Shown here: positions 1 through 64,000 of the stretch, piece after piece | Layout: every line of letters starts with the position of its first letter | Numbering within the stretch: position 1 is the first letter of the stretch | DNA from: Giardia intestinalis | Lineage: Eukaryota | Strand: one strand, 5' to 3' | Assembly (NCBI GenBank): GCA_000002435.2 | Contig: CM018793.1 | Length of the DNA: 64,000 nt | The notes under the pieces: model-generated | What the model saw: only the letters and a program-made list of their open reading frames with translations | Told to the model about the DNA's origin: nothing | The model's database searches: none | Position numbers and translations under genes: made by a program

Positions 1-545
1 CACAGATTGGTGCACCCTTGCCTTGCTCCGGTATGGTCTTAACGCCATATAACACAATCCTCGCCAAGATAGGAAATGAAGAAGATATCCGCTCCACTTT
101 TCAAAAGGAAACCGCCGACTGTGCAGAGCTACTCCAAGAGGCCTTACGTCCCGATGCCCGATCCCTTTTTCTTCTCGATGAATTTGGACGTGGCACCGAT
201 TCGACCACGGGTGACGCGCTTGCGGAAGCTGTCTGCAGGCAGCTGACTCAGCTGAATCTTCGGGCCGTTGTATCCACACATAGTCCGCTAATGGCCCTCA
301 AGCTTGAACAAGACAAACAGGTCCGACTTTGTCACATGAGTTATGAAATAACGGCCTCAGGAATCCAGTTTAAGCATACTCTTTGTCACGGTCTTTGCAC
401 TCGCTCATTTGGTTCGCAAGTGGCAAGGTTGGCAGGCTTCCCCACAGAGCTACTTGAGCAGTGCGACAAGCATACACGAGGGTTCATTTACTCTTGTATC
501 CTTTCTACAATGGAAGCTGTCGAGGATATGTTGGGGCAGAAGTAG
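1..545 (+). CDS. MutS-family DNA mismatch repair protein, C-terminal fragment (5' part of gene lies upstream of window)
   Basis: Frame of ORF 18..545 is open to the left edge. Conserved MutS motifs: 'LLDEFGRGTDSTTGDALAEAV' (DE-GRGT...DG-A-A block after Walker B), 'STHSPLMAL' (the TH-x-x-EL type motif), and C-terminal 'F-HTLCHGLCTRSFGSQVARLAGFP' (helix-turn-helix dimerisation region ending AGLP-like). Confidence 0.7.
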   Translation, partial: QIGAPLPCSGMVLTPYNTILAKIGNEEDIRSTFQKETADCAELLQEALRPDARSLFLLDEFGRGTDSTTGDALAEAVCRQLTQLNLRAVVSTHSPLMALKLEQDKQVRLCHMSYEITASGIQFKHTLCHGLCTRSFGSQVARLAGFPTELLEQCDKHTRGFIYSCILSTMEAVEDMLGQK

Positions 546-555
546 GATGTTCAAG

Positions 556-1326
556 CTAATAGTATATGCCTTTCGTTGAGGACTTTTTCGTAAGCACTTT
601 TTGTAGCACTGATAGCCGTCTGCTAAGCTGATCGTTCAATATCAAGAACCCTTCTGTAATGTTCAAGTAGCTGTCATATATGTCATTTATCCGTGTGCAG
701 TCCATGTAAATCATTGCAAAGTAGGTGTCCAAGACGGGGGTCTTGCGAAGGTGCTTGATAAGAGCCCCTCGCGCCGTGTGATATGTGAGTACCTCAGAGG
801 TAGCGTTCTTCACATCTCCGATAAGCTCGTCGATCGTTTCGATAAGCTCATCAAGTGCCTCCTTTAGGTCGTGGTCTTCTGCAAGACGATTCTTCAGGAC
901 AAGGGTGTTCAGCCATCTCATGATTCGCATTAAGGCTCTATTCAAAACCGGTAACTCTTGATCCAATCGCTGCTGAAGTTCAACAATCTCTGGAACCTGC
1001 ATGCATACCTTCTGGATATTTAGGTGAGACGTTGGATCGAATGCCTCCAAGAGTTCCCGAGTTATCGCCAACTCTGGATCGGTGGTTGAGGAGTCCTCGC
1101 CAATAAGCAAGTTTGTCTCGAGGCGAACACAAAGCTGCTCGGAAAAGTGAGGTTGGAAGTAGGGGCAAGAAATCAAAAAGTCGTGAATGTCGATAGTCAG
1201 TGCAGGGAGAGCATACACGACAATGTCCAGAGCATCCTCCTTATTAGCCTTCCCGAGCGACTGATACTCCTTTTTCAGTTCTCGGGCCCGCTCAGAGGCT
1301 CGGATTGCCCCCGGCTTATGGTCCAT
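556..1326 (-). CDS. hypothetical alpha-helical protein (256 aa)
   Basis: Clean 256-aa ORF. It is packed tail-to-tail 10 bp from the MutS stop and 11 bp from the next minus-strand gene. Composition is globular and helical. No motif I can name. Confidence 0.4.
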   Translation of the reverse strand: MDHKPGAIRASERARELKKEYQSLGKANKEDALDIVVYALPALTIDIHDFLISCPYFQPHFSEQLCVRLETNLLIGEDSSTTDPELAITRELLEAFDPTSHLNIQKVCMQVPEIVELQQRLDQELPVLNRALMRIMRWLNTLVLKNRLAEDHDLKEALDELIETIDELIGDVKNATSEVLTYHTARGALIKHLRKTPVLDTYFAMIYMDCTRINDIYDSYLNITEGFLILNDQLSRRLSVLQKVLTKKSSTKGIYY

Positions 1327-1337
1327 CTGTTTATTTA

Positions 1338-1976
1338 CTAGCGTTTTAAAAGGCCCACAATAATAACGGTTAATGTCCCAACCCCCAACACAGATAAAAG
1401 AGTGGTCATAATGATACGATGCTTGTCAACCGTACGCTTAATCCGCTTAGCTGCCAGGATGCCCTCAAAGAAGGCTTCTTCTGCTCGCTCTCCGCCTGCC
1501 CGTGCGTGCTCAATCGTCTCTTTCTGTGCATTGAGGTTGTCAAGCAGATCTGCGCCAGTCTCTAGAGCGGCATGAGCCTGAGCCTTGGCCCGTTTAAGCT
1601 CATCCTCTTGTCTGCAGAGACTACTCATAAGTGCGGGGTGGTACTCCCGCTGACCATGCGTTGCGGGCGCCGGACTAAACCCAGTGGGCTTCGAAGCAAC
1701 CTTTGACACATCTATTAGGTTTCCAAGTTCCTCCAGCTCTGTCTTGACCTTGAGTTGATCTGACAGTAGAGTGTCTTTCGCAGCTTGAGTGGTGACCCTA
1801 CTAATCTGCGCTCCAAGCCGATTGTATACAGTCCAGGCTGTACGAAGACTCCTAGAGGCATATTGCAGCGTATCATCCCGCGTGAATGGATCTTCATCCT
1901 CGGCTTGGGAAAGGTAGCGACGTGCATCTTCTAAAAGCGTTCTTATCTCTTGAAGAAAGCCAATAGCAACCTCCAT
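1338..1976 (-). CDS. tail-anchored coiled-coil protein, SNARE-like (212 aa)
   Basis: Heptad-rich helical region, then basic residues (AKRIKRTVDKHR), then a single C-terminal TM 'IIMTTLLSVLGVGTLTVIIVGLL' and a 2-residue lumenal tail. This is the architecture of Q-SNAREs or Use1/Sec20-like proteins. Confidence 0.4.
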   Translation of the reverse strand: MEVAIGFLQEIRTLLEDARRYLSQAEDEDPFTRDDTLQYASRSLRTAWTVYNRLGAQISRVTTQAAKDTLLSDQLKVKTELEELGNLIDVSKVASKPTGFSPAPATHGQREYHPALMSSLCRQEDELKRAKAQAHAALETGADLLDNLNAQKETIEHARAGGERAEEAFFEGILAAKRIKRTVDKHRIIMTTLLSVLGVGTLTVIIVGLLKR

Positions 1977-2001
1977 AATTGCCAGTTTTTTGAATTTTAT
2001 G

Positions 2002-2805
2002 CTAGAAAACCAGTTCCTCCATGGCAGACGACTCCTCTGTCGCCTTGATGCATGCCTCCGTTAGCATAGCATCCTTTTCGCGCTCAAGCTCTGGAATAAG
2101 AGTCTGCAGCTCGCGGTGGTACGCTAGAAGTTGGCGATAAGTGTCCTCCTGGGACTCGAGTCTCTGGGACATGCGCTGGTGCTTGGCCAGAAATATTTCT
2201 GTGTTCCTGTATTGGTCTTCTATGTCATCTATCGCTAGCTCTTCCTTGAGCGCCCGGATTTTGTACTTTATCTGCGAGATGCTATCTGCTAGGCTCTTTG
2301 CCTTTTTCTCCAAACGAACGGTGTCAGGTATGTGGAATGACGGAGAATCTTTTGTGACATTTCTAGCGTCATCTTGATGTGAGACTTCTGCAGCCAAGCC
2401 GTGACGAGCGCTGCGTGGCCTCTCAGAGATTACGTTATGAAATGGCGAAGAAGGGCGCCGCTGAGTACCTATATTTCTAGGCGGTACTGATGTTCCACGA
2501 AGTGGCTCTGTAAACCCGCCTTCGGGGGCTGTAGAGGCCTTGGAGAGCTTATCCACCGTCAAGCGGAGGCGGGATATAAACGCAACGTTGGCCTTAAAGT
2601 CTCCGGTAGGATCGCACACAACTGGGCCGGAATAATGCTCCTGGTAAGAGAGAGATGGATCGAGAGAGTGGAGCAGCTCTGCGGCCTGGTGCCGGATGTC
2701 GTCTCTAATTTTAAAGTAAGAGTCTGGGGAACAGTTCTTCTTGAGACTAAGCACTTGGAGATCTATGACTTGTTTGCGTAGACTTGCCAAAACATCAACG
2801 GACAT
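2002..2805 (-). CDS. coiled-coil hypothetical protein (267 aa)
   Basis: Long ORF with heptad-patterned N- and C-terminal segments (LQVLSLKK..., IKYKIRALKEELAIDDIEDQYRN...). The middle is Ser/Pro/Arg-rich. Confidence 0.4.
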   Translation of the reverse strand: MSVDVLASLRKQVIDLQVLSLKKNCSPDSYFKIRDDIRHQAAELLHSLDPSLSYQEHYSGPVVCDPTGDFKANVAFISRLRLTVDKLSKASTAPEGGFTEPLRGTSVPPRNIGTQRRPSSPFHNVISERPRSARHGLAAEVSHQDDARNVTKDSPSFHIPDTVRLEKKAKSLADSISQIKYKIRALKEELAIDDIEDQYRNTEIFLAKHQRMSQRLESQEDTYRQLLAYHRELQTLIPELEREKDAMLTEACIKATEESSAMEELVF

Positions 2806-2923
2806 GCCCCAGATCCCAATGCCCTCGGCAGTTCAGCTCCAAAAATTGAAGTTTGAATTTTTAAATGTGAAAACTCTCTAAAATATATGAAAAATAAGCA
2901 ATCCGCGAAGATTCATTGACACT

Positions 2924-4132
2924 CTAAGTGGATGCCCTGTAAGACATGCCAACTTTGGGGCTGACGCTACGACCGAGGTCAAATAAGTCGGAGTACCTTC
3001 GATTCTCATATGTCGAGGAGGAATCGCGAAGATAGCTTTTGCTGGAATCCACCAGTGAGTTGGTAGATCTGTAAACTGGGCTAGATGTTAAACTATCCAC
3101 TCTTCGCTGCATTGACTTCAGCTGTTCTAACTCCTCCACAAGAGATTCAAGCCGCTTGTGCATATACAGTATATTTGCATTGACTGTTTCGCAAGCAGCC
3201 CCTGTCACCTCCTCATTTGGATAGGTGTGCTTGAATAATGATGAACTACATATTTCTTTATATCTATTTTTGTAAAAGCAAAGCTCTGCTGCCAACGCTG
3301 TTGTATCTGTCCTGGCGAGGATATCTCTTTCTATGTTTTGCTCGTGTTGATGCAGCCTCGTAACATAGTGTTTTCGGAGAGCTGCCAGCTCTGCCTCACG
3401 ATCTAAAAGACTTATCTGGAGCTTCTTGATCTCCTCACGCTTGAGGTTTGCGATAGAGACTAGATCTTTGTCATCAGAGTAGTCTGCTCCCAAGAGAAGC
3501 GAAAGAGCACCCTTCATCCGCTCAGCTTTTCCGCAGAGAGAATTGTACTTGAGCATGACCTCTGCAGTATCTACGGCCTCTCCAGACTGCGCTCTTGACA
3601 TGAGGACCAAGACGGATGCCGTTCGGTCGGACGCCCGGTTAGAAGAGGCAAGCACCTGTTCTGGTGAATGCTTACCTGAGCCAGCCAAGAGAACAGCAGA
3701 CTCGTAGGAGTTTGTCCGCGCTGCATAGTCGAGAGCAGTCATTCCATCCTCGTCCTGGGCTCCGTCATAGTAAGGGAGTAAATGGAACAGCGCGCCGGCA
3801 GCATTGTTTTCTGCAGCTATCATCATAGCGTTGACCTTCCTCCGTGCAAGAAGCTTTGCCTCATATGGCGCCAAGATTGCAGTGATGTCGGCCATATTCC
3901 GGGCTGCAGCCTGCATCAGGGCTGTCGATCCATTCTTTCCATGGAAACATCCTGCCTCTTGCGGGGCAAGAACAGAGACAAGGGCCGTGTCGCTGTTTTT
4001 GATGGCGCACATCAGGGCTGTTTCTCCATATTCATTCATGGTCTTTGCATTGCGCTGGAGCATATGAATAACAGTGTTTATATCCCCCGCGTTAACTGCA
4101 CGGAACCAGGTCTCTCGTGGGGGAAAAAGCAT
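2924..4132 (-). CDS. ankyrin-repeat protein with C-terminal coiled coil (Giardia 'Protein 21.1' type, 402 aa)
   Basis: Repeated ankyrin consensus pieces: 'GETALMCAIKNSDTALVSVL', 'GSTALMQAAARNMADITAIL', 'VNAMMIAAENNAAGALFHLL', 'GMTALDYAARTNSYESAVLL'. The C-terminal third is coiled coil (LLDREAELAALRKHY..., LESLVEELEQLKSMQ). Confidence 0.75.
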   Translation of the reverse strand: MLFPPRETWFRAVNAGDINTVIHMLQRNAKTMNEYGETALMCAIKNSDTALVSVLAPQEAGCFHGKNGSTALMQAAARNMADITAILAPYEAKLLARRKVNAMMIAAENNAAGALFHLLPYYDGAQDEDGMTALDYAARTNSYESAVLLAGSGKHSPEQVLASSNRASDRTASVLVLMSRAQSGEAVDTAEVMLKYNSLCGKAERMKGALSLLLGADYSDDKDLVSIANLKREEIKKLQISLLDREAELAALRKHYVTRLHQHEQNIERDILARTDTTALAAELCFYKNRYKEICSSSLFKHTYPNEEVTGAACETVNANILYMHKRLESLVEELEQLKSMQRRVDSLTSSPVYRSTNSLVDSSKSYLRDSSSTYENRRYSDLFDLGRSVSPKVGMSYRAST

Positions 4133-4162
4133 GGGTCCAAAATTACTTTTTGCTCTTATGAA

Positions 4163-7100
4163 ATGGCTCTTTTCGACGGCTCACGCCCCGTATCTGTCCA
4201 TGACATAAGGCAGTTTACCGCTCGGGAGACTAGTAATGCTAGAAGGGTCGTTGCTGCCACAAAGCTCGTGCATTGGTACCGAAATGCACAGCTCAGAAAG
4301 TACGCACGGATCCGTCTCTCCCTTCAAAAGGCCTACTATAGAGGCCTGGTAAGAATGACATTTACGCGTTGGATTCGGTATTTTAGAATTTTGAAGACCT
4401 CTAGGACACGGATTTATCGCTACATTTTTGACCAATGGAGAGAGTCTATAAAGGAGACAATTACATCTGTGCGTTACTATGAAATGAAGCTGCTTGCACG
4501 TGTCTTTTTTCTCTGGCGGATGGATTCAGGGAGTCGTATTTGCTATATGGAATTATTGACAAAGGACAGAGGGCTTGATCCACACGTGAGGCAGCGCCTT
4601 GAAATGTTAAAGCTTCGTAGTATCTTGCTGTTCTGGCGTGCCCGGCAGGTGCTATCAAAGTGTCTCAACATCGGTTTGGAGCTGACTGTGAGCATAGGTG
4701 TAGTCGCCAGCAAGGTACCTCAAAGCTCTTCCAGCCCCATCTGGAAAGGGTATCTATATTATCTCAACTCTTTTGGGGTCATAGAATCAACGATATCTTC
4801 TAAGCTATCTGCAAGGCTCTTGTGGGATTCGTTTGCTAGCTGGAAGCATAAGGCTGTTACTATCTTGCGGAGAAAAAAGTTGGAGGTGGGGGTGCGTGAA
4901 CTGGAACTGAGATGGCTTCGGCCATTCTTCAAATCATGGGTTCTACTCCACCGGACTCGCCTCTACATTCTTGATCACGCAATTGTTCGGTGGCAGCTAG
5001 TTCTTTCTGTACACATTAGGCATGCAGAGGCAGTACGGGCTGCACTTGAGCTTCGCAAATATGCGCTCAAAAGGAGCCACTTCAATAGCTGGACAAGGTA
5101 TCTCTTTGCCCGTGAGCTGCATGCCCGTCACCATTGTTTAGAGAAGGTTTATGGCATGGCAGATAACGGTCACGAGAGGAGCTTTGTGTGCTCTGGCTGG
5201 TTAAAGTATGCTCTGTTCTTTGTCCACAGTCTCTTAAAAGATTATTGCCTGCAAGCAACTGCATTCAGATGCCTGCACAAGCTTAGATGTGCCATTGACG
5301 CCCCTAGGTGCTGGCGGAGGTTGACCGTGCTTGCTTGCGGGACCTATTATATTAGTCGCTTGCGCCTTTATCTACGGGCGTGGGCCTTTGTTGCTTTTAA
5401 GATGAAGACAATAGAGAAGAGACAGCGATCGTTTTGTGCCATCGACGACATTGTTTTCCAGCCTGCAGATATAAAGCTGTTGCATGACAAGCACAATGCT
5501 GAGCTCGCATGTCCTGAGAGTCTCTTTCTCATGGGGCTGATCTCCAAAAACAGTAGGATCCAGCCTCATCGTCTGGCGGTTCTGTGCAAAGGGGACAAGC
5601 ATAATTGCTTATTACTAATGAAGCTACGCAGGTATATCTCCTATCAGCCAACTGGAACTATACACTGTTTGTATAGGGGGCTGGATGATAGTGACGCGAT
5701 GGCAAGCGTAGATCGACTTTTATTTAAGTTTGCCATTGTGGCCATGACACGCCTTGGTAGCTATAATACCTGTTACATAGAAGCATATCGGAGTGAGTCC
5801 ACACTCAAACTAGAGAACCCTGCACAACATCGTCAAGCTATGGCACTGGTCCAGCGGAACCTAGCAATACGATATCATGAATTTTTAGCCGCAACCGATC
5901 TACTCTATGCTGATCTCTACACTAATGGACCCCAATCCCCTTCTGAAAAGAGGATTGGTGCATACATCTCTGGAAAATTTCCTCATATTAGAAAGGCGCT
6001 GGACACAGAGTCGGTTACTCTATTGACGACGGCCTTTCTGCTAGAGACACCAGCTATCATGTTTACAGATAGAAGAAGTGTGATCTCCTCTAGCTTCTTA
6101 CTACAGACGTGGATGGGACACAGGCAATCCTACGCCTCGCAACAAAAAGACAGGCCGCACCATGAGGACTTTCTTCAGTCTATTACCGCAGATTCTATCT
6201 CTATTGTTGATAATGTATATTTTACGGGGCTAAGTCGCGACTTTAATGCAAAAGGAGTGACTACGCTACTAGGCCCCAATGTTTTCCCTGTTGACAACTC
6301 TATTACCGCAGCAGAACGTGCTTCTTTATGTATGCAGCTCGAAGTGATAAAGAACAAACGCTTTTCTGTTTCGTCAGAGGCAGAGTGCTGGCTTCTGGGC
6401 GCTATTGCCAGTGCATCAGAGCGTGAGCTCCAGCTGTCGGCTATTTATAGAAGAAGACTTTATCTAAGACAAGCATCTCGTCTCCTAGCCTCGCCAATCC
6501 GCCAAGTTCCCTCGCAGCTCGCCCCTCTCGACGCTCTCGATAATGATGTTAGCAACGTCTCTGTTGCACCAGACGAAGAGCCTCTAGGCGTCACACATCT
6601 GTTTCAGCGTGCTCGAACCATCCAGGTGGATCGCTTTACAACAACATTGATTTCGACGGATGCAACACGTGTCACAGTGGACGAGATGAAGCATCTCGTT
6701 GAAACTGTGCGAACATCTGTTGTACATCCGTCTCTACTTACATACATAAATGCAAAAGCGCCGGAAGGTGAAGCAGCAACCACAATGGAGATTGCCGTTC
6801 CGGTCGAGTTAGAACCTCCAACCAGATCATTTGATGAACTCCTGAAGCTAGAAAGGAAGATCACTAGTACCGCCGTGAGAATTATAGAGAGATCATTCAG
6901 TATTGCTCCCCTTAGCCAAATCAACACAGGGTCGTTTTGTATGCTCCCAGATGAGCAATTGGTTAATTCATCTGATTTAAGCTTTCTGCAATCTTCGCAA
7001 CTACTTAGTAGGCAGAATTCTTATGTATCTCCATCTTTTGAGCAATACTCCCGTCCAACGGGACAGCACTTAAAGCCACGAAATTCTACCAAGAATTCCA

Positions 7101-10100
7101 CACAGGTGGACAAGTCTCGGCGCTTATCGTCGAAGAAGAAGTCTAAGCGTAAGTCAGGGAGCCTTTCTGCACACCCTGTTGCCAAGCAAAAGAAGTCTAA
7201 GCCAACTCATGGCATTCGCAAGTTAGAGCAAGGGAGGGTGTGTAGGACAGCAAGCTCTCCCAATAAACGGAAAGAAAAGGCCTATACAGCTATTGAGAGA
7301 GAGTGCTCGTTTTATTCTCATGATTCTAGTACTTCCTATCAAACTATAAGCACGGGTTCCTTCCATATACATGCCTCTGATGATACTCATGATGATGCAT
7401 CTCATGAAGCCGTCAATATACACGGACAAGCACATATGCCATCTGACAGCGACGCGTCTAAGCCAACAGTGAGCCTTCGTCCATACCCCTCCTACTACTC
7501 CTCTATTGCAGATGGGAGGCTGTCCTCTGGGCGTGCATTTTTGGGGAAATTGTCTAGCAGGCCTCAAACAACGGCTCCTTACTTAACTAGGCGCATAAAT
7601 AACAGTCAACGTAGCAGCGATACAGAGAGTTCTGACGATATCAAGTTCCAAAAGCAGCACAGGGTAGCGTCTGCAATAAGCTATGGAGCTCATACCAAGA
7701 AAAAGCATGAACTAGGTGGGCACAGTGCTGGCTCTAGTATAACAACTGTCGCCCCTACCACTGCGTATGTTGACGCAGCCTTGCCAACTAAGCAATTCAT
7801 TGAGGCACGGCTGACCTCTGGTCAGTTCACTTTAGATCTCTTGACACGCTACCAAAGGACACTTCTATCCCTTCGTATTTGGAAGAAATCGTTCCAGTGT
7901 TCAACGTATATCTTGCCAGAGTCTATCACATTCTTCCCAGAGATGGATCTCAAGTTCTATGCTCTCTCATCTGGACGAGCAGTTTTGTCACTGGATACAA
8001 TCATTGACACAATTCTCTATGACAACATTATGTTTTTGTATGACAACGAAGACCCGGATGAAGTGTTCCGAGAGATCTGGCTGACAGATCCTCAATTTGT
8101 TGACGTGAACACGCAGGACAATGCTATCTCCGTACCTTCAATTGTTCACCTGCACTTCACTAGGTTCTGGGACTACATAAAAATGCTATCGGATGAATAC
8201 ACATATGAGATAGCGTATGAAGGTGATTGTGCACTAGGAGACAAAGTTCTGCGCCCTACACGTTCTGCACCGATCCTCTATGGCAGAATGCTGTGCTGCT
8301 CGATGGCTGAGGCAGCTAACATGGCTAACAGTCTTGCAGAAGCAGCAGTCTCGTCCTTATTATATAAAGCATCCTTCCCATCTAGTGCACGATCCCGCAG
8401 CGGAACGGCTGCCTTTTCACAGCTGACCCTTGATGACCTGAGCGCTGAACTTGCATTTAGACAGAGTGCCCGTTATAACCATTTTCTTGAGAAACTAACC
8501 ACAGCCCCGTCATGCACTTCTCTACCAACAACGCAGAGAAAACGCCTCTCAGAGTTAGCTACTCCACAGATGAGCAGTTCACGACCTTCACCTAGACCAA
8601 TATACTCCGTTGTTAATATGTCTCTGTGTGACGATAATGTAGTCGCTGTTAGCATTTCCTCCCCCCACCTTTGGTCACGAGAAGGATCATGCCCTCCTGC
8701 TGATTCATTTGCAGAGGTGGCAAGCCCTCGTCCGGACTCCCAGTCCCACAATCGGGCGTACAGGGGTCACCTTTCATACACCCCCAAGATGGCCCGTTTA
8801 GCAGTAGATACAGACATGATAACAATGCCGAGTGCTTCGCATTACCTCCGGTCAAGCTCAACGCCTTCTAAAATGACAATCCCCCAGCCTCTTAGTCATT
8901 TGACAATCGATGAATCCTTGCTTACGGTCAAAGCAGAGCCAGAGCTACCTATAGTTGCTCCGGAAATTAAGCCGTTTCTTATATCCAATAGCGTAACAGA
9001 AAGGTTCACGAGCACAATCCATAAGACAAAAGAGATCTCACCTTCTGGCATTAGAAAAATGCAAAGTGGAAAGATTGGGGCTCTGGCTTATTCTGAATCA
9101 CGAGAGGTCCTGTTGTCACGACCGGCGTCTAAAAGCATACTCGACAAAACTCCGTCACTGACTGGCATTCTCTCAGATAACAGGGCCGACTCACTGACTC
9201 CGCTGGACGACGCTCTTGATAGAGAGCTGAGATCGGCGACGTGTAGCACAAAGAACAAGTTATGTGGTGTGATAGAAGAAGGCACAGAGCCCTCCCCTAA
9301 TCATAAAGAGCAGGGTTCCTTTGAGTCCCTTCGCGATCTTCGTGATAGTCTCATGGTACATAAGTGGGGAGATATGCGTCTTCTTGGGCAGAAGGACACT
9401 AGAATATGCAGCGCTTCTGAGTGTACACGTGCTACTAGCAGCCCACAGTTAGGCCACCGTGGAGAGTCTCTAGACTGCACTAAAAAGAGAACTGTAAAGA
9501 TTGGTGACAACTACTCCTCGATAGCTTCGCTCGCAGAAGCTTCGCCTACACTCACGTGTCTTAGCATGGTCCAAGCAGACGACCAACCTCACACCCATGA
9601 ACAGGTTGGGGTGTACCAACCACGGATCAGCAAATCAGTTCAGCGAGATCGTTCTCCCAATAGGCCGTCCTCTGGTCTAAAGGTATTCTGCTCATCATTA
9701 CAGGCACCAGAACACAAGGTTGATGAGGTAAAGCATATGCAGAGGCAAAATAGGATATTGATAGAACGCATCACTCCCTTGCCATCCACTGATCAACTGA
9801 TTGAAAAGATGGGTCCAGCAATACCTTCACTAATGGCGCCAGTGAGCAACCAAGAAGACTTTGGGAGCCTGAAGTTTCCTCTGGGAGACATTGGGGAAAC
9901 CTGCAAACACGTTGCCCACCACAACAATCCAATTAACCTCCAGTTCAGCCTTGATGATGCAGCAGGTACACCCCATAAAGATACATATAAAAACACAGCA
10001 TTAAGCCATGGTTTGGAGGTAGTATCTATAACAAATGGCAAAGTAGCGGAAACTCCCGCAACTGAAGACCTTCCATCTAGATGCCCACGAATAAAAACCC

Positions 10101-10549
10101 AAATACAGGGAGTCCTTTTCAAAGGTAACCGGGAGTCGGCTCATCACACGATAAATGCATTGAAGAAAGATCAGGTTGTGCTGAGTGCAAAGCAGAACTA
10201 CAGGCAATGCCTCTTCAACAAATCCGTCAACTTCGAACAAAAGACTTTTAACAGCATCCTCCGTCCGCATGAGATAGATAACAAATATAAGGAACTGCGA
10301 GAAAAGGTAACGTCAAGAGTTGGATCGCGTGCACCCTCAAGGCTAAGCTCTAGAGGGGACTTTGACTCCAGTAAGGGCTCACCTCCACTTCGACCACTTC
10401 TTACTAGTCCGGGTCGTCGCCGTGAAAACCTTCTTGTGATAACCATGGACCCCCCTACGCAAGCTGAGACGACAACAGATGAGATGGAGTCAACCGACGT
10501 TGGAATTAGAATCAACGAACGGTTGTTTGGGATTGGTTATGTATACTGA
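4163..10549 (+). CDS. giant protein (~2128 aa): N-terminal array of Sfi1-like Trp-containing repeats, then long Ser/Thr/Pro-rich low-complexity region
   Basis: The frame is open from 3782, but 3782-4162 is antisense to the ankyrin gene. The first ATG outside that overlap is at 4163 (ATGGCTCTTTTCGACGGC = MALFDG), which leaves a 30-bp divergent intergenic gap. Residues ~30-430 carry at least 12 motifs with hydrophobic-x-x-W-basic spacing every ~25-35 aa: LVHWYRNAQL, FTRWIRYFR, IFDQWRES, VFFLWRMD, ILLFWRARQ, FASWKHK, FFKSWVLL, AIVRWQLV, HFNSWTRYLF, CSGWLKYALFF, RCWRRLT, YLRAWAFVAF. The rest is S/T/P/R-rich. Confidence 0.6.
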   Translation: MALFDGSRPVSVHDIRQFTARETSNARRVVAATKLVHWYRNAQLRKYARIRLSLQKAYYRGLVRMTFTRWIRYFRILKTSRTRIYRYIFDQWRESIKETITSVRYYEMKLLARVFFLWRMDSGSRICYMELLTKDRGLDPHVRQRLEMLKLRSILLFWRARQVLSKCLNIGLELTVSIGVVASKVPQSSSSPIWKGYLYYLNSFGVIESTISSKLSARLLWDSFASWKHKAVTILRRKKLEVGVRELELRWLRPFFKSWVLLHRTRLYILDHAIVRWQLVLSVHIRHAEAVRAALELRKYALKRSHFNSWTRYLFARELHARHHCLEKVYGMADNGHERSFVCSGWLKYALFFVHSLLKDYCLQATAFRCLHKLRCAIDAPRCWRRLTVLACGTYYISRLRLYLRAWAFVAFKMKTIEKRQRSFCAIDDIVFQPADIKLLHDKHNAELACPESLFLMGLISKNSRIQPHRLAVLCKGDKHNCLLLMKLRRYISYQPTGTIHCLYRGLDDSDAMASVDRLLFKFAIVAMTRLGSYNTCYIEAYRSESTLKLENPAQHRQAMALVQRNLAIRYHEFLAATDLLYADLYTNGPQSPSEKRIGAYISGKFPHIRKALDTESVTLLTTAFLLETPAIMFTDRRSVISSSFLLQTWMGHRQSYASQQKDRPHHEDFLQSITADSISIVDNVYFTGLSRDFNAKGVTTLLGPNVFPVDNSITAAERASLCMQLEVIKNKRFSVSSEAECWLLGAIASASERELQLSAIYRRRLYLRQASRLLASPIRQVPSQLAPLDALDNDVSNVSVAPDEEPLGVTHLFQRARTIQVDRFTTTLISTDATRVTVDEMKHLVETVRTSVVHPSLLTYINAKAPEGEAATTMEIAVPVELEPPTRSFDELLKLERKITSTAVRIIERSFSIAPLSQINTGSFCMLPDEQLVNSSDLSFLQSSQLLSRQNSYVSPSFEQYSRPTGQHLKPRNSTKNSTQVDKSRRLSSKKKSKRKSGSLSAHPVAKQKKSKPTHGIRKLEQGRVCRTASSPNKRKEKAYTAIERECSFYSHDSSTSYQTISTGSFHIHASDDTHDDASHEAVNIHGQAHMPSDSDASKPTVSLRPYPSYYSSIADGRLSSGRAFLGKLSSRPQTTAPYLTRRINNSQRSSDTESSDDIKFQKQHRVASAISYGAHTKKKHELGGHSAGSSITTVAPTTAYVDAALPTKQFIEARLTSGQFTLDLLTRYQRTLLSLRIWKKSFQCSTYILPESITFFPEMDLKFYALSSGRAVLSLDTIIDTILYDNIMFLYDNEDPDEVFREIWLTDPQFVDVNTQDNAISVPSIVHLHFTRFWDYIKMLSDEYTYEIAYEGDCALGDKVLRPTRSAPILYGRMLCCSMAEAANMANSLAEAAVSSLLYKASFPSSARSRSGTAAFSQLTLDDLSAELAFRQSARYNHFLEKLTTAPSCTSLPTTQRKRLSELATPQMSSSRPSPRPIYSVVNMSLCDDNVVAVSISSPHLWSREGSCPPADSFAEVASPRPDSQSHNRAYRGHLSYTPKMARLAVDTDMITMPSASHYLRSSSTPSKMTIPQPLSHLTIDESLLTVKAEPELPIVAPEIKPFLISNSVTERFTSTIHKTKEISPSGIRKMQSGKIGALAYSESREVLLSRPASKSILDKTPSLTGILSDNRADSLTPLDDALDRELRSATCSTKNKLCGVIEEGTEPSPNHKEQGSFESLRDLRDSLMVHKWGDMRLLGQKDTRICSASECTRATSSPQLGHRGESLDCTKKRTVKIGDNYSSIASLAEASPTLTCLSMVQADDQPHTHEQVGVYQPRISKSVQRDRSPNRPSSGLKVFCSSLQAPEHKVDEVKHMQRQNRILIERITPLPSTDQLIEKMGPAIPSLMAPVSNQEDFGSLKFPLGDIGETCKHVAHHNNPINLQFSLDDAAGTPHKDTYKNTALSHGLEVVSITNGKVAETPATEDLPSRCPRIKTQIQGVLFKGNRESAHHTINALKKDQVVLSAKQNYRQCLFNKSVNFEQKTFNSILRPHEIDNKYKELREKVTSRVGSRAPSRLSSRGDFDSSKGSPPLRPLLTSPGRRRENLLVITMDPPTQAETTTDEMESTDVGIRINERLFGIGYVY

Positions 10550-11304
10550 CTCTCCGTTAATGTCTCTCGGATTGTTATTTTGTCTTCACTAGGGGAATTC
10601 TTAGGAACTTCGGCACGGGACTCCGTCGTCTTGTCGAGTGTTAATGTCAAATTGATTCCTGCTGACTTCTCTATGGCTGTTAGCCTGCTTTCTAGATCCA
10701 CGCGCTCTTGTCTCTCTATCAGCAACTGTTCCTCAAGCTTTTTGAGCTGACTCTCTAGGACTGTGTTTTCTGCTTGCAAAGATGCAATGCTAACTTCCAG
10801 CTTTCTGTTGTGTTGTGAAGATGTACTCCTGCACTCCGCACTTTTAGCCCGACGTTTTGGCGTTTTCAATGCACTGGTGGTTAGCGTTGCACTGGCAGAA
10901 ATAGGGGTTTGAACAGTGCTTTTCGATGGACGTCGACCTCGTTGTTGCATCGGTTTCGATTTCGGCCTTTTATGAGATGACTGTGCAGTGCGGGAGCGTA
11001 TAGGCGCCCTTCGAGCAGGTGCATTGACCAATTCAATTGTCTCCCTTTCTGATTCATAATCGTCTCCTGTACTCTTCAGTAAATGGCTTCTGTTTTCTAG
11101 CTCCATTTTGTGAATCGCCTCCCTGAGAATGGACAAAATGTGGGCCCGCGCGCGCTCTGATGCTCGATCCTTCACGACTGAGGCAATCGAAGATTTACGT
11201 GAGGCATCGTCTTGCAGTACGCGCTGGTGCTCTGTTTCAGGGGTCTTTCTCGACTCTGATCTCGATTCTGGTCGCCCCAGCCGTTTCTCTGCGCCATTTT
11301 GCAT
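10537..11304 (-). CDS. basic Ser/Arg-rich protein with C-terminal coiled coil (255 aa)
   Basis: 255-aa ORF. Its tail overlaps the giant gene by 13 bp (convergent). The C-terminal 70 aa are heptad-patterned (LEVSIASLQAENTVLESQLKKLEEQLLIERQERVDLESRL). The N-terminus is R/S/K-rich. Confidence 0.45.
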   Translation of the reverse strand: MQNGAEKRLGRPESRSESRKTPETEHQRVLQDDASRKSSIASVVKDRASERARAHILSILREAIHKMELENRSHLLKSTGDDYESERETIELVNAPARRAPIRSRTAQSSHKRPKSKPMQQRGRRPSKSTVQTPISASATLTTSALKTPKRRAKSAECRSTSSQHNRKLEVSIASLQAENTVLESQLKKLEEQLLIERQERVDLESRLTAIEKSAGINLTLTLDKTTESRAEVPKNSPSEDKITIRETLTESQYT

Positions 11305-11328
11305 TTGAAAAGATTTTAATCTCTGCCC

Positions 11329-11700
11329 ATGTACCTATCTGCCCTGGGCGTACTGGCTTGCCCACACTGTAGAGCCCCGTTCATCCTTTCATGCACAGCT
11401 CTTCAGAGGGACGAGTTTACTGACCTCCATAAGCGAGCAAAGGTGTCTGCCATTCTCACTCGAGCGTGCTGGAAACGAATTTTGAACTCGTGCATTGCTG
11501 GAAAGATAGCTGTCCCAGAGAAATACGCACTACATGATAGCGACGTCGTTGATCCAGAAGCCCTCACCGATGAAGAGGTCGACCAATTTTACGAGCTCCT
11601 TTTTCTGCAGGCCGTTGTGGAGGGGGAGCTCATCTGCAGCGGCTGCAATAAGGCTTATGAAATTCGGAATCGCATCCCCAGACTTACCCTGCTTTCTTGA
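11329..11700 (+). CDS. TRM112: Trm112-like small zinc-ribbon protein (methyltransferase activator)
   Basis: 123 aa. N-terminal 'LACPHCRAPF' and C-terminal 'EGELICSGCNKAYEIRNRIPRL' match the split Cys pairs and the conserved C-terminal 'EG-L-C...G--F-I--GIPNML' block of Trm112. Confidence 0.6.
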   Translation: MYLSALGVLACPHCRAPFILSCTALQRDEFTDLHKRAKVSAILTRACWKRILNSCIAGKIAVPEKYALHDSDVVDPEALTDEEVDQFYELLFLQAVVEGELICSGCNKAYEIRNRIPRLTLLS

Positions 11701-11712
11701 TGGATATTTTGC

Positions 11713-12765
11713 TCACTCCTCTGCATCACAGACACCCTGCTCTCCAACGGCGAATGTCGCCTCTGCTTCGGGTAATGATGGGGAGTCATATATCTTAGCC
11801 ACGCGATTATTTCCGCGGCCCTTGCGGAGGTACAAACGGGTGGTGCTGGCGTGGGCGAGGATGTGACCCCCAATCGGCTTCTTGGGATCGGCAGTGAACA
11901 TCGCTGCACCGTCAACCTGCGCCATGACCTGGTTGGTGACGAAGATCGCGATGTTGAATTCGTCTGCAAGCTTTGCCAGACTAGCAAGGTGTTGCCCAAG
12001 TTTCTGCTGCCTGTCTGCAAGTTCTCCCCTGCCTGTGAAGTCCACCCTGAACAGCGCTGTGAGTGAGTCTATAATCAATAGCGCAAACTTTTTTTCTGAC
12101 ATCTGCTCTGCCGCTGCTGCAAGAAGCTCTATCTGCTGCTCGTGTGTGTACGCGCGAGCATATGCTATCCTAGACAGCGTTGTGGTGGGATCTAACTTGT
12201 ACCGCTCAGCAATGGGCCCAATTTTCTCAGGCCTGAAGGTGCCTTCTGTGTCTAAGTAGGCAACCCTACTGCCATCCAGCTGAGCAGTGACAGCGATGGT
12301 GTGGCAGAGCTGGGTTTTGCCTGATCGAAATTCTCCAAACACTTCTGTTATTGCCATGGATTCTATGCCGCCTCCTAGCAAAGCGTCCAAATCACTACAA
12401 CCAGTAGATATTCTTCTGATTCGCTGGCGACGCTCCAGTGCAACAACCCCGCTCATGAAGCCTGGTTGCGAATGCTTACGAGCGGCGTCTAAGATCTTAT
12501 CCACTTTTGCCTCTGACAGCCCCTTTATCTGCCCTAGATCTTTATGCGTTTGCATCAGTACTCCTTGAATGGAGAAAATGCCTGATTCACGAAGCCTCTT
12601 GGTGTCTGCGGCCGCTATTCCAAGTGCGTGCAGCTCCTCAATTGGCGCCCAAGTTTCCTTAGCCTCGTCTCCGGCTACAACCGGGGTCTCCGTGTCCGAT
12701 TGGGTGCATGACACGCTTGTCGAGAGGACATACTGTTCTTGGGCCTTCTTCACTGATCGGGACAT
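11713..12765 (-). CDS. DMC1: DMC1/RAD51-family strand-exchange recombinase
   Basis: Walker A '[13 protein letters not shown]' and Walker B '[35 protein letters not shown]'. Other conserved blocks: '[16 protein letters not shown]' and '[33 protein letters not shown]'. An N-terminal HhH segment '[13 protein letters not shown]' is present. The ORF is open back to 12936, but that extension overlaps the plus-strand ORF at 12843. I chose the internal ATG (MSRSVKK...) at 12765, which gives a ~350-aa Rad51-size protein. Confidence 0.85.
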   Translation of the reverse strand: [350 protein letters not shown]

Positions 12766-12842
12766 TGCTCTCACTAATTTGTTGGTAATGTAAACAGATG
12801 ATACATACATTCGCAGGCCGCGTATGCGTCGCATTAGCGAAA

Positions 12843-13292
12843 ATGCCGCCCCCGCGTATAGCCCTTGTGAATCCGATTGCATCACGTGCTCCTCCTGTTT
12901 CAGTGGAATGCGCACACAAGATGCTTGAGGACACACCTATTACGAGGTTACGAATAGGTATGAAGGAAGTTTTGCGCTTAACCCGGACGCGTTCAACTAG
13001 CCTGGTAGCCATCTTCTCCACGCTTCCTCTGCGTAACTTGCCGCTTCTTTTGGCTATGACAGCTCTGCATAAAGGAGTGCCATATACAGTGCTCCCTCCT
13101 AGTGACGAGTTTCGAAAACGAGCAATCAAGGAGTTCAAGATTGCCGGCGCTCCGATTGCTGTGGCCATCGTCGGTGCTCCAAACAATGACACCACTGTAG
13201 TAAGCACCGCATCTAAAAACGGGGTGCTTCTCAAAGAGCAAGGCTGTGTTTACACCTATGTGACCAATAATAATAACACACGAAAAGCATAG
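12843..13292 (+). CDS. hypothetical small protein with two hydrophobic segments (~149 aa from ATG at 12843)
   Basis: ORF 12798..13292. A verified ATG lies at 12843. Two hydrophobic stretches: 'LVAIFSTLPLRNLPLLLAMTAL' and 'IAGAPIAVAIVGA'. It fits between DMC1 (if that starts at 12765) and the Elf1 gene. The competing minus-strand ORFs here overlap DMC1 in another frame. Confidence 0.25.
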   Translation: MPPPRIALVNPIASRAPPVSVECAHKMLEDTPITRLRIGMKEVLRLTRTRSTSLVAIFSTLPLRNLPLLLAMTALHKGVPYTVLPPSDEFRKRAIKEFKIAGAPIAVAIVGAPNNDTTVVSTASKNGVLLKEQGCVYTYVTNNNNTRKA

Positions 13293-13299
13293 ACTCCAA

Positions 13300-13986
13300 T
13301 CAGATATCGTCCTCAGAACGCGGCTCTGATATTTGAGAAGCAATCTCCTGGTCGTCATCCAGAATATCAGAGCTGGAGCTTTCCTTGCGGTGGGAGCTGT
13401 CACCTCTGTTCCTCGGCCGTTTCTTAGAAGCATCACCCTTATAGTCGTTGTAGTCGTTCACGGGCGCCTCCGGTGAGACCAATCTAGCGTCATAATTGTC
13501 GTCGTTTTCCCTCTTTCTTCTTTCGTCACGTCCACGAGCATGTTCTTGTTCCATACGCTTCTTAAATTCAGCCTTGGTTTCGTTGGTATAGAGGGGCCTG
13601 ATAGACGTGCCACACTCTCCACAAGTGAGCCTAGCATAGTAGTTTTCGATTCCTGTGCCCTCGTCTCTCTCTGTAAAAAAGTCTATGATAGCGATACCCT
13701 TGAAGTTGCACTTACAGTCTCCAAAGCCAGGACAAGGGACGCCGTACTTCTTTTTCTTGTAAATGAAGTCGCCCCAGCTCCGGTGGGCCTCGTTCGGCGT
13801 GTCTAAGAGACCATACTTGTAAGTGTATCTCTCCTTGCACATCTTGCAGGTCAAAACGAACACCCCCTCCTTCGATATCCTCTCAGACCCTACACTCTCA
13901 ATTGTGTTACAGACCGGGCATGGGAAGAACTTGCTACGGCCGGCTTTCTTAGGGGGCGCCGCCCTTGTCCTCTTCTTCTTTCCCAT
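13300..13986 (-). CDS. ELF1: Elf1-type transcription elongation factor zinc-ribbon protein with a second zinc ribbon and acidic C-terminal tail
   Basis: I start it at the verified ATG (cat at 13984-13986) giving 'MGKKKRTRAAPPKKAGRSKFFPCPVCN...VLTCKMCKERYT...EAHRSWGDF'. This is the Elf1 signature: basic N-terminus, C-x2-C...C-x2-C, then a D/E-F/W segment. A second C-x5-C-x-C...C-x2-C module follows (PCPGFGDCKC...CGECG), then a D/E/S-rich tail. The 62 codons upstream in the track ORF look like spurious 5' extension. Confidence 0.65.
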   Translation of the reverse strand: MGKKKRTRAAPPKKAGRSKFFPCPVCNTIESVGSERISKEGVFVLTCKMCKERYTYKYGLLDTPNEAHRSWGDFIYKKKKYGVPCPGFGDCKCNFKGIAIIDFFTERDEGTGIENYYARLTCGECGTSIRPLYTNETKAEFKKRMEQEHARGRDERRKRENDDNYDARLVSPEAPVNDYNDYKGDASKKRPRNRGDSSHRKESSSSDILDDDQEIASQISEPRSEDDI

Positions 13987-14065
13987 CCTCCTGTCCTCTT
14001 TTTGTGACTGTTTGTGACTAGACGCCGTTTCTAACAAAATTGCCAAGCATGTATGCAAAATTAAA

Positions 14066-14881
14066 ATGGAAAGATACCCCAGACAACGGTTAGACGACGG
14101 CAGGTGGCAGTGCGTGGCACGGCCGCAGTACAGATACTCCTGCGCCATCTCATGCCTTGTGAGCATATTCAATCATCTCTTCAACAGAGACATGACCCTG
14201 GACGAGTGTATTGCTATTCTCTTTCCAGACCTGAAAGAAGACCCACGACACTATGATTTTGGACCTCAAGCTTCTAACAGTGCTGTTCAAAGCTGGTTCA
14301 AGACCCTCTGCATGCACTATGGCCTTTCTGGCACCTCTTGCACGATATACAAGGAGCAGGGCAGAACGAGAACTGCGTGTAGCAAGCAAGAGGCACTTAA
14401 GAATATCATCTCTGCTTTGAATACGCCAAGATGTGCGTTACTGTATCACTGCTTGAACCATTACTGCATAATCGTAGGCTATATAATAAGTCCATCTACG
14501 CCTAATAGACCAAGTAATCATTGCGTCTTCAGCGGGGATGATGGATGCACCCTCAAGCTCCTGTGTGCAGACGGCACAGAAGCCGAGGACGTGGACGATA
14601 GTAATATTTGGTTAATAGTGGCAGACTGTGGGAAAGGAACTGCTCCCCTTAGGTCACTGACCTGGGAATTTGTACATAAAGATATATCTACCCGACCTCC
14701 GTATGCATATAACGCTAGGTGCCCTGAGAGAGGACTGCTAAGGAAAACAGAATCAAAGGGATATATACCAGTTGAGATAGACTCAGTGCTTGTTAACAGC
14801 ACGGGAGTATCCACCTGTGTTAGATCTGGTGGCGTCATCAAGGGATCGTCGCACTGCATCATTGGATTTGTTAGTGACTAG
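14066..14881 (+). CDS. hypothetical Cys/His-rich protein (271 aa), possible papain-like thiol-enzyme fold
   Basis: Clean ORF divergent from the Elf1 gene (79-bp gap). An N-proximal 'YSCAISCLVSIFNHL' and a later 'LLYHCLNHYCIIVGY' recall the Cys...His spacing of papain-fold enzymes. No confident family. Confidence 0.4.
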   Translation: MERYPRQRLDDGRWQCVARPQYRYSCAISCLVSIFNHLFNRDMTLDECIAILFPDLKEDPRHYDFGPQASNSAVQSWFKTLCMHYGLSGTSCTIYKEQGRTRTACSKQEALKNIISALNTPRCALLYHCLNHYCIIVGYIISPSTPNRPSNHCVFSGDDGCTLKLLCADGTEAEDVDDSNIWLIVADCGKGTAPLRSLTWEFVHKDISTRPPYAYNARCPERGLLRKTESKGYIPVEIDSVLVNSTGVSTCVRSGGVIKGSSHCIIGFVSD

Positions 14882-16619
14882 AGCCCCGTTTATTACTCCC
14901 GGACGAAAGTATAACTATTAACACCACAAGCACAACGATAGCTCCAGTAGAGCAGAGCCGAAGCACTTGAGGCAGCGAGGCCTCCAAATACCCACATAGA
15001 ACGTCACAGATGATAGCTGTCCATGTCGCAATGACAAGGATAACGGGAAGGTTGAGACAGGCGAGGGCGTCCATCTGGTACGTTGTACTTTGGTTGTTGA
15101 ATATTGAACTGTTGTAAGTGTTGATTTGCTGGGTATATCTATTGCTTATGTACCGAAAAAGGGCATTGCAAACGTCATATATTGCATCTATCTGATGAAC
15201 ACAGACCCCAGTTTTTTGAAGATTTGCAAGTCTTCTTTGTGGTGGGGCATTCATATATGAATAAGAGCAGACTTCTCCGCAGGCAAAGGACATGGACTGA
15301 ATGGCATGCTCGTAACCAGTTAGGTCCAGTGCTTTGGTTCGTGCATAGTATTTAAAGACCTTCTGAAGAAGGATGGTTTGAAATAGGGTCGTCCTGTCCA
15401 CACAGTCCAGGCAGTTTATCCGCGGATAGCACTTCTGAACAAAGTCAGGAAGAGCAACTCCGACATCACCGCTAGGAACTAGAACTGTGCTTGTGGCTAT
15501 GTCATCTGCTAACTGGTGATACTCTGTGTTGCTGTGTCTACGTATGTTGTAGTTCATCAACTTAACGTTGAGGGAGTTCTTGCGGCGAGAATCAGCAGTT
15601 TTTCTCATAGACTCGGTAAAGAACGCCGTCAGAGCCCGCTCATCGGCGGTCTCAAGGCTTTTCTTTTCACTGGCAGCAATGGAGTCATCCAAAAGATCGA
15701 CTTCATTTTTGAGGAGGTTGACGATAAGTATCTCTGCGTCTGCAGTCACTAAGTTACCCAATAGAAGGCTTATATGCCTTTGCAAGAGACTACTAAACTG
15801 AGCGAGGCCCTGCTCTTCATGAGCCCCATCTGGGAAGCGTATGGCAGGAGTGAACTTGTAAGTTGGTGGCTGACTGAAGATAAGCGGGAGGGAGCCCCTA
15901 AACAGGGTGTAGACAAGAGTAGCGTTATAGTAAAGACGAAGCCTTGCTGTGTTGGCTGTGTACCCTGCCGAACTAATGCCCCGGTTGAAATACCTATGCC
16001 CTGCATTATCGATGCATCGCTCCATCCGAAGCGATATGTAAGAGGAAGGGCCAATCATCCACTGCTCATAGAAGCCGCTGAAAATATATGCCATGCATTC
16101 CCCGACGATAGTCTCTAGTCGCAGCCTGGGGAGTTGCTCTGTGCTTGTAATTTGTGATGGATAGAGATGCCTGTTCCAGCAGTATGAGTCGTCCGGTGAA
16201 AAATGTCGGGAAGTATCGATGTAGCATTGACGACAAACATCTGCGACTGCATTGCATAAGAGGAAGTGGACGTACTTATCTATCGCATTTGCATGCAGCA
16301 CTATTATGTTATCGACCCGTAATGGATAGCAAGGTGTTCCGTCTTCAAGGGGCGGATGAGGAGAGATGCGCTGAGCAGTTGAAGAATGGGCTTCGATGAA
16401 ACTGATGGCTGGCACTGCGGGTTTGCACACTAGTGGAAAATTATAGCCAAAGATGCGAATAACGCCCAGGAAGAATACATAATTGTCTACAAGAGTGGCC
16501 TTCTTTAGTACATCCAAAGGAGGAGGCCCGTACACTAGTGAGGAATCCGATCGTGAAAAGGAAATGCAATGGTGAGCACGGCGCAGATAAATGTGCGTCG
16601 GGGTCGAGAGAAGTTCCAT
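14871..16619 (-). CDS. SAC1: SAC-domain phosphoinositide phosphatase (Sac1-like) with C-terminal TM segments
   Basis: Catalytic CX5R(T/S) motif in its canonical Sac context: 'RINCLDCVDRTTLFQ' (compare RTNCLDCLDRTN). The C-terminus has hydrophobic helices 'LNLPVILVIATWTAIICDVLCGYL' and 'GAIVVLVVLIVILSS'. An 11-bp tail-to-tail overlap with the upstream plus-strand gene. Confidence 0.7.
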   Translation of the reverse strand: MELLSTPTHIYLRRAHHCISFSRSDSSLVYGPPPLDVLKKATLVDNYVFFLGVIRIFGYNFPLVCKPAVPAISFIEAHSSTAQRISPHPPLEDGTPCYPLRVDNIIVLHANAIDKYVHFLLCNAVADVCRQCYIDTSRHFSPDDSYCWNRHLYPSQITSTEQLPRLRLETIVGECMAYIFSGFYEQWMIGPSSYISLRMERCIDNAGHRYFNRGISSAGYTANTARLRLYYNATLVYTLFRGSLPLIFSQPPTYKFTPAIRFPDGAHEEQGLAQFSSLLQRHISLLLGNLVTADAEILIVNLLKNEVDLLDDSIAASEKKSLETADERALTAFFTESMRKTADSRRKNSLNVKLMNYNIRRHSNTEYHQLADDIATSTVLVPSGDVGVALPDFVQKCYPRINCLDCVDRTTLFQTILLQKVFKYYARTKALDLTGYEHAIQSMSFACGEVCSYSYMNAPPQRRLANLQKTGVCVHQIDAIYDVCNALFRYISNRYTQQINTYNSSIFNNQSTTYQMDALACLNLPVILVIATWTAIICDVLCGYLEASLPQVLRLCSTGAIVVLVVLIVILSSGSNKRGSSH

Positions 16620-16741
16620 GAGCAGCTACACTTCAATTTTATAGGCTTTTTTCTTCAGAATTAATTTTGAACCTGCAATCTTACTAAGGTCGCAGTTCGC
16701 AACCTTCGCAGTGGTGCGCACCTATGTAGAAAGAAAAGTAT

Positions 16742-18541
16742 ATGGGAAAAGATCCCCTTTTCATCGTCACAAGACTGAATAATGCCCAGCTTCTTGTAGA
16801 GCAAGGAACGTTGAACGTCGGGCCAGACTTCTCTGTTGAAAGTAACTGGCACTCCATTGACTGGTTCAAAACTCAAAGCGAGCGGCTCTTAGAAGTTATC
16901 CCCCTTAATAAGAAGAACCTCATATGTTGTATTCTATCAACTCAGATTACTTGTATAGATATCACTACAAGTGGACGGCCCTGCTCTCTTTCGCTGCAGT
17001 CGCCTATCTCTCATTATTGTTATTATGAGTACCTTCCAATGTGCCTCTTTCTGGCAATCCAGACGTCTGATGCTCTCAGAGTTTATAAACTCGTTTACGA
17101 AGGCCAGCAGCCATACTTCCAGACCATATATGAGTTCCCCAGTGATCTCCTTTTAGGCTTGGGAAAGATCATGACCATGTCGATGTGTCCTGACTTCCTC
17201 GCTATCTGCACATGCGTTTACCCACACGGGAAGCGTAGCGCCCTTACAACCATCAACGTGTTCCATATTTTGGATGATAGGTGGTCTTCCAACGCAGAAG
17301 ATAGCAGAGAAACTAAGGATGACGGCGAGTCAAACCCCGGCCCTGGGTCTGTCTCGACCACTGCCTTCCAGCTTCTAGGCCGCCCTAAGACAATTCAATT
17401 TGATAAGGCGTCTCAGCTCATAATCGTCCTCAAGCGGAGCGAAACATACTACTTCTTCAGATACAAGTTTTTCTCTGAGCTCACAAGCGAAGGGGCACCT
17501 GTTGTCCGCGGAGAGCTTCTCTCTGAACCGGCCACTGGCATGCAGTATCAATTCCGCTCATGCATTAGCAAGCACTCAATTCTATATGCAGGCCGTTATC
17601 CCAACTATGTCTGTATAGAGTGTCGCCGGAATCCTCGGAGCTTCACCTTTGCTGCTCATTGTGAGTTCTCCAGCGAACGCGAAGTAGTTGGCGTGTCTAA
17701 TACCCCTAACGGATCTTTTGTTGCGGCTGTTGACCCTAACAGAACCCACATCGACCTTTACTACAACTTCTGCTTTTGCGCAAGCATTCAACTTGTTGGA
17801 AAGGGTGGGCCCATACAAAAGGGCTCAAAGCTTCTGGGGTGCTGCATCCTCCCGGAGTCCTACTATCTCTTAGCCTACACATCTACGGGCCTCATGGCCT
17901 TGTACTGTATCCAGAACTGCTCATATGGCTTATTCCAGGTCAACAGGACATATACTCTTCCCCTGGCATCGTATGCCATTGAACGCACGCGTCGCTCACT
18001 CCTTGTTCTTTATGATACGCACTATCTCTACCTCTACATAAAGCCTACCGATGATATGGACTCTCTAACCTCGGCCACGGCGTGGTGTCCTAACCCCGCT
18101 CACGTCGCCGCTTACCAAAAGATCTTTACGGATGAGCGGGGGGCCATGGAAATCGCTGGCTTCACAACAGGAGTTGCTGGCGATAAGTCCATCATAAATA
18201 TCACCCTCAAATTTAAGACGGACGAGTCGTTTGTGGTAACGCTAGATCTAGAAGATGGAGACTTCGTGCCCGATAGCCTTACCGCAGCTATTGCCAGCAC
18301 TACTGCGCGCATAGAGAGCACAGGAGCCCAGACGGCGGTCCATAATCTCAGTCCACAGAGTCCAGATACAACCGCAGCCCCTACCAGTACTAGCATACCT
18401 GCTCCTGATTCTCGAATCTGCAATACTACTAACCCAAACACTTATTTAGAAGACGAGCGAGAGCAAGTCCAGAGCGTTCTATCTTCGATACCCACATCAG
18501 AGCAACCACCAGCTGACAACACTGACACCCAAGTAGCATAG
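16742..18541 (+). CDS. hypothetical protein (599 aa)
   Basis: Long ORF divergent from SAC1 (122-bp gap). Composition is globular, with a Ser/Thr/Pro-rich C-terminal tail. No motif I can name. Confidence 0.45.
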   Translation: MGKDPLFIVTRLNNAQLLVEQGTLNVGPDFSVESNWHSIDWFKTQSERLLEVIPLNKKNLICCILSTQITCIDITTSGRPCSLSLQSPISHYCYYEYLPMCLFLAIQTSDALRVYKLVYEGQQPYFQTIYEFPSDLLLGLGKIMTMSMCPDFLAICTCVYPHGKRSALTTINVFHILDDRWSSNAEDSRETKDDGESNPGPGSVSTTAFQLLGRPKTIQFDKASQLIIVLKRSETYYFFRYKFFSELTSEGAPVVRGELLSEPATGMQYQFRSCISKHSILYAGRYPNYVCIECRRNPRSFTFAAHCEFSSEREVVGVSNTPNGSFVAAVDPNRTHIDLYYNFCFCASIQLVGKGGPIQKGSKLLGCCILPESYYLLAYTSTGLMALYCIQNCSYGLFQVNRTYTLPLASYAIERTRRSLLVLYDTHYLYLYIKPTDDMDSLTSATAWCPNPAHVAAYQKIFTDERGAMEIAGFTTGVAGDKSIINITLKFKTDESFVVTLDLEDGDFVPDSLTAAIASTTARIESTGAQTAVHNLSPQSPDTTAAPTSTSIPAPDSRICNTTNPNTYLEDEREQVQSVLSSIPTSEQPPADNTDTQVA

Positions 18542-18626
18542 ACCAGCTATCAGACACACCACCACCTGTAGGAGACAGAAGAAGACCGAATGAGAAGTCT
18601 TATCTCTAGGATCCAGAATTAAAGGT

Positions 18627-18633
18627 AGTTCAC
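18627..18633 (-). promoter_or_regulatory. AGTGAAC putative polyadenylation signal downstream of the Cys-rich gene
   Basis: The plus strand reads gttcact. The reverse complement AGTGAAC matches the Giardia AGTRAAY poly(A) signal consensus. It sits ~25 nt 3' of the minus-strand stop. Confidence 0.4.
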
Positions 18634-18654
18634 TCATTGCAGGGACTAGTGCAT

Positions 18655-18843
18655 CTAGTCAGCCTTAGCACACGGGCAATTCGGCCCGCACTTGCAGTCA
18701 GCAGACGGATTCCCAGGCTTGCACTTGCAGCTAGGCCCACATTTGCACCCACCATTGTCACAGCAGCCACCACTAGGGTTTGCAGCCACCGGTGCCTTGT
18801 TACCACAGCCGCAGCCACCACAGCACGCTCCAGGAGTAGACAT
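18655..18843 (-). CDS. small Cys-rich metallothionein-like protein (~62 aa from internal ATG)
   Basis: 'MSTPGACCGGCGCGNKAPVAANPSGGCCDNGGCKCGPSCKCKPGNPSADCKCGPNCPCAKAD'. About 30% Cys, arranged as C-x-C, CC and C-K-C clusters with Gly/Pro/Lys spacers. No aromatic residues. The track ORF starts on a non-ATG codon 16 codons upstream. An AGTGAAC motif lies ~25 nt past the stop. Confidence 0.45.
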   Translation of the reverse strand: MSTPGACCGGCGCGNKAPVAANPSGGCCDNGGCKCGPSCKCKPGNPSADCKCGPNCPCAKAD

Positions 18844-19398
18844 TTTATTTGCCGAAGTTTCTAAAAAATAGTTTAAACTATTTTGCAACACGTTGTGCGG
18901 GGGCTTACGGGGCCAAGAGGTGCGAATTCAAAGTTGGCAAGGCCATCTGTGAGAGTAGACAGGTTAAGATGCCTAGGAGTGTATTTTCCCCAGAAGTCCT
19001 GGTTAGAGTAGAGCCTAAATGAACACGGAAAGCCTTATTGTTGTCGTTAGCCAAGGTAGCTCTTGCTTATTTCAGCATTTTGGGATGCGGTAGTACATTG
19101 AAGCCCGTTGGTTCGGCCTGCTAGAACGAAAAAGGGCTGCGCTGTCCAAAAGATTTTATGGTCAGCAAGAAAAAATATTCGATTCCGAGTATCTGTAGTC
19201 TGCAGGAAGCTCAGCACCTAGACTTTGACCTGAAAGAAGCGCCCGCTGAGTTCTAGAGGCCCTCTCGTGGCGTTCTTGGTCTACCTAGCATTGTCAATAC
19301 CAGGCGACAGCTAAAGCTTTAGCGCCCTGATTCTTTACCTGGGTGCCTATCTGTGATATAGTTAACCGTTTCTGAGCATTTCCCACACCTGTAGTAAA

Positions 19399-22300
19399 TT
19401 GCTTTTTTATCTGACTGGCCACGGAATGGAACCAATGGAGACGTCTCAATCACAAGGCACAGACAGCAGTAACTTGGACCGGTGGTTTACAGCAGTTGCC
19501 GAGCGGCAGTACAACTTTATCATAGCAGAGCTGCCGACTTTCAAGTGCTCCAAGAATGCTCACGGTAACACAGCACTAATAGAGGCAGTCTTCCTTGCAG
19601 ACGAACCTGCAGTTCAAATTCTTGCTGCACATGAGTTTGGCTGTAGAAGCGATAATGGAAAGACCGCTCTTGAAGTTGCTTATGAGGTCGGCTTTGTAAG
19701 AGCGTGCGACATTCTTGCTCAGTTTGAGATGGAAGCCCTACATGCGCGTGGAATTTTCCTTTGCCACAGAGCTGTATCTGATGGAAACCTTCCTATGGTG
19801 AGATCTCTTTCACCTTTTTCCATCAACATCGTCCAGCCTACTACGAACCAAACCGCACTGGACTTAGCAATTCGCTTGCCAAGCTCTGACGCAATTATTG
19901 AGGAACTGGTGAATATCTCTGCCATAAGCCTAGAGACGCTTGATCAGGCTTGTAAAACAGCCAGCGAGACTCGAAAAGTCCATGGAGATCGATCAATATT
20001 AGAGCTCCTGCTCATATTTCGCAACAAAAAGGAAGCGAATGCATGCCAACGCTGCGGATGTTTACGAAAGCAACTTATTTATTTGTCATCCCAGTTTCAT
20101 AGGCTCTATTCCAATTTCAGTAACCCATCGAAGGGCGCACAGTCAAGGAGTAACAATAGCTCTCGAAGTTCAAGCGTAGAAGAAGACCTTGCAGGACGGC
20201 AACGGAAGCCACAAAGACATCGGGGCAAAGGGCTTGGTGCAAAGCTTAGTAATCAGGTTTCTGGTGATGCAAAAGAGCACAGCACATCAGACGGCTCAGA
20301 GCATGGAGCGGTTCTGTCCTTTTCTTTGACGCGAGGCTTTGAAAAGCTACGCAGCATGCTTCCCAACGCTTCATTTGACCTAAACATTGACGATAAAGTG
20401 CTCACTGAACTGCTACACTTGTCTAGAACCATGAGAAGGGAGATCTCCTCATTGCGAGAAGACATAGCTCGTAAAAACGAGACTATAGCACAGCTACAGA
20501 GAGAGCTAGGGACTGACAAAACCGACAAACCCGAGTCGTATACTGATGGAAAGGAGGAAGAAGAGATAGAAATTATTCTTAGACCTCACAGTGGGCGCAG
20601 CTGCGCATGCAGTGGAGAGACCAGGGGAGCAACTCCGAAGGAAATTGTGGACACACTAGAATCCAAAGGTTCAAAGAAGTCAGCGGGAAATACAACCAGT
20701 TCTGTGACTGAGTCCAATAATAAGCTTTTAGAAGAAGCCATTGCAGCTATAAAAGCGAAGGATTTGTATATAAATTCTCTTCTCGATGAAAACGACAGTT
20801 TGAAGAAAGGTGCTGCTGAACTAGATACTAGTTCCTATCAAGAGATGATCACGTCTCAGCAGGAACAGATAACCCATCTTATAGATTTGCTATACCAATC
20901 CAAGGCAGCGCTCGAGAAAATGAGTGAGGTCGAGGTGCGTTGTAGCACACTGGAAGACGACAATTCTCTCCTCCGTCAACGGATACAATGTTTGGAAAAA
21001 GCACCACAACAAGACGTGCATCGGGCCTCTGTTGTTCATAAAGGGGTATCTGCTATAGAATCAAGTTCCAGCTCTCGACACACTAACTCTTTGAATAATC
21101 CGGCAGCAGAGCGCATACAGCATTTAGAAGCTACCATAAGGTCTCTGTGTACTGAACTGGACCGTCAAAAGCTGCGTGCACGGGAGTTCGAGAATGATAT
21201 GCAGACACTGGCTGCTGCTAGATCCCACACAGAGATGCTTAAGGAAAAAGTGCTGTGCCAACAGGACGAGATTAAGCGTCTTAACGAGGTGATTGGGGTA
21301 CAGCAGAATTACTTGGAACTAAAAGAGATAGAACTTACGAAGATGACCAAAAGCCTCGAAGAGTTGGCTTTGAGCACAGAGAAGAATAACGAGAGTAAGG
21401 AGCGCTCGGTCTGTGAATCTAGCGCAGATCCAAGGCGTGCTTTTGGATGTGAAGACTTGAAGGCAGCCATACCAAGTGATTCGCCGAGTGCTCCGCGCAG
21501 ACTTTTACGGCGTGCAAACTCCTCACGTCCAGCAACGAGTAACGCAGGAGAGTCCAGACAAAGGCGTGAAGAATCGATACACGTAGCCGTGGACGGTTCT
21601 ACTCGAAGTGGACGTGCACTAAGCGCCTCTGTGGGCCATCGACAGACGAGCTCAGACATGACACTCTATGACCTGGAGTCTACTCCGACCCCAGTCCAGC
21701 GCCTACATAACCAGGAAGTGTCGAGTGAGCTTGTCAAGGAAATGGTGCACTCAGTGATGCAGAGTAGCCCTAGTCTCAAGATACAGCACCCAGGAAACCA
21801 GAGCTCCCTACTCCCCACTCCCTCGTCTGCTAGCCACGCGAAGCCTCCATCACTTGTGCGAGGAGCCCCAGAACTACAACGAAGCAGCTTACAAACACCA
21901 CGCCAACGAAGAATCAGCAACAAGCAACAAGTGGTGGCAATAGCGGCGTCTAGCGCGGCAAACATTGCTGCAGCGCGTCAGGCACTCGGTATGTCAACGC
22001 CGACCACCATTGTCACTGATGCTGCACGCCCTCCCAGTCAGGGTGTGAGTCGATCTACTGGTTCAATTAATCGTGGAGGATTAACCAAACTTATGTCTGC
22101 AGCTATAAGAGGCGACCTAGTGACAGCTAAAGCCTATTTGAAGCAGGACGTTGGGCTCCAAGATGTTGAAGGAAGGTCAGCTTTGTTTTACGCTACGCTC
22201 CACAACCATCCGAGCATTGTCAGAGAACTTGTTTCACGAGAGGCTCTTCTGTCAACAAATAGAAAATACAAGGATGGAGCAGGCGTCACGGCTTTAATGG

Positions 22301-22455
22301 TTGCTGCCCAGGAAGGCCACAAGGAGTGCATCAAATTGCTGTATCGTGCTGAGAAAGATTGCAGAACAGTAAGAGGAAAAGGTTGCATTGATTTTGCCAA
22401 GAATGATCTCGTCGTCAGGTTCATCCAGGGATTGGCAGTAAAGCAAAAATACTGA
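19399..22455 (+). CDS. ankyrin-repeat / long coiled-coil protein (Protein 21.1 type, 1018 aa)
   Basis: N-terminal ankyrin repeats ('GNTALIEAVFLADEPAVQIL', 'GKTALEVAYEVGFVRACDIL', 'NQTALDLAIRLPSSDAII'). Central ~450 aa are coiled coil (LEEAIAAIKAKDLYINSLLDENDSLKK..., IQHLEATIRSLCTELDRQKLRAREFEND...). C-terminal ankyrin repeats ('GRSALFYATLHNHPSIVRELV', 'GVTALMVAAQEGHKECIKLL'). A likely ATG start is MEPMETS a few codons into the track ORF. Confidence 0.75.
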   Translation: MLFYLTGHGMEPMETSQSQGTDSSNLDRWFTAVAERQYNFIIAELPTFKCSKNAHGNTALIEAVFLADEPAVQILAAHEFGCRSDNGKTALEVAYEVGFVRACDILAQFEMEALHARGIFLCHRAVSDGNLPMVRSLSPFSINIVQPTTNQTALDLAIRLPSSDAIIEELVNISAISLETLDQACKTASETRKVHGDRSILELLLIFRNKKEANACQRCGCLRKQLIYLSSQFHRLYSNFSNPSKGAQSRSNNSSRSSSVEEDLAGRQRKPQRHRGKGLGAKLSNQVSGDAKEHSTSDGSEHGAVLSFSLTRGFEKLRSMLPNASFDLNIDDKVLTELLHLSRTMRREISSLREDIARKNETIAQLQRELGTDKTDKPESYTDGKEEEEIEIILRPHSGRSCACSGETRGATPKEIVDTLESKGSKKSAGNTTSSVTESNNKLLEEAIAAIKAKDLYINSLLDENDSLKKGAAELDTSSYQEMITSQQEQITHLIDLLYQSKAALEKMSEVEVRCSTLEDDNSLLRQRIQCLEKAPQQDVHRASVVHKGVSAIESSSSSRHTNSLNNPAAERIQHLEATIRSLCTELDRQKLRAREFENDMQTLAAARSHTEMLKEKVLCQQDEIKRLNEVIGVQQNYLELKEIELTKMTKSLEELALSTEKNNESKERSVCESSADPRRAFGCEDLKAAIPSDSPSAPRRLLRRANSSRPATSNAGESRQRREESIHVAVDGSTRSGRALSASVGHRQTSSDMTLYDLESTPTPVQRLHNQEVSSELVKEMVHSVMQSSPSLKIQHPGNQSSLLPTPSSASHAKPPSLVRGAPELQRSSLQTPRQRRISNKQQVVAIAASSAANIAAARQALGMSTPTTIVTDAARPPSQGVSRSTGSINRGGLTKLMSAAIRGDLVTAKAYLKQDVGLQDVEGRSALFYATLHNHPSIVRELVSREALLSTNRKYKDGAGVTALMVAAQEGHKECIKLLYRAEKDCRTVRGKGCIDFAKNDLVVRFIQGLAVKQKY

Positions 22456-22475
22456 TTCGGCAGCGTTTTCAAAAA

Positions 22476-24632
22476 ATGGAGTCCGCCGACAGCTCTATTT
22501 CCTCTTGGTTCGAGCTTGTGGAGCGGCAAGACACGATAGCAATTGCTCACCAGTTGAAGAAGTACGCCGGCCAGCGGAATAGCGAGGGACTCACAGCTCT
22601 CATGTTTGCTGCCCGTCATAACCTCCATGACTCAATCAAGGCTCTCCTAAAGGCCGAAGCAACCCTGACCACTGCAGAGGGGTACACAGCTCTTATGTTC
22701 GCAGCGTCGCTCGGGAACTACGTCGCTTGTGAGCTACTGCTGCATGCAGAAGGGGCAATTGGGCTCGAAGACGGACGAACAGCGCTTTTTCTCGCAGCGA
22801 GCGAGAATCATGACACATGTATTTTTCTCTTGGCTCAATACTTAGGGAGTACGCGCGATATATACGGGCGCACAGCGCTGGATTATTGCGTTTATGCGGA
22901 TGCTTTCCAGGCGGCCGAAGCGTACGTCAAAAGTGTCTTTGTTCGTAATATCTACTTGCCAGGAAGCTCCTACGGAGACTCCATGACCAGGTCTACCGCG
23001 AAGCTTGAGCGTGGTGGAAAACATGATCCGGAATTGGAGTCTTTGCACGATCCAACCGTTCATCGCTACACAAGTCTGTTGCTAGATGAATTAATGCAGG
23101 CCTGTAGGCTTGCAAGTGAGCAGAACAAGGATGAGATGTGTGGCTTTCTACGCTATGTTCAGGAGGCCGTCAAGACTGACCACTTTTTTCGCTTCAGAGG
23201 ACTATATGCAGAATACACCCTTCAGTGCCTACGCAAGGAGCAGAGGGAAATCACAGTCAAATATTGTGAGCAAATGGCGATAAATGAGACAAATGCAAAG
23301 CTAATAGATGAGTTAAAAGCAGATCTAAAGTCAGCAAAAATGCATAAAGAAGGAGCACAGCTTAGCATAGCCCGTTCTATTCAAACTCATGAACTGGCGC
23401 TGGAGCATGGATCATGCAAGGCTGCGTCACCGACACATTCATCCACCGCAAATGTGTCTGCACTTCATAGAAAGATCAGTGAGCAGGAAGCAACAATTCA
23501 GTCTCTTCGAAAGGCGATGAATACCCTCTCAGCTGAAAAACTCTCCCTCTTATCGTCCACAGGTAGGACTGCTTCAGAGCTCGAGAAGGAGAACGAGCTT
23601 CTCCTCAGCTCCATTCAGTCTGGTAAGGCACGCTCCCAATCGTGCAGCATTTCTTTTAAATCACGCACAAAAAGATGTCCTGACGAACAACCCGGCGCTG
23701 TACAAGCAAACAGATCTTCCATTGATCAGAGGAAGGCATTAGTAGATACATCAGACAATCACTCGCTCTTACAGCATACTCCATCACCTCCAGAGCCATC
23801 TGTAACTCGGAGAAGCATAGGATCGCAGCTCAACTCCCTGTCTCCTGAGGCCAGCCCGCCCTCTCCAGGAGTGCGGATTGTTCCTATTTCTCCGTCAAGT
23901 TCTAGCATCAACCAGAATGTGGTTCCCAGGCCTCAGTTGACCTGTTCTCCACCATCACCGCCCTCTCCCGTGCACCAGCCTAGTGTCCCGGTGTATGTGC
24001 CACTACACACAGAACTGCACACAGAGCTACCTGTCGAGACAGACATAGACAAGTGTCTTGCACAGTTTGTCCCTAACATATCCGTCCCAAAGAATGAGGC
24101 TTATTATCGCAACTTGGTCGCTGTTGACCGTAACACGTACTCTCGTCTCATGAGAGCTGTCGAGCAAGGCAATAAAACGCTCATCGTTTCCACTCTGGGG
24201 GAGTCTGTTCAGACAAGTCAGCTCGGGGTCTCTGCCATGATGCTCGCGGTTAAGATGCGAAGCATTGAGGTTGTACGCATTTTGAAGCTGAAGTCACTTC
24301 GGATAGCAATGAGATGCGGTTACACAGCTCTTATGGAGTGTTGCAAGAATGGGTACTCTGAGATGATATGCCACCTAATATCTGAGGCTGGTATGCAAAC
24401 AGGAAATGACTTCCAGTGGGGTGCAGGGTGCACGGCCCTAATGATTGCGTGCTACTACGGCCACTCTGACTGCGTTCGGCAGCTGCTAGACATAGAGGGA
24501 AAGATCTACACCCCCTCGGGAATTCGGCCCAGAGACTTCTGCTCAAGCCCAGAGCTTCTTGATATTATTGGAGAGCGTACTCTTGGTGGGCCGTGTCTCT
24601 CTCAGTTGGAGCCACTTTTCCCATTATTTTAG
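22476..24632 (+). CDS. ankyrin-repeat / coiled-coil protein (Protein 21.1 type, 718 aa)
   Basis: N-terminal ankyrin repeats ('GLTALMFAARHNLHDSIKALL', 'GYTALMFAASLGNYVACELLL', 'GRTALFLAASENHDTCIFLL', 'GRTALDYCVYADAFQAAEAYV'). A central coiled coil. C-terminal ankyrin repeats ('GVSAMMLAVKMRSIEVVRIL', 'GYTALMECCKNGYSEMICHL', 'GCTALMIACYYGHSDCVRQLL'). It begins 20 bp after the stop of the preceding paralogue. Confidence 0.75.
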   Translation: MESADSSISSWFELVERQDTIAIAHQLKKYAGQRNSEGLTALMFAARHNLHDSIKALLKAEATLTTAEGYTALMFAASLGNYVACELLLHAEGAIGLEDGRTALFLAASENHDTCIFLLAQYLGSTRDIYGRTALDYCVYADAFQAAEAYVKSVFVRNIYLPGSSYGDSMTRSTAKLERGGKHDPELESLHDPTVHRYTSLLLDELMQACRLASEQNKDEMCGFLRYVQEAVKTDHFFRFRGLYAEYTLQCLRKEQREITVKYCEQMAINETNAKLIDELKADLKSAKMHKEGAQLSIARSIQTHELALEHGSCKAASPTHSSTANVSALHRKISEQEATIQSLRKAMNTLSAEKLSLLSSTGRTASELEKENELLLSSIQSGKARSQSCSISFKSRTKRCPDEQPGAVQANRSSIDQRKALVDTSDNHSLLQHTPSPPEPSVTRRSIGSQLNSLSPEASPPSPGVRIVPISPSSSSINQNVVPRPQLTCSPPSPPSPVHQPSVPVYVPLHTELHTELPVETDIDKCLAQFVPNISVPKNEAYYRNLVAVDRNTYSRLMRAVEQGNKTLIVSTLGESVQTSQLGVSAMMLAVKMRSIEVVRILKLKSLRIAMRCGYTALMECCKNGYSEMICHLISEAGMQTGNDFQWGAGCTALMIACYYGHSDCVRQLLDIEGKIYTPSGIRPRDFCSSPELLDIIGERTLGGPCLSQLEPLFPLF

Positions 24633-24804
24633 ACGCATACAAAGTAGCGTGTATGTCTTTGAAGCGTATTTATTTTTTGTAAACAAATTACCTCTCCTAC
24701 TGTTACTACCGTTCATCAACTGTACTGACCTTGCGAATTGTGCATCCATATTTTCGAAATAAATAATTGACGATCAATCAATCACTAAACGCCAAGCCTT
24801 TGTC

Positions 24805-25206
24805 TTGAAAAGTGATAAAATGACTAGCTCATCCTGTCGTAACATCCTTGTTTTTCTGGAGGAAAAAATGTATCTGTTTGCAAACTACCCACTGGAAAGG
24901 AGTCTTCAAGATTTCCGAAAAGATGTCTTGGGGCAAATCAGAGAAAAGAAGCATTCGTCCATTTTGTTGGGGCTTATCCACGATGGAAGCATACTCAAGG
25001 ACTCTGAAGCGCCAATGAGTGCGCTGCTTCTTGGCAGCGAACCGATTATACACGCCACTGTAGTCCCGGTCACGCCTCCACTGAAGCCTGTTACTATTTT
25101 TCCCGGGTCCCTGAGCGACCTTTATCGAATATTGCAAGAAACTCTTGTCCAGGCTCCTCTAGGGGAACAGACAGGGTCGTCGTCTAATACGCCCAGTGCA
25201 ACTTAG
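24805..25206 (+). CDS. hypothetical small protein, possible ubiquitin-like beta-grasp fold
   Basis: 133-aa ORF. The alternating hydrophobic pattern (ILVFL / YLFANY / helix SLQDFRKDVLGQI / ILLGLIHDGSILKD / IIHATVV) fits a beta-grasp fold. A similar-size antisense ORF (24829..25137) competes for this locus, so the strand choice is tentative. Confidence 0.3.
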   Translation: MKSDKMTSSSCRNILVFLEEKMYLFANYPLERSLQDFRKDVLGQIREKKHSSILLGLIHDGSILKDSEAPMSALLLGSEPIIHATVVPVTPPLKPVTIFPGSLSDLYRILQETLVQAPLGEQTGSSSNTPSAT

Positions 25207-25410
25207 TCATTTAAGTCTAAATTGTAGATTAGATGAATTGGGTTGAAGATGTAGTGTCACTCCAAGAGCCAGTTTTGAATGTTTTAGGCCGTCTTCCAAG
25301 CACACGAGTAACGCAATTGATAATGCCCACCATCCAAACTACTTTCTGTTGAGAACGCTTTTGTTTCTTAGGTTGAAAAAAATTACTGCCGGTTATAATT
25401 TTAACATTTT

Positions 25411-26886
25411 TTGACCCTGAATACCATGTTTACAATGGACAAGGGGCTATCGGGAAATGCTATCATGACGGAAACTGCAGGTGCATTAGGCAATATTTTC
25501 TCTGACAACCACCAGCTTGCCAGAGATAGATATAATCTGCTCGAGGCCCTGCTCAGGGACATCCTTCTCCTCGCAGAAACCTTCGCGCTCACACGCGGAG
25601 GCTCTTATATATCGGTCAGAGACCTGGTCGATGCCTACAAGGTCGTGAGGCGTCCTTTTTCCCCCGTCGCAGCCCGCCTCTACACTCGAGATGTATTCTT
25701 AACGTCGACAGACCAAAGTTACATAAGTGTGTCTGACTCGTCAGCAAAGTTCTTTTCCCCACCAAAGCTTTCTATCGACACGTTCTATTCGTTCTATAAA
25801 GGCCGACAACCTCTTATACCTCAGAATCCACCGATAGCAGACATAATCAGCACATATGGTCAGTTCACTGATGGGGCAGGTGCATCGAAAGAGGCCACCG
25901 AAGAAGGACCCTCTCACAATGTGAGGCAGTCTAACCAAGAAGGCGTATCGTTAGTCCCCACTATTACCCCAGAGCTTTCGTTTTTGGTTAAGGAGGTCTT
26001 GTACCATGCAGAAAACAGTACTAATGATAACAAGTCATACATGCTACGGCGAATATCAAATGCACAGTTTGAGAAAGTGTCCAATGCCTTGCCCCAACAT
26101 TTGATACTTCTCATCGAAAGCTCCTATGAACAAGGGGACCTCACCAAGCTGCTATCTAACCTCAAAGTCCTGCTGACGCTGATTCTTCCCTATGGAACGC
26201 ACTTCATTTCTTATCTTAATATCCTCATACCGCTCATGATCAAACTGTCCGCTGTTAACAATTTGACAAGCGACTTGAACGTGAGCCCATCAGACACCGA
26301 CTTTAGTGCCGTCCTAAGCGCATGCGAAATGTTTGAACCGTCAGATATTGCCAAGTTGAAGGCACTTGCATTGAATGCACAGACAACAGAATCTAGCTCG
26401 GAAAAAAGCAAACTAAATCCCGGTGTTTTGTCAGCACACAAGCGTAGCATCATGATCCGACAACTATCTGCATCTATCCTCAGTCACCTAGCAATGCTTG
26501 CACTAACATTTGACCCCCACATTAACGAGAAGATAGGGTCTGTTCTTATCAACACATTCATTAAGAATTCTCATGGCATCTGCTCTTGGGGGCTTATCAG
26601 CGCACTCACAGCTGTTTCAAGTAACAACTGCATCGGATTATTTATGGACAAGCTCCTCTCTTGCTCTGAAAGGGACACGCTCGTTGAGATCTTGAGGAAG
26701 CCATCTTTACAATACAGTGTGCTGGGTCTTGACGGAGGCTGGACCCTTTTGAAAGAAAGCGTACGCTCAAGGATAGAGACAATTCAGGACCTCACCGGGG
26801 GCGAGTTTGTAGACGGCACTGTTAAGCTTTTTAAGATCCCTCTCAGTGCGCTTGTCGATTTTCTAGGCCCCGATCTCCTATCATAA
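25411..26886 (+). CDS. hypothetical protein with N-terminal histone-fold-like segment and helical-repeat C-terminus (TAF6-like?)
   Basis: The N-terminus 'IMTETAGALGNIF...YNLLEALLRDILLLAETFALTRGGSYISVRDLVDAYKVV' has the helix-loop-helix pattern of TAF-type histone folds (compare TAF6 'VVAESMGI...[29 protein letters not shown]'). The remaining ~350 aa are Leu-rich helical repeats. The track start is a non-ATG codon. The first ATG gives MFTMDKG. Confidence 0.45.
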   Translation: MTLNTMFTMDKGLSGNAIMTETAGALGNIFSDNHQLARDRYNLLEALLRDILLLAETFALTRGGSYISVRDLVDAYKVVRRPFSPVAARLYTRDVFLTSTDQSYISVSDSSAKFFSPPKLSIDTFYSFYKGRQPLIPQNPPIADIISTYGQFTDGAGASKEATEEGPSHNVRQSNQEGVSLVPTITPELSFLVKEVLYHAENSTNDNKSYMLRRISNAQFEKVSNALPQHLILLIESSYEQGDLTKLLSNLKVLLTLILPYGTHFISYLNILIPLMIKLSAVNNLTSDLNVSPSDTDFSAVLSACEMFEPSDIAKLKALALNAQTTESSSEKSKLNPGVLSAHKRSIMIRQLSASILSHLAMLALTFDPHINEKIGSVLINTFIKNSHGICSWGLISALTAVSSNNCIGLFMDKLLSCSERDTLVEILRKPSLQYSVLGLDGGWTLLKESVRSRIETIQDLTGGEFVDGTVKLFKIPLSALVDFLGPDLLS

Positions 26887-27303
26887 GTCATGCATCTTGG
26901 TTTATTGCTGGATCCTGTCAACTTGGCTGGCCTCCCCGATAGTTTCACAATCGTAATGTAATCCCTCAAATAATGCCGTGGGAACATGACAGGTTATTAC
27001 CGCGGCACTCTTCTCCATGGCTATCTTGCAGATCTTTGGCTTTTCGAGCGATAAAGATGGCAAGTTGATATCTACAAACTTTTTGGCTGCTCCAAGGATG
27101 TAATTGTAGGCGTGCGTCATAGTTTCTGGTCGTGGATCGCCCGTGCTTTGGGTTTTTCCGGGTGAAGGCATTTTGGATAGGATCACTGACTTTTCTCGCG
27201 AAGGATGTAATGCGAAATTCTCATCTACCCTGATGGGACGCCTCAGTATCTGGAGTGGGCCTGTCCCCTTCCTCTTTTCAACAGAGGTAGTACTGCTTAA
27301 AAA

Positions 27304-27774
27304 ATGAATAGACCTATCTACCCCACTACCATTCAATACTTCAACACCATCTCTGTGACTGGGCGAAGAAGCACTACGCTTACTTCGGAGTCGCCAGCTC
27401 GCATTCTTCTTGCCGGGCAGGTCCGTAAAATTTCTGAAGACAGGACTACTATTACCCTTTATGACGGTACAGGGTCTGTCGCCCTCAGCATTCATGGTGG
27501 CGAGACCTTCCCTTTTAGCCAAAGTGATATCGCCCGTGTGCATCTCCTCATGCCGACCAACACTACTACAAGCCCCAAAATCTTGTTCTATGAAAAGCTT
27601 CCGAACGCCGAAGCCCTTCTTGTTCATTTTCTATCTGCTATGAACGCACTCCGCCTTACCGATGACAGAACCAGGGGCGATGGTGTGGGTGACGGTCAAG
27701 GGCTTCCCGTTGTCAAGGATGCTGGAGACGATTTTTTGAATAACTTTGAAGGTGGGCAGGCTGTGTTCTATTAG
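27304..27774 (+). CDS. small OB-fold protein, RPA3/Ten1-like (156 aa)
   Basis: The core 'ARILLAGQVRKISEDRTTITLYDGTGSVALSIHGG' is the classic OB-fold beta1-beta3 pattern of RPA14/Ten1/Stn1-type ssDNA-binding subunits: a hydrophobic strand, G-x-V, a 'fixed' segment, then 'tGxv-l'. A C-terminal helix follows. It overlaps the 5' end of the 26902..27627 minus ORF, which I reject in its long form. Confidence 0.35.
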   Translation: MNRPIYPTTIQYFNTISVTGRRSTTLTSESPARILLAGQVRKISEDRTTITLYDGTGSVALSIHGGETFPFSQSDIARVHLLMPTNTTTSPKILFYEKLPNAEALLVHFLSAMNALRLTDDRTRGDGVGDGQGLPVVKDAGDDFLNNFEGGQAVFY

Positions 27775-27820
27775 TAGGGCTCGACTGTTCTCCGCTAGAC
27801 TTGATTCACTCAGTAAATTC

Positions 27821-30097
27821 TTATTTAGAGTTTTGCCTATCAAATGATTGAAGCTCCTCCCACATGCTTGCAATCTCCGTAGCATAGCGCTTCGCAAAGA
27901 AGCGATGCTGCTTCTTCATAGACGGGGTCATGAGCTCCTGGTCCGTGCTCCAGTCAATGTCAAAGAGCCACCTGAAACACTTGGGGACACAGTAGCCTTT
28001 CAAGCCTGCACGCTTAACGAAGATGTTAGCTTCATTAGCCAGGAGAGACTTAATGGTATCTGTGTGTTCCGGTCTCTCCACATCATCAGTGCTACACTTC
28101 AGACGGTGAGCAAGCGCAGTCTTGTCCAGGACAGCGACGCAAATCGGGAACGACTTGTCACTCTGAGCATGCACGAAGACGCTTGCAAAGAGTGGGCTCT
28201 TCTCCATGGCGTCCTCAACTGCGCATATGTCAATGAATTCGCCCATGAGAGACTTCACAACCATGTTTATGCGGCGGACAAATGTGAGGGAACCGTCATC
28301 GTTGAGCCTCATCAGATCTCCCGTGTGGAAGTAGCCGTCCGCGTCCCGTAGAGGGCTCTCTGGCATCTTGTAGTACTCCTTCGCAATCCCGGGACCTTTC
28401 AAGAGAAGCTCCCCAACGCGGTGAGTCTTCAGCGAGAGCTCGCAGGTGTCGCTCTTGTCAATGAGCTTGGCTTGCATGAACGAAACGAGCTTTCCAGCGG
28501 GACTGTACTCAATTGGATCGTGTGGCAGTACACGTAGACCCACAAGACATGTCTCTGTCAAACCATACCCACATGTAATCCGAGCACCGGTGCAGAGACG
28601 CATGAATCGCCACACCTCCTGGGGGAGAGCAGAGGATCCGCTAACGATGAGCTCGAGGTGGCCCCCGAGGGCGGCTTTAATGTCCTTGAAGACGACGTTG
28701 TCGAGCCAGGGTAGTGTTCCCGTCTTAATCCAGGACCCCTCCGTGTACTCCTTCACCTTGCATGCTAGACAGAAGACAGCCTTCTTGACAAGCGACGCTT
28801 CAACCTTCACCATCACGGCGTTGTAGATCTTCTGGAGCACCCGCGGAACGGCCAGTAGGATCGTCGGCTTGGCCAGCTTGATGTCTGTGGTTAAGTTCTT
28901 TGTGTTACCAGCATAGTATGCTATCTTGCAGCCTCTGATGCTGCAGTAATGCTCGATCTCTCGCTCATAGATATGTCCTAGCGGAAGATAGGAGAGTATT
29001 GTGGTGATTCTACCAGTGATATGACTCAGCCTGTAGGGGAAAAAGGCACGCCCCATGCAGTATCCTCCCAGAATAGTCTTTTGTGTGTGAACAACGCCCT
29101 TCGGATTCCCCGAGGTTCCTGAAGTGTAGAGAATGGTATGGAGATCATCCATAGATAAAGGACAGTCCCCTACGTAGTCCAGCCCCTGTACACTGGAAAG
29201 CTCACAAGACAAAAATAGAAGCTTGTCGGTAGTGGCAGACTTCAAGGTGTCATCGGTACAAGACTGGAGGTCAAGACACTGTAGAAGCTTTTCGAGTACG
29301 GCAGCAACGGCAGTATTCTCCTCACTCACATTCGCCGTCTTCATGCGGAGGTCAGTGTTGTCAGAAAGGTTGCTAGCTGCGTCACCAGTAGAACTGTGGC
29401 TGTCAAGAAGAAAGTGAAAGGTCTTCTTTGCTTTGTAGAACGAATTACTGTTGATTCCCAATTCTGCGTCAGTGAGCTTCTCCACCTCTGCATAGAACTG
29501 TACTGCTTTACGAAGCTGTGAACCCAACTTGATATCCTCCAGAGAAGAAGTGGTCATATCAAGTAAGACAACGCGCTGTAGACTTGGACACGATGGCCAT
29601 ATTCCGAGAACCAGTGGGAGTAGCTCTGTCTGAGTGACCAGAAGGCGAACCTCTGCGTGGTTGATGCAGTACGATGTCTTGGCGGCCCCAAGGGTGTCGT
29701 AGATAGGGACGACCACTGCGCCCACGGCCGTGCACGCGAAGTCGAAAAGCAGCCAGAGGGGGGAGTTGCGTGCAAAGATGCCAACGCGGTCGCCTTTCCC
29801 AATACCAAGCTTTGTCAGGACCTTGGCGAGCTCGGTCACGTAGGAGTCTGCCTCGCCATAGGTCATGTAGGTATACTTATCGGTTACCTCCTTGACGCAC
29901 GTGGCCAGGCCAGCACGATACCCGAGGTAAGGCTCGTTTGGATAGCGTTTCATGGTTGCACGTACATTCTGTAGAATCGTTTTAGTTGTGTCTGTTTCGG
30001 CATCTTCCTGGACCGGCATGTGACTTTTTGTTGTAATAGGACACTCGTAGATGTGATACTCTCCGTTGATCAGTTCCGGCTTGCGGGGCTCACTCAT
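27821..30097 (-). CDS. long-chain fatty acid--CoA ligase (acyl-CoA synthetase, ANL superfamily)
   Basis: AMP-binding signature 'LYTSGTSGNPKGVVHTQKT' (T-S-G-[ST]-[ST]-G-x-P-K-G). Also present: 'GYGLTETC' and 'YFHTGDLMRLNDDGSLTFVRRIN', then the C-terminal 'LKGYCVPKCF' region. 758 aa, typical of eukaryotic ACSL enzymes. Confidence 0.85.
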   Translation of the reverse strand: MSEPRKPELINGEYHIYECPITTKSHMPVQEDAETDTTKTILQNVRATMKRYPNEPYLGYRAGLATCVKEVTDKYTYMTYGEADSYVTELAKVLTKLGIGKGDRVGIFARNSPLWLLFDFACTAVGAVVVPIYDTLGAAKTSYCINHAEVRLLVTQTELLPLVLGIWPSCPSLQRVVLLDMTTSSLEDIKLGSQLRKAVQFYAEVEKLTDAELGINSNSFYKAKKTFHFLLDSHSSTGDAASNLSDNTDLRMKTANVSEENTAVAAVLEKLLQCLDLQSCTDDTLKSATTDKLLFLSCELSSVQGLDYVGDCPLSMDDLHTILYTSGTSGNPKGVVHTQKTILGGYCMGRAFFPYRLSHITGRITTILSYLPLGHIYEREIEHYCSIRGCKIAYYAGNTKNLTTDIKLAKPTILLAVPRVLQKIYNAVMVKVEASLVKKAVFCLACKVKEYTEGSWIKTGTLPWLDNVVFKDIKAALGGHLELIVSGSSALPQEVWRFMRLCTGARITCGYGLTETCLVGLRVLPHDPIEYSPAGKLVSFMQAKLIDKSDTCELSLKTHRVGELLLKGPGIAKEYYKMPESPLRDADGYFHTGDLMRLNDDGSLTFVRRINMVVKSLMGEFIDICAVEDAMEKSPLFASVFVHAQSDKSFPICVAVLDKTALAHRLKCSTDDVERPEHTDTIKSLLANEANIFVKRAGLKGYCVPKCFRWLFDIDWSTDQELMTPSMKKQHRFFAKRYATEIASMWEELQSFDRQNSK

Positions 30098-30135
30098 ATG
30101 ATAGATTTTTTTTTCGCGTAAGGCAAGTATCGTGT

Positions 30136-32403
30136 TTACTTCTTTATCAAGTAGACGATTAAAACGGCCGCAAATGCAAGTGCAACAATAGGAAGCATGC
30201 TTCCTCCTTGAGAAACCTGGGGGGTGGCCGGCTGCTGTGCGACAGGAGCAGCTGGCACAGGAGAGGCAGCTCTGGGGGCTGGGGCAGCGACAACAGAAGG
30301 CTGAGGCTCCACGACAGGTGCGGGTGGCTGGATGGTGACTACCGGCTGAGGAACTGGAGGCGTCGTTATGGGTTGCACAGACTCTGGAAGAGGCTCTTGT
30401 AGAGGAGGTTCATCAACCACAGAGGATGGAGCAGCCGGGAGTACAGGTTCCGGCGCTATGTTATGGACGACAGTAGGCGTAGCCTTCAGAACTGGCTTGG
30501 GGACAGGAGACTCACGCGTGACGGGCTGGTACTCCGGCTCAGGCGAAGCAACTCCATCCAGCTCCTCCTCGTTATAGTCATCGAGACGCTGCTGCTGAAT
30601 AGCCCCTTCCTCATAATGGCGCATAATCTCCAGTTTGTCGTTCTTAATTTCTTCATTAATAGCATCTGCTGTGTTCCCATCAATACATATGCTGTGCGTC
30701 GTGTAACGAGTGGACGAGGCGTGACCTGTGGCGTGGTTGAGCGATAGCTCTGCCGCCTTTTGGCTTTTGCTGGGGTCGAAGACGCTGAAATCGATGCCCT
30801 CCTCTTCCGCGAGTAGAGCCCTGGCTCTTTCAGGGTCAAAGTCATTGCCATAGAGAGGGAGAAGGATGGTTGTGTCCTCGGTGTCCATGTCCTCCTCTAT
30901 TATGGTAATGGTTAGATTTAGTTGATAACCTGTTTCTGCGTTGCCTGTGTGCGAGTACGACTTCACCTTATGACGCTCAGAAGAGTCGGTAAAATGCCAG
31001 TGGTCCTTGGAGTACTCCGAAAAGATGTCTTCATAACGAGGATGGAAAGACCAATACTTTGTGGGAAGATCTGAGTGGATGTACTCTATGCGATCGCGCA
31101 TCAAGAGGACGATGGATCGCTTTGAGCGATCGATCATATAGCGATTTATTGGGTACTGATAGGTCTTATCGATTAAAATAAACCGATCCTTAGGGACGTC
31201 CATAGACCCAAAGGCCCAGAGTCCGGCATTATTCTTATTCTTAGACTTGACTACTATGAGAATGATATAGGTGGTGGAGAATGCCACTGAAACGATCTCC
31301 GTATCCCCACCCTGCAGCTTTTGTGGCAGGTGGATAGCACGCTCCAGCCCGCCCATGTAATATAGATTAACGCACTTCGCGTCTTTTGTTTTTGCCTTGC
31401 TGTTGGTAGCTGTTACAAAGTAGAGCAGGTCTGGCGACGAGTCAAACACAGGGTACGTCCTGGCTTCTGTGGCTATGAAATTTGTCTGCAGAAGGCTGGC
31501 GTTGTCTCGTTCCAGACCAGCAACTCGTGGGCGCTGATGAAGGCTCAAATTGGTTATTGCTGCGGCAGGCCCATTCCCCTCGTAGACGAAGGAGCTATAA
31601 AAATCGAAGTAATCTCTGTACGAATAGCGCTCTATTTTGTTGATAAAGAGGGGACTCGGTGTGATATCACCAAGCTTCAGTTTGTATTCAATCAGTGTGA
31701 AGGGGGCTGCAGAGGAAGAGGAGCTCTTGAATATAGCTCTGAGGATGTTGAAGCTCAGCTGGAACCCAGATGATGTGTTCTCATAAATATTTGAGGTAGT
31801 AGGGTCAACTCCGTGGATCGTGTCGGTATTGTGAGAAGTCAGAGACTCTGGCTCGCTGATGGTAAGGCTCAAGGGGGCACCCTGCACTTGTAGGATGCCC
31901 TGCTTGTCTGCGCGGCTCAGGTTCGTCACGGAAAGAAAGATTCCCTTCTTGGTTGCGTAAGCAAAAACAACAAAGGCTGAGGAAACGGCCAACTTCAGGA
32001 TCTTGCTCTTTGGTTCCAGCGGGATAGGGGAAGAAGCAACAAGCTTCCCATTGGACTCAACCTTAACAACGACGACGCCAGCTGCGTTGCAATAAGCATA
32101 GCGGAAGTCAGTCCTTTCTCCGGGATAGACGACATACTTTGTAATGGGGGCAGCAAACTCCACGGAGTCAAAGCGTTCGCCAGTGACACAGTCACAGCAC
32201 TCCAGCTTCGATCCGCCATTATACACAAGTATAAGGAAAGTGGTGCCTTGAATCATGTGAACCTCCTCGAGATCTCCGACAGTTCCCATCTTGGATACCT
32301 TCTCAAACTCAGACGTGGAGAAGTAGTCACTGTTGTATCGCATGCGTTGCACGCTGACCTCCGCATCCTTTTCCGTAATGTTGAGATAGGTCTTGGGAAT
32401 CAT
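30136..32403 (-). CDS. hypothetical protein with Pro/Val/Gln-rich stalk and single C-terminal TM anchor (755 aa)
   Basis: Large globular N-terminal region. Then ~110 aa of P/V/Q/A-rich low complexity (PVPKPVLKATPTVVHNIAPEPVLPAAPSSVVDEPPLQEPLPESVQPITTPPVPQPVVTIQPPAPVVEPQP...). Then the TM 'MLPIVALAFAAVLIVYLIKK' at the extreme C-terminus. No N-terminal signal peptide is evident. Confidence 0.5.
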   Translation of the reverse strand: MIPKTYLNITEKDAEVSVQRMRYNSDYFSTSEFEKVSKMGTVGDLEEVHMIQGTTFLILVYNGGSKLECCDCVTGERFDSVEFAAPITKYVVYPGERTDFRYAYCNAAGVVVVKVESNGKLVASSPIPLEPKSKILKLAVSSAFVVFAYATKKGIFLSVTNLSRADKQGILQVQGAPLSLTISEPESLTSHNTDTIHGVDPTTSNIYENTSSGFQLSFNILRAIFKSSSSSAAPFTLIEYKLKLGDITPSPLFINKIERYSYRDYFDFYSSFVYEGNGPAAAITNLSLHQRPRVAGLERDNASLLQTNFIATEARTYPVFDSSPDLLYFVTATNSKAKTKDAKCVNLYYMGGLERAIHLPQKLQGGDTEIVSVAFSTTYIILIVVKSKNKNNAGLWAFGSMDVPKDRFILIDKTYQYPINRYMIDRSKRSIVLLMRDRIEYIHSDLPTKYWSFHPRYEDIFSEYSKDHWHFTDSSERHKVKSYSHTGNAETGYQLNLTITIIEEDMDTEDTTILLPLYGNDFDPERARALLAEEEGIDFSVFDPSKSQKAAELSLNHATGHASSTRYTTHSICIDGNTADAINEEIKNDKLEIMRHYEEGAIQQQRLDDYNEEELDGVASPEPEYQPVTRESPVPKPVLKATPTVVHNIAPEPVLPAAPSSVVDEPPLQEPLPESVQPITTPPVPQPVVTIQPPAPVVEPQPSVVAAPAPRAASPVPAAPVAQQPATPQVSQGGSMLPIVALAFAAVLIVYLIKK

Positions 32404-32839
32404 GGATTTTTATTCCGTTTTTGTTCATTCTTCGTTATTCTTCCTTTAAATCTAAAACAGTTTCCAGCTTTTCATTGCTTTTTATCTTGCATAAGAAAGA
32501 GCGCTGCAGCGTAAGCATATGAACTGCGTTGGACAGACACTTGCTCCTTATTTCTGGGGCCACGTGCCGCGGGCGTATCAGCATGCAAATCTGTTCACTT
32601 GTATTCAGCGGCAATGTGGTAGCCCGCATTCTGCCTATGATGCAGAGCTGTCAAGAGCAAAGCACGACATCACGCCTAGTAGCGTTTACTGCTATAGAAT
32701 CATACGCGAGCCCCATGTAAAGCGATCATTGCCACGGTACTTTCTGTACTGTATCGAATCGCCCTTCTGCCTTCGGTCCGGGAGCTTACCAATGTAACAC
32801 CTGATGTGTAATAAAGTCACTGTCTTGGTATCCTATGTC

Positions 32840-33286
32840 CTACATGCCGGTCTTCTTGTTGAATCTCCTCTTTTGAATTAAGCAAGATACACAAAAGGTG
32901 AGCGCGTAAGCAAAAGCCAGAAGCCCGTTGCAGCGCTTGCTTCGCAGCTCTACGAGCGCCAAGACCAGACTGACGCCAGCCACAAGGTTGAGGAGGCCCG
33001 AAACATAGCCCTCCGTGGAATACTGGGTCATCATTCCGCTTGCGATGAACACTTGCTTCGTCTCATTAACTCCAACCCTCTCTATCCCATAGGGTGGAGG
33101 CGTATTGATGAGATTGTAAATTACGCCAGATGTGGAAAACGTATAGGCTATACAGAGCAGAATGTAAAAGTAGAGAGGCCTGATGTGTCTGTAGACACGT
33201 GCCACCAAATTATCACAAAAACTCCAAGCCTTATCAATACGTTTTCGTAGAGTGGTTGTCTGACTCCTCTGAATCCGTTTGGCCAT
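32840..33286 (-). CDS. OSTC: OSTC/DC2-like oligosaccharyltransferase complex subunit (3-TM, 148 aa)
   Basis: Same length and topology as animal OSTC (149 aa). Alignable blocks: 'SGVIYNLINTPPPYG' vs OSTC 'GGIIYDVIVEPPSVG', and 'VFIASGMMTQYSTEGYVSGLLNLVAGVSLVLAL' vs '[33 protein letters not shown]'. Three hydrophobic helices fall at the equivalent positions. Confidence 0.55.
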   Translation of the reverse strand: MAKRIQRSQTTTLRKRIDKAWSFCDNLVARVYRHIRPLYFYILLCIAYTFSTSGVIYNLINTPPPYGIERVGVNETKQVFIASGMMTQYSTEGYVSGLLNLVAGVSLVLALVELRSKRCNGLLAFAYALTFCVSCLIQKRRFNKKTGM

Positions 33287-33445
33287 TTTTAAAAGGGAGT
33301 AGGGGCATGTTTCAAGGACGAAAAGATAGGTTTACTGAGGGCTGGGGCACCACTCTAATCTGCCACAGATGAAGCAGAGTGCAAGTGTTGAGCTCTGCAG
33401 TCCGACCAAGAGGCTGACAGAGAGGGTCACAGTTATGGATAGAGC

Positions 33446-36400
33446 CTACATTATATCTTTGTAATCAAAGCCGTCGTTTTCCCACCGTGGCCCTAATCGA
33501 AGTCCATTTGCACGTATAGAATCCTCTATTATGTCCAGAAATTCCCCAAGATCGTTCTGAATGCATCCATCAGATTCATAGGCACCCACAATCTGCATTT
33601 CATGAGTCATACGTGATCCTGAGCTACGTTTGTCTGTGTGATTGGCTTTCCCCCACACTGTGTTTATGTACAAGGCACACAGTTCTTCTGTCTCTGCGAC
33701 TATGTCATTGTATCGCTCTATCTCTAGCATCTTGATTGCCCGAATACGCCTCTTCATACAGTCCTTTGAAAGCATTCGCAGTTTTTCCTGGGACATAAGA
33801 AGCTCATCCAGTACCTCGTTCTCTAGGCTCCTACCTTGTCTCAAGAGAAACTTAATGCACCGCACCTCTTCAAGCTCATGAATAGCTGAAAAGCCTGACT
33901 CGTAGGCACTGGCTATGCAATACGGTGTCTGGAAACAGCGATTGTCTACGTCCCCAATCAGAAGCGGATTAAGAAGAGGGTAATGTTCCCACAGGATTGT
34001 CAAGAACATCTCTATTTCTACTATGCGGGCATCTAGTGACGTATTCGTGCCCCACATATCTATTCCTTTAAGAACAGCCACCTGTGATGGATACTTGCTT
34101 ATGTTAGACTGTTGTATGACGTTCTTGACTAAGGACGAGTTCTTCACCGCAGAGAGAATGTGTGGGTCACTCTTCCGTGATCTCCGCATGACGGAAACAG
34201 CATCTTCTACTGTGCTGCTTTCAATACGGACCTGTAGGCTATGGCTCGGTAGTGGATGTGGACCAAACCGAGCTTTTGGTGCAGTGCTTTTTCGCTCCCA
34301 CAGCTGCGGAGAGACGTTAGACTTGATGTGCCTGTACGTATCGTTCACCGGTATGCTTGAAACTATATAGCCCCAAACTGCTTCGTCGATATATCTGTAC
34401 GATTCGTGTCTCGACCGAGATATTTGGCTCTTGTTGGCGTTTGCAAGTAGGTCTAAATACTCACGTATTAGCAAGCATACCTCCTGCACTGCATGAAGGA
34501 CAAGTTTAGAAAAGATGCTATCTCTACTGACATCATCACCAAGATCGGGGGGAGTATAGTAGGGAGACATAGAGAAGATAGACTGGTGCAAAGTCTGTGG
34601 TTGGAAAGATGATTGGCTGGGGAGAAGAACAGCATGGAACGAGCCACAGGCACATTTGGATGAAAGGGTCTGTACGCTTGATTGACGCTTGACCACAGAG
34701 GTGCCCGAAGTTGACCCTGTAGCATCAGGTTTTGCAGGATCTTCGTTTAACATGTTATTGTACCGGGCATCTGCCTTAGTAAGCTCCTCTTTGAAAAGCT
34801 TCTCTGCTGGTGTTCTAATGAGCTCAGAGGGATCCATGGGGATTATATCTAGCGTGCGCTCTTCTAAGGACCAAAGGGGGTTCCACAATGACCTAATTCT
34901 CTCTGGAGTGATATATCTGCATTTAGGAATGCTTATGGACCAGTAGTCTGTCAGAAACGTGTTTGTTGAATCTTCTGCTGACGGATTGGGCGGGTTTTCT
35001 GCATCAGGAATTAGTGGGGTGTTTTTCACCGTGATGTCTGTGCATAGAGTGTATGGAACGGTTGACCTCAATTCCCGCTGAGCGATATCAAAGATTGGTG
35101 CGGCACCACGCTCCTCTAAAAGTGTGTAGCGTTGGAATAGAGGGGCATGAATACTAGACAGATGTGCGGGGTCGTTTTCTCTCTCGTCTATTAGTGCCGA
35201 GATGCTGTCCAGGGTGGGAATAGGAAGAAGCCTTGACTCCCCCAGCTTTACCGGCCGGTGAAGAATGCGTTGATAGTTCTCCATCACCTTGTCCACAGAC
35301 TCATACGAGGGATGCTTTTTGGTACTTGCTATGTCACTGTCAGGACTTATCTTCCCTAATAGCACATGTTTGGCTATTTCCAATCCACGGCACCGGGCAA
35401 GTCGAATTATCTCCTTGCTCTTCCAGCGATCAAGCTTGTCGAGCGATCCATAGGACAGCAGAGATGGATGAATAGCAAGCATAAGATTTAGTAAAGGCCG
35501 TATACCGTGATGATAGTTGGGTAATGTAATAAGCTGCAGCTCGGAGGGCGTGAATGGGGAATCCGAGCACCTAAGGGGTGAACACAATCTGTTACTAATA
35601 GCACTTATTGATCGCCGCTCTTCATCAGTTCTTTGCACGCCACAACGCCGCTCTTGCAAATAATAGTACTTTGCAGTCTCCTCATCCTTTTCATCGAGAG
35701 TCTGGAAGTCAATGTCATCGTAGAGGATAGCCGCTTCAATGGACAGCATCAGGTCTTCATCAAAATCAAAGACACAGCCGTCCACAATCTCAAACAGAGC
35801 AGCATGATTTTCTATTACAAAGTCATAGATGTCATCCCAAATAGTGAAGGGAACGAGGGGATCATCGTCTTCCTGCACCGTCTTAATCAATTGATCATAA
35901 GCGCGAAGGGAGGAGAAGTCCTCTGCTTGTGGAAGCTTAGCTACAAGTAAAATAGATTTATCCGAGTCACAGCCTAATAAATGATAGAGCTGCTTTGTCA
36001 TATTCTCCTGGTCGTAGGTAGATGTCACCAGGAGATCGAGAACAGTTGTTGGAAGGATCTGTGACGAGGGGAGCTGTTTTGCAAAGGCAGAGAATTTCCT
36101 ATTATACAGTTTCGTCATTAGGATTGACGTTGCCAAATTAATAGACAACTGCCCGCTGGTTAGCATGCTAGAAATAAGGGAGTTTTGTGGGTCATATGTG
36201 TAGACTGCTTCGTTCAGATGCTTGGCCGTCAAGAGATATGATACCCTGTTAGAAACAAGACACGATGATGCCAAGTGTTGGACTTTTTCTTCAGGTTCTG
36301 TATTTTTTGCCAGTTTTGCTGCAGCACGGGGTAGAGAGTGTCCAAATTGAGCAGATGGCTCCTTCTGTGGCTCGTCGCTGTACACGCCTGTTGCAGTTTT

Positions 36401-39400
36401 TATAGCTTCAAGCTCTTGACTATGGATGCCATATGCTTCATAGTTAGTTAGGTCTAAGGTGGAGGAAGAATTCATGCTATTGGTACCTGGAGCATTCAGT
36501 GGTGCAGCTGCCAACGTAGCTATGCCCGTGAGGCTGTTCAGTGACATATTGCTTATTAAGCTTGTGCTAGCGGGGTAGAGGCAGCGCAACCCTTGACTGA
36601 CACCTGATATATTCGCTACAGTCCCATAATACTCATTGATGTCGAGTTGCTCCGACGATGGGGCAACCCACCCTCCAATCCTGTGGACGTCAAAGATCGA
36701 CTTCACGAAGAAGTACCCATACAGTGGCATATACACTATGGCTGGAACAAAGCATTTAGGATGGCAGAGCATGTCGTGAATTGTAGCGAGCAAGGACGTG
36801 TTAAAAAACGATCTCAGGCGTTGATTGGCGATTATTTGTTCCAGAACTCCGACAAAACTCGTGGAGCTGCTGAGTCCCTTTATACCCTCTGAAAGGAGCT
36901 GATAAAGCTGAAAGTTAATGTAGAATGTTAGAGATTGCTGCTTCCACGCATTTGCAATCTTCCAAGATATGTGTGGATTGGTACTGAGCACTTCGTTGTT
37001 CAGGCCAGGTACACTGGGTTGTGAGTGGGCACCCAACGAGGACATGCTGGTAGAAGCCTTCAGAGTAGCTACATCTAGAGGGCTAATGGAGATCCCAAGA
37101 GAAGAACAGTACTCGACACACTTCTTCTCATGGTCAAGGATGGTTAGATCCACAGAGCCAACTGAATGGGGAACCATGTATACACGTGAGTACTGAAGCC
37201 GTAGGTTCAATGGACTAAAGATTGGCAGGCGAAAAGGGCTGTTCATAATCAGAGCCAGGATGCACAAGAAGCTGACGGCCTTGGGAAATAGCTCCTCATC
37301 ATCAAAGCGAACAATATCAACAGACAGCCTTTGGATAGCAGACCCTAAAAGAACTGCATCAACGGTTTTCATGTATAGAGCAACGTTGGTGATGGCTGTC
37401 TCTACCTCACTTCGAGTCCCCGGGACGCTGATAAGAAAAGGTGATCTTTCCCTGTACTCTAAAAAGGAAACAACATTGGGAGGAAACAGCGAATCATAGT
37501 CACTGAATACTGGAGTAAACAACCTTGAGGAGTGGGAAAGATCAATGCTTGTGACAGTTGGAGGCATGCAGAGGCCCAATGCAGTAGTTAGGAAGCCTGT
37601 TGGACTTGTGTATTCAGCTCTTTGAAAAGAGGATGTCCAAGGGAGAGCCTTATCCACGTCGCCTCTACTATCTTTCTGTTCCGAATTAAGATCTTGTGCA
37701 CCGCTCTCAATCAATAGCCACGAGATATCGTTTAGTACATCAGACAGAAAGTCTAGGGGATCATTAAGTGTGCATGTGCAACTCTCGAAGAAGCCATGGG
37801 CGCATCTCTGTTCTCTTGGCGTAGAGCTATCGTAGGCTTGAGAGCCCATGGTCGGGCAAAGTATTCTATCCCTAACTAAGATAGATTGCATGTAAGGAAG
37901 CGAAAGGCCCCATATAAGGTAGATGGCTGGAATCCCTCCTCCTATTTCATCGTGAAGCACTAAGTCCCGTGCACCCAAAACTAACTTTGGAGCCTGCATA
38001 GGAGAGGGGATGAAGAGGGAGGTGAGAGATACTGATAGATCAATAAGAGAACCCACCAGAGAAGATACTGGCTGGGGTCCATGGTTCCACGAGGAGAGTA
38101 GAACACCTGGCAGGGTTTGGCTCATTGGGCCAGTAGCACCTGGGGTAGCACGCAGGTCCAGAAATGTGTGTGAAGGGTCTGGCGTAGCAGTTGATAGAGT
38201 CAAGCCAATATGCTCTCTAAATAGAGGGTATACCAATTCAATAGGCGCTGTATCAATATGGAGAAGCTCAGCATTGGGCAAGGAAAATATGAACAGCCCG
38301 CTTTCCGATATACCTTTGAAAAATGTAGCTGCACGTTCTTTCAGCGCTGGGTCCTTGCGTAGCTTAGAAAGTCCGAGTGAAAAGAGCGATGCAGCAGATC
38401 TATCCTCCATGACTTCACTCTTGCACCGAGAGTGAAGAACGAAGTGAAGCCCTGCTGTGTCTGGAGATCCAGTGATGGTATATGTGCTTAAATCTAAAAT
38501 AGAATTCAGTGACGCGTGTCCTATGGCAAGAGACCCAGTGCGAAAGTCAGGGGCAAGCGAAGCGAGGACAGCCTCGCCGTAATCCTTACAATACGCTTGC
38601 ATTATCCCAATCTTCTTATTGAGAATGCTGGTCAATACAGTACGTGTAAAGCTGGAACAAGACGGTGCTGCAAGGCGCTCAGAGGTATCTGTGAATTCCC
38701 TCTCATGGCCTAGTGAGGCAGAGCTGCTGTCGCTACTCTCATCAGCCTGGACAGTAGGCCTTTGAGATCCCCGCGCAGACACCTTAACGGTTGAGCTAGA
38801 TCGAAGTGTTACAGGATCGATGTCTACTTGAGGTGTTACGATAGAGCTAGACTTTAGAAGCGAAGACCCAAGAGTAGACAGGCCTAGAGACTCGTTAGAG
38901 CCGGCAGACAGCTCCATGTCATTTCCACGGAGACAGGCCTCAAGGGGCTCATCGAGAACTACCTTAAAAACATATTCTGATACGAACGGCTTTGTAGGGG
39001 ATGCTGCTTTGGTTTTGGAGTCGTGTCGGTGAGTTTTGCGATGAACTGAGTTTCCATGCTCAGCAACCTTGGATGCGGCATAATACGGTTCCAGCTCCTT
39101 GACTGTATTTAGCTCATCGAGGAATGATACTGGTAAAGGAATCTCCGGATCTATTACGATGTTACCCAAGATAATTTTTGTTATGAGCACTTGAGGCTTC
39201 GGTGAGTCCTTTTGGTCTTGAAGTGTGGACTTAATAAGCATCTTATCACTAAATGGAATCGGCAGTGTCTTTTTTGCATTGCTATCAGAATCTGTTAGTG
39301 TGAAAGTTAGAGTACTAGTAGATTGCTTAGGGCTTACTGGCAAGCTTTTTGCTTGATCAGATAGACGGAGTGGGGATGTATGAAGATGCGTTGGTTGGAC

Positions 39401-40666
39401 GAACTGTAGCTCTGAAAACACAACGCACCCCTGGTCAGTTGTGCTTCTCAAAGGTATAAGGATGTTGACACACTGGAGATAGGAGAGATCGTCCACTCCC
39501 TTGATGATGTCCATAGTTTTAATGTTGCTGGGCAGATCTGCAAATGATCCCATAGAGCTTGTGGGGGTGCCCATGGACATAGCCTGTGGAGAAATTGTTA
39601 AGAGCTGGCGTCTCCGCCCGCGCTTACCGGCACCAACTCCACCACTGAGATTAACCTTAATATTCTTCTCTTGAATGTTATAGATATCTGCTTTAAATCC
39701 CTGCTGGCTGGTTCTCTGAAGCATCTCCTGAAGAGCATCCTCATTAAAAACTGCCGAGAGGGTATAACGCTGTCCTTTTATATTCTTGTTGAGCAGCCCC
39801 TTGCTAGAAAATTCTGGAAACAGTCCCAATAGCTTCATGCTGGCATTGAGGGGTCCGTGAACTTCTAGCTTGACAGAGGAAAGCTCGGAGCAGGTATAAA
39901 AGCGCAAAAGCTGCGGGGAAAGAAGGGAGTTAGATAGTAACAATTCGAGATAGATCTGTCTGATGCGGTTCGGGTGGAATAGAGAGTGAGGGCTGTAATC
40001 CCCCGGCAACATCAAGTGAGTGGGGAAAATGAGGGTTTCTATAGGAGATAGAGTCAGCGGTGCTTCCCTTGAAAGATTTTGTGCCGTGTATTTGCGGACT
40101 GCTGGGGATAACGAAGAGTATGCAGCCTGCTTGTTCACGCGGGCCGATAGAGAGATGGATTCAGAGTAAGTGTAAGGAATGTTCAAGTCTATCCCAAACA
40201 TAATAGAGAACAAATTGAAGTTACCCCTGACCATGCGGGTAACAATCTCCATGGCCAGGATGAAGTGGTTTGGAGCAGTGTCAGCTTTTAACGCTGACTC
40301 TCCATAACCGATAATAGCAGCAGATGGCCTAGGAAACTGGGCATCTGCCAGCTCTTGGGGGGTGAGCTGCATATGAAGGAGTCGCTGAATATAGCTTAAC
40401 AAAGTAGAATTCTCCCTCATATAGTCGTAGAGTAATATGTCTGACCGTATAGCGGAAATATTGGTAGTCGATGTTATGTGATGCCCCACGGGCGCCTTTG
40501 TGTTATCTGGAGTGCCGTGCAGAGGAGAGGTTGTAGCAAAGTCAGACAAAGGAATAAAGGCACAAGACAACCCGTTCTTCTCTAGCTCTGCTTCTTCTCC
40601 CCTATTCAGCTTAACAATGACAATGCCCTGCATCATAACAATGAAGCGGCGGGAACGTCTTCCCAT
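33446..40666 (-). CDS. giant hypothetical protein (2406 aa)
   Basis: Single uninterrupted 7.2-kb ORF. Mostly non-repetitive globular and alpha-helical composition. No P-loop, kinase, BEACH, TBC or peptidase motif that I can recognise. The antisense ORFs across it look like shadow ORFs. Confidence 0.6.
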   Translation of the reverse strand: MGRRSRRFIVMMQGIVIVKLNRGEEAELEKNGLSCAFIPLSDFATTSPLHGTPDNTKAPVGHHITSTTNISAIRSDILLYDYMRENSTLLSYIQRLLHMQLTPQELADAQFPRPSAAIIGYGESALKADTAPNHFILAMEIVTRMVRGNFNLFSIMFGIDLNIPYTYSESISLSARVNKQAAYSSLSPAVRKYTAQNLSREAPLTLSPIETLIFPTHLMLPGDYSPHSLFHPNRIRQIYLELLLSNSLLSPQLLRFYTCSELSSVKLEVHGPLNASMKLLGLFPEFSSKGLLNKNIKGQRYTLSAVFNEDALQEMLQRTSQQGFKADIYNIQEKNIKVNLSGGVGAGKRGRRRQLLTISPQAMSMGTPTSSMGSFADLPSNIKTMDIIKGVDDLSYLQCVNILIPLRSTTDQGCVVFSELQFVQPTHLHTSPLRLSDQAKSLPVSPKQSTSTLTFTLTDSDSNAKKTLPIPFSDKMLIKSTLQDQKDSPKPQVLITKIILGNIVIDPEIPLPVSFLDELNTVKELEPYYAASKVAEHGNSVHRKTHRHDSKTKAASPTKPFVSEYVFKVVLDEPLEACLRGNDMELSAGSNESLGLSTLGSSLLKSSSIVTPQVDIDPVTLRSSSTVKVSARGSQRPTVQADESSDSSSASLGHEREFTDTSERLAAPSCSSFTRTVLTSILNKKIGIMQAYCKDYGEAVLASLAPDFRTGSLAIGHASLNSILDLSTYTITGSPDTAGLHFVLHSRCKSEVMEDRSAASLFSLGLSKLRKDPALKERAATFFKGISESGLFIFSLPNAELLHIDTAPIELVYPLFREHIGLTLSTATPDPSHTFLDLRATPGATGPMSQTLPGVLLSSWNHGPQPVSSLVGSLIDLSVSLTSLFIPSPMQAPKLVLGARDLVLHDEIGGGIPAIYLIWGLSLPYMQSILVRDRILCPTMGSQAYDSSTPREQRCAHGFFESCTCTLNDPLDFLSDVLNDISWLLIESGAQDLNSEQKDSRGDVDKALPWTSSFQRAEYTSPTGFLTTALGLCMPPTVTSIDLSHSSRLFTPVFSDYDSLFPPNVVSFLEYRERSPFLISVPGTRSEVETAITNVALYMKTVDAVLLGSAIQRLSVDIVRFDDEELFPKAVSFLCILALIMNSPFRLPIFSPLNLRLQYSRVYMVPHSVGSVDLTILDHEKKCVEYCSSLGISISPLDVATLKASTSMSSLGAHSQPSVPGLNNEVLSTNPHISWKIANAWKQQSLTFYINFQLYQLLSEGIKGLSSSTSFVGVLEQIIANQRLRSFFNTSLLATIHDMLCHPKCFVPAIVYMPLYGYFFVKSIFDVHRIGGWVAPSSEQLDINEYYGTVANISGVSQGLRCLYPASTSLISNMSLNSLTGIATLAAAPLNAPGTNSMNSSSTLDLTNYEAYGIHSQELEAIKTATGVYSDEPQKEPSAQFGHSLPRAAAKLAKNTEPEEKVQHLASSCLVSNRVSYLLTAKHLNEAVYTYDPQNSLISSMLTSGQLSINLATSILMTKLYNRKFSAFAKQLPSSQILPTTVLDLLVTSTYDQENMTKQLYHLLGCDSDKSILLVAKLPQAEDFSSLRAYDQLIKTVQEDDDPLVPFTIWDDIYDFVIENHAALFEIVDGCVFDFDEDLMLSIEAAILYDDIDFQTLDEKDEETAKYYYLQERRCGVQRTDEERRSISAISNRLCSPLRCSDSPFTPSELQLITLPNYHHGIRPLLNLMLAIHPSLLSYGSLDKLDRWKSKEIIRLARCRGLEIAKHVLLGKISPDSDIASTKKHPSYESVDKVMENYQRILHRPVKLGESRLLPIPTLDSISALIDERENDPAHLSSIHAPLFQRYTLLEERGAAPIFDIAQRELRSTVPYTLCTDITVKNTPLIPDAENPPNPSAEDSTNTFLTDYWSISIPKCRYITPERIRSLWNPLWSLEERTLDIIPMDPSELIRTPAEKLFKEELTKADARYNNMLNEDPAKPDATGSTSGTSVVKRQSSVQTLSSKCACGSFHAVLLPSQSSFQPQTLHQSIFSMSPYYTPPDLGDDVSRDSIFSKLVLHAVQEVCLLIREYLDLLANANKSQISRSRHESYRYIDEAVWGYIVSSIPVNDTYRHIKSNVSPQLWERKSTAPKARFGPHPLPSHSLQVRIESSTVEDAVSVMRRSRKSDPHILSAVKNSSLVKNVIQQSNISKYPSQVAVLKGIDMWGTNTSLDARIVEIEMFLTILWEHYPLLNPLLIGDVDNRCFQTPYCIASAYESGFSAIHELEEVRCIKFLLRQGRSLENEVLDELLMSQEKLRMLSKDCMKRRIRAIKMLEIERYNDIVAETEELCALYINTVWGKANHTDKRSSGSRMTHEMQIVGAYESDGCIQNDLGEFLDIIEDSIRANGLRLGPRWENDGFDYKDIM

Positions 40667-40931
40667 GAGCCTTTTTTTGGAGGTCTGACTTAAGAACGCA
40701 AGCTGATGTGTGAGCTAGGTATCCTGTGCAGAGATCTCTCCACAGAAAAGGTTGAATAAATGTGGCTGCAGTTTAGCTGGCACGTGGTGGGAGACAGGCG
40801 CCGGTCATCCTGCAGCATATGTGCTCCGGTGGGAGAGCAAAGCCGTGTCCAGCATCTCCAGTTCATCGTCCAGCGCAGCCAGAACGGCCACAGACGTAGA
40901 ATAGCTGGCGACGCGGTCCGTCTTTGCCACT

Positions 40932-43900
40932 ATGATGGGAGCTTTAAATAAATATAATATGAACACAAAGACATCGTGGAGGCAGGAGCTTTGCAACTTG
41001 AGCCGCTCAGACAGGCCTGAGCCTTTCTTCCAGCGTGCGAAGGCTATTGTCCACATCCTGCAGACCAATCCCGAGGAGCGGCAGCAAATCTTGGAAAGCA
41101 TTATCTTAGAGATGGAGGAGGGGGTCTTGCTTGCATGTGCAGGATATTCGTCTGTCCTGGGGTACCTGCATCGTCGCGTGGGGTACATGAGCGAGTACAC
41201 AGCGGACAATATTATTTTCACAGTCACAGCCTATTCGGAGAAACACAAAGGCTCTGGAGATGAGCAGGCGCAGATTATCGCGTGTGCTTGCTTCATTTCA
41301 ATCATGTCTGCTCTCAGTTCCGTGAATGCTGAGTCTTCGGAGAAGTGTCTCTGCGCATATCAGACATCGTACGTGAGACTCTTCAGCCCCCTAGCTCGGG
41401 CACACTGCCAGGCGAGTCTTGCCCTCTCGCTCGTCATTATTGCAGGATCGCATCCCATCCGCACACTCTCAGTGGCTCAAGACCTGCTAATCAGACCATC
41501 TGATGGAGCTTCAAGCAAGGGAGTCGTTAACTATCTGCTCTTTCTCCTTGCTACGTTTGGAGAGCAGGACATAGAGCTTGCTGGCCCATACGTCGGCCCA
41601 TTTTCCCTTCCAATTGTGAGCTCTGACGATATTAAGGCAAAGATAGTACCGGTCAGCCTACTCAAGCAGCTTGACACGACCCTCATCTCTGAAGCCGCAA
41701 TATGGATATACTCACGTTCACAAGACATTTATCCTGGCAGAGTGCCCTCTGCCCAAGGGAAAAAAACTAAAGAATCAGAGGAAGACATACCCGCAAAGGA
41801 CATGCAGCTGCATCCTGTCTGGAAATACTTGTTTGCTTTCTATGCTGCTCTTTATAAGGCACACGGAGAAAATGGTGCAGAAGTGGCCGTGGCCATTCAA
41901 AGCCATCTTGTCCGTTCTCTTCACACACCCATCAAGGACTACAGTCAAGATATGTGCTATATTCTTGCTTCAATTTTCGAAGTAGCAGATGGAATTCCAG
42001 AGTACGATAATTTATTACCTAGACTACTTTGTGCAGGTGGTTTTCTGAAGACCTATATTCTTCCCAACAGCAACAAACATATATGCTCCAAGCTTATTCG
42101 TTATGTCTCCAAGTGGTGCTATACGGACATACGTCGTGGTCGTGAATTTGCCGTCAGTCTTAACTTAGAGCCGTTAGAAATCTATGGACTTATTGGTACG
42201 GAGTTTGGAAAACTTGTTCTCAAGCGTGCGCCAGAAGATGTTACTATTGGAATGCTGACTCATATGGCATCACAATTGCAGCGCTGCCTAACAACGCCTC
42301 TTTCACCGGAAAAGCTGGACGCTTTTCTGGTGGACTTCTCCTTTAGTATGAAAGCCCTTGCCCCCTCTTTTAAATCTTTTGCAAACGAGCTCGTGACCAT
42401 CTTTTTCAAATTCTTTTCGCTGTTCTATTATCAACTCCGTGATCACAGTCTCGTTAAGCATCCCATCAACACGGAGGAGTCTTACGCAATTCTGCGTAGA
42501 GGAAGACAAAAGTTTCTTATGACCTTGGAACCCTTGGCCACAGCTGATGCATTTGGTCAACTGGCTGCCCTTGTACTCCCATCTTTGTCTGCTAGTTACA
42601 GGTCGGCTGTTACCGGGGCAAAAGATAGCACGAGCATCAGACTGCATTATCCTGTTTTATTACAGACAGGCACTACGGCGCTGAGCCACCTTGACGGATT
42701 GCAGGTGGTTGATAGCGACCTTTCCTCCGTCTTTGCTAGGCATTATGATGCAGTGGCCATAGCAGCTCTTTGCTCACTGTTGATGGGCCTTGATGACGAG
42801 CACGTCTTATCGCAATCGACTACTGTGCAGAGCGTTTTAACGTCGGTTCATAGAGTCGCACAGTTAGCGGCTAAAGGCCCCCAAGAAGTTGACTTGGATG
42901 CCATACAAGTATCCCTACTTGGGCTTAATCATCACTTTCACGTTAGTAATAGTAACTTCGGCCGTGTGGCCTCGGTGGCCATAATGAAGCAGATTGCTAT
43001 TGACTTAACCGACAGAGCATTTAAATCCCTGCTATCAGCTATTCGCATTGCTCCACCTGGTCAATCTACAGAAAGCGAGGATGAAAGTGAGGCTGATCTC
43101 ATGGAGTTTCCTCAACCAAAGACAGACAATGAAACAGTGCAGGACGTCAATATTTACAGCTTAAAGGGTCTGGAGCAGGATGGAAGCCAACCACCCCAAA
43201 CGGATGTTAGTTCAGAGGGGTCCCGGGATGAGGTCTCGGCGATAAATGGTGTTGACGATCAGTACGATAAGATCCTTGTAGATACCTTCAAGGCGCACAG
43301 AGCTGCGCAAACAGAGAGCACACACGTGTTCATGAGGGCAGCGCGGACGTTGTATCCCCTCTCAATAGCTATGGAGGCCATTCCAGATCGCCCTATGAAT
43401 TGGGACGCCCTAGAGGCCTTATACATCCTCGTTTCAAATCCCCTTGCTGCAACAAGGGACGAGTACGGGTTTCAACACCCAGCCGTCAAGCAGACACCAG
43501 CCAACAAGCAGTACATTGAAATGATGGTACACCGGGCATCTGAGCTCATCGGATCCTACACGCAGAACAAGATCGTGCGCTCTAAGCTCTTCGTGAGTGA
43601 CTTATTTATATGCTATGAGATGGATACCCCCGAGAAATATGAGTTAAGATTCAGATGGAGTGACCTGACAAACACATTGATTCTGGCCGTTGTCAACTCA
43701 AAGCACAAAAGTCGCAAGCAAGCAGAAGATCTACTTGCCTTTATTGTTTGCCTTTTAAGCACAGCTAAGCGAGAATCCTTTGCAGAGATTGCCGAGGATC
43801 TACACGAACAATATGGCACTCCGATCGAAGATGCAATTGAATGCTGCGCAAAGCTGTGCAGAAGCACTGCAGATAAGTTAGTTGAGGCCACAATAAAGAA

Positions 43901-44360
43901 GATGGTGCGAAATCGGGATCTGGGAACCTCGTCGCACATTATGAAGCAGTTCATAGATGCTGGCTGCTACTCCACAATTGCAGTTATCACAGACCAGTTT
44001 TCTAGCGATGCATTTGTGTCTCTCTTTGTGGCTGAAGAATTCGTACTGCTTGTCAGCGACGCATTATCAGATTGGTGCAATGGTGTACGGCTCAAGAGGA
44101 TTGAGGGGGATATATACGTTAAGGACCTGATCAAGAAACTCTTAAAGAGTATGTTTGAGTGGTTGGCACTGAAAACTAATGAGGCTGGGCGTTCCCAGCA
44201 GTTGACTAAACTAAAGTATGCAGCGAACCGTGTCAAGAAGATCGTTAAAATGTGCGAAGGAATTGTAAGTTTAGAAGATGACTTAAAAGCTTTAGATGAT
44301 ACGCGTCAAAAGATCATCACAGGCAGAGAGGCGATGAGGGCAAAGGCGATAAAGAGATGA
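40932..44360 (+). CDS. hypothetical alpha-helical repeat (HEAT/ARM-like) protein (1142 aa)
   Basis: Divergent from the giant gene (265-bp gap). Leu/Ala-rich helical composition throughout, in segments of ~40 aa. An acidic patch lies near residue 720 (ESEDESEADLMEF). Confidence 0.5.
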   Translation: MMGALNKYNMNTKTSWRQELCNLSRSDRPEPFFQRAKAIVHILQTNPEERQQILESIILEMEEGVLLACAGYSSVLGYLHRRVGYMSEYTADNIIFTVTAYSEKHKGSGDEQAQIIACACFISIMSALSSVNAESSEKCLCAYQTSYVRLFSPLARAHCQASLALSLVIIAGSHPIRTLSVAQDLLIRPSDGASSKGVVNYLLFLLATFGEQDIELAGPYVGPFSLPIVSSDDIKAKIVPVSLLKQLDTTLISEAAIWIYSRSQDIYPGRVPSAQGKKTKESEEDIPAKDMQLHPVWKYLFAFYAALYKAHGENGAEVAVAIQSHLVRSLHTPIKDYSQDMCYILASIFEVADGIPEYDNLLPRLLCAGGFLKTYILPNSNKHICSKLIRYVSKWCYTDIRRGREFAVSLNLEPLEIYGLIGTEFGKLVLKRAPEDVTIGMLTHMASQLQRCLTTPLSPEKLDAFLVDFSFSMKALAPSFKSFANELVTIFFKFFSLFYYQLRDHSLVKHPINTEESYAILRRGRQKFLMTLEPLATADAFGQLAALVLPSLSASYRSAVTGAKDSTSIRLHYPVLLQTGTTALSHLDGLQVVDSDLSSVFARHYDAVAIAALCSLLMGLDDEHVLSQSTTVQSVLTSVHRVAQLAAKGPQEVDLDAIQVSLLGLNHHFHVSNSNFGRVASVAIMKQIAIDLTDRAFKSLLSAIRIAPPGQSTESEDESEADLMEFPQPKTDNETVQDVNIYSLKGLEQDGSQPPQTDVSSEGSRDEVSAINGVDDQYDKILVDTFKAHRAAQTESTHVFMRAARTLYPLSIAMEAIPDRPMNWDALEALYILVSNPLAATRDEYGFQHPAVKQTPANKQYIEMMVHRASELIGSYTQNKIVRSKLFVSDLFICYEMDTPEKYELRFRWSDLTNTLILAVVNSKHKSRKQAEDLLAFIVCLLSTAKRESFAEIAEDLHEQYGTPIEDAIECCAKLCRSTADKLVEATIKKMVRNRDLGTSSHIMKQFIDAGCYSTIAVITDQFSSDAFVSLFVAEEFVLLVSDALSDWCNGVRLKRIEGDIYVKDLIKKLLKSMFEWLALKTNEAGRSQQLTKLKYAANRVKKIVKMCEGIVSLEDDLKALDDTRQKIITGREAMRAKAIKR

Positions 44361-44395
44361 AGCTGCACATGTGCGCCAAGCAGAGTACTGAGTCG

Positions 44396-44866
44396 TTACC
44401 GTAGTGAATTTAAGTTGCGCTGCTGAATTCTTAAGACCAAGAGAATATCTTTTGACATGAGGGTGACTCGGTTGGCGTGGTAGGTTGCTAGCAAAGCTGT
44501 GGAGAATAGTTCAACTATGTATTCCTCTGTTGCAGATTGGAGAGCCTCCATGGCCATCCCTTGGAAGCGGTATGGACCCTTGGATCCATCTCTTTGCGCA
44601 ATTTGTTCAACAAGCTCCTGGACCAGTCTGGCGAATGGGAGCTTCTGTATTAGTGTATCTACATTGTGCTGATAGTGATATATTTCTCGCTCCATGTGTG
44701 ACACTCGTGCGGGCCGTCGTGGGACAGAGGAGAAAGGATCAGAAGAAAGCTTGCTGCGAGATTGGCGTGCATTTACGACCACCCCAGGTATCATGTTCCG
44801 TCCTGAGATCTCTCGTCTACGATGCCCAGTGTTTCGTGCCACTTGTGACCGTGAGCCTCCGCTCAT
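44396..44866 (-). CDS. histone H3 variant with divergent N-terminal tail and extended loop 1 (CenH3-like)
   Basis: Histone-fold region 'REIYHYQHNVDTLIQKLPFARLVQELVEQIAQRDGSKGPYRFQGMAMEALQSATEEYIVELFSTALLATYHANRVTLMSKDILLVLRIQ' aligns over its full length with the canonical H3 fold ('[82 protein letters not shown]'). Loop 1 is ~3 residues longer (QRDGSKGPY). The 60-aa N-tail has none of the canonical ARTKQTARK/K27/K36 blocks. Confidence 0.8.
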   Translation of the reverse strand: MSGGSRSQVARNTGHRRREISGRNMIPGVVVNARQSRSKLSSDPFSSVPRRPARVSHMEREIYHYQHNVDTLIQKLPFARLVQELVEQIAQRDGSKGPYRFQGMAMEALQSATEEYIVELFSTALLATYHANRVTLMSKDILLVLRIQQRNLNSLR

Positions 44867-44919
44867 CTTCTGTTTTTTCTCGAATTGAAAATTTACTCTT
44901 CACGCGCAGCTAGATCTCT

Positions 44920-47445
44920 TTGTACATGTACTCCACTCCTATCCCCACCTTCGCTAACAAGCCTGGGACAGTTCCCAGGAAAAAGGACGGTGTGACCACA
45001 GGCCCCCGTGTGAAGCAAGCTCTCCCCCCTATTAACCAAGTCCACGACCCCGAAAAGAAGACTCAAACCTTTTCACGTTCAGCAATTAGTGCGCTCAGCG
45101 CTGCCTCCCAGGAGGTCTTCAGTGAATCGAGTCAGCACAGTCAGGTTTATGCGGCCGAGATGCGGAACATTAAAGAGCGCCTTGCTAACCGAGCTCAAGC
45201 AGATGACGACTCCATTCAGCTGGCCATTCGTGCAGCAGACAACGATACTAGAAAGGCACTGGAGGCAGCAGGCTTCTTTCGAGATGAAGCAGCCAGCGCA
45301 CGCCAGCAGAGTGAGATGCTTATGCAGCGCGTGTTGACGCTTGAGAAGGACAACGATGCATTATCTAAACGTCTTGATAAGAGTAGCAGCATGCTGAATT
45401 CAGTCGCACTCGAATTGTTCTCTGATATTTCTACTCAGACCATCGATAAAGACATGCTTCTTACTCAATATTCACGCATAAAGTCGCTTGTAGCAGATTG
45501 CAATCACATATCTTCGGAAATAGGTTTCCCATCAACGTCGGTTCCAGAAATCGTGGAGCTTCTTGATTCTCAAATGCTTCAGGGCATGAGTGGGAACACA
45601 CTTGTTCTTGAAGGAGTGCCGCGATCTATTCAGTCCATTGCCCTGTCATTGACTCTTGCTGAATGCCAAATCCTACGCTCTCTCAATTTCCTTCTCAAGC
45701 ACCTGATCTCAGAGAATCAAAAGGTGGCCGCTCAAGACAGTTCGAACGCACAAATGAGCACTGAGACGGCAGGAGCCAAACTGATTAAAAGTATCTCGAA
45801 GGAGATGCCTATAGGAGCGAGCCACCAAAGTGACCCAGCACTCGATGACATCATTCGGCAAGCGACACTATCTTCTCCACTAATGAGCTCAGAGCAGCTT
45901 CAGCATCCCAACGATGTCTTCCGCATAGAGTTCCAGGGATCCGGCGTTGCCGTCGCAAAGGCCCTTGTTGAGCTCCGACGAAGAACTGCGTCGTTTTTAC
46001 TCCGAGAGGCCAGGTTTGATCACGATCCACTTCTCAAGCGTGCTGCTACTGATAATACAACCTTGCGCACGTTGGTTGCAGCTTTGCAGAACGAACTGTA
46101 CTTTACCCGTCAAGCGCTTGAAATGGTCAAGGGATTGGGGCTCAGTTCTGATATCTTTCCCATTGAGAGCCAAGCTAGCACTGATAACTTAGCCCTTAAC
46201 GACGGTGGTCAGGATACTCAGTCCGGCTTGAGTAGTACTGGACGCAGCGACACTAGCGCTTCCACTCCGGTCCCTGGGACTCACCTCTCACTGCCAAACT
46301 TCTCTTCTACTGATATTATTAAGTTGGCGGAGAACGCTTTAACCAGCGCTGTGGACCTTGAGCTCTTGCCATCGGAGCTGACCAAGAAGTTAGAGGATAT
46401 AGTGGAAAACGCACTAGCCACGTCTGATGATGTAGATAAGGCCAAGGAGACTCAGCAATACAGTTCTGAGGAAAGGGTTTCGGTAACAGAGATTCAGAGA
46501 CTTATTATGCTTCGTGAAAAGGCACTACAGCATATAGACACTGCAGCCCAAGAGTTTATCGACCAACTGGCCACTTCTGATGTAATGTCCGCCATTGCAA
46601 CTATAGAAGAGGGCTCATCTGAAATGCAGGGTATTTTTGGTGTAGCTACATATGATGAGCCTTCTTCCCTTCTATCCTTTGCTAAAGATGCAAACGAAAG
46701 TCAAGCCAAATTGTTAGCACGCTTTTCAAAGGAGCAGGACAATTTCATTGGCGACATCAGACAAATAAGTATTAATATTGGCGAAGGCCATACTGAGAAA
46801 TACAATAGAGATGGATCGGGCTTTCTAGATGTCCTCTATAGACACGCCACTCTCTTGGAGCACACTTTAGAATTGCATAAAATAGTCGTTGCACGTAACA
46901 TGGCGTTAGTCAGGCTTCAGGCCATCATCCTTTGTCTTCAGAAGAATAATGAGAAGAACATTCGAGAAGTAGCCTATCTGGCCGCTGTTCGCAACGGTAT
47001 TTTAAAGGGCTATGTAGAACAATCTCGAAAAATGGCTGTTCTGCGCCAGGAAAATGATTATTTCAGGCTCCAAATTGCCCGATCGTCCTCTCGGGATATC
47101 AATTCACAGGAAAAGAGAAAACATGACGCCCTCTCAGCGGCCATAACTGATGCAGCCATAACTGGCGATCCTCAGTACTGTTCTTCCCTGGCCAGCTGTG
47201 TCGAGTCCTTAACGCAGAGCTATCGAACAAAGATTGCAGAATGCAAAGCAGAAATGTGTGCATTTGGAAATACACTTACTGCTACCTCAGACAAGATCAT
47301 GCAAATCCTGGAAGAGTATCGCTTGCTGATAGAAACAAGGGCCTGCAAACTAGTCCAAACGGACAGGAAGAGACGTACCTTCGACACAGCAGTCGCCACC
47401 GAGGATCCAGAGGCAGCCCCTGCTGCAGTGCCGAAGAAGAAGTGA
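44920..47445 (+). CDS. coiled-coil protein (841 aa)
   Basis: Divergent from the H3-variant gene (53-bp gap). Extended heptad regions (MRNIKERLANRAQADDDSIQLAIRAADNDTRKALEAAG..., LQNELYFTRQALEMVKG..., LRQENDYFRLQIARSS...). Confidence 0.5.
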   Translation: MYMYSTPIPTFANKPGTVPRKKDGVTTGPRVKQALPPINQVHDPEKKTQTFSRSAISALSAASQEVFSESSQHSQVYAAEMRNIKERLANRAQADDDSIQLAIRAADNDTRKALEAAGFFRDEAASARQQSEMLMQRVLTLEKDNDALSKRLDKSSSMLNSVALELFSDISTQTIDKDMLLTQYSRIKSLVADCNHISSEIGFPSTSVPEIVELLDSQMLQGMSGNTLVLEGVPRSIQSIALSLTLAECQILRSLNFLLKHLISENQKVAAQDSSNAQMSTETAGAKLIKSISKEMPIGASHQSDPALDDIIRQATLSSPLMSSEQLQHPNDVFRIEFQGSGVAVAKALVELRRRTASFLLREARFDHDPLLKRAATDNTTLRTLVAALQNELYFTRQALEMVKGLGLSSDIFPIESQASTDNLALNDGGQDTQSGLSSTGRSDTSASTPVPGTHLSLPNFSSTDIIKLAENALTSAVDLELLPSELTKKLEDIVENALATSDDVDKAKETQQYSSEERVSVTEIQRLIMLREKALQHIDTAAQEFIDQLATSDVMSAIATIEEGSSEMQGIFGVATYDEPSSLLSFAKDANESQAKLLARFSKEQDNFIGDIRQISINIGEGHTEKYNRDGSGFLDVLYRHATLLEHTLELHKIVVARNMALVRLQAIILCLQKNNEKNIREVAYLAAVRNGILKGYVEQSRKMAVLRQENDYFRLQIARSSSRDINSQEKRKHDALSAAITDAAITGDPQYCSSLASCVESLTQSYRTKIAECKAEMCAFGNTLTATSDKIMQILEEYRLLIETRACKLVQTDRKRRTFDTAVATEDPEAAPAAVPKKK

Positions 47446-47457
47446 ACTTAAAGCGGT

Positions 47458-48429
47458 CTATTCCAAGCAATCAACTGCAAAGGTGCCACGTCCAAGAATC
47501 GGTCCAAGAGCATGGGCAGTCTGCTTCTGAGCATCCAGGGAGTACAGAAGCTCTGCAAAATCTGCCTTATTTCCCTGGGTTAAGTTCATGGTGATGCCAC
47601 CGTTCAGGACCAGAACAACTTTACCGGACCGGTAGCGCAAGAGCCTCCCTATCTTTCCTTCTCCAAAAGTAGTAATAGGACTTTTATTTTGCACCGTGGG
47701 TACATCAGATTGTTGGGAGGATACAGTGTCAGTAGAGCCACCCGGCGGCACCATTGCACCGTCTTTCTGTAGGTAACTAGCAAGTGATCGGCCGTCGCCA
47801 TGCGATCCAGTGGCGAGGATAGATGAGATAGGGCCGGGAGCAGACTGGGACCGTGCCCGGGCGGCACTCTGAGTGCGTGTCATCTTTGCGACGGGCAAAT
47901 GAGCAGGAAACTGAAACACCGTCAAATGATCCGAAAGTAGGACACGTTCTCCCGAGCGACTGACAACAGGCATATCAAATACCTCGTCAGTCGGCCGCGG
48001 AATGTTGAGCTTTGCTTTGAAGACGCCAGAGTAGATAGATTCCTTGGCGACCAACGAGAGTGTTCTATCTCCATCTGCGTGGGGAACAATAAAGGGGAGT
48101 GAGGTGGGGTAGTTTCCTTTGATCTTGGCTGCCTCCATCACCTGGTAGTCCGGAGAATATGCACCGAGACCCTGTCGAGGCCCCTCATTGCTATATATGC
48201 TAGAAGTCCGTGCTCCCAGATTAGCAATTCTAAAGTCGTCCTCCTTGTTCGCGCCCTTTCGAACCTGTCCTCCCTCTCTTTTAGGGTTCAGCCCATCGGC
48301 CAGAAGAGTCAAATTTGTCGTTGAGCGCTTGACAGACTTAGGCCGATACACCTGTGCAGAGGACTTTTGCTGCTGCTGCTGCTGCTGCTGAAGCTTAAAG
48401 CTAGCAGAGTATGGGTTGGAAATACTCAT
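47458..48429 (-). CDS. RNA polymerase III subunit RPC4/Rpc53-like protein
   Basis: The C-terminal block 'GEGKIGRLLRYRSGKVVLVLNGGITMNLTQGNKADFAELLYSLD' matches the RPC4 family signature (G-KIGkL-v-+SGKv-L-LG...-F-Q-L). The N-terminus carries a poly-Gln run from a CAG repeat and basic low complexity. Confidence 0.5.
   Translation of the reverse strand: MSISNPYSASFKLQQQQQQQQKSSAQVYRPKSVKRSTTNLTLLADGLNPKREGGQVRKGANKEDDFRIANLGARTSSIYSNEGPRQGLGAYSPDYQVMEAAKIKGNYPTSLPFIVPHADGDRTLSLVAKESIYSGVFKAKLNIPRPTDEVFDMPVVSRSGERVLLSDHLTVFQFPAHLPVAKMTRTQSAARARSQSAPGPISSILATGSHGDGRSLASYLQKDGAMVPPGGSTDTVSSQQSDVPTVQNKSPITTFGEGKIGRLLRYRSGKVVLVLNGGITMNLTQGNKADFAELLYSLDAQKQTAHALGPILGRGTFAVDCLE
48368..48390. repeat. 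(CTG/CAG)7-8 trinucleotide microsatellite (encodes QQQQQQQQ in the RPC4-like gene)
   Basis: The plus strand reads tgctgctgctgctgctgctgctg. This is the only perfect trinucleotide run of this length I noticed in the window. Coordinates are approximate to within 2 nt. Confidence 0.85.
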
Positions 48430-48447
48430 AGATTTATTAAGACAGGA

Positions 48448-51400
48448 TCAAAGCAAAAGCAAGCGAACGAGCCACGCCATGAGTCCGACAAGAAGGATGA
48501 GCCCCCAGAGCCTCTTACTGGCTAGTACTCTGAACGTAAGAGTAAACCCTTGCTCAAGGCGACGTTCCAATCGGGGGCTTTTGTGCACTAAATATAGGAC
48601 ATGGACTATTAGCGAAAGAAAGTAATTGATCCACATCGCCAGTGCATCTAAAGCAATGACCAAAACTGCAAATTCATCGGGCCGTACTGGCTGGATTATT
48701 GTGGACACATGCCCCGTTGACTCACGAACAGCTGCCAGCATACTGTGGCTCATATCCCCTTCTTTGTCTTCTAGAAGTCCAGAATTGACAAGGATCTTTG
48801 TTGCGCTGTTAGACATGCAGTATGCTGCATACTTCAAAGCATTGGATGATCCACTGATTTTCCTCAATCGCTTGTACTCCGGGCTGGAGACAATGTCCAT
48901 CGGCCGGTCCCTGGGCCCCCTATTAGCAACCCTCCGCGGTGATACCCCGTGCTTGGTTGACGAGATAACGCCTGCAAATCCCCTCGTCATATCTGCATAG
49001 AGTAGATTGTAAATATGTGAAATGCTATACACATTCTTCAGTATAGGAACCCCTCTCTGCCACCCAGCCAATCGTAGCAGAAGCCTTTCCCAAGGAAAGA
49101 CAGCAGACTGCAGTGAAAGAACACTGTTCATGGTAACATTGCTTGAGTGGTTTAATCGAGACAGATATGACTTCACCCTGCTGCTGTAGTGTGTGAACTG
49201 GTCCATGTATTCCTTGAAGAAAGCCCTGTCTTGGTCGTGTGGAAGATGCTCTTCCCCGCTGTGTGCCAGTGCCATATCCAGGAGTCCTATGTAGCCCGTG
49301 CATAACGGGTATGCTTTCTGTGCTGCTATGTCCGTGAGCATTCCAGCAGAGTCTATCGATAGATAGCAACGAGTGCCTTGTCGAGAATCAAACCGCAGAC
49401 CAGAAATCTTGTGCTGCTTGGACATAGCAAAGTATACATGGTGGATGTCCTCCAAAAGAGAGTGAGATGCTTCAGAAACAGACCTCTTGAAGTACTCAGT
49501 ACTGAGTAGACACTTTGTCGCTGGCGTAGGGTACAATTGCGAGGCTATAGTTGCAACGCGAGAACCTGCTGAACCCTTCTCAATCGCAGGTCTCCATAGC
49601 ACCGGCTCACATGCAGCGTATACCATAAGCGCCCTGGCACGCGCCGTAAAAAGCAGGGCATCAACCTCTATGTCCAGCGGTGTGATCTTCGAAGCAATAG
49701 TGCCAAGTGAAGACAGGATCGGTTCTACAAATGAATGGGAAAGCCAGCGGGTCACAGAGCTTAAGGCAGCCAAATGCTGAATAGGTTTGCAATAATTCTG
49801 ACAGTATAAGCTTCTTAAGTTAAACAACGATAGAGGTGACCCATAACGCAGCGCTCCTTTATCTATTAGGCTGGTAGTCTCTGAGAGAATCTTGATGTGG
49901 ACTGAGGCCACATGGCGGAGCCACTCAACAAGAAGTGTGGTGTAAAAGGGTGCCCGGATTGCTATGGCTGCTCTGAGTCTCCGTTCGTCTTCTATGGACA
50001 AGCGCAACTCTGCAGACTCATCGGTTAAATATGTTTCAGTATCAGAAGACAGCTTGGAAGGGTCCAAGCAGAGAAGCTCCCCGTATATTCGCGACATTAA
50101 TAAGTATAGGTAAACCTTATTAACTACTGGCTCTCCTTGGAATAGCGAGCGAAGGAAGGAGAAGAATATAGGGAGAACACGTGTCTCAACGATTTCTGAG
50201 AAGGCCGGCGCATAGCGACGAAGGAAGCTCTTTCCTGTAGCAGCCTCTAGCTTATTGGACACCCCATTAGTTCTTACGAAATAGCTCAGAATTGCTTCAC
50301 TGCCATTGCGCATAACATACAGGTAGTTAGATTTTTGGAGCATGGCGTCGTCTGGTGTGTAAATAGACTTGCGGCCCCCGGCTACCAGGGAGGGATCAAC
50401 AGTATGTGAGGGAGGACACTCTGCTTGCCAATCAGCAAGGATTGCATGCCTTGTCGATTCCATGATATTGCTAATTGTGTTTAGAGCCCCGTAGTTGAGA
50501 GATGCGGCAGGAGAGACAACATAGCGAGCGAACATATATGCAAGGTCAAGTATGTTTGTGAGGAAGCAAGGCCTATCGGTGACAGGTCTCACAGTGCAGT
50601 CGTAAGCCAGGGTACGGTAGTGGCTGGACCCCAAAGCACGGGTATGAAGGGCCCGCTCCTCCGCTGTTGCATCTGGGGAAACCTCCCTAGTCTGGCAGAA
50701 ATCCTTTAGGGCCTCTAGTGGCACGGAGATCTGCTCAGCCGTACTGATGGGGATGTTTCGAGCAAACCAACAATCGCATGCCAGAGAGATGAATAGGTCG
50801 CCGACTGTTCGTGGAAACGTAGATACTGAAAAGGGTGAAAAGGAGATTGTACAGGAGCGTTGCATTGAGACATCATCTGCCCGCTGGACGTCTTCCATCG
50901 CAAGAGGTTTGTACAGAATACTGTCCTGCTTGCGGAGTGCCTGCAAGTATTCGAGAATAAGCTTGTTGTATGGTGTTGTCCTTATCTTGTCCGTAGCATT
51001 GTCTTCCTTGGAGCTCACTCTGCAGTTGATACCTGCCGAGCAAATCGTAACTATTGCATACTCTAAGGTGTTCAAGACAATGTCTCCATCAGACGACTTA
51101 GTCATTTTATAGTGATAATAGCGTGGTAGCAGGATAGAATTTATATCGACAAGCTCTGCATAGAGCTGTGATATGGCGCTTAAGGGAACCTTGTATGAGG
51201 TAATGGACCGCAGAGACCGTGTGTAGACTGCTTTGATGAATGGTCCATATGGCCCAAAAAAGAATACTGCGCTTCGTTCCAGTGCTGCCGGACAAGAAGT
51301 GACCAAAAACAAAGAGCCTTGCTTGACAAAGAACTGTTGTAGTAGAGACTGTATTAGAGTGTCGCAGGCTGCACTCGATACAAAGGAATCGCTAGAAAGG

Positions 51401-51456
51401 TGCTCACTCGCTGTGTATAGTTGATTAATCAGCTTGTGCACCATGGAGCGACTCAT
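48448..51456 (-). CDS. hypothetical protein (1002 aa) with C-terminal hydrophobic helices
   Basis: Long clean ORF, 18 bp downstream of the RPC4-like start. The C-terminal ~90 aa contain two or three TM-like helices: 'FAVLVIALDALAMWINYFLSLIVHVLYLV' and 'LWGLILLVGLMAWLVRLLLL'. Confidence 0.5.
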   Translation of the reverse strand: MSRSMVHKLINQLYTASEHLSSDSFVSSAACDTLIQSLLQQFFVKQGSLFLVTSCPAALERSAVFFFGPYGPFIKAVYTRSLRSITSYKVPLSAISQLYAELVDINSILLPRYYHYKMTKSSDGDIVLNTLEYAIVTICSAGINCRVSSKEDNATDKIRTTPYNKLILEYLQALRKQDSILYKPLAMEDVQRADDVSMQRSCTISFSPFSVSTFPRTVGDLFISLACDCWFARNIPISTAEQISVPLEALKDFCQTREVSPDATAEERALHTRALGSSHYRTLAYDCTVRPVTDRPCFLTNILDLAYMFARYVVSPAASLNYGALNTISNIMESTRHAILADWQAECPPSHTVDPSLVAGGRKSIYTPDDAMLQKSNYLYVMRNGSEAILSYFVRTNGVSNKLEAATGKSFLRRYAPAFSEIVETRVLPIFFSFLRSLFQGEPVVNKVYLYLLMSRIYGELLCLDPSKLSSDTETYLTDESAELRLSIEDERRLRAAIAIRAPFYTTLLVEWLRHVASVHIKILSETTSLIDKGALRYGSPLSLFNLRSLYCQNYCKPIQHLAALSSVTRWLSHSFVEPILSSLGTIASKITPLDIEVDALLFTARARALMVYAACEPVLWRPAIEKGSAGSRVATIASQLYPTPATKCLLSTEYFKRSVSEASHSLLEDIHHVYFAMSKQHKISGLRFDSRQGTRCYLSIDSAGMLTDIAAQKAYPLCTGYIGLLDMALAHSGEEHLPHDQDRAFFKEYMDQFTHYSSRVKSYLSRLNHSSNVTMNSVLSLQSAVFPWERLLLRLAGWQRGVPILKNVYSISHIYNLLYADMTRGFAGVISSTKHGVSPRRVANRGPRDRPMDIVSSPEYKRLRKISGSSNALKYAAYCMSNSATKILVNSGLLEDKEGDMSHSMLAAVRESTGHVSTIIQPVRPDEFAVLVIALDALAMWINYFLSLIVHVLYLVHKSPRLERRLEQGFTLTFRVLASKRLWGLILLVGLMAWLVRLLLL

Positions 51457-51625
51457 TTCAATTTTTAGAGTCTCCCGTCACGGCGTATCCCAAGAGCCAA
51501 CGCAGTTTTAAATACGTTGTATCCCAACCTTAATAACAAGACATCGTCTTTTACACATGTCAATGGACCGCTATAGCGTCAAAGATCGCTGCTAAAGCCA
51601 ACGGAATTTAAAATTTACATCTTAG

Positions 51626-52717
<1,092 letters not shown>

Positions 52718-52745
52718 ACCATCTCACGTTGCCAGCCACAGCCGC

Positions 52746-53231
52746 TTAGTAGTACATATCACTAGAACTAGACTCCACAAGTATGCACTGGCGGTGGTTA
52801 CTGCTAGGGGGTCGCCGGTCTGCATTCTGTTCAGTCTGGACTGACACGGAGGCTTTAAACTCTTCTGGCCAATCTCCCCTTTCAACCAGCTGGAAAATAT
52901 TTTTCTCTGTCAGCACGGCGTCGATGACAGCCAGTATATCCTCGATCTTCTCTATGTTAGGGCGAGCCCCGTCCGGTCCTGATTCAGACCCAAGCTCAAG
53001 TCCAAGCTCTACACGGGTATACGGAAGTGTTGCAAGACAGAATTTATGCTTTCCGAAGAACACCCGATCGTTGAACTTGCAGGGTAGTTGAGCCTTGAGC
53101 CGTTGTTGGCAGCCAGGAACCTTCAGTGCAAACAGCGACGAACCCAAAGGCTGAACATTCTGGCCTATCACCTGATAGCTCGACAGGTAGGGCACCTCAT
53201 CAAGAAGAAGATTGCTGGCATCGCGCGACAT
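52746..53231 (-). CDS. hypothetical protein (161 aa)
   Basis: Clean ORF between FEN1 (28-bp tail-to-tail gap) and the kinase gene (81-bp divergent gap). No motif I can name. Confidence 0.4.
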   Translation of the reverse strand: MSRDASNLLLDEVPYLSSYQVIGQNVQPLGSSLFALKVPGCQQRLKAQLPCKFNDRVFFGKHKFCLATLPYTRVELGLELGSESGPDGARPNIEKIEDILAVIDAVLTEKNIFQLVERGDWPEEFKASVSVQTEQNADRRPPSSNHRQCILVESSSSDMYY

Positions 53232-53312
53232 AAACGCAAATAGGATTTTTTCCTTTAAAAATAGTTTGGCACTTTTATTGAAACCAAACAGCCAATCAGA
53301 CAGACGCTCAGA

Positions 53313-54206
53313 ATGGATTGCTATGAAAGGGTCTCCGTCATCGGCAAAGGCCCTCTGGGATTAACCTACAAGATGAGAAATAAGGGAACAAATGAACTTG
53401 TGGCTTGTAGAATTATCGACCGAGTTGACGAGCCATCAGGCCAGGTCCGGACCATTCTCGAGGAGACGATAGTCTTTGCTCCCCTAGCCCATCCGCATAT
53501 TGCTGGCTGTCTGAGCCTCCACCACGATCGAGCAAAAGATATGTTCTACTTTGTCCAGGAATACTTTCCATGCACACTGCACGATCTTTTGATAAAGCAC
53601 CAACACTCGGGGACGTACTTTAGCGAAGACGCCATCTGGGAGGTTCTTACACAAATGCTGTTAGCACTCACATTTCTACACAGCTCTGAGGGGAAGTCTG
53701 TCAAGAACTGCAACTATGAGCCTCTCATTGTTCACCGGCTGATCCATAGCAATCTCAAGCCATCAAATGTAATGATAACACCTGATGGACGAATCAAGCT
53801 CGTGGATAACCGCATTCGACAGCCCATCCGTGCGTATCTTGAGAGATGCGGAGACATGTCTCTCCACTACTATACGGCTCCGGAGCTTTACGACTCTGAG
53901 GATAAGTGGACCGAGGCAATTGACGTCTGGTCTGTCGGGTGTATCGCTTACCACATGGCTGCTCTCAAGCCGCCGTTTCAAGCTGCCATGTTGGATCAAG
54001 TACTTGCCCAGCAGCGCGCCGGCACTTGTGCCTCAATCCCTTCGCACTACTCCTGTGATCTTCAGAAGCTTATATCTTCTATGTTGACTGTGGATTGTGC
54101 CAGCAGACCGTCCATCTCGAGCCTCTCTTCTCATCCACATATTCACCTCACCATGGACCGACTTTCTAGTTCCTCACGGACAAGCCTTGCAGTGTTGCTC
54201 ACATAG
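53313..54206 (+). CDS. NEK-like protein-kinase fold, predicted catalytically inactive (pseudokinase)
   Basis: The kinase subdomains are recognisable. Gly loop 'IGKGPLGLTY', subdomain III Glu 'ILEET', and 'TAPELY' (APE) are present. But the VAIK lysine is replaced ('LVACRII', K to R). The catalytic loop is 'HRLIHSNLKPSN' instead of HRDLKPEN, so the Asp is lost. DFG is 'DNR'. The first residues (MDCYERVSVIGKG) resemble NEK family starts. Confidence 0.7.
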   Translation: MDCYERVSVIGKGPLGLTYKMRNKGTNELVACRIIDRVDEPSGQVRTILEETIVFAPLAHPHIAGCLSLHHDRAKDMFYFVQEYFPCTLHDLLIKHQHSGTYFSEDAIWEVLTQMLLALTFLHSSEGKSVKNCNYEPLIVHRLIHSNLKPSNVMITPDGRIKLVDNRIRQPIRAYLERCGDMSLHYYTAPELYDSEDKWTEAIDVWSVGCIAYHMAALKPPFQAAMLDQVLAQQRAGTCASIPSHYSCDLQKLISSMLTVDCASRPSISSLSSHPHIHLTMDRLSSSSRTSLAVLLT

Positions 54207-54231
54207 TCCAAAAGAGCACACATTCTCGTCC

Positions 54232-54238
54232 GTTTACT
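54232..54238 (-). promoter_or_regulatory. AGTAAAC putative polyadenylation signal overlapping the stop codon of the importin-like gene
   Basis: The plus strand reads gtttact at 54232-54238. On the minus strand this is AGTAAAC, with the gene's TAA stop (54234-54236) inside the motif. This arrangement is described for Giardia mRNAs. Confidence 0.45.
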
Positions 54239-57200
54239 TGTCAACACAACTTCCAGTGATCAGCGACGAGCAGGCATTCAAGAAGGAGCGATGGATCTCG
54301 CTGTAATTAGGATCAACCTCCCCCTCGACCTCGTTAGAGATCTTCTTCAGGAACGAGTAAATAGAAGAACGGCATGCATAGTTGCTGAGCATTGCCACGC
54401 GCGCAGAGGCAATGGTGAACATCGACAGGAAGATGCCTTTAAACGGCATGTTGTAGATCATCTTCAGATTGAGCTGGATGGATTCATCTTCGTAGGTATG
54501 ACACTGAATGATGGTCTCAATAGAGCCGCTCATAGACTCTAGAAAGACATCTAAAGGAATCGTGTTCGTGACAGACGTGTAGAGGACCATCTCGAAGAGC
54601 TTTACTGTGGCTTTAGAGAGCTGAGCTAGATCAACAGAGACATACTTGAGGCCCCGCTTATCTGTTCTTACGCCGTTCTTGCATAGCAGCGAGCAGTCCT
54701 TCAGAAGCCTATAGAGCTCTTCAATAGGCTTCGTATAGCACTGGCAGGCCTGTGACCCAAAGGAATCAGACTGGAAGGAAAGGTATCTCAGGCGTGTTGC
54801 TTCAAACAAAAGAAGAACGATTGCCTCTTTTGTCTTTATAGTAGATGCACCGTTGAATCGCGAGAGCATTATTTTATAAACAAGCTCCATCTTGTCCGGA
54901 GAGGTTAGATGGAGCAGACTTTGCACCAATGCCACAAACGTGTGATGTGTGTGGTAGGCATCTACATTCACCTCGATGAAGTGACCGCAGATGGCGAGAA
55001 GGGTTGGCCGCTCAGAGCTTGTGCTCCCAGGGGTCGAGCATGTGGAAACTGATACTCCGGGCTGAAGCCACTCTTGGATACAGGTGCTGATTTGTGGGAT
55101 CAAGTTCTCAATGAAGATAGCCTGGATAATGAAGTCTGCGGCAGCCATTTGCACCTTATCTAGATCTACTCTGGTATAAATTTCTAGAAGTAGCTGCAAC
55201 ACAAGTGTAAGCGCTGATAGGATCAAATCGACATTGAAGTTCTTCGAGCTGCAATAGGCGTACGATACCAAGGTCTGGGTCATATACGTGAGGACCATCT
55301 CCATGAAGGAGGTCCCTGCAGGCATCTCATCGCCATTAGACGTCAGGATACGAGGCCCAATATCTTTTAGCACAGTGATAAAGAACGAGAGGCACTTATC
55401 GAGACCTTCCACGCTGTTTGCCTCGGAAAAGCAGGCTGTTATAAGCTCTGCATGCTGATTCCCCGCTTGAATGAGGGCGCCGGCATTCACCTCGTCCTTT
55501 GAAAGCACAAAATTGGCTATCTCCGTGGTTACATGCTGTAGGATTGGAGGTAGATATGCTATGAGATATTGGCATATTTCTGCGTTCTCATAGAAGTATG
55601 TAAAGACTTGGAGCCCGTATCCCATTATCTTTCCGGATGGTAGCTTGTTATACAGAAGGGGCTGGACACACTTATTGAGGTACAACTCTATAAGCGGTGT
55701 AAGGCGTTTCGGCATTTGCTCGGCCAGCCGTGTAACCAACTCTGCAGCCAAAACAGATAAAGACGGCATAAAGTGGGGAAGTCCTTCTGTTGCATTTTGT
55801 GTCACAATAAAGGACACCCGATCGAAGGTCAGATTGAGAAGCCATGTGATTTGGGGTGTCAGGGTATGAGACTCTGGTAGCCCGTCTGCCACTTTACAGA
55901 TAAATGCTCTAATGATGAGGAAAATATTTAGATCCTGCAGGCAGCCCGTTAGGTTACTGGGGTCTTTGCACGGCCCAGTCTGGAACAATGCTTCGAGGGA
56001 CTTAAAGACTAGCGGAAACATGTTGGTGTAAAAGTGAACACTAGATGACACTATATACCCAAGGGTTATCGATGCAGCGTCCTTTATGTTCCCCACATCT
56101 GTTGCATGGATGCTCTGCTCGGTAAATTGGTCGGAGAAAATAAGAGGGAGAAGTACCCCCGAAACCAAGGACTCCATCATGGTGGCAGAGAATTCTGAAC
56201 GACCTATGAGCTGGGTTGTTGCCATGACATTCCAGAACTCCAGGACAGCCAAGATGTTCGCCAGTGGGTCGTGGTAATAACCAGATGGCAGACATCCGCC
56301 AGGGAGTTGGGCTTGCAGCTCCAGGTGCGCCTGTTCTGCATCTGGGCTCCCTGACTGAGCAATGTAAGCTGTTTTGGCCAAGGTTGTTATGCGCACGGCC
56401 AGTGATAGAGGCAGCGACACCTGTGTATTCATCCCATCGTTGACCGTAAGAGCATCAGGGGACGTAGTGAGAAGAGCAATTAGCATGGCCATGATAGGAG
56501 TAGTAAGAAGAACTGAGTGAGAGGCGCCAAGGGAAAGGAGTACTCCCAATAGCTGACAAACAAACGTTGGGTCGAGTGCCCCATACTTGAACTTCTGGGT
56601 CAGGATCTTTAGTCCAGCAGACATGGTACCAGGTGTAGGGTCAGTCCCTATGGCGTCCTTGACGCAGAATTCAACGATACCACTGGGGTCATCCAGTTTC
56701 TGTGCTTCGGCGGGGGAAACATCCTCGTAGAAATATACAAAAATATTGAGCACTTCCTCACGCATCTTAGGAGAGGCCTGTTTTGCATCCATGTATACGA
56801 TTCTAATGTTGTCTAATATTAGTTTAACTGAATTGTGAGCGACCGCCATCTCTGCCTCTAGAACGGCGCTCAATATGTTTGCCATGTACATGCTCACCAC
56901 GGGATCAGCCAGAGATGAGAACAAAGAGCTCACTAAATCTGCACGTTCTCGCTGTCTAAACGCATGCCAAACCTCTAAATGGTGCTGCCTCATGGCGACG
57001 TCGACGAAACGCATGAAGTTTTTTGCTTGGATTGCAGCCTGTTTGCGGATGCCCGGGTCCTTTGTCTGGTCTGATACAAGTTGGAGCAGAAGACGATAGT
57101 AATCTTTGTCGGCATCGACCACGTATTTGTTAATAGCTTTTGCCGCATCCACTCGTGCGGTAGCATCGTGAGACGTTGCACTTGCCAAGAGAGCCACAAG

Positions 57201-57284
57201 ATAATCGAGCGTAAGTCTCATCCCTCCAGTAACACAGTTTATTTCCAACTGTTTCAATAAACTTTGGCAATTAATACTTAGCAA
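54234..57284 (-). CDS. importin-beta/karyopherin family HEAT-repeat protein (~1000 aa)
   Basis: From the internal start MRLTLDYL the N-terminus parallels the importin-beta N-terminal domain: 'DPGIRKQAAIQAKNFM' vs importin-beta 'NSQVARVAAGLQIKNSL', and 'EVWHAFRQRERADLVSSL' vs 'QRWLAIDANARREVKNYVL'. The rest is continuous HEAT-like helical repeats. The stop TAA is embedded in an AGTAAAC motif. Confidence 0.5.
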   Translation of the reverse strand: MLSINCQSLLKQLEINCVTGGMRLTLDYLVALLASATSHDATARVDAAKAINKYVVDADKDYYRLLLQLVSDQTKDPGIRKQAAIQAKNFMRFVDVAMRQHHLEVWHAFRQRERADLVSSLFSSLADPVVSMYMANILSAVLEAEMAVAHNSVKLILDNIRIVYMDAKQASPKMREEVLNIFVYFYEDVSPAEAQKLDDPSGIVEFCVKDAIGTDPTPGTMSAGLKILTQKFKYGALDPTFVCQLLGVLLSLGASHSVLLTTPIMAMLIALLTTSPDALTVNDGMNTQVSLPLSLAVRITTLAKTAYIAQSGSPDAEQAHLELQAQLPGGCLPSGYYHDPLANILAVLEFWNVMATTQLIGRSEFSATMMESLVSGVLLPLIFSDQFTEQSIHATDVGNIKDAASITLGYIVSSSVHFYTNMFPLVFKSLEALFQTGPCKDPSNLTGCLQDLNIFLIIRAFICKVADGLPESHTLTPQITWLLNLTFDRVSFIVTQNATEGLPHFMPSLSVLAAELVTRLAEQMPKRLTPLIELYLNKCVQPLLYNKLPSGKIMGYGLQVFTYFYENAEICQYLIAYLPPILQHVTTEIANFVLSKDEVNAGALIQAGNQHAELITACFSEANSVEGLDKCLSFFITVLKDIGPRILTSNGDEMPAGTSFMEMVLTYMTQTLVSYAYCSSKNFNVDLILSALTLVLQLLLEIYTRVDLDKVQMAAADFIIQAIFIENLIPQISTCIQEWLQPGVSVSTCSTPGSTSSERPTLLAICGHFIEVNVDAYHTHHTFVALVQSLLHLTSPDKMELVYKIMLSRFNGASTIKTKEAIVLLLFEATRLRYLSFQSDSFGSQACQCYTKPIEELYRLLKDCSLLCKNGVRTDKRGLKYVSVDLAQLSKATVKLFEMVLYTSVTNTIPLDVFLESMSGSIETIIQCHTYEDESIQLNLKMIYNMPFKGIFLSMFTIASARVAMLSNYACRSSIYSFLKKISNEVEGEVDPNYSEIHRSFLNACSSLITGSCVDK

Positions 57285-57329
57285 AATAAATTTAAAATGA
57301 GTACTCCCAGGATAAATTGAGGAGCATAG

Positions 57330-57665
57330 GTGAGATCGCAGGCGATGTCTTACGAGCAGATGTCAAGGGAGGAGCTTCTTGTCGAAATTAAACAGTTGCA
57401 GACGGCTAATTCCCAGTTGGCGCAGCAGAACATGAAGCTGGTCTTTCTTAATAAGGAAAGAGATCAGCGTCTCATGCGCTGCGAGGCCGTCATTCGGCGA
57501 TACCGGTCTAGGCTTGTAAGGTGGTTTGAAGACATGCAGCATGACCCTCTAGCATTTGATATTCCCGAGCAGGAGGAGGTCGCCATGGCTACCTATGGGG
57601 TGGTATCCACAACGAGTATCCATAACGAACAAGATGCACTGCAGGCAGAGGAAGACGGCGTTTAG
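57330..57665 (+). CDS. small coiled-coil protein (111 aa)
   Basis: Short ORF in a 380-bp slot between two confident genes. Heptad pattern (EELLVEIKQLQTANSQLAQQNMKLVFLNKERDQRL). Confidence 0.3.
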   Translation: MRSQAMSYEQMSREELLVEIKQLQTANSQLAQQNMKLVFLNKERDQRLMRCEAVIRRYRSRLVRWFEDMQHDPLAFDIPEQEEVAMATYGVVSTTSIHNEQDALQAEEDGV

Positions 57666-57703
57666 TGGGGTGGCCAGGCATCCAAACACTCAAGTAAATT
57701 AAA

Positions 57704-58585
57704 ATGCCCACTCAGCGTTATCATCACCAGGACTCTGTGGTTGGAGACCTCATCAACCCAGTTCAGGGGATTCGCGACGAGCAGCGGCGGAAGGGAATCC
57801 AGCCCAAGGACCATATGGCTGAAAATCGCCGAATCATTCGAAATATTAGCCATCAAAAGCAGCGCGAGGCCCTGAAGAAGGAGGAGGAAGCCAATGCAGA
57901 GAAATTCAAATTAGCGGAATACCAGAACGTAGGGTCTCGAGTCATGCAAAAGGTGAATGAAGCGAAGGCAGAAGAGCCGAAGGATTTCCTTAAAGCTCAC
58001 TCCGGTGCAGCAGGAGCTCCCCACATGTATCCCAGAGAGGCCACCACAGCTGGGTCTTATGTCCCTCGGCAAAGCGCCTTGCCAAGCGTTCCAAAACAGG
58101 AGGATCTTGCGCGGGAGTATGAGGAACGCAAACAAGCCCGAATCACCAAGGAGGTCAATATCATCAAGTCAAACATGAACGCTATAAAGCGCCAGACAGA
58201 GGCCATGAGGGCAGCCGAGGCTGCTCGGGCGGTAGGAGCCGAGCAGACACACAAGCGCGGAGAAGTCCCGGCATATCTAAAGCGGTTTCAGAAACAGCAC
58301 GCTGCTGAAGAGGCACAGAAGCAACGGGAGCAGGAGGAAGCTAGAGAGCGTGCTCGCGTACCCCATGGGACGCGACTTGTTGGGCCCGAAGAGAAGGAGC
58401 AGCTGCTTTCTGAGTTGCGCAAATCTTTACAACTAGAACTAAAGCGACTTAACTCCTTTAGCGTGGCCAACGATTCCATGCAGCTTATTAAGGCACGAGA
58501 GGAGTGCGAAAGAAAAATAGATCAGATTGAAAAGACCATTCGTGAGTTTGAACGCCCAGGAGACCTGTTTTTGGCACTCGACTAG
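57704..58585 (+). CDS. enkurin-domain protein (flagellar/ciliary, 293 aa)
   Basis: 'GEVPAYLKRFQK' plus the C-terminal 'LVGPEEKEQLLSELRKSLQLELKRLNSFSVANDSMQLIKAREECERKIDQIEKTIREFERP' match the enkurin domain architecture (KGKVPAYL...; EER-ELL-GLK-NWEE-NKEYQ-LSL-IDT-SKK-RKEELE-EL-QLE-DI). Basic N-terminal half. Confidence 0.55.
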   Translation: MPTQRYHHQDSVVGDLINPVQGIRDEQRRKGIQPKDHMAENRRIIRNISHQKQREALKKEEEANAEKFKLAEYQNVGSRVMQKVNEAKAEEPKDFLKAHSGAAGAPHMYPREATTAGSYVPRQSALPSVPKQEDLAREYEERKQARITKEVNIIKSNMNAIKRQTEAMRAAEAARAVGAEQTHKRGEVPAYLKRFQKQHAAEEAQKQREQEEARERARVPHGTRLVGPEEKEQLLSELRKSLQLELKRLNSFSVANDSMQLIKAREECERKIDQIEKTIREFERPGDLFLALD

Positions 58586-58614
58586 GTCCAGACAGAGTAA
58601 ACAAAAAATCAACT

Positions 58615-60732
58615 ATGGCCGATGGTCCAGCCCAACCCGGAGAAGCACTGGTGGTCATCACAAATGCAGACATATATATTAAGGAGTCAGCTATCACCCA
58701 GCAGCTCCGCGATACAGGAATAGAGTTCAATCGTGTCATCAAGAAGCGAGGATCCCAGCGGGCATTTGTTTTCTTCCAGACGGCTGACAATCTTGACCAG
58801 GCTGCTGCTTTAATACGGATGCTCAAGGCCCCAATTAGCCAGCAGCTTTACGTCTGCGATGTAGTCTCGCATGGGTCTGTCCCCACGCTGCCGGCCACTG
58901 TCATTGGTGCGGATGTGAAGACGGTGAAAGGCCTCCTCAACTTCTCTCAACTTAATGACAATCCAGAGGACGAGACAGTTCCAAACAAATCAATGACTCT
59001 CCCATTTGATGAGCACAGTCTGTCGGCTGCCACAGACCAACCTCAACAGCCAATCAACTTCCTACCACCCAAGCGGTTAATAGCACGATCATCAGCGCAC
59101 ATAGTGCAGGTTGTTGCTCCGTATTATAGTGACAATTCCGAAGATGAGCTCCAGACTAAGTCCAAGTTGATACGAAACGCAGTCAAAGGCCAGATGGCAA
59201 AGATGTACAAAAATCATAGAAATACAGCTGTAATTCCACTGTGGGCTAAAAGGAATGAGTGTGTGATTCACCTTCGGCAACCAGTGCCCGTTTACTCTCC
59301 GCCCCTCCTAACGGAATATAGATCAAAGGTGGAGTTTACTATTGGATGGACAGAGAGTGTACTGGACTCCCCATGCGGCTCGGTCAAAGCAAGGAGTGAC
59401 GCCTCTGATGGCGCCCATTCGCCAATAACCATTGCTGTTGGCCCATGTGTTCGTCAAGGGAAACGTGTTACCATTTTTAGTTCTGCCCATCTGCACGAAG
59501 CATGCATCTTTCCACCCGTTACTACGAAGTTATCAAGCACCCTTGAAACTGTGCTCTCCGAGGCCCATGCGTCAGGGCACCTGTCTGAAGATGATCTATC
59601 TCTCTTTACTACTCTGGCTATAAGGTGTACCGGCAGTACGTCGGTCGTACGCTTCGATGTGACACAGCTCCTTGTGGGAGTCTTCCTCCGTATAGAGTTG
59701 CCTGATGCAACGCCTCCCGACGATTTTCAGCATCCAGAAAGCGATCCCAATCAACTCTCCTCTTCATATGTAGCCCAGGAAGTAACTTCAGACTATAGCA
59801 TTGCGCTTCAGAAGGCATGGCCACTAATTCTGAAGTTTCACGACCATGTGCATGACACACTGAAGAGTCGCTATCATATTGTGTTTTATGTTAAGGCTAC
59901 AGCCGTTCAGAAAGGAACGCCCCACCGTGATCGTTACTATCCAGTGACGTCTACACCGATGGAGACGAGCCCGTCACGCTTTTACATTACGCAGACACTT
60001 TATAATCTCAATTTCCGAATAGGGCCAGAGACTTTCTTTCAATCTAATCTAGCAGCATTCACTATGCTACTGGACTACATCTCAGACATAGTGGTCACCA
60101 TACTGGAGTCATCCCATATGAGCTCCCATAAGGATGAGATCAGCTCCTCTCTCCTGACTGTTGAGCTACTCGACATCTGCTGTGGAAGCGGCGTTATTGG
60201 ACAATGCCTGGCGCAGGTCGTTCTTAAGAAGATGATAAATGTTCAAAATCTGCACGTCAACATCAAGGGACTAGATTGTTCACAGAATGCAATCTGGAAC
60301 GCCGAATTTAACGCTTCAGAAAACTTCAAAGACAATCCTAATATATCTGCGCTTTATATATGCGGAAAGGCAGAGCAAACGCCAGAGTATTTTTCTGGAT
60401 CGGCAAAGATAGGTATTCTAGATCCACCAAGAACAGGGGTTTTTCAGAGTGTCCTCACGGCGATACGTCACTCAACTTTAGAGTACTTAATATACATATC
60501 GTGCAATCCTAAAACAATGAGCCAAAATATCATCGACCTTTCGATTGTATCTACAGATTCAGACCTCTCTAAGCGGACGGCGCCCTTCTATGTCGAGTCT
60601 CTTGTAGGTTTCAATATGTTTCCTGGCTGTGAGCATGTAGAGACGGTAGCTATTTTGCATCGATGTCCCGACTTGGAGGGTACACCTCCCAAGAAAATAT
60701 CTACCCCTGTCTCTGCAGACGAACAAGCCTAG
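58615..60732 (+). CDS. TRM2: tRNA (uracil-5)-methyltransferase, TRM2/TRMT2A-like, with N-terminal RRM-like domain
   Basis: SAM-binding motif I 'LDICCGSGVIGQCLA', motif IV 'ILDPPRTGV' (D-P-P-R-x-G), and the catalytic nucleophile context 'YISCNPKTM' near the C-terminus are characteristic of the TrmA/RumA m5U methyltransferase family. The N-terminus 'ALVVITNADIY...RAFVFFQTADNLDQAAALI' is RRM-like, as in TRMT2A. Confidence 0.7.
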   Translation: MADGPAQPGEALVVITNADIYIKESAITQQLRDTGIEFNRVIKKRGSQRAFVFFQTADNLDQAAALIRMLKAPISQQLYVCDVVSHGSVPTLPATVIGADVKTVKGLLNFSQLNDNPEDETVPNKSMTLPFDEHSLSAATDQPQQPINFLPPKRLIARSSAHIVQVVAPYYSDNSEDELQTKSKLIRNAVKGQMAKMYKNHRNTAVIPLWAKRNECVIHLRQPVPVYSPPLLTEYRSKVEFTIGWTESVLDSPCGSVKARSDASDGAHSPITIAVGPCVRQGKRVTIFSSAHLHEACIFPPVTTKLSSTLETVLSEAHASGHLSEDDLSLFTTLAIRCTGSTSVVRFDVTQLLVGVFLRIELPDATPPDDFQHPESDPNQLSSSYVAQEVTSDYSIALQKAWPLILKFHDHVHDTLKSRYHIVFYVKATAVQKGTPHRDRYYPVTSTPMETSPSRFYITQTLYNLNFRIGPETFFQSNLAAFTMLLDYISDIVVTILESSHMSSHKDEISSSLLTVELLDICCGSGVIGQCLAQVVLKKMINVQNLHVNIKGLDCSQNAIWNAEFNASENFKDNPNISALYICGKAEQTPEYFSGSAKIGILDPPRTGVFQSVLTAIRHSTLEYLIYISCNPKTMSQNIIDLSIVSTDSDLSKRTAPFYVESLVGFNMFPGCEHVETVAILHRCPDLEGTPPKKISTPVSADEQA

Positions 60733-60783
60733 AAGCGATGAATTATGGGCAAAAGCCACCGTTTACATAGACCATACAACGCG

Positions 60784-63306
60784 TCACGCTTCTTCGTTTT
60801 CTTCGCCCTCCTCTGCTGCTAATCTCTCAGCCTCTTCGCGCTCTCTTTTCAATCTCTTCTTCTCCTGCTCTGCTTCATACATTTGCCTTTGCTCTGCAAC
60901 AGGTAGCTCGTCCTCCTCAACCACGTCGAATGGCACCATGCACATGTCCGGCAGGTTGATGTTGCTCTCTACATTCGACAACGAGACCCCGTCTCCGAAA
61001 TACAGCAAAGAGTGCCGCTTTCCACGAGCCCCGTAAAGAAGATTGACCGAGCCGGGCCAGTTGGTGCAGTACACAGTCAAGAATGCGTCGCCATTCAATG
61101 GATCTTGGTGACAAGAAAATTGCCACTTGGACATAACTGTGTTAGAAACGGCCATGGAGTTCTGCAGATCCTTCTCATCGATATGGTACCTGCACTTCTG
61201 TGGAGCCTTAAAGTTAACACGGGTTCTGTCCTCGGCATCCAGGGGCTGAAAGAGCTGAGGCAGGGGTATATTTGTTTTGTTATCTAGTAGAGGGAGATCC
61301 CACGGGCATATCGGTCTGTGGAAGATGCGGAGCTTGGTCCACAACCTGTACATGTGATACTTGCACCAGTCGTCGTAGCTTCCCTCCTCTGGATCGGGTT
61401 TCTCCAGCTCCTCCACCTCGTAATCATCGGGCTCTATATGTAGGTCATCGGGGTCTGACGGATCTTCCTCTTCTTCCCCCTGATCTTCTCCTTCCTCCTC
61501 CCGCTTTGCCATGTACTTAGCAAATCTTTTTTCTCCTAGCTTTTCACGGAGCTCCTCCAGCTCACGCTCTTTCGCTTCCTTCTTTTCCTGCTTAATACGT
61601 TCGCGTTCCTCCTTGCGCTTCTGCTTAAGCGTCAACGCCACATCAACCTCCCAAGGCTCTGGGTCATCTATTGCTTCATAGTCTTCGTAGCTAAGAGGAT
61701 GTACACGGCCTTGGCCGGTGATTCGGGGCAGTAAGTAACGCCATTCTGTTGGAGATAGCAAGAGTCTTATGTTATTAAAGCCAGTAAAGTCCTCCGCGAG
61801 CTCTGCATATATAGCATCGCAGTTCTCCGGCTCTTCGTCTTCGCTTCGCTTGCTGAGGGAAGGAAAATGATAAAGTATCTCATGAACCTTTAGAGTCCGC
61901 GTGAGTTCCAAGAGCTTTCGTTCTTTTCGCAGTTCTATTGCACGAGCCTGCTTCTCGATTTCAGTAAGAATAGTCTCCTCCGGTTCTGGCTCCTCAACCT
62001 CAGCCACGTACATTTTATTCGGCACAATAGTACACTCATGCTGAATCCTTGCAATGACACAACGAAGAAGATGACTCTCCTTGCCGTCAAATCTGGGCAG
62101 GCTTGTATTAACAGTTCGCTGGAGGTTTCCTGTGAACATAAGGCTAGATGCCGGAAGAAGACTAGCAACACGCACTTGTTCAGGAGTTACTTCAGGTAAT
62201 GGAACAAAGGAAAGAGGCTTCTTGTAAAGGTTATGCAAAAGCTTATCTACAAAGGTTGGGCGCTGTTGAAGGCGGTTCTCCTTGCGGTACTGCTTCATGC
62301 GTTCCTCCTCCATGAGCTCGAGAGCAATCTGTGCTGCAAATTGAGAAAGTTCGAAATCTGTTGCAACAAAAAACACATCCTTATTAACCCCCTCGTGCTC
62401 CTCCATTGGTAGTCTATTTATGTGACTGAGAGGAAATGGCTTTCCACAGTATACAGGCACCTTTTTTGCTATTTTTGTTGGTACATTAAACTCCTCCTCG
62501 ATAGACTGGTCTGAATGAAGTTCTTCCTCGGCTTCTTCGGCCTCTCCTTTGTCTTCTTCGTTATCCTCACCGGCCTGATGGTTATCCTCACCAAGGTCAT
62601 CGCCTTCAGCGTCATCTTCATGAGCCTCTTGGTCGCCATCCTCTTCTGCCTTTTCTTCAGCCTCTTCAGCGTCTTCTCCTTCTCCCTTTTCTTCTCCGTC
62701 ATTAAGCTCTTCTTCAGGAACATCTTCAAGAGGTTCTTCTTCCACCTGCTCCTCTTCGGGCACCTCAAATTCTTCTGGAACCTCCTCTTCGGGCTCGATG
62801 TACGCATCTGTTTCCGCACGGAAGACCCAATAGCAGCCTATCTTTCCAAAGAGAGAAAGCTTATCGCCGTCACGCCCCTCTGAGGTGGCCAGACGACGCA
62901 TAGCTAACTGGAGTTCAGCGGCATCGTGAGAAGAGAAAGGAATGCCTACCACCTGGAGTCTGGTAGAAAGAGATACTAGGTCAGGAATGTCAGGGTACTC
63001 TGCAGGGTCCTCAGGCTCGGGCTCAGGTTCTGGCTCTTCCTCTTCTCCAGTGCCCGACGCTTCAAAAGTTTTATAAAACGAGTAAAGAAATTGGGACAGA
63101 AGGCGCTCATCCTGCTGGACTGTCCTAACCTGGTTGGATTGCTGCTTGCTTACAGCCAGTTCAGACGCCTCTGCTTCAAATTCACGATAAGTGCGCTCCT
63201 GTGGCGGCCTTTCCAAAAAGAGCTTGAGCAAGAAGCTTCCTATCTGATCGTAGGCGGAAACGTTGTACTTGTTCTTCCGCTTCAAATAGCTGATGCCCTT
63301 CTCCAT
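60784..63306 (-). CDS. acidic Glu-rich protein, radial spoke head RSP4/6-like (840 aa)
   Basis: Multiple poly-Glu/EPEPEPE tracts. The motif 'DKLSLFGKIGCYWVFRAE' resembles the conserved 'LRFWGKI-G---DYYVAE' block of radial spoke head proteins. The architecture is very acidic overall. Family assignment is tentative. Confidence 0.4.
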   Translation of the reverse strand: MEKGISYLKRKNKYNVSAYDQIGSFLLKLFLERPPQERTYREFEAEASELAVSKQQSNQVRTVQQDERLLSQFLYSFYKTFEASGTGEEEEPEPEPEPEDPAEYPDIPDLVSLSTRLQVVGIPFSSHDAAELQLAMRRLATSEGRDGDKLSLFGKIGCYWVFRAETDAYIEPEEEVPEEFEVPEEEQVEEEPLEDVPEEELNDGEEKGEGEDAEEAEEKAEEDGDQEAHEDDAEGDDLGEDNHQAGEDNEEDKGEAEEAEEELHSDQSIEEEFNVPTKIAKKVPVYCGKPFPLSHINRLPMEEHEGVNKDVFFVATDFELSQFAAQIALELMEEERMKQYRKENRLQQRPTFVDKLLHNLYKKPLSFVPLPEVTPEQVRVASLLPASSLMFTGNLQRTVNTSLPRFDGKESHLLRCVIARIQHECTIVPNKMYVAEVEEPEPEETILTEIEKQARAIELRKERKLLELTRTLKVHEILYHFPSLSKRSEDEEPENCDAIYAELAEDFTGFNNIRLLLSPTEWRYLLPRITGQGRVHPLSYEDYEAIDDPEPWEVDVALTLKQKRKEERERIKQEKKEAKERELEELREKLGEKRFAKYMAKREEEGEDQGEEEEDPSDPDDLHIEPDDYEVEELEKPDPEEGSYDDWCKYHMYRLWTKLRIFHRPICPWDLPLLDNKTNIPLPQLFQPLDAEDRTRVNFKAPQKCRYHIDEKDLQNSMAVSNTVMSKWQFSCHQDPLNGDAFLTVYCTNWPGSVNLLYGARGKRHSLLYFGDGVSLSNVESNINLPDMCMVPFDVVEEDELPVAEQRQMYEAEQEKKRLKREREEAERLAAEEGEENEEA

Positions 63307-63360
63307 CCTGCTGCAGAAGCCAGTTTTTTAATTTCCAAATTTACTCTTAGCCAGAAGTGC

Positions 63361-64000
63361 CTATCGACAGGGAGGAAGTGGGAAAAATAGAGGGGTGTCT
63401 GGGAAGGTGAGGCCGGCAAGCTTTGTGGTGTATTCTTCTATTTCGTAGGGGTGCAGTAACTCAAGTTTCTGTTTTAAATCTAGCCCTTTACCTGGCGCAA
63501 TCTTCCAATAAGGAGTGGGGGTTCCTTGGACCCGAGAGCCGTCCATTTCTCCAGAGTGGTTCTTGCTTTGCTCCTTGTCCCATGATGGCGGGAGGCCCGC
63601 TATTTGACCAGGATTGTCTATAAAAGTAATTCTATTCTGGGGCACTTTTGGATGTACATACTCATTGAAGCGGCGCTTATTGTTTGTGTCCTTTTCTGTG
63701 AAGATTATATGATCATCTCTAAGATCGTGAAGAAACATGCAATCTTTGTTAGCGCATTGCTTACCATCTAGGAAGGAAGTGCAAAACTTTGTCGTCCCAA
63801 ATGAGCACCTAAGTAAGTTTCCACCAAGGTATGTTTCTGTAGACGATAGGATACAGTCTTTTGCACTTTCGTCCGTACTATATGTAATGTAAAGTGCATA
63901 TGTGTGCCGATGAGCTTCTATGTGTGCGTTGTGCTTGGCTACTATTTTTAGCACAGTTCCATACTTACCAAAAAAGCTAGAAGACTTCAGCTCGTCCACT
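63361..64000 (-). CDS. CNOT4: CCR4-NOT subunit 4 (NOT4/Mot2)-like: RRM + C3H1 zinc finger; N-terminal RING lies beyond the right edge
   Basis: 'FGKYGTVLKIV...YALYITYSTDESAKDCI...LGGNLLRCSFGTTKFCTSFLDGKQCANKDCMFLHDL' matches the NOT4 RRM followed by the C-x8-C-x5-C-x3-H finger ('RASFGTTKYCSYFL---C-N-DC-YLHE'). The reading frame is open to the window edge, so the gene is truncated here. Confidence 0.6.
   Translation of the reverse strand, partial: VDELKSSSFFGKYGTVLKIVAKHNAHIEAHRHTYALYITYSTDESAKDCILSSTETYLGGNLLRCSFGTTKFCTSFLDGKQCANKDCMFLHDLRDDHIIFTEKDTNNKRRFNEYVHPKVPQNRITFIDNPGQIAGLPPSWDKEQSKNHSGEMDGSRVQGTPTPYWKIAPGKGLDLKQKLELLHPYEIEEYTTKLAGLTFPDTPLFFPLPPCR

Follow-up and report, generated by a model that had tools for sequence, protein, structure and literature searches.

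The eight basal bodies and the spindle poles of Giardia carry two centrins, and the locus described here raises the question of whether the tryptophan-rich N-terminus of a giant Giardia protein could serve as a docking platform for them. It has been proposed that a tether dependent on centrin connects the basal bodies of Giardia with the nuclei (PMC4931700). The Giardia literature searched names no protein that binds centrin, and neither does the published table of basal-body proteins. The protein considered here, GL50803_36943, is not among the entries of Table 1 of McInally and Dawson (2016), which covers Giardia basal-body proteins, and literature searches with its gene ID and with Sfi1 plus GL50803 returned no paper on it. 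Being conserved and equipped with about a dozen plausible docking sites, it is a concrete candidate for a centrin partner.

The gene and its tryptophan array

GL50803_0036943 (GL50803_36943; 4163..10549, plus strand) lies in the window, the whole stretch of 64,000 nucleotides that was analyzed. In Giardia intestinalis WB, the organism being Giardia as the original prediction had assumed, it starts with an ATG at 4163, encodes 2128 amino acids plus a stop and is annotated as a "hypothetical protein" by NCBI and UniRef. The same 2128-aa call is obtained on 32 assembly blocks and matches the NCBI model, and the open reading frame of this length that had been reported from the DNA is borne out by the translation, the public assemblies and NCBI alike. 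Querying with the full-length protein retrieved five Giardia clusters, and the five Giardia orthologs share identities of 55-80%. The gene is under purifying selection, with a dN/dS against the ortholog of assemblage E (P15) of 0.21 for the whole gene and 0.17 for the N-terminal region. Homolog, profile and metagenome searches found no homologs outside the G. duodenalis lineages, and when the full protein and its residues 1-479 were scanned against Pfam-A with hmmscan (E ≤ 10), just the chance-level families DUF6321 and YGL204C came up. The genomic neighbors, an ankyrin protein, a 255-aa protein without a Pfam match and Rad51/Dmc1, give no hint to function, as expected in a eukaryote.

The basic N-terminal region, predicted to be helical (aa 17-418; 4211..5416, plus strand), carries 13 conserved tryptophan-anchored sites. 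Tryptophan is strongly concentrated here: 15 of the 22 residues in the protein fall within aa 1-450, and the remaining 1678 aa have just 7 (Fisher p = 2e-6). Thirteen of these 15 are invariant in the five orthologs, W221 and W251 being the variable ones, which corresponds to an invariance of 87% at tryptophan positions vs 48% for all residues. The spacings of the conserved tryptophans are 32, 22, 26, 40, 36, 33, 32, 18, 33, 36, 38 and 23 aa, with a mean of 30.8 aa and a coefficient of variation of 0.23, a regularity reached by random placements with p of about 5e-6. The range of 18-40 aa replaces the narrower one of 25-35 aa given in the original prediction, although all 12 motif strings quoted there were found in the translation of 4163-5500. 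The periodicity that had been expected of a repeat array was confirmed in part: in addition to the regular spacing, tryptophan-anchored flanks resemble one another (z = 4.3), but unanchored self-similarity (z = 0.85) is no better than in shuffled sequences. The tryptophan array is genuine.

This part of the protein is also strongly basic (aa 1-430: pI 10.6, net charge +51), and such a charge would complement acidic EF-hand proteins. Structure prediction with AF2 on aa 1-480, based on a five-sequence alignment, yielded models of low confidence (pLDDT 37.5, pTM 0.25) of which just the secondary structure is usable; it is almost all helix, with 13 low-confidence helices in aa 12-420, including H12-79 and H85-120, and from it we infer a predominantly helical state. 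An extended helix, which the original prediction had anticipated, cannot be shown by a model with a pLDDT of 37.5. Conserved proline/glycine breaks at aa 121-140, 171, 186-196, 254 and 331-345 would divide the region into about five helical segments. P186 and P254 are invariant among the prolines lying in or between sites, and prolines at positions 95, 122, 138, 267 and 381 occur in some orthologs. A Foldseek search of PDB with the AF2 model produced no meaningful match (all E ≥ 3, probability ≤ 0.06, TM ≤ 0.15), and given such E values on a model with that pLDDT, the matches carry no weight. The 1708-aa tail (aa 421-2128; 5423..10546, plus strand) has no Pfam domain, is conserved approximately like the N-terminus, and gave an AF2 pLDDT of 29.6 for aa 421-1000, again with a five-sequence alignment. 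Its description as a Ser/Thr-rich tail of about 1700 aa holds to a moderate degree (about 18-25% vs 12% in the N-terminus).

Residue context of the thirteen sites

Hydrophobic residues around the conserved tryptophans are not evenly distributed. Positions that are always hydrophobic across orthologs peak at W-3 (10/13) and W-7 (8/13), compared with one or two of the 13 sites at the flanking positions -1, -2, -5 and -6, and phenylalanine occupies W-3 at 6/15 N-terminal sites (p = 5e-5). The combined pattern hydrophobic(-7)-x3-hydrophobic(-3)-x2-W is observed eight times vs 2.3 expected from shuffles (P = 0.001). The centrin-binding triad of Sfi1 repeats is a reversed one, L8-x3-L4-x2-W1 (PMC8622359), and the repeat core has been given as LLx3[F/L]x2W (PMC2063913). 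By sequence, positions -3 and -7 are positions 4 and 8 of this triad, and with hydrophobic residues at both in all five orthologs, 8/13 conserved tryptophans agree with the core of Li et al. (2006). Since any amphipathic helix yields hydrophobic residues at i, i-3 and i-7, such a triad is not specific by itself. Charged residues (D/E/K/R) are depleted at W-4 (1/15) and W+4 (0/15) against a background of about 26%, which fits positions 22 and 30 of the logo of Li et al. (2006).

The original prediction counted at least 12 copies of a hydrophobic-x-x-W-basic motif. Hydrophobic residues at -3 are found at ten sites, but full matches at only four (W92, W118, W158 and W227), and seven sites fit if the basic residue is allowed at +1 or +2; [KR] at W+1 occurs at just 5/13 conserved sites. 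For the minimal motif [FLW]xxW[KR], five conserved matches were observed vs 0.45 expected, with P(≥4) = 0.0008, and the other open reading frames of the window contain one match in 16,691 aa. About halfway along the protein, an isolated conserved minimal motif, LRIWK, surrounds W1240 (7871..7885, plus strand).

The sites, all on the plus strand, differ in how completely they display the triad. Site 1 (W38, VAATKLVHWY; 4250..4279) is hydrophobic at -3 only, with Ala at -7, and is IQ-like without the Q. Site 2 (W70, LVRMTFTRWI; 4346..4375) presents a reversed triad of V/I(-7), F(-3) and W that is kept in five orthologs. Reversed triads combined with the minimal motif [FLW]xxW[KR] are found at site 3 (W92, IYRYIFDQWR; 4412..4441), site 5 (W158, KLRSILLFWR; 4610..4639) and site 7 (W227, LLWDSFASWK; 4817..4846), the last of which includes the varying inner W221, and site 4 (W118, LLARVFFLWR; 4490..4519) is the best match to LLx3Fx2W[KR]. 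The reversed triad of site 8 (W259, WLRPFFKSWV; 4913..4942) contains the invariant Pro254 along with the varying W251. Site 9 (W277, ILDHAIVRWQ; 4967..4996) follows W259 by 18 aa, and its reversed triad is therefore too close to that of site 8 for both to be full Sfi1-type sites. Site 10 (W310, LKRSHFNSWT; 5066..5095) retains just F(-3), position -7 being a Lys and the tryptophan standing at a predicted helix start, and site 13 (W407, RLRLYLRAWA; 5357..5386) shows a reversed triad in the N-terminal block of highest conservation.

Three sites without upstream hydrophobics (W194, W346 and W384) carry conserved hydrophobic residues on the downstream side instead, at +3 and +6/+7, and their tryptophans sit at the first turn of helices predicted by the low-confidence AF2 model. 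Site 6 (W194, WKGYLYYL; 4742..4765) has a conserved forward W1-Y4-L8 and no reversed triad, its helix being predicted to start after a Pro/Ser loop; site 11 (W346, WLKYALFF; 5198..5221) follows a variable Gly-rich loop and site 12 (W384, WRRLTVLA; 5312..5335) has Pro at -3, both being of the forward type only.

Tests of Sfi1 membership, proposed docking and rival readings

Going by the sequence definitions of the family, this array falls outside Sfi1, although its motifs resemble docking sites of centrin, a calcium-binding protein. It had been read as carrying the hallmark of Sfi1, and the triad positions, the low charge at W-4 and W+4 and the enrichment of the minimal motif side with this reading, whereas Pfam, the patterns of Kilmartin (2003) and the lack of a continuous helix do not. 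Pfam Sfi1 (PF08457) gave no match even at E ≤ 10 for the full protein or for aa 1-479, and because the original prediction had itself named a missing Sfi1 profile hit as evidence against it, this result tells partly against that prediction. The first Kilmartin rule, A-x(12)-[FL]-x(2)-W-[KRH], for which at least three matches are needed, found none in WB and four orthologs, and Ala occupies W-16 at just two sites. The second, [FWL]xxW[KRH]-x(21,34)-[FWL]xxW[KRH], for which at least two are needed, found one (W92-W118), the pair W118-W158 being one residue short of a match. Eight of the 12 tryptophan intervals lie within the 23-36 aa of Sfi1; those outside are 18, 22, 38 and 40 aa, and the two shortest are below any Sfi1 repeat length. 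Instead of 20-24 continuous repeats on a single proline-poor helix, there are 13 sites on about five helical segments.

Profile searches were equally negative, although their weight is limited. A repeat profile (A1) built from 12 sites in three lineages retrieved its own Giardia family alone from 1.84 billion representative proteins and no Sfi1p chain from PDB at E ≤ 10, and phmmer with aa 1-450 against PDB returned nothing relevant. In a calibration, an idealized three-repeat Sfi1 consensus likewise missed the Sfi1p chains in PDB, and HMMER negatives are therefore weak evidence for such repeats. The validated human repeat R17 (PDB 2K2I) aligned in register with the Giardia profile, tryptophan on tryptophan, with a non-significant score of 2.3 bits that was matched by 8% of tryptophan-fixed shuffles. 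Plasmodium falciparum PfSlp (PF3D7_0710000), which came from centrin co-immunoprecipitation and is found at the centriolar plaque, was named Sfi1-like from [FLW]xxW[KR] (PMC10180636), and by such a motif-only standard the enrichment described above qualifies GL50803_36943 as well. The best reading, judged from sequence, is that GL50803_36943 would be Sfi1-like in this motif-only sense and not a demonstrable Sfi1 ortholog.

We suggest, with a probability of about 45%, that the array is lineage-specific and Sfi1-like and serves to dock centrin or a related EF-hand protein. In that case the N-terminal 420 or so residues would offer about 10-13 docking sites, in an array specific to Giardia, to a small EF-hand protein, for which one or both Giardia centrins (GL50803_6744 and GL50803_104685) are the most likely candidates. 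Each site would be a basic amphipathic helix whose invariant tryptophan enters the hydrophobic C-lobe pocket of centrin, supported by the hydrophobic residues three and seven positions upstream in the Sfi1-type 8-4-1 orientation (eight complete and two partial sites), or, at three sites, by downstream residues in the 1-4-8 orientation of XPC and Kar1. About five helical segments may be joined via short conserved Pro/Gly loops, and with the helices segmented in this way the product would be a segmented string of centrins and not one stiff rod, which the remaining 1700 or so residues could anchor or regulate. A further proposal sees in GL50803_36943 the centrin scaffold long missing in Giardia, a segmented lineage-specific Sfi1 analog with 8-10 reversed sites of the Sfi1 type and three forward sites of the XPC/Kar1 type, which would form the proposed centrin-dependent link from the basal-body tetrads to nuclei or spindle poles (PMC4931700); it is decidedly unlikely.

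Among the other explanations, a degenerate alpha-solenoid of TPR, HAT or similar units of about 31-34 aa, in which the tryptophans would pack the core without an EF-hand partner and acidic ligands such as nucleic acid or tubulin tails might attach to the basic surface, is rather unlikely. With about 31 aa, the period comes near the unit length of TPR and HAT, the helices predicted from aa 120 on are 10-40 aa long and split by the conserved Pro/Gly loops with several tryptophans at helix starts, hydrophobic residues at i, i-3 and i-7 are generic in packed helices, and among the very weak Foldseek matches TPR proteins such as Naa15, CSN, KBP and P58IPK prevail. Those matches, however, have the E values, probabilities and TM scores given above on a model with a pLDDT of 37.5; no TPR, HAT, Sel1 or PPR family was detected in Pfam at E ≤ 10, the acidic residue at W+7 of HAT repeats is absent, the prediction for the first 120 residues shows no hairpins but two very long helices of 68 and 36 aa, and a pTM of 0.25 does not indicate a compact fold. 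That the array is a functionless by-product of a Trp-, Arg- and Leu-rich composition is disfavored and highly improbable: the shuffle-level unanchored self-similarity would agree with it, but 13 tryptophans never change where roughly every second residue elsewhere does, their spacing is too regular (p about 5e-6), conservation is position-specific at -3 and -7, and dN/dS is 0.17.

Two further readings accept the docking sites and differ from the preferred one in partner or in ancestry. Basic amphipathic helices with a tryptophan anchor are typical targets of calmodulin too, and the array might bind calmodulin, or a calmodulin-like light chain specific to Giardia, and act as an IQ-like lever or in regulation; sequence cannot tell EF-hand partners apart, and site 1 (AATKLVHWYRNAQLRK) is spaced like an IQ motif, with V in place of Q. 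We think this quite improbable given that neither the strict [FILV]Qxxx[RK]Gxxx[RK] nor a relaxed IQ motif occurs anywhere in the protein and Pfam reports no IQ match, that the conserved -3/-7 residues with the tryptophan at the C-terminal end represent the Sfi1/centrin orientation, and that the Sfi1-like repeats of POC5 bind centrin and not calmodulin (PMC2700515). A true Giardia Sfi1 ortholog, descended directly from the ancestral gene but short of about half of the repeats and too diverged for profiles to pick up, has a similarly small chance. Sfi1 proteins are extremely divergent, with 24.5% identity even within the genus Saccharomyces, the HMMER negatives are weak, as the calibration indicated, and Li et al. 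(2006) already included in their Sfi1 sequences the repeats of a Giardia lamblia protein that they left unnamed and that could be GL50803_36943 or another one. With this precedent, the view of the original prediction that such a scaffold had not been described is uncertain. Against this, Pfam, both ScanProsite rules, the 20-24 continuous repeats and the proline-poor continuous helix all fail, and with no homolog detected beyond the G. duodenalis lineages, descent from Sfi1 is not traceable. Should the docking reading fail altogether, a conserved orphan helical domain remains.

Comparison with known systems

The Giardia array and the repeats of Sfi1p and human SFI1 (AX7LLX3[F/L]X2W[K/R]; PDB 2DOQ, 2GV5 and 2K2I) have in common a tryptophan anchor, hydrophobic residues at -3 and -7/-8 and low charge at W-4 and W+4, and both are basic and helical (by prediction in Giardia) and lie inside a larger protein with non-conserved flanks. 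Distances between tryptophans are mostly 22-40 aa in Giardia vs 23-36 aa in fungal Sfi1 and 33 aa elsewhere. Unlike Sfi1, the Giardia protein lacks a Pfam match and detectable relatives outside Giardia, nearly lacks Ala at -16, has [KR] at +1 in 5/13 sites, and presents three sites in the opposite, forward orientation of the triad. Its 13 sites, cut into about five segments, compare with 20-24 repeats in Sfi1, and they are located at the extreme N-terminus instead of centrally.

Giant proteins with Sfi1 repeats are also encountered in ciliates, such as PtCenBP1 of Paramecium, reportedly described by Gogendeau and colleagues in 2007. The GSBPs of Spirostomum, giant Sfi1-repeat proteins of Ca2+-responsive fibers, resemble the Giardia protein in being very large and in having many centrin-binding repeats, which in Giardia are candidates (PMC9946354). 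The ciliate proteins, however, consist almost wholly of tens of regular repeats, whereas the Giardia array is irregular and makes up about 20% of the protein. POC5, for which a Giardia homolog has been reported (PMC2700515), is similar in having a few Sfi1-like, tryptophan-centered centrin-binding sites inside a larger protein, as may be the case here, but its sites number three and it features coiled coils along with a 21-aa conserved signature, while the Giardia protein has neither this signature nor a Pfam match. The IQ arrays of myosin necks and ASPM are comparable as tandem basic helical EF-hand sites, a candidate role in Giardia, with a period of about 23-30 aa, and are set apart by their defining motif, [FILV]Qxxx[RK]Gxxx[RK].

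PfSlp resembles GL50803_36943 in that both are giant, parasite-specific, without sequence homology to Sfi1 and recognizable only by the accumulation of minimal motifs; the two are therefore assigned by the same logic. PfSlp is known from co-immunoprecipitation and localization, whereas the Giardia protein is known here from its sequence and has only five strict minimal motifs. If the docking reading is true, GL50803_36943 would represent a further case after PfSlp of Sfi1-type function without traceable homology, and it would bear on how centrin-based fibers have been rebuilt in divergent eukaryotes.

Gene model and genomic surroundings

GL50803_0036943 is encoded by a single ORF of 2128 codons plus stop at 4163-10549 (+), and the identical 2128-aa product (XP_037902198.1, UniRef A0A644F9Z4), annotated in Giardia intestinalis WB as a "hypothetical protein", is called on 32 assembly blocks; the organism and gene model of the original prediction were therefore right. 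The frame is open upstream to 3782 (+), 127 codons before the annotated ATG, and this extension (3782-4162, +) overlaps the 5' end of a divergent ankyrin gene at 2924-4132 (-), with 30 bp between the two annotated start codons. Some public gene calls are longer (2161 and 2202 aa); the equivalent Met is the start in 5/5 orthologues, and an AT-rich run lies immediately 5' of the ATG at 4163. A search of the opposite strand of the gene for competing ORFs of at least 100 aa found none. At its 3' end the gene shares a 13-bp tail-to-tail overlap with a 255-aa ORF (10537-11304, -) that has no Pfam match.

Elsewhere in the window, a Rad51/Dmc1-type recombinase is found at 11713-12936 (-) (Pfam Rad51, E = 5e-112); the listed ORF begins at GTG, so the true ATG is probably internal. 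A radial spokehead-like protein of 840 aa occupies 60784-63306 (-) (Radial_spoke, E = 1e-29), and at 556-1326 (-) a match to the C-terminal domain of the proteasome activator PA28 is borderline (20.0 bits, under the cutoff of 20.9; E = 6e-4). Enkurin, a calmodulin-binding flagellar protein family, is represented by a 293-aa protein at 57704-58585 (+) (Pfam E = 4e-15), the window's second gene of EF-hand-partner type, which is unrelated in sequence to the Trp-array protein. Five long ORFs of 755-1142 aa, at 30136-32403 (-), 40932-44360 (+), 44920-47445 (+), 48448-51456 (-) and 54234-57284 (-), match no Pfam family at E<=0.001 and are typical Giardia orphan proteins.

The tryptophan array and its anatomy

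All 12 Trp-containing strings originally quoted are present in the translation. Residues 1-450 hold 15 Trp (3.3%), compared with 7 (0.4%) in the remaining 1678 aa (Fisher p = 2e-6). Among WB and four orthologues (P15 of assemblage E, 80% identical, and three lineages derived from Logan, which are 64, 61 and 55% identical), 13 of the 15 are invariant, the exceptions being W221 and W251; within aa 1-430, invariance reaches 87% for Trp versus 48% for all residues. The gaps between the 13 conserved Trp (32, 22, 26, 40, 36, 33, 32, 18, 33, 36, 38 and 23 aa; mean 30.8, CV 0.23) are of a regularity equalled by five random placements in a million. Phe occupies W-3 at 6/15 sites (p = 5e-5), and the similarity of Trp-anchored flanks (z = 4.3) was matched by 0/2000 shuffles and 0/2000 random-anchor sets. 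Positions hydrophobic in all five orthologues number 10/13 at W-3 and 8/13 at W-7, and just 1-2/13 at W-1, -2, -5 and -6. Given this enrichment, invariance, spacing and flank similarity, together with dN/dS against P15 of 0.17 in the N-terminus (0.21 for the whole protein), the array is real and under selection.

The original description of the repeats was nevertheless too generous in motif, spacing and mutual similarity. Hydrophobic-x-x-W-[KR], claimed in at least 12 copies, fits only W92, W118, W158 and W227, and the claimed spacing of 25-35 aa is in fact 18-40 aa. Regular periodicity holds for the Trp themselves (p ~5e-6), but repeats compared without the Trp anchor are not detectably alike (z = 0.85).

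The 13 conserved sites sort into three groups by their flanking hydrophobics. At eight (W70, W92, W118, W158, W227, W259, W277 and W407) every orthologue keeps the full reversed pattern hydrophobic(-7)-x3-hydrophobic(-3)-x2-W, two (W38 and W310) have the -3 hydrophobic alone, and W194, W346 and W384 have no upstream pattern. In a low-confidence AlphaFold2 model each of these last three falls in the opening turn of a helix, and all three carry conserved downstream hydrophobics (WKGYLYYL, WLKYALFF and WRRLTVLA, respectively). That model, built from the five-sequence alignment, reached pLDDT 37.5 and pTM 0.25 for the N-terminus, so that its secondary structure alone is worth reading. It is nearly all helix (12-79, 85-120, 140-169, 192-208, 213-240, 245-264, 266-300, 309-329, 346-357 and 381-420), with breaks that match conserved Pro/Gly (G123, P138/P140, G171, P186, P192, G196, P254 and G331) and further prolines found in some orthologues only (P95, P122 and P267). 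The array is thus predicted to form about five helical segments rather than the long single alpha-helix that had been expected. Residues 1-430 are very basic (pI 10.6, net charge +51).

Pfam matched nothing in the remaining ~1700 residues; they are conserved to the same degree as the N-terminus, and AlphaFold2 on a tail portion was uninformative (pLDDT 29.6). A lone [FLW]xxW[KR] motif, LRIWK at W1240 (aa 1237-1241, 7871-7885 +), far from the N-terminal array, is kept in the five orthologues, with an invariant block, DNEDPDEVFREIWLTDPQF, ~55 aa downstream.

Homology searches and competing explanations

When 1.84 billion representative proteins were searched with a profile built from the repeats, it recovered its own family only; one member, P0020, is a partial sequence from a close orthologue and nearly identical to P0017. 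Against PDB the profile matched no Sfi1p chain, and a metagenome scan found no further relatives. An idealised Sfi1 consensus likewise failed to retrieve the PDB Sfi1p fragments, and the validated human repeat R17 (PDB 2K2I chain B, identity confirmed) aligned in register with the Giardia profile at 2.3 bits only; HMMER is therefore unable to join even true Sfi1 repeats reliably. Negatives of this kind weaken membership of the Sfi1 family far more than Sfi1-like working. In a word-indexed search the 479-aa N-terminal fragment matched nothing and the full-length query found the family; negatives from such searches on basic, repeat-like fragments are untrustworthy.

Our preferred reading, to which we tentatively assign a probability of about 0.45, is that the basic N-terminal helices would form a docking array of 10-13 candidate sites, occupied by centrin or another closely related EF-hand protein, the invariant Trp at each acting as a pocket anchor. 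A degenerate alpha-solenoid with Trp within its core would be compatible with segmented helices and a ~31-aa period; the Pfam and Foldseek searches gave it no profile or fold support, and it seems unlikely. Another EF-hand partner such as calmodulin could also occupy the sites; no IQ motifs were found in the protein, and this has a small chance. A true Sfi1 orthologue that has eroded is likewise given a small chance. That an array so invariant and regularly spaced is an accident of composition is scarcely credible. [quoted passage not shown]

Comparison with Sfi1 and other centrin scaffolds

The Sfi1 consensus is AX7LLX3[F/L]X2W[K/R], and successive repeats are separated by 23-35 aa in yeast and by 33 aa in human (Kilmartin, 2003); the later logo places W at position 26, F/L at 23, LL at 18-19 and A at 10, with positions 22 and 30 rarely charged, and Sfi1 has 20-24 continuous repeats along one helix (Li et al., 2006). 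Centrin binding is determined structurally by the hydrophobic triad L8-x3-L4-x2-W1, and the forward orientation also occurs, in XPC and Kar1 (PMC8622359). The Sfi1 hallmark originally claimed stands in part: the Giardia sites resemble Sfi1 in the triad (8 complete, 2 partial) and in scarce charge (W-4 1/15, W+4 0/15). Their spacing is mostly inside the Sfi1 range, with 8 of 12 intervals at 23-36 aa and the others at 18, 22, 38 and 40 aa. Unlike Sfi1, they have Ala at W-16 in just 2 sites and no run of 20-24 continuous repeats; Kilmartin's two ScanProsite rules gave 0 matches (3 needed) and 1 match (2 needed) in the giant protein, and Pfam Sfi1 no match at E<=10.

The minimal motif [FLW]xxW[KR] occurs 5 times in the protein versus 0.45 expected (P = 0.0008), and once in the other ORFs of the window (16.7 kaa). 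A second giant ORF (33446-40666, -; 2406 aa, no Pfam match) does not hold a comparable array: its 18 Trp come with just 2 triads and 1 minimal motif. It was from the minimal motif that Plasmodium PfSlp, recovered earlier by centrin co-IP, was called "Sfi1-like" despite absent homology (PMC10180636). The literature searched yielded no paper naming GL50803_0036943; because the logo of Li et al. (2006) took in Sfi1 repeats of an unnamed Giardia lamblia sequence, the protein may already have been recognised as that sequence.

We contend that GL50803_0036943 is a good, cheap-to-test candidate for a centrin partner in Giardia, its kind being unsurprising in itself. Giant or divergent Sfi1-like scaffolds for centrin include the ciliate CenBP proteins. 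PfSlp (PMC10180636) and the ciliate GSBP proteins (PMC9946354) also belong to this established kind, of which the Giardia protein would be, at best, an atypical member, with a segmented array at its N-terminus, sites of mixed orientation and a restriction to one lineage.

Follow-up and report, generated by a model that had tools for sequence, protein, structure and literature searches.

Is the small cysteine-rich open reading frame at 18655..18843 a real gene of Giardia, and could its product be a metallothionein? Both questions go back to an earlier note on the 64-kb stretch of DNA analyzed here (the window), in which a 62-residue product starting with an ATG had been read from the sequence and likened to the metallothioneins (MTs), a polyphyletic and operationally defined class of proteins. 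Coordinates, length and start codon all proved exact: the candidate gene lies on the minus strand, runs from ATG to TAG and specifies 62 amino acids. The peptide is identical to GL50803_28477 (XP_001709416.1, UniProt A8B698), a "hypothetical protein" of Giardia WB (assemblage A); the locus is an already annotated gene without a function rather than an unannotated ORF.

The composition of the peptide is unusual, if somewhat less extreme than the note had estimated. Cysteine accounts for 14 of the 62 residues, that is, 22.6% and not about 30%. The C-x-C and CC clusters that had been noticed are readily counted (5 CxC and 2 CC, to which one CxxC and three CxxxC can be added). The predicted lack of aromatics and of a hydrophobic core also holds: there is no Phe, Trp or Tyr, and M1 and V19 are the sole representatives of Ile, Leu, Val and Met. 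Histidine is likewise missing. The computed mass is 5.79 kDa, with a pI of 8.2 and a GRAVY index of -0.31, and inspection of the sequence reveals no signal peptide, transmembrane segment or N-terminal hydrophobic stretch. Among all ATG-initiated ORFs and all 62-codon windows in the six frames of the 64 kb, this ORF ranks first in Cys richness. Under a naive binomial model, the probability of finding at least 14 Cys in 62 codons is 5e-8, which corresponds to about 0.006 such segments expected per 64-kb window.

Two cysteine-bearing parts, separated by a linker, can be distinguished (Table 1). The larger one, residues 27-58, contains an internal duplication of the motif CKCGP[S/N]C[K/P]C. AlphaFold2, run on a three-sequence alignment, yielded no confident fold (mean pLDDT 53.8, falling below 50 at residues 14-25), a modeling result that would fit a metal-dependent fold or an apo-MT but proves nothing. 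The linker, residues 14-26, combines half of the inter-lineage substitutions with the lowest AlphaFold confidence; it behaves like an inter-domain hinge.

Table 1. Features of the GL50803_28477 locus (positions in the window)
Feature	Position	Strand	Remarks
CDS GL50803_28477	18655..18843	-	62 aa plus TAG stop, 14 Cys; exact match to XP_001709416.1
N-terminal Cys cluster CCGGCGC, residues 7-13, 4 Cys	18805..18825	-	Invariant in three lineages
Cys-free linker GNKAPVAANPSGG, residues 14-26	18766..18804	-	6 of the 12 variable residues: 17, 18, 19, 22, 24, 26
C-terminal 10-Cys block CC-x4-CxC-x3-CxC-x8-CxC-x3-CxC, residues 27-58	18670..18765	-	Cys and flanking K/G/P invariant
AGTGAA poly(A) signal, Giardia AGURAA class	18629..18634	-	Conserved in assemblage E and the third lineage
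3' UTR of GL50803_28477, 35 nt	18620..18654	-	PMC9014877 Supplemental Table S1; column meaning as judged from the paper's main text
AT-rich upstream block TTGCAAAATAGTTT..ACTATTTTTTAG..AATAAA abutting the ATG	18844..18890	-	Presumed initiator/promoter
3' UTR of convergent neighbor GL50803_14677, 866 nt	18542..19407	+	PMC9014877 Table S1

The gene is not peculiar to the WB isolate. An orthologue in assemblage E (GLP15_4449, isolate P15) is 95% identical to GL50803_28477, and a second one, carried by two ENA metagenome contigs of a third Giardia lineage that we infer to be assemblage B, is 84% identical. The concern raised in the earlier note, that the ORF might not be conserved even among Giardia isolates, is dispelled by these values and by the retention of every cysteine (14/14), along with most of the flanking Gly, Lys and Pro residues, in the three lineages. 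Twelve residues vary, half of them within the linker. The P15 locus is syntenic, with the 599-aa convergent gene and the divergent ankyrin-repeat genes in the same places, and its orthologue is single-copy. No annotated orthologue from other diplomonads came out of a word-indexed search of 5.8 billion clusters or of HMMER over 1.84 billion representative proteins, small ORFs being often uncalled; the yield was limited to the two other Giardia lineages and to P0004 and P0005, described below. An Rfam scan of positions 17500-20000 returned no RNA family.

Nucleotide differences are distributed over the three codon positions of the sense frame as 1/2/12 between assemblages A and E and as 6/5/16 between A and the third lineage. 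The resulting dN/dS ratios (Nei-Gojobori) are 0.056 for A-E, 0.17 for A-B and 0.32 for E-B, at dS values of 0.3-0.5, and can be called comparable to the ratio of 0.045 obtained for the neighboring 599-aa gene. Identity between lineages amounts to 92% and 86% in the coding sequence as against 60-78% in the flanks. GL50803_28477 is a real gene under purifying selection, and its cysteine pattern is among the things selected. Upstream of the ATG, the AT-rich block listed in Table 1 is kept across A, E and the third lineage, the remainder of the 5' flank showing 68-78% identity; the block is presumed to act as initiator or promoter. No metazoan MRE (TGCRCNC) or Myb2 site was seen by eye upstream of the gene.

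The transcript has an end of its own. The poly(A)-type AGTGAAC motif that the note had placed about 25 nt after the stop codon is indeed present (18634..18628, minus strand), except that it begins at 21 nt. It belongs to the AGURAA class that serves as the genome-wide poly(A) signal of Giardia (PMC9014877), and the 35-nt 3' UTR recorded in that study by long-read and 3'-end sequencing puts cleavage near 18620, approximately 9 nt past the AGTGAA hexamer. The same work gives 216 and 177 ONT reads for the gene in two replicates, counts higher than those of the genes listed adjacently, and a poly(A) tail of about 57 nt (PMC9014877 Table S2; column meaning of the read counts deduced from the main text). 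Such a tail falls below the 69-nt median of the genome and lies close to the 56.4 nt given as the median for ribosomal-protein mRNAs (PMC9014877). At the protein level, 28477 was quantified by shotgun mass spectrometry (PSM/peptide count 5, LFQ about 1e7-3e8) in a dataset re-analyzed in PMC8866875. The searched parts of the supplements to the Franzen 2013 strand-specific RNA-seq and to the 2013 encystation proteome contain no 28477 entry. The RNA-seq and proteomic coverage called for in the note is therefore available: ONT and poly(A) RNA-seq both record transcription, and MS records the protein. With its ONT reads and its own 3' end, the suspicion that the ORF might lack transcription no longer stands, and GL50803_28477 is constitutively and fairly highly expressed, polyadenylated and translated.

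A complication arises on the other strand. The coding sequence of the convergent neighbor GL50803_14677 occupies 16742..18541 (plus strand), with its stop at 18541; the addition of the 866-nt 3' UTR leads to 19407, which is 9 nt past the AGTAAA at 19393-19398, the first plus-strand AGTRAA after the stop. The GL50803_14677 mRNA therefore covers the 28477 gene in antisense from end to end, promoter included, forming a sense/antisense pair with it and terminating shortly before the ATG of the next gene. The length of this 3' UTR accounts for the unusually long (approximately 580 bp) "intergenic" gap in front of GL50803_16355. One could envision, on these grounds, that the antisense transcript is the relevant one and that the 28477 ORF is a non-coding by-product of GC and Cys-codon composition, the more so as two antisense frames are open in all three lineages. 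We give this view practically no credence. The antisense ORF 18637..18864 (plus strand) has dN/dS ratios of 1.5-2.7, and it stays open because Cys and Gly codons reverse-complement into Ala, Pro and Thr codons; the A-E substitutions, on the contrary, bear the mark of the sense frame. The 28477 mRNA ends at a poly(A) signal and cleavage site of its own and is represented by about 200 ONT reads in each replicate; peptides of the protein are detected by MS. As to the possibility, contemplated in the note, that the antisense frame is the expressed one, the antisense strand is transcribed, as the 3' UTR of GL50803_14677, but a coding ORF on that strand is contradicted by dN/dS above 1. Spurious ORF and antisense coding ORF were both rejected on the combined evidence of dN/dS ratios, MS peptides and ONT reads.

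What kind of protein, then, does the gene encode? By the operational definition (Kagi; Binz & Kagi), metallothioneins are proteins below about 10 kDa with about 15-35% Cys arranged in C-X-C, C-C and C-X-X-C motifs, few or no aromatics or His, and a high content of metal held in metal-thiolate clusters; induction by metals or stress is common among them without being strictly defining. At 62 residues and 5.79 kDa, with 22.6% Cys distributed over five CxC, two CC and one CxxC motifs, and with neither aromatics nor His, GL50803_28477 falls within every one of the limits that apply to a sequence, and the compositional signature recognized in the note is genuine. Among MTs, its Cys content is on the low side, and the 4+10 layout of its cysteines fits no described MT domain. 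From its sequence, the peptide can be called MT-like by every testable criterion, while not being a demonstrable member of the plant or mollusc MT families.

The searches for a family bear this out. The Pfam comparison suggested in the note produced no metallothionein family: across the whole Pfam-A library, 0 families were returned at E<=10 for either the WB or the third-lineage protein, in a scan that also missed the oyster, lobster and Neurospora MTs. Because these controls were missed, the negative outcome is weak, Pfam evidently leaving some genuine MTs uncovered. Human MT2A, Arabidopsis MT2a, pea MT1 and sea-urchin MTA were recognized at 65-106 bits, the MT families responding to the controls being PF00131, PF01439, PF02068, PF05522 and PF12749. 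No solved MT was matched by phmmer in the PDB, where the sole return was a spurious alpha-amylase (E = 2.7), and a profile of the 28477 family gave 0 PDB matches at E<=10. The peptide and its profiles matched nothing in NCBIfam.

Cysteine patterns were also compared directly, by Smith-Waterman alignment evaluated against 500 composition-preserving shuffles, with a set of MT sequences of which four were validated by Pfam. The outcome is divided. Resemblance to plant and oyster MTs stands at z scores of about 3 (3.4 for plant MT1 and 3.0 for plant MT2; 3.3, with a score of 112, for oyster MT, the best alignment to a known MT, from a sequence without Pfam support), whereas human MT2A (z = 0.1) and the Neurospora Cu-MT (z = 0.4) align no better than shuffles.

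The plant type-1 and type-2 MTs (PF01439, Metallothio_2) are small and devoid of His, like 28477, and MT2 also has 14 Cys. The N-terminal CCGG(N)CGCG and the C-terminal GGCKCGxxCxC motifs of plant MTs are common to both. However, plant MTs carry a Cys-free spacer of about 40 residues with aromatics, which 28477 lacks, their cysteines are split 8+6 rather than 4+10, and PF01439, which matched the Arabidopsis (1e-30) and pea (1e-17) controls, left 28477 unmatched at E<=10. With the oyster and mussel MTs, 28477 shares repeated CKCGxxCKC units and Gly/Pro/Lys spacers; these proteins differ in having about 75 aa, about 21 Cys and alpha/beta domains, and no profile-level homology to them was found. 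Vertebrate MT-1/2 (PF00131; 61-62 aa) and the fungal Cu-MTs of the Neurospora type come close in size class, in the lack of aromatics and in their CxC-based motifs, but the vertebrate proteins distribute 20 Cys over M3Cys9 and M4Cys11 domains, and no Pfam or PDB match links them to 28477.

Since Giardia has hundreds of Cys-rich genes, some of which (tenascin-like/SCRP) are rich in CxC, the peptide might also be a degenerate fragment or relative of the VSP, HCMP or tenascin-like surface families. We regard this origin as hardly credible. Members of these families run to hundreds of residues and have a signal peptide, a transmembrane anchor and a predominance of CxxC; a preprint on Giardia Cys-rich proteins defines VSPs and HCMPs by a signal peptide, a C-terminal transmembrane domain (with a CRGKA tail in VSPs), many CxxC and BLAST similarity to family members. 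Like 28477, the HCMPs respond to host cells with up-regulation, in one and the same experiment. The 28477 peptide has no hydrophobic segment, a single CxxC and no CRGKA tail. It has no paralogue in the 64-kb window, and its syntenic orthologue in assemblage E is single-copy. HMMER over 1.84 billion representatives returned no VSP or HCMP, and 28477 goes unmentioned in the main text of the preprint, whose inventory was confined to proteins resembling VSPs, HCMPs, HCPs or tenascin-like proteins. Taken together, the assemblage E orthologue, the HMMER search and the motif content effectively refute the surface-protein fragment.

The closest relatives lie elsewhere. The HMMER search returned one match outside Giardia (E = 9e-8), P0004 (L004 1237..2001), a metagenomic protein of 254 aa whose N-terminus resembles a signal peptide. 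It contains two tandem modules of the form C[KA]CGxxCKCKPGxxSxDCKCGxxCPC, 66-71% identical to the C-terminal block of 28477 by BLASTP; against the 10-Cys block, each of the two reaches 71% over 34 aa. Extended by xK, the module is 63-71% identical to residues 27-60 of 28477 (z = 7.9). Its contig, which has head-protein and portal-like PHROG matches, sigma factors and a dCMP deaminase, is probably a phage. P0005 is a shorter relative, also with a signal-peptide-like N-terminus. Scans of metagenomes and of prokaryote genomes gave one locus each. A Planctomycetes MAG (L006 2833..3270, MHYA01000094.1) encodes a 145-aa predicted secreted protein made of CKCGxDCKCG repeats, with 54% identity to the 28477 C-terminal block; this ORF, used as a query, retrieved no homologue. 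Another locus with the tandem CKCGxxCKC module, at L005 3001..3219, is listed with these three. An IMG/VR scan for relatives of 28477 found nothing, and none of P0004, P0005 and the Planctomycetes protein has an annotation or a Pfam or NCBIfam family.

These proteins may represent an undescribed bacterial and phage family of Cys-repeat, possibly metal-binding, proteins, or else a case of convergence. By the same token, we cannot tell from the sequences whether the similarity of 28477 to them reflects lateral transfer or the convergence of a short, low-complexity motif. They depart from 28477 in their signal peptides, their tandem module copies and their bacterial or phage origin, and P0004 and P0005 carry an additional non-Cys domain that 28477 lacks. 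As the nearest relatives carry signal peptides, the shared module can also work outside the cytosol. The signal-peptide-like hydrophobic N-termini of P0004, P0005 and the Planctomycetes protein, along with the up-regulation of 28477 in late encystation and upon host-cell contact, lend some color to the idea that the Giardia peptide is an exported, disulfide-knotted mini-protein (an effector, an antimicrobial or a cyst-wall-associated peptide) released by an unconventional route. Such export seems very unlikely to us: 28477 itself has no signal peptide, transmembrane segment or hydrophobic residues to speak of, CxC and CC pairs make poor disulfide-knot motifs, and the encystation proteome supplements that were searched have no entry for the protein.

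Expression data provide further clues. During an encystation course (PMC8700996), 28477 mRNA stands at log2 CPM values of about 6.9-7.5 in the trophozoite stage and has reached 8.5-9.0 at 31.5 h, a late increase of about 2.7-fold; it is high in cysts and returns to about 7.3 log2 CPM after excystation, in 3/3 replicate series. Trophozoites placed on Caco-2 cells (PMC7461913; stranded, poly(A)-selected libraries) show logFC values of 1.39, 1.34 and 1.12 at 1.5, 3 and 4.5 h, a contact induction of about 2.6-fold with FDR values of 6e-5 to 1.6e-4. The gene ranks 12th among those up-regulated at 1.5 h, being co-induced with peroxiredoxin 1, PDI3, PDI5, nitroreductase, a thioredoxin-like protein, FixW, glutamate synthase and many HCMPs. 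The authors of that study ascribe the response partly to oxidative stress and to the low cysteine of DMEM (PMC7461913). In metronidazole-resistant lines, 28477 is differential in 8 datasets, up in 5 and down in 3, with no consistent direction (PMC8866875).

The explanation that we find on balance probable is that GL50803_28477 is a cytosolic metal-thiolate and redox-buffering peptide constituting a sequence family of its own. Metal binding, stoichiometry, cytosolic location and physiological role are what we infer in this proposal. Because it has no hydrophobic core, the apo-peptide would probably be disordered. Its 14 invariant Cys thiolates would wrap Zn2+, Cu+ or Cd2+ into metal-thiolate clusters, using as binding groups the N-terminal CCxxCxC and the C-terminal 10-Cys block of duplicated CxCx3CxC units. 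By analogy with the 14-Cys plant MT2, the capacity might be roughly 4-5 divalent ions, or more if monovalent. Lacking a signal peptide or hydrophobic segment, the protein should reside in the cytosol, where its cysteines would exist as free or metal-bound thiolates rather than disulfides. Induced together with the antioxidant and thiol regulon at host-cell contact and in late encystation, and stocked in cysts, it would buffer metals and scavenge oxidants in a parasite that, according to the Spironucleus genome paper, has no glutathione and relies on cysteine as the main thiol inside the cell.

The same absence of glutathione is compatible with a role independent of metals, in which the 14 cysteines would be sacrificial or exchangeable thiols of a redox buffer or cysteine reservoir. 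The co-induction with peroxiredoxin, PDIs, thioredoxin-like protein and nitroreductase in DMEM and host-cell co-culture, the part assigned by the authors to low cysteine and oxidative stress, and the differential expression in several metronidazole-resistant lines all point in this direction. Still, the strict CxC and CC spacing and the conservation of the flanking K, G and P residues are typical of metal-cluster geometry and not of a simple thiol store, and a purely thiol-based function appears to us a possible but rather unlikely alternative. It also overlaps with the metal-thiolate reading, as redox scavenging and metal binding are the same chemistry in known MTs. It is tempting to go further than that reading and to speculate that 28477 founds a new MT family and is the principal soft-metal and thiol buffer of Giardia, that its CKCGxxCKC-x8-CKCGxxCPC module shares ancestry with the secreted repeat proteins of Planctomycetes and phages through lateral transfer in one direction or the other, and that its expression is modulated by antisense read-through from GL50803_14677. 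This larger construction strikes us as doubtful.

Giardia depends on cysteine, its habitat exposes it to varying levels of dietary Zn and Cu, and in the clinic giardiasis is tied up with the zinc status of the host; to our knowledge, metal handling in this parasite is almost uncharted. Searches of the accessible literature by gene ID, by protein accession and by the terms Giardia and metallothionein uncovered no paper on 28477 or on a Giardia or diplomonad MT. The Spironucleus genome paper likens Cys-rich membrane proteins to mammalian MTs by way of analogy only. In 2019, a census of the MT annotations that GenBank holds for protists named Trichomonas, Naegleria, Trypanosoma and Entamoeba, with diplomonads absent. 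The note's statement that no diplomonad metallothionein has been characterized agrees with this census and with the literature searches. Judged by its sequence, 28477 would be a new MT family in a new lineage, which would not be conceptually surprising.

If the metal-thiolate reading is right, no intracellular buffer of metals and thiols will have been defined in diplomonads before this one, and the distribution of MTs would extend to another deep eukaryotic lineage. It would explain why a conserved "hypothetical" protein recurs in datasets on host interaction, encystation and drug resistance, and it would help to approach the way in which thiophilic drugs (auranofin, disulfiram-Zn, nitro-drug radicals) act. 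With a short, single-copy gene and with CRISPRi available in Giardia, the hypothesis lends itself to direct testing.

Two other Cys-rich stretches of the window deserve mention. The second most Cys-rich small ORF, at 6584..6727 (minus strand), has 47 aa with 8 Cys, including CC and CCC, alongside aromatic and hydrophobic residues, and probably represents an out-of-frame artefact. A (TGC)7 microsatellite at 48368..48388 (plus strand) gives the small ORF 48197..48391 (plus strand) a poly-Cys tail; more probably, the repeat lies within another gene, where it is read in another frame or on the other strand as poly-Gln or poly-Ala.
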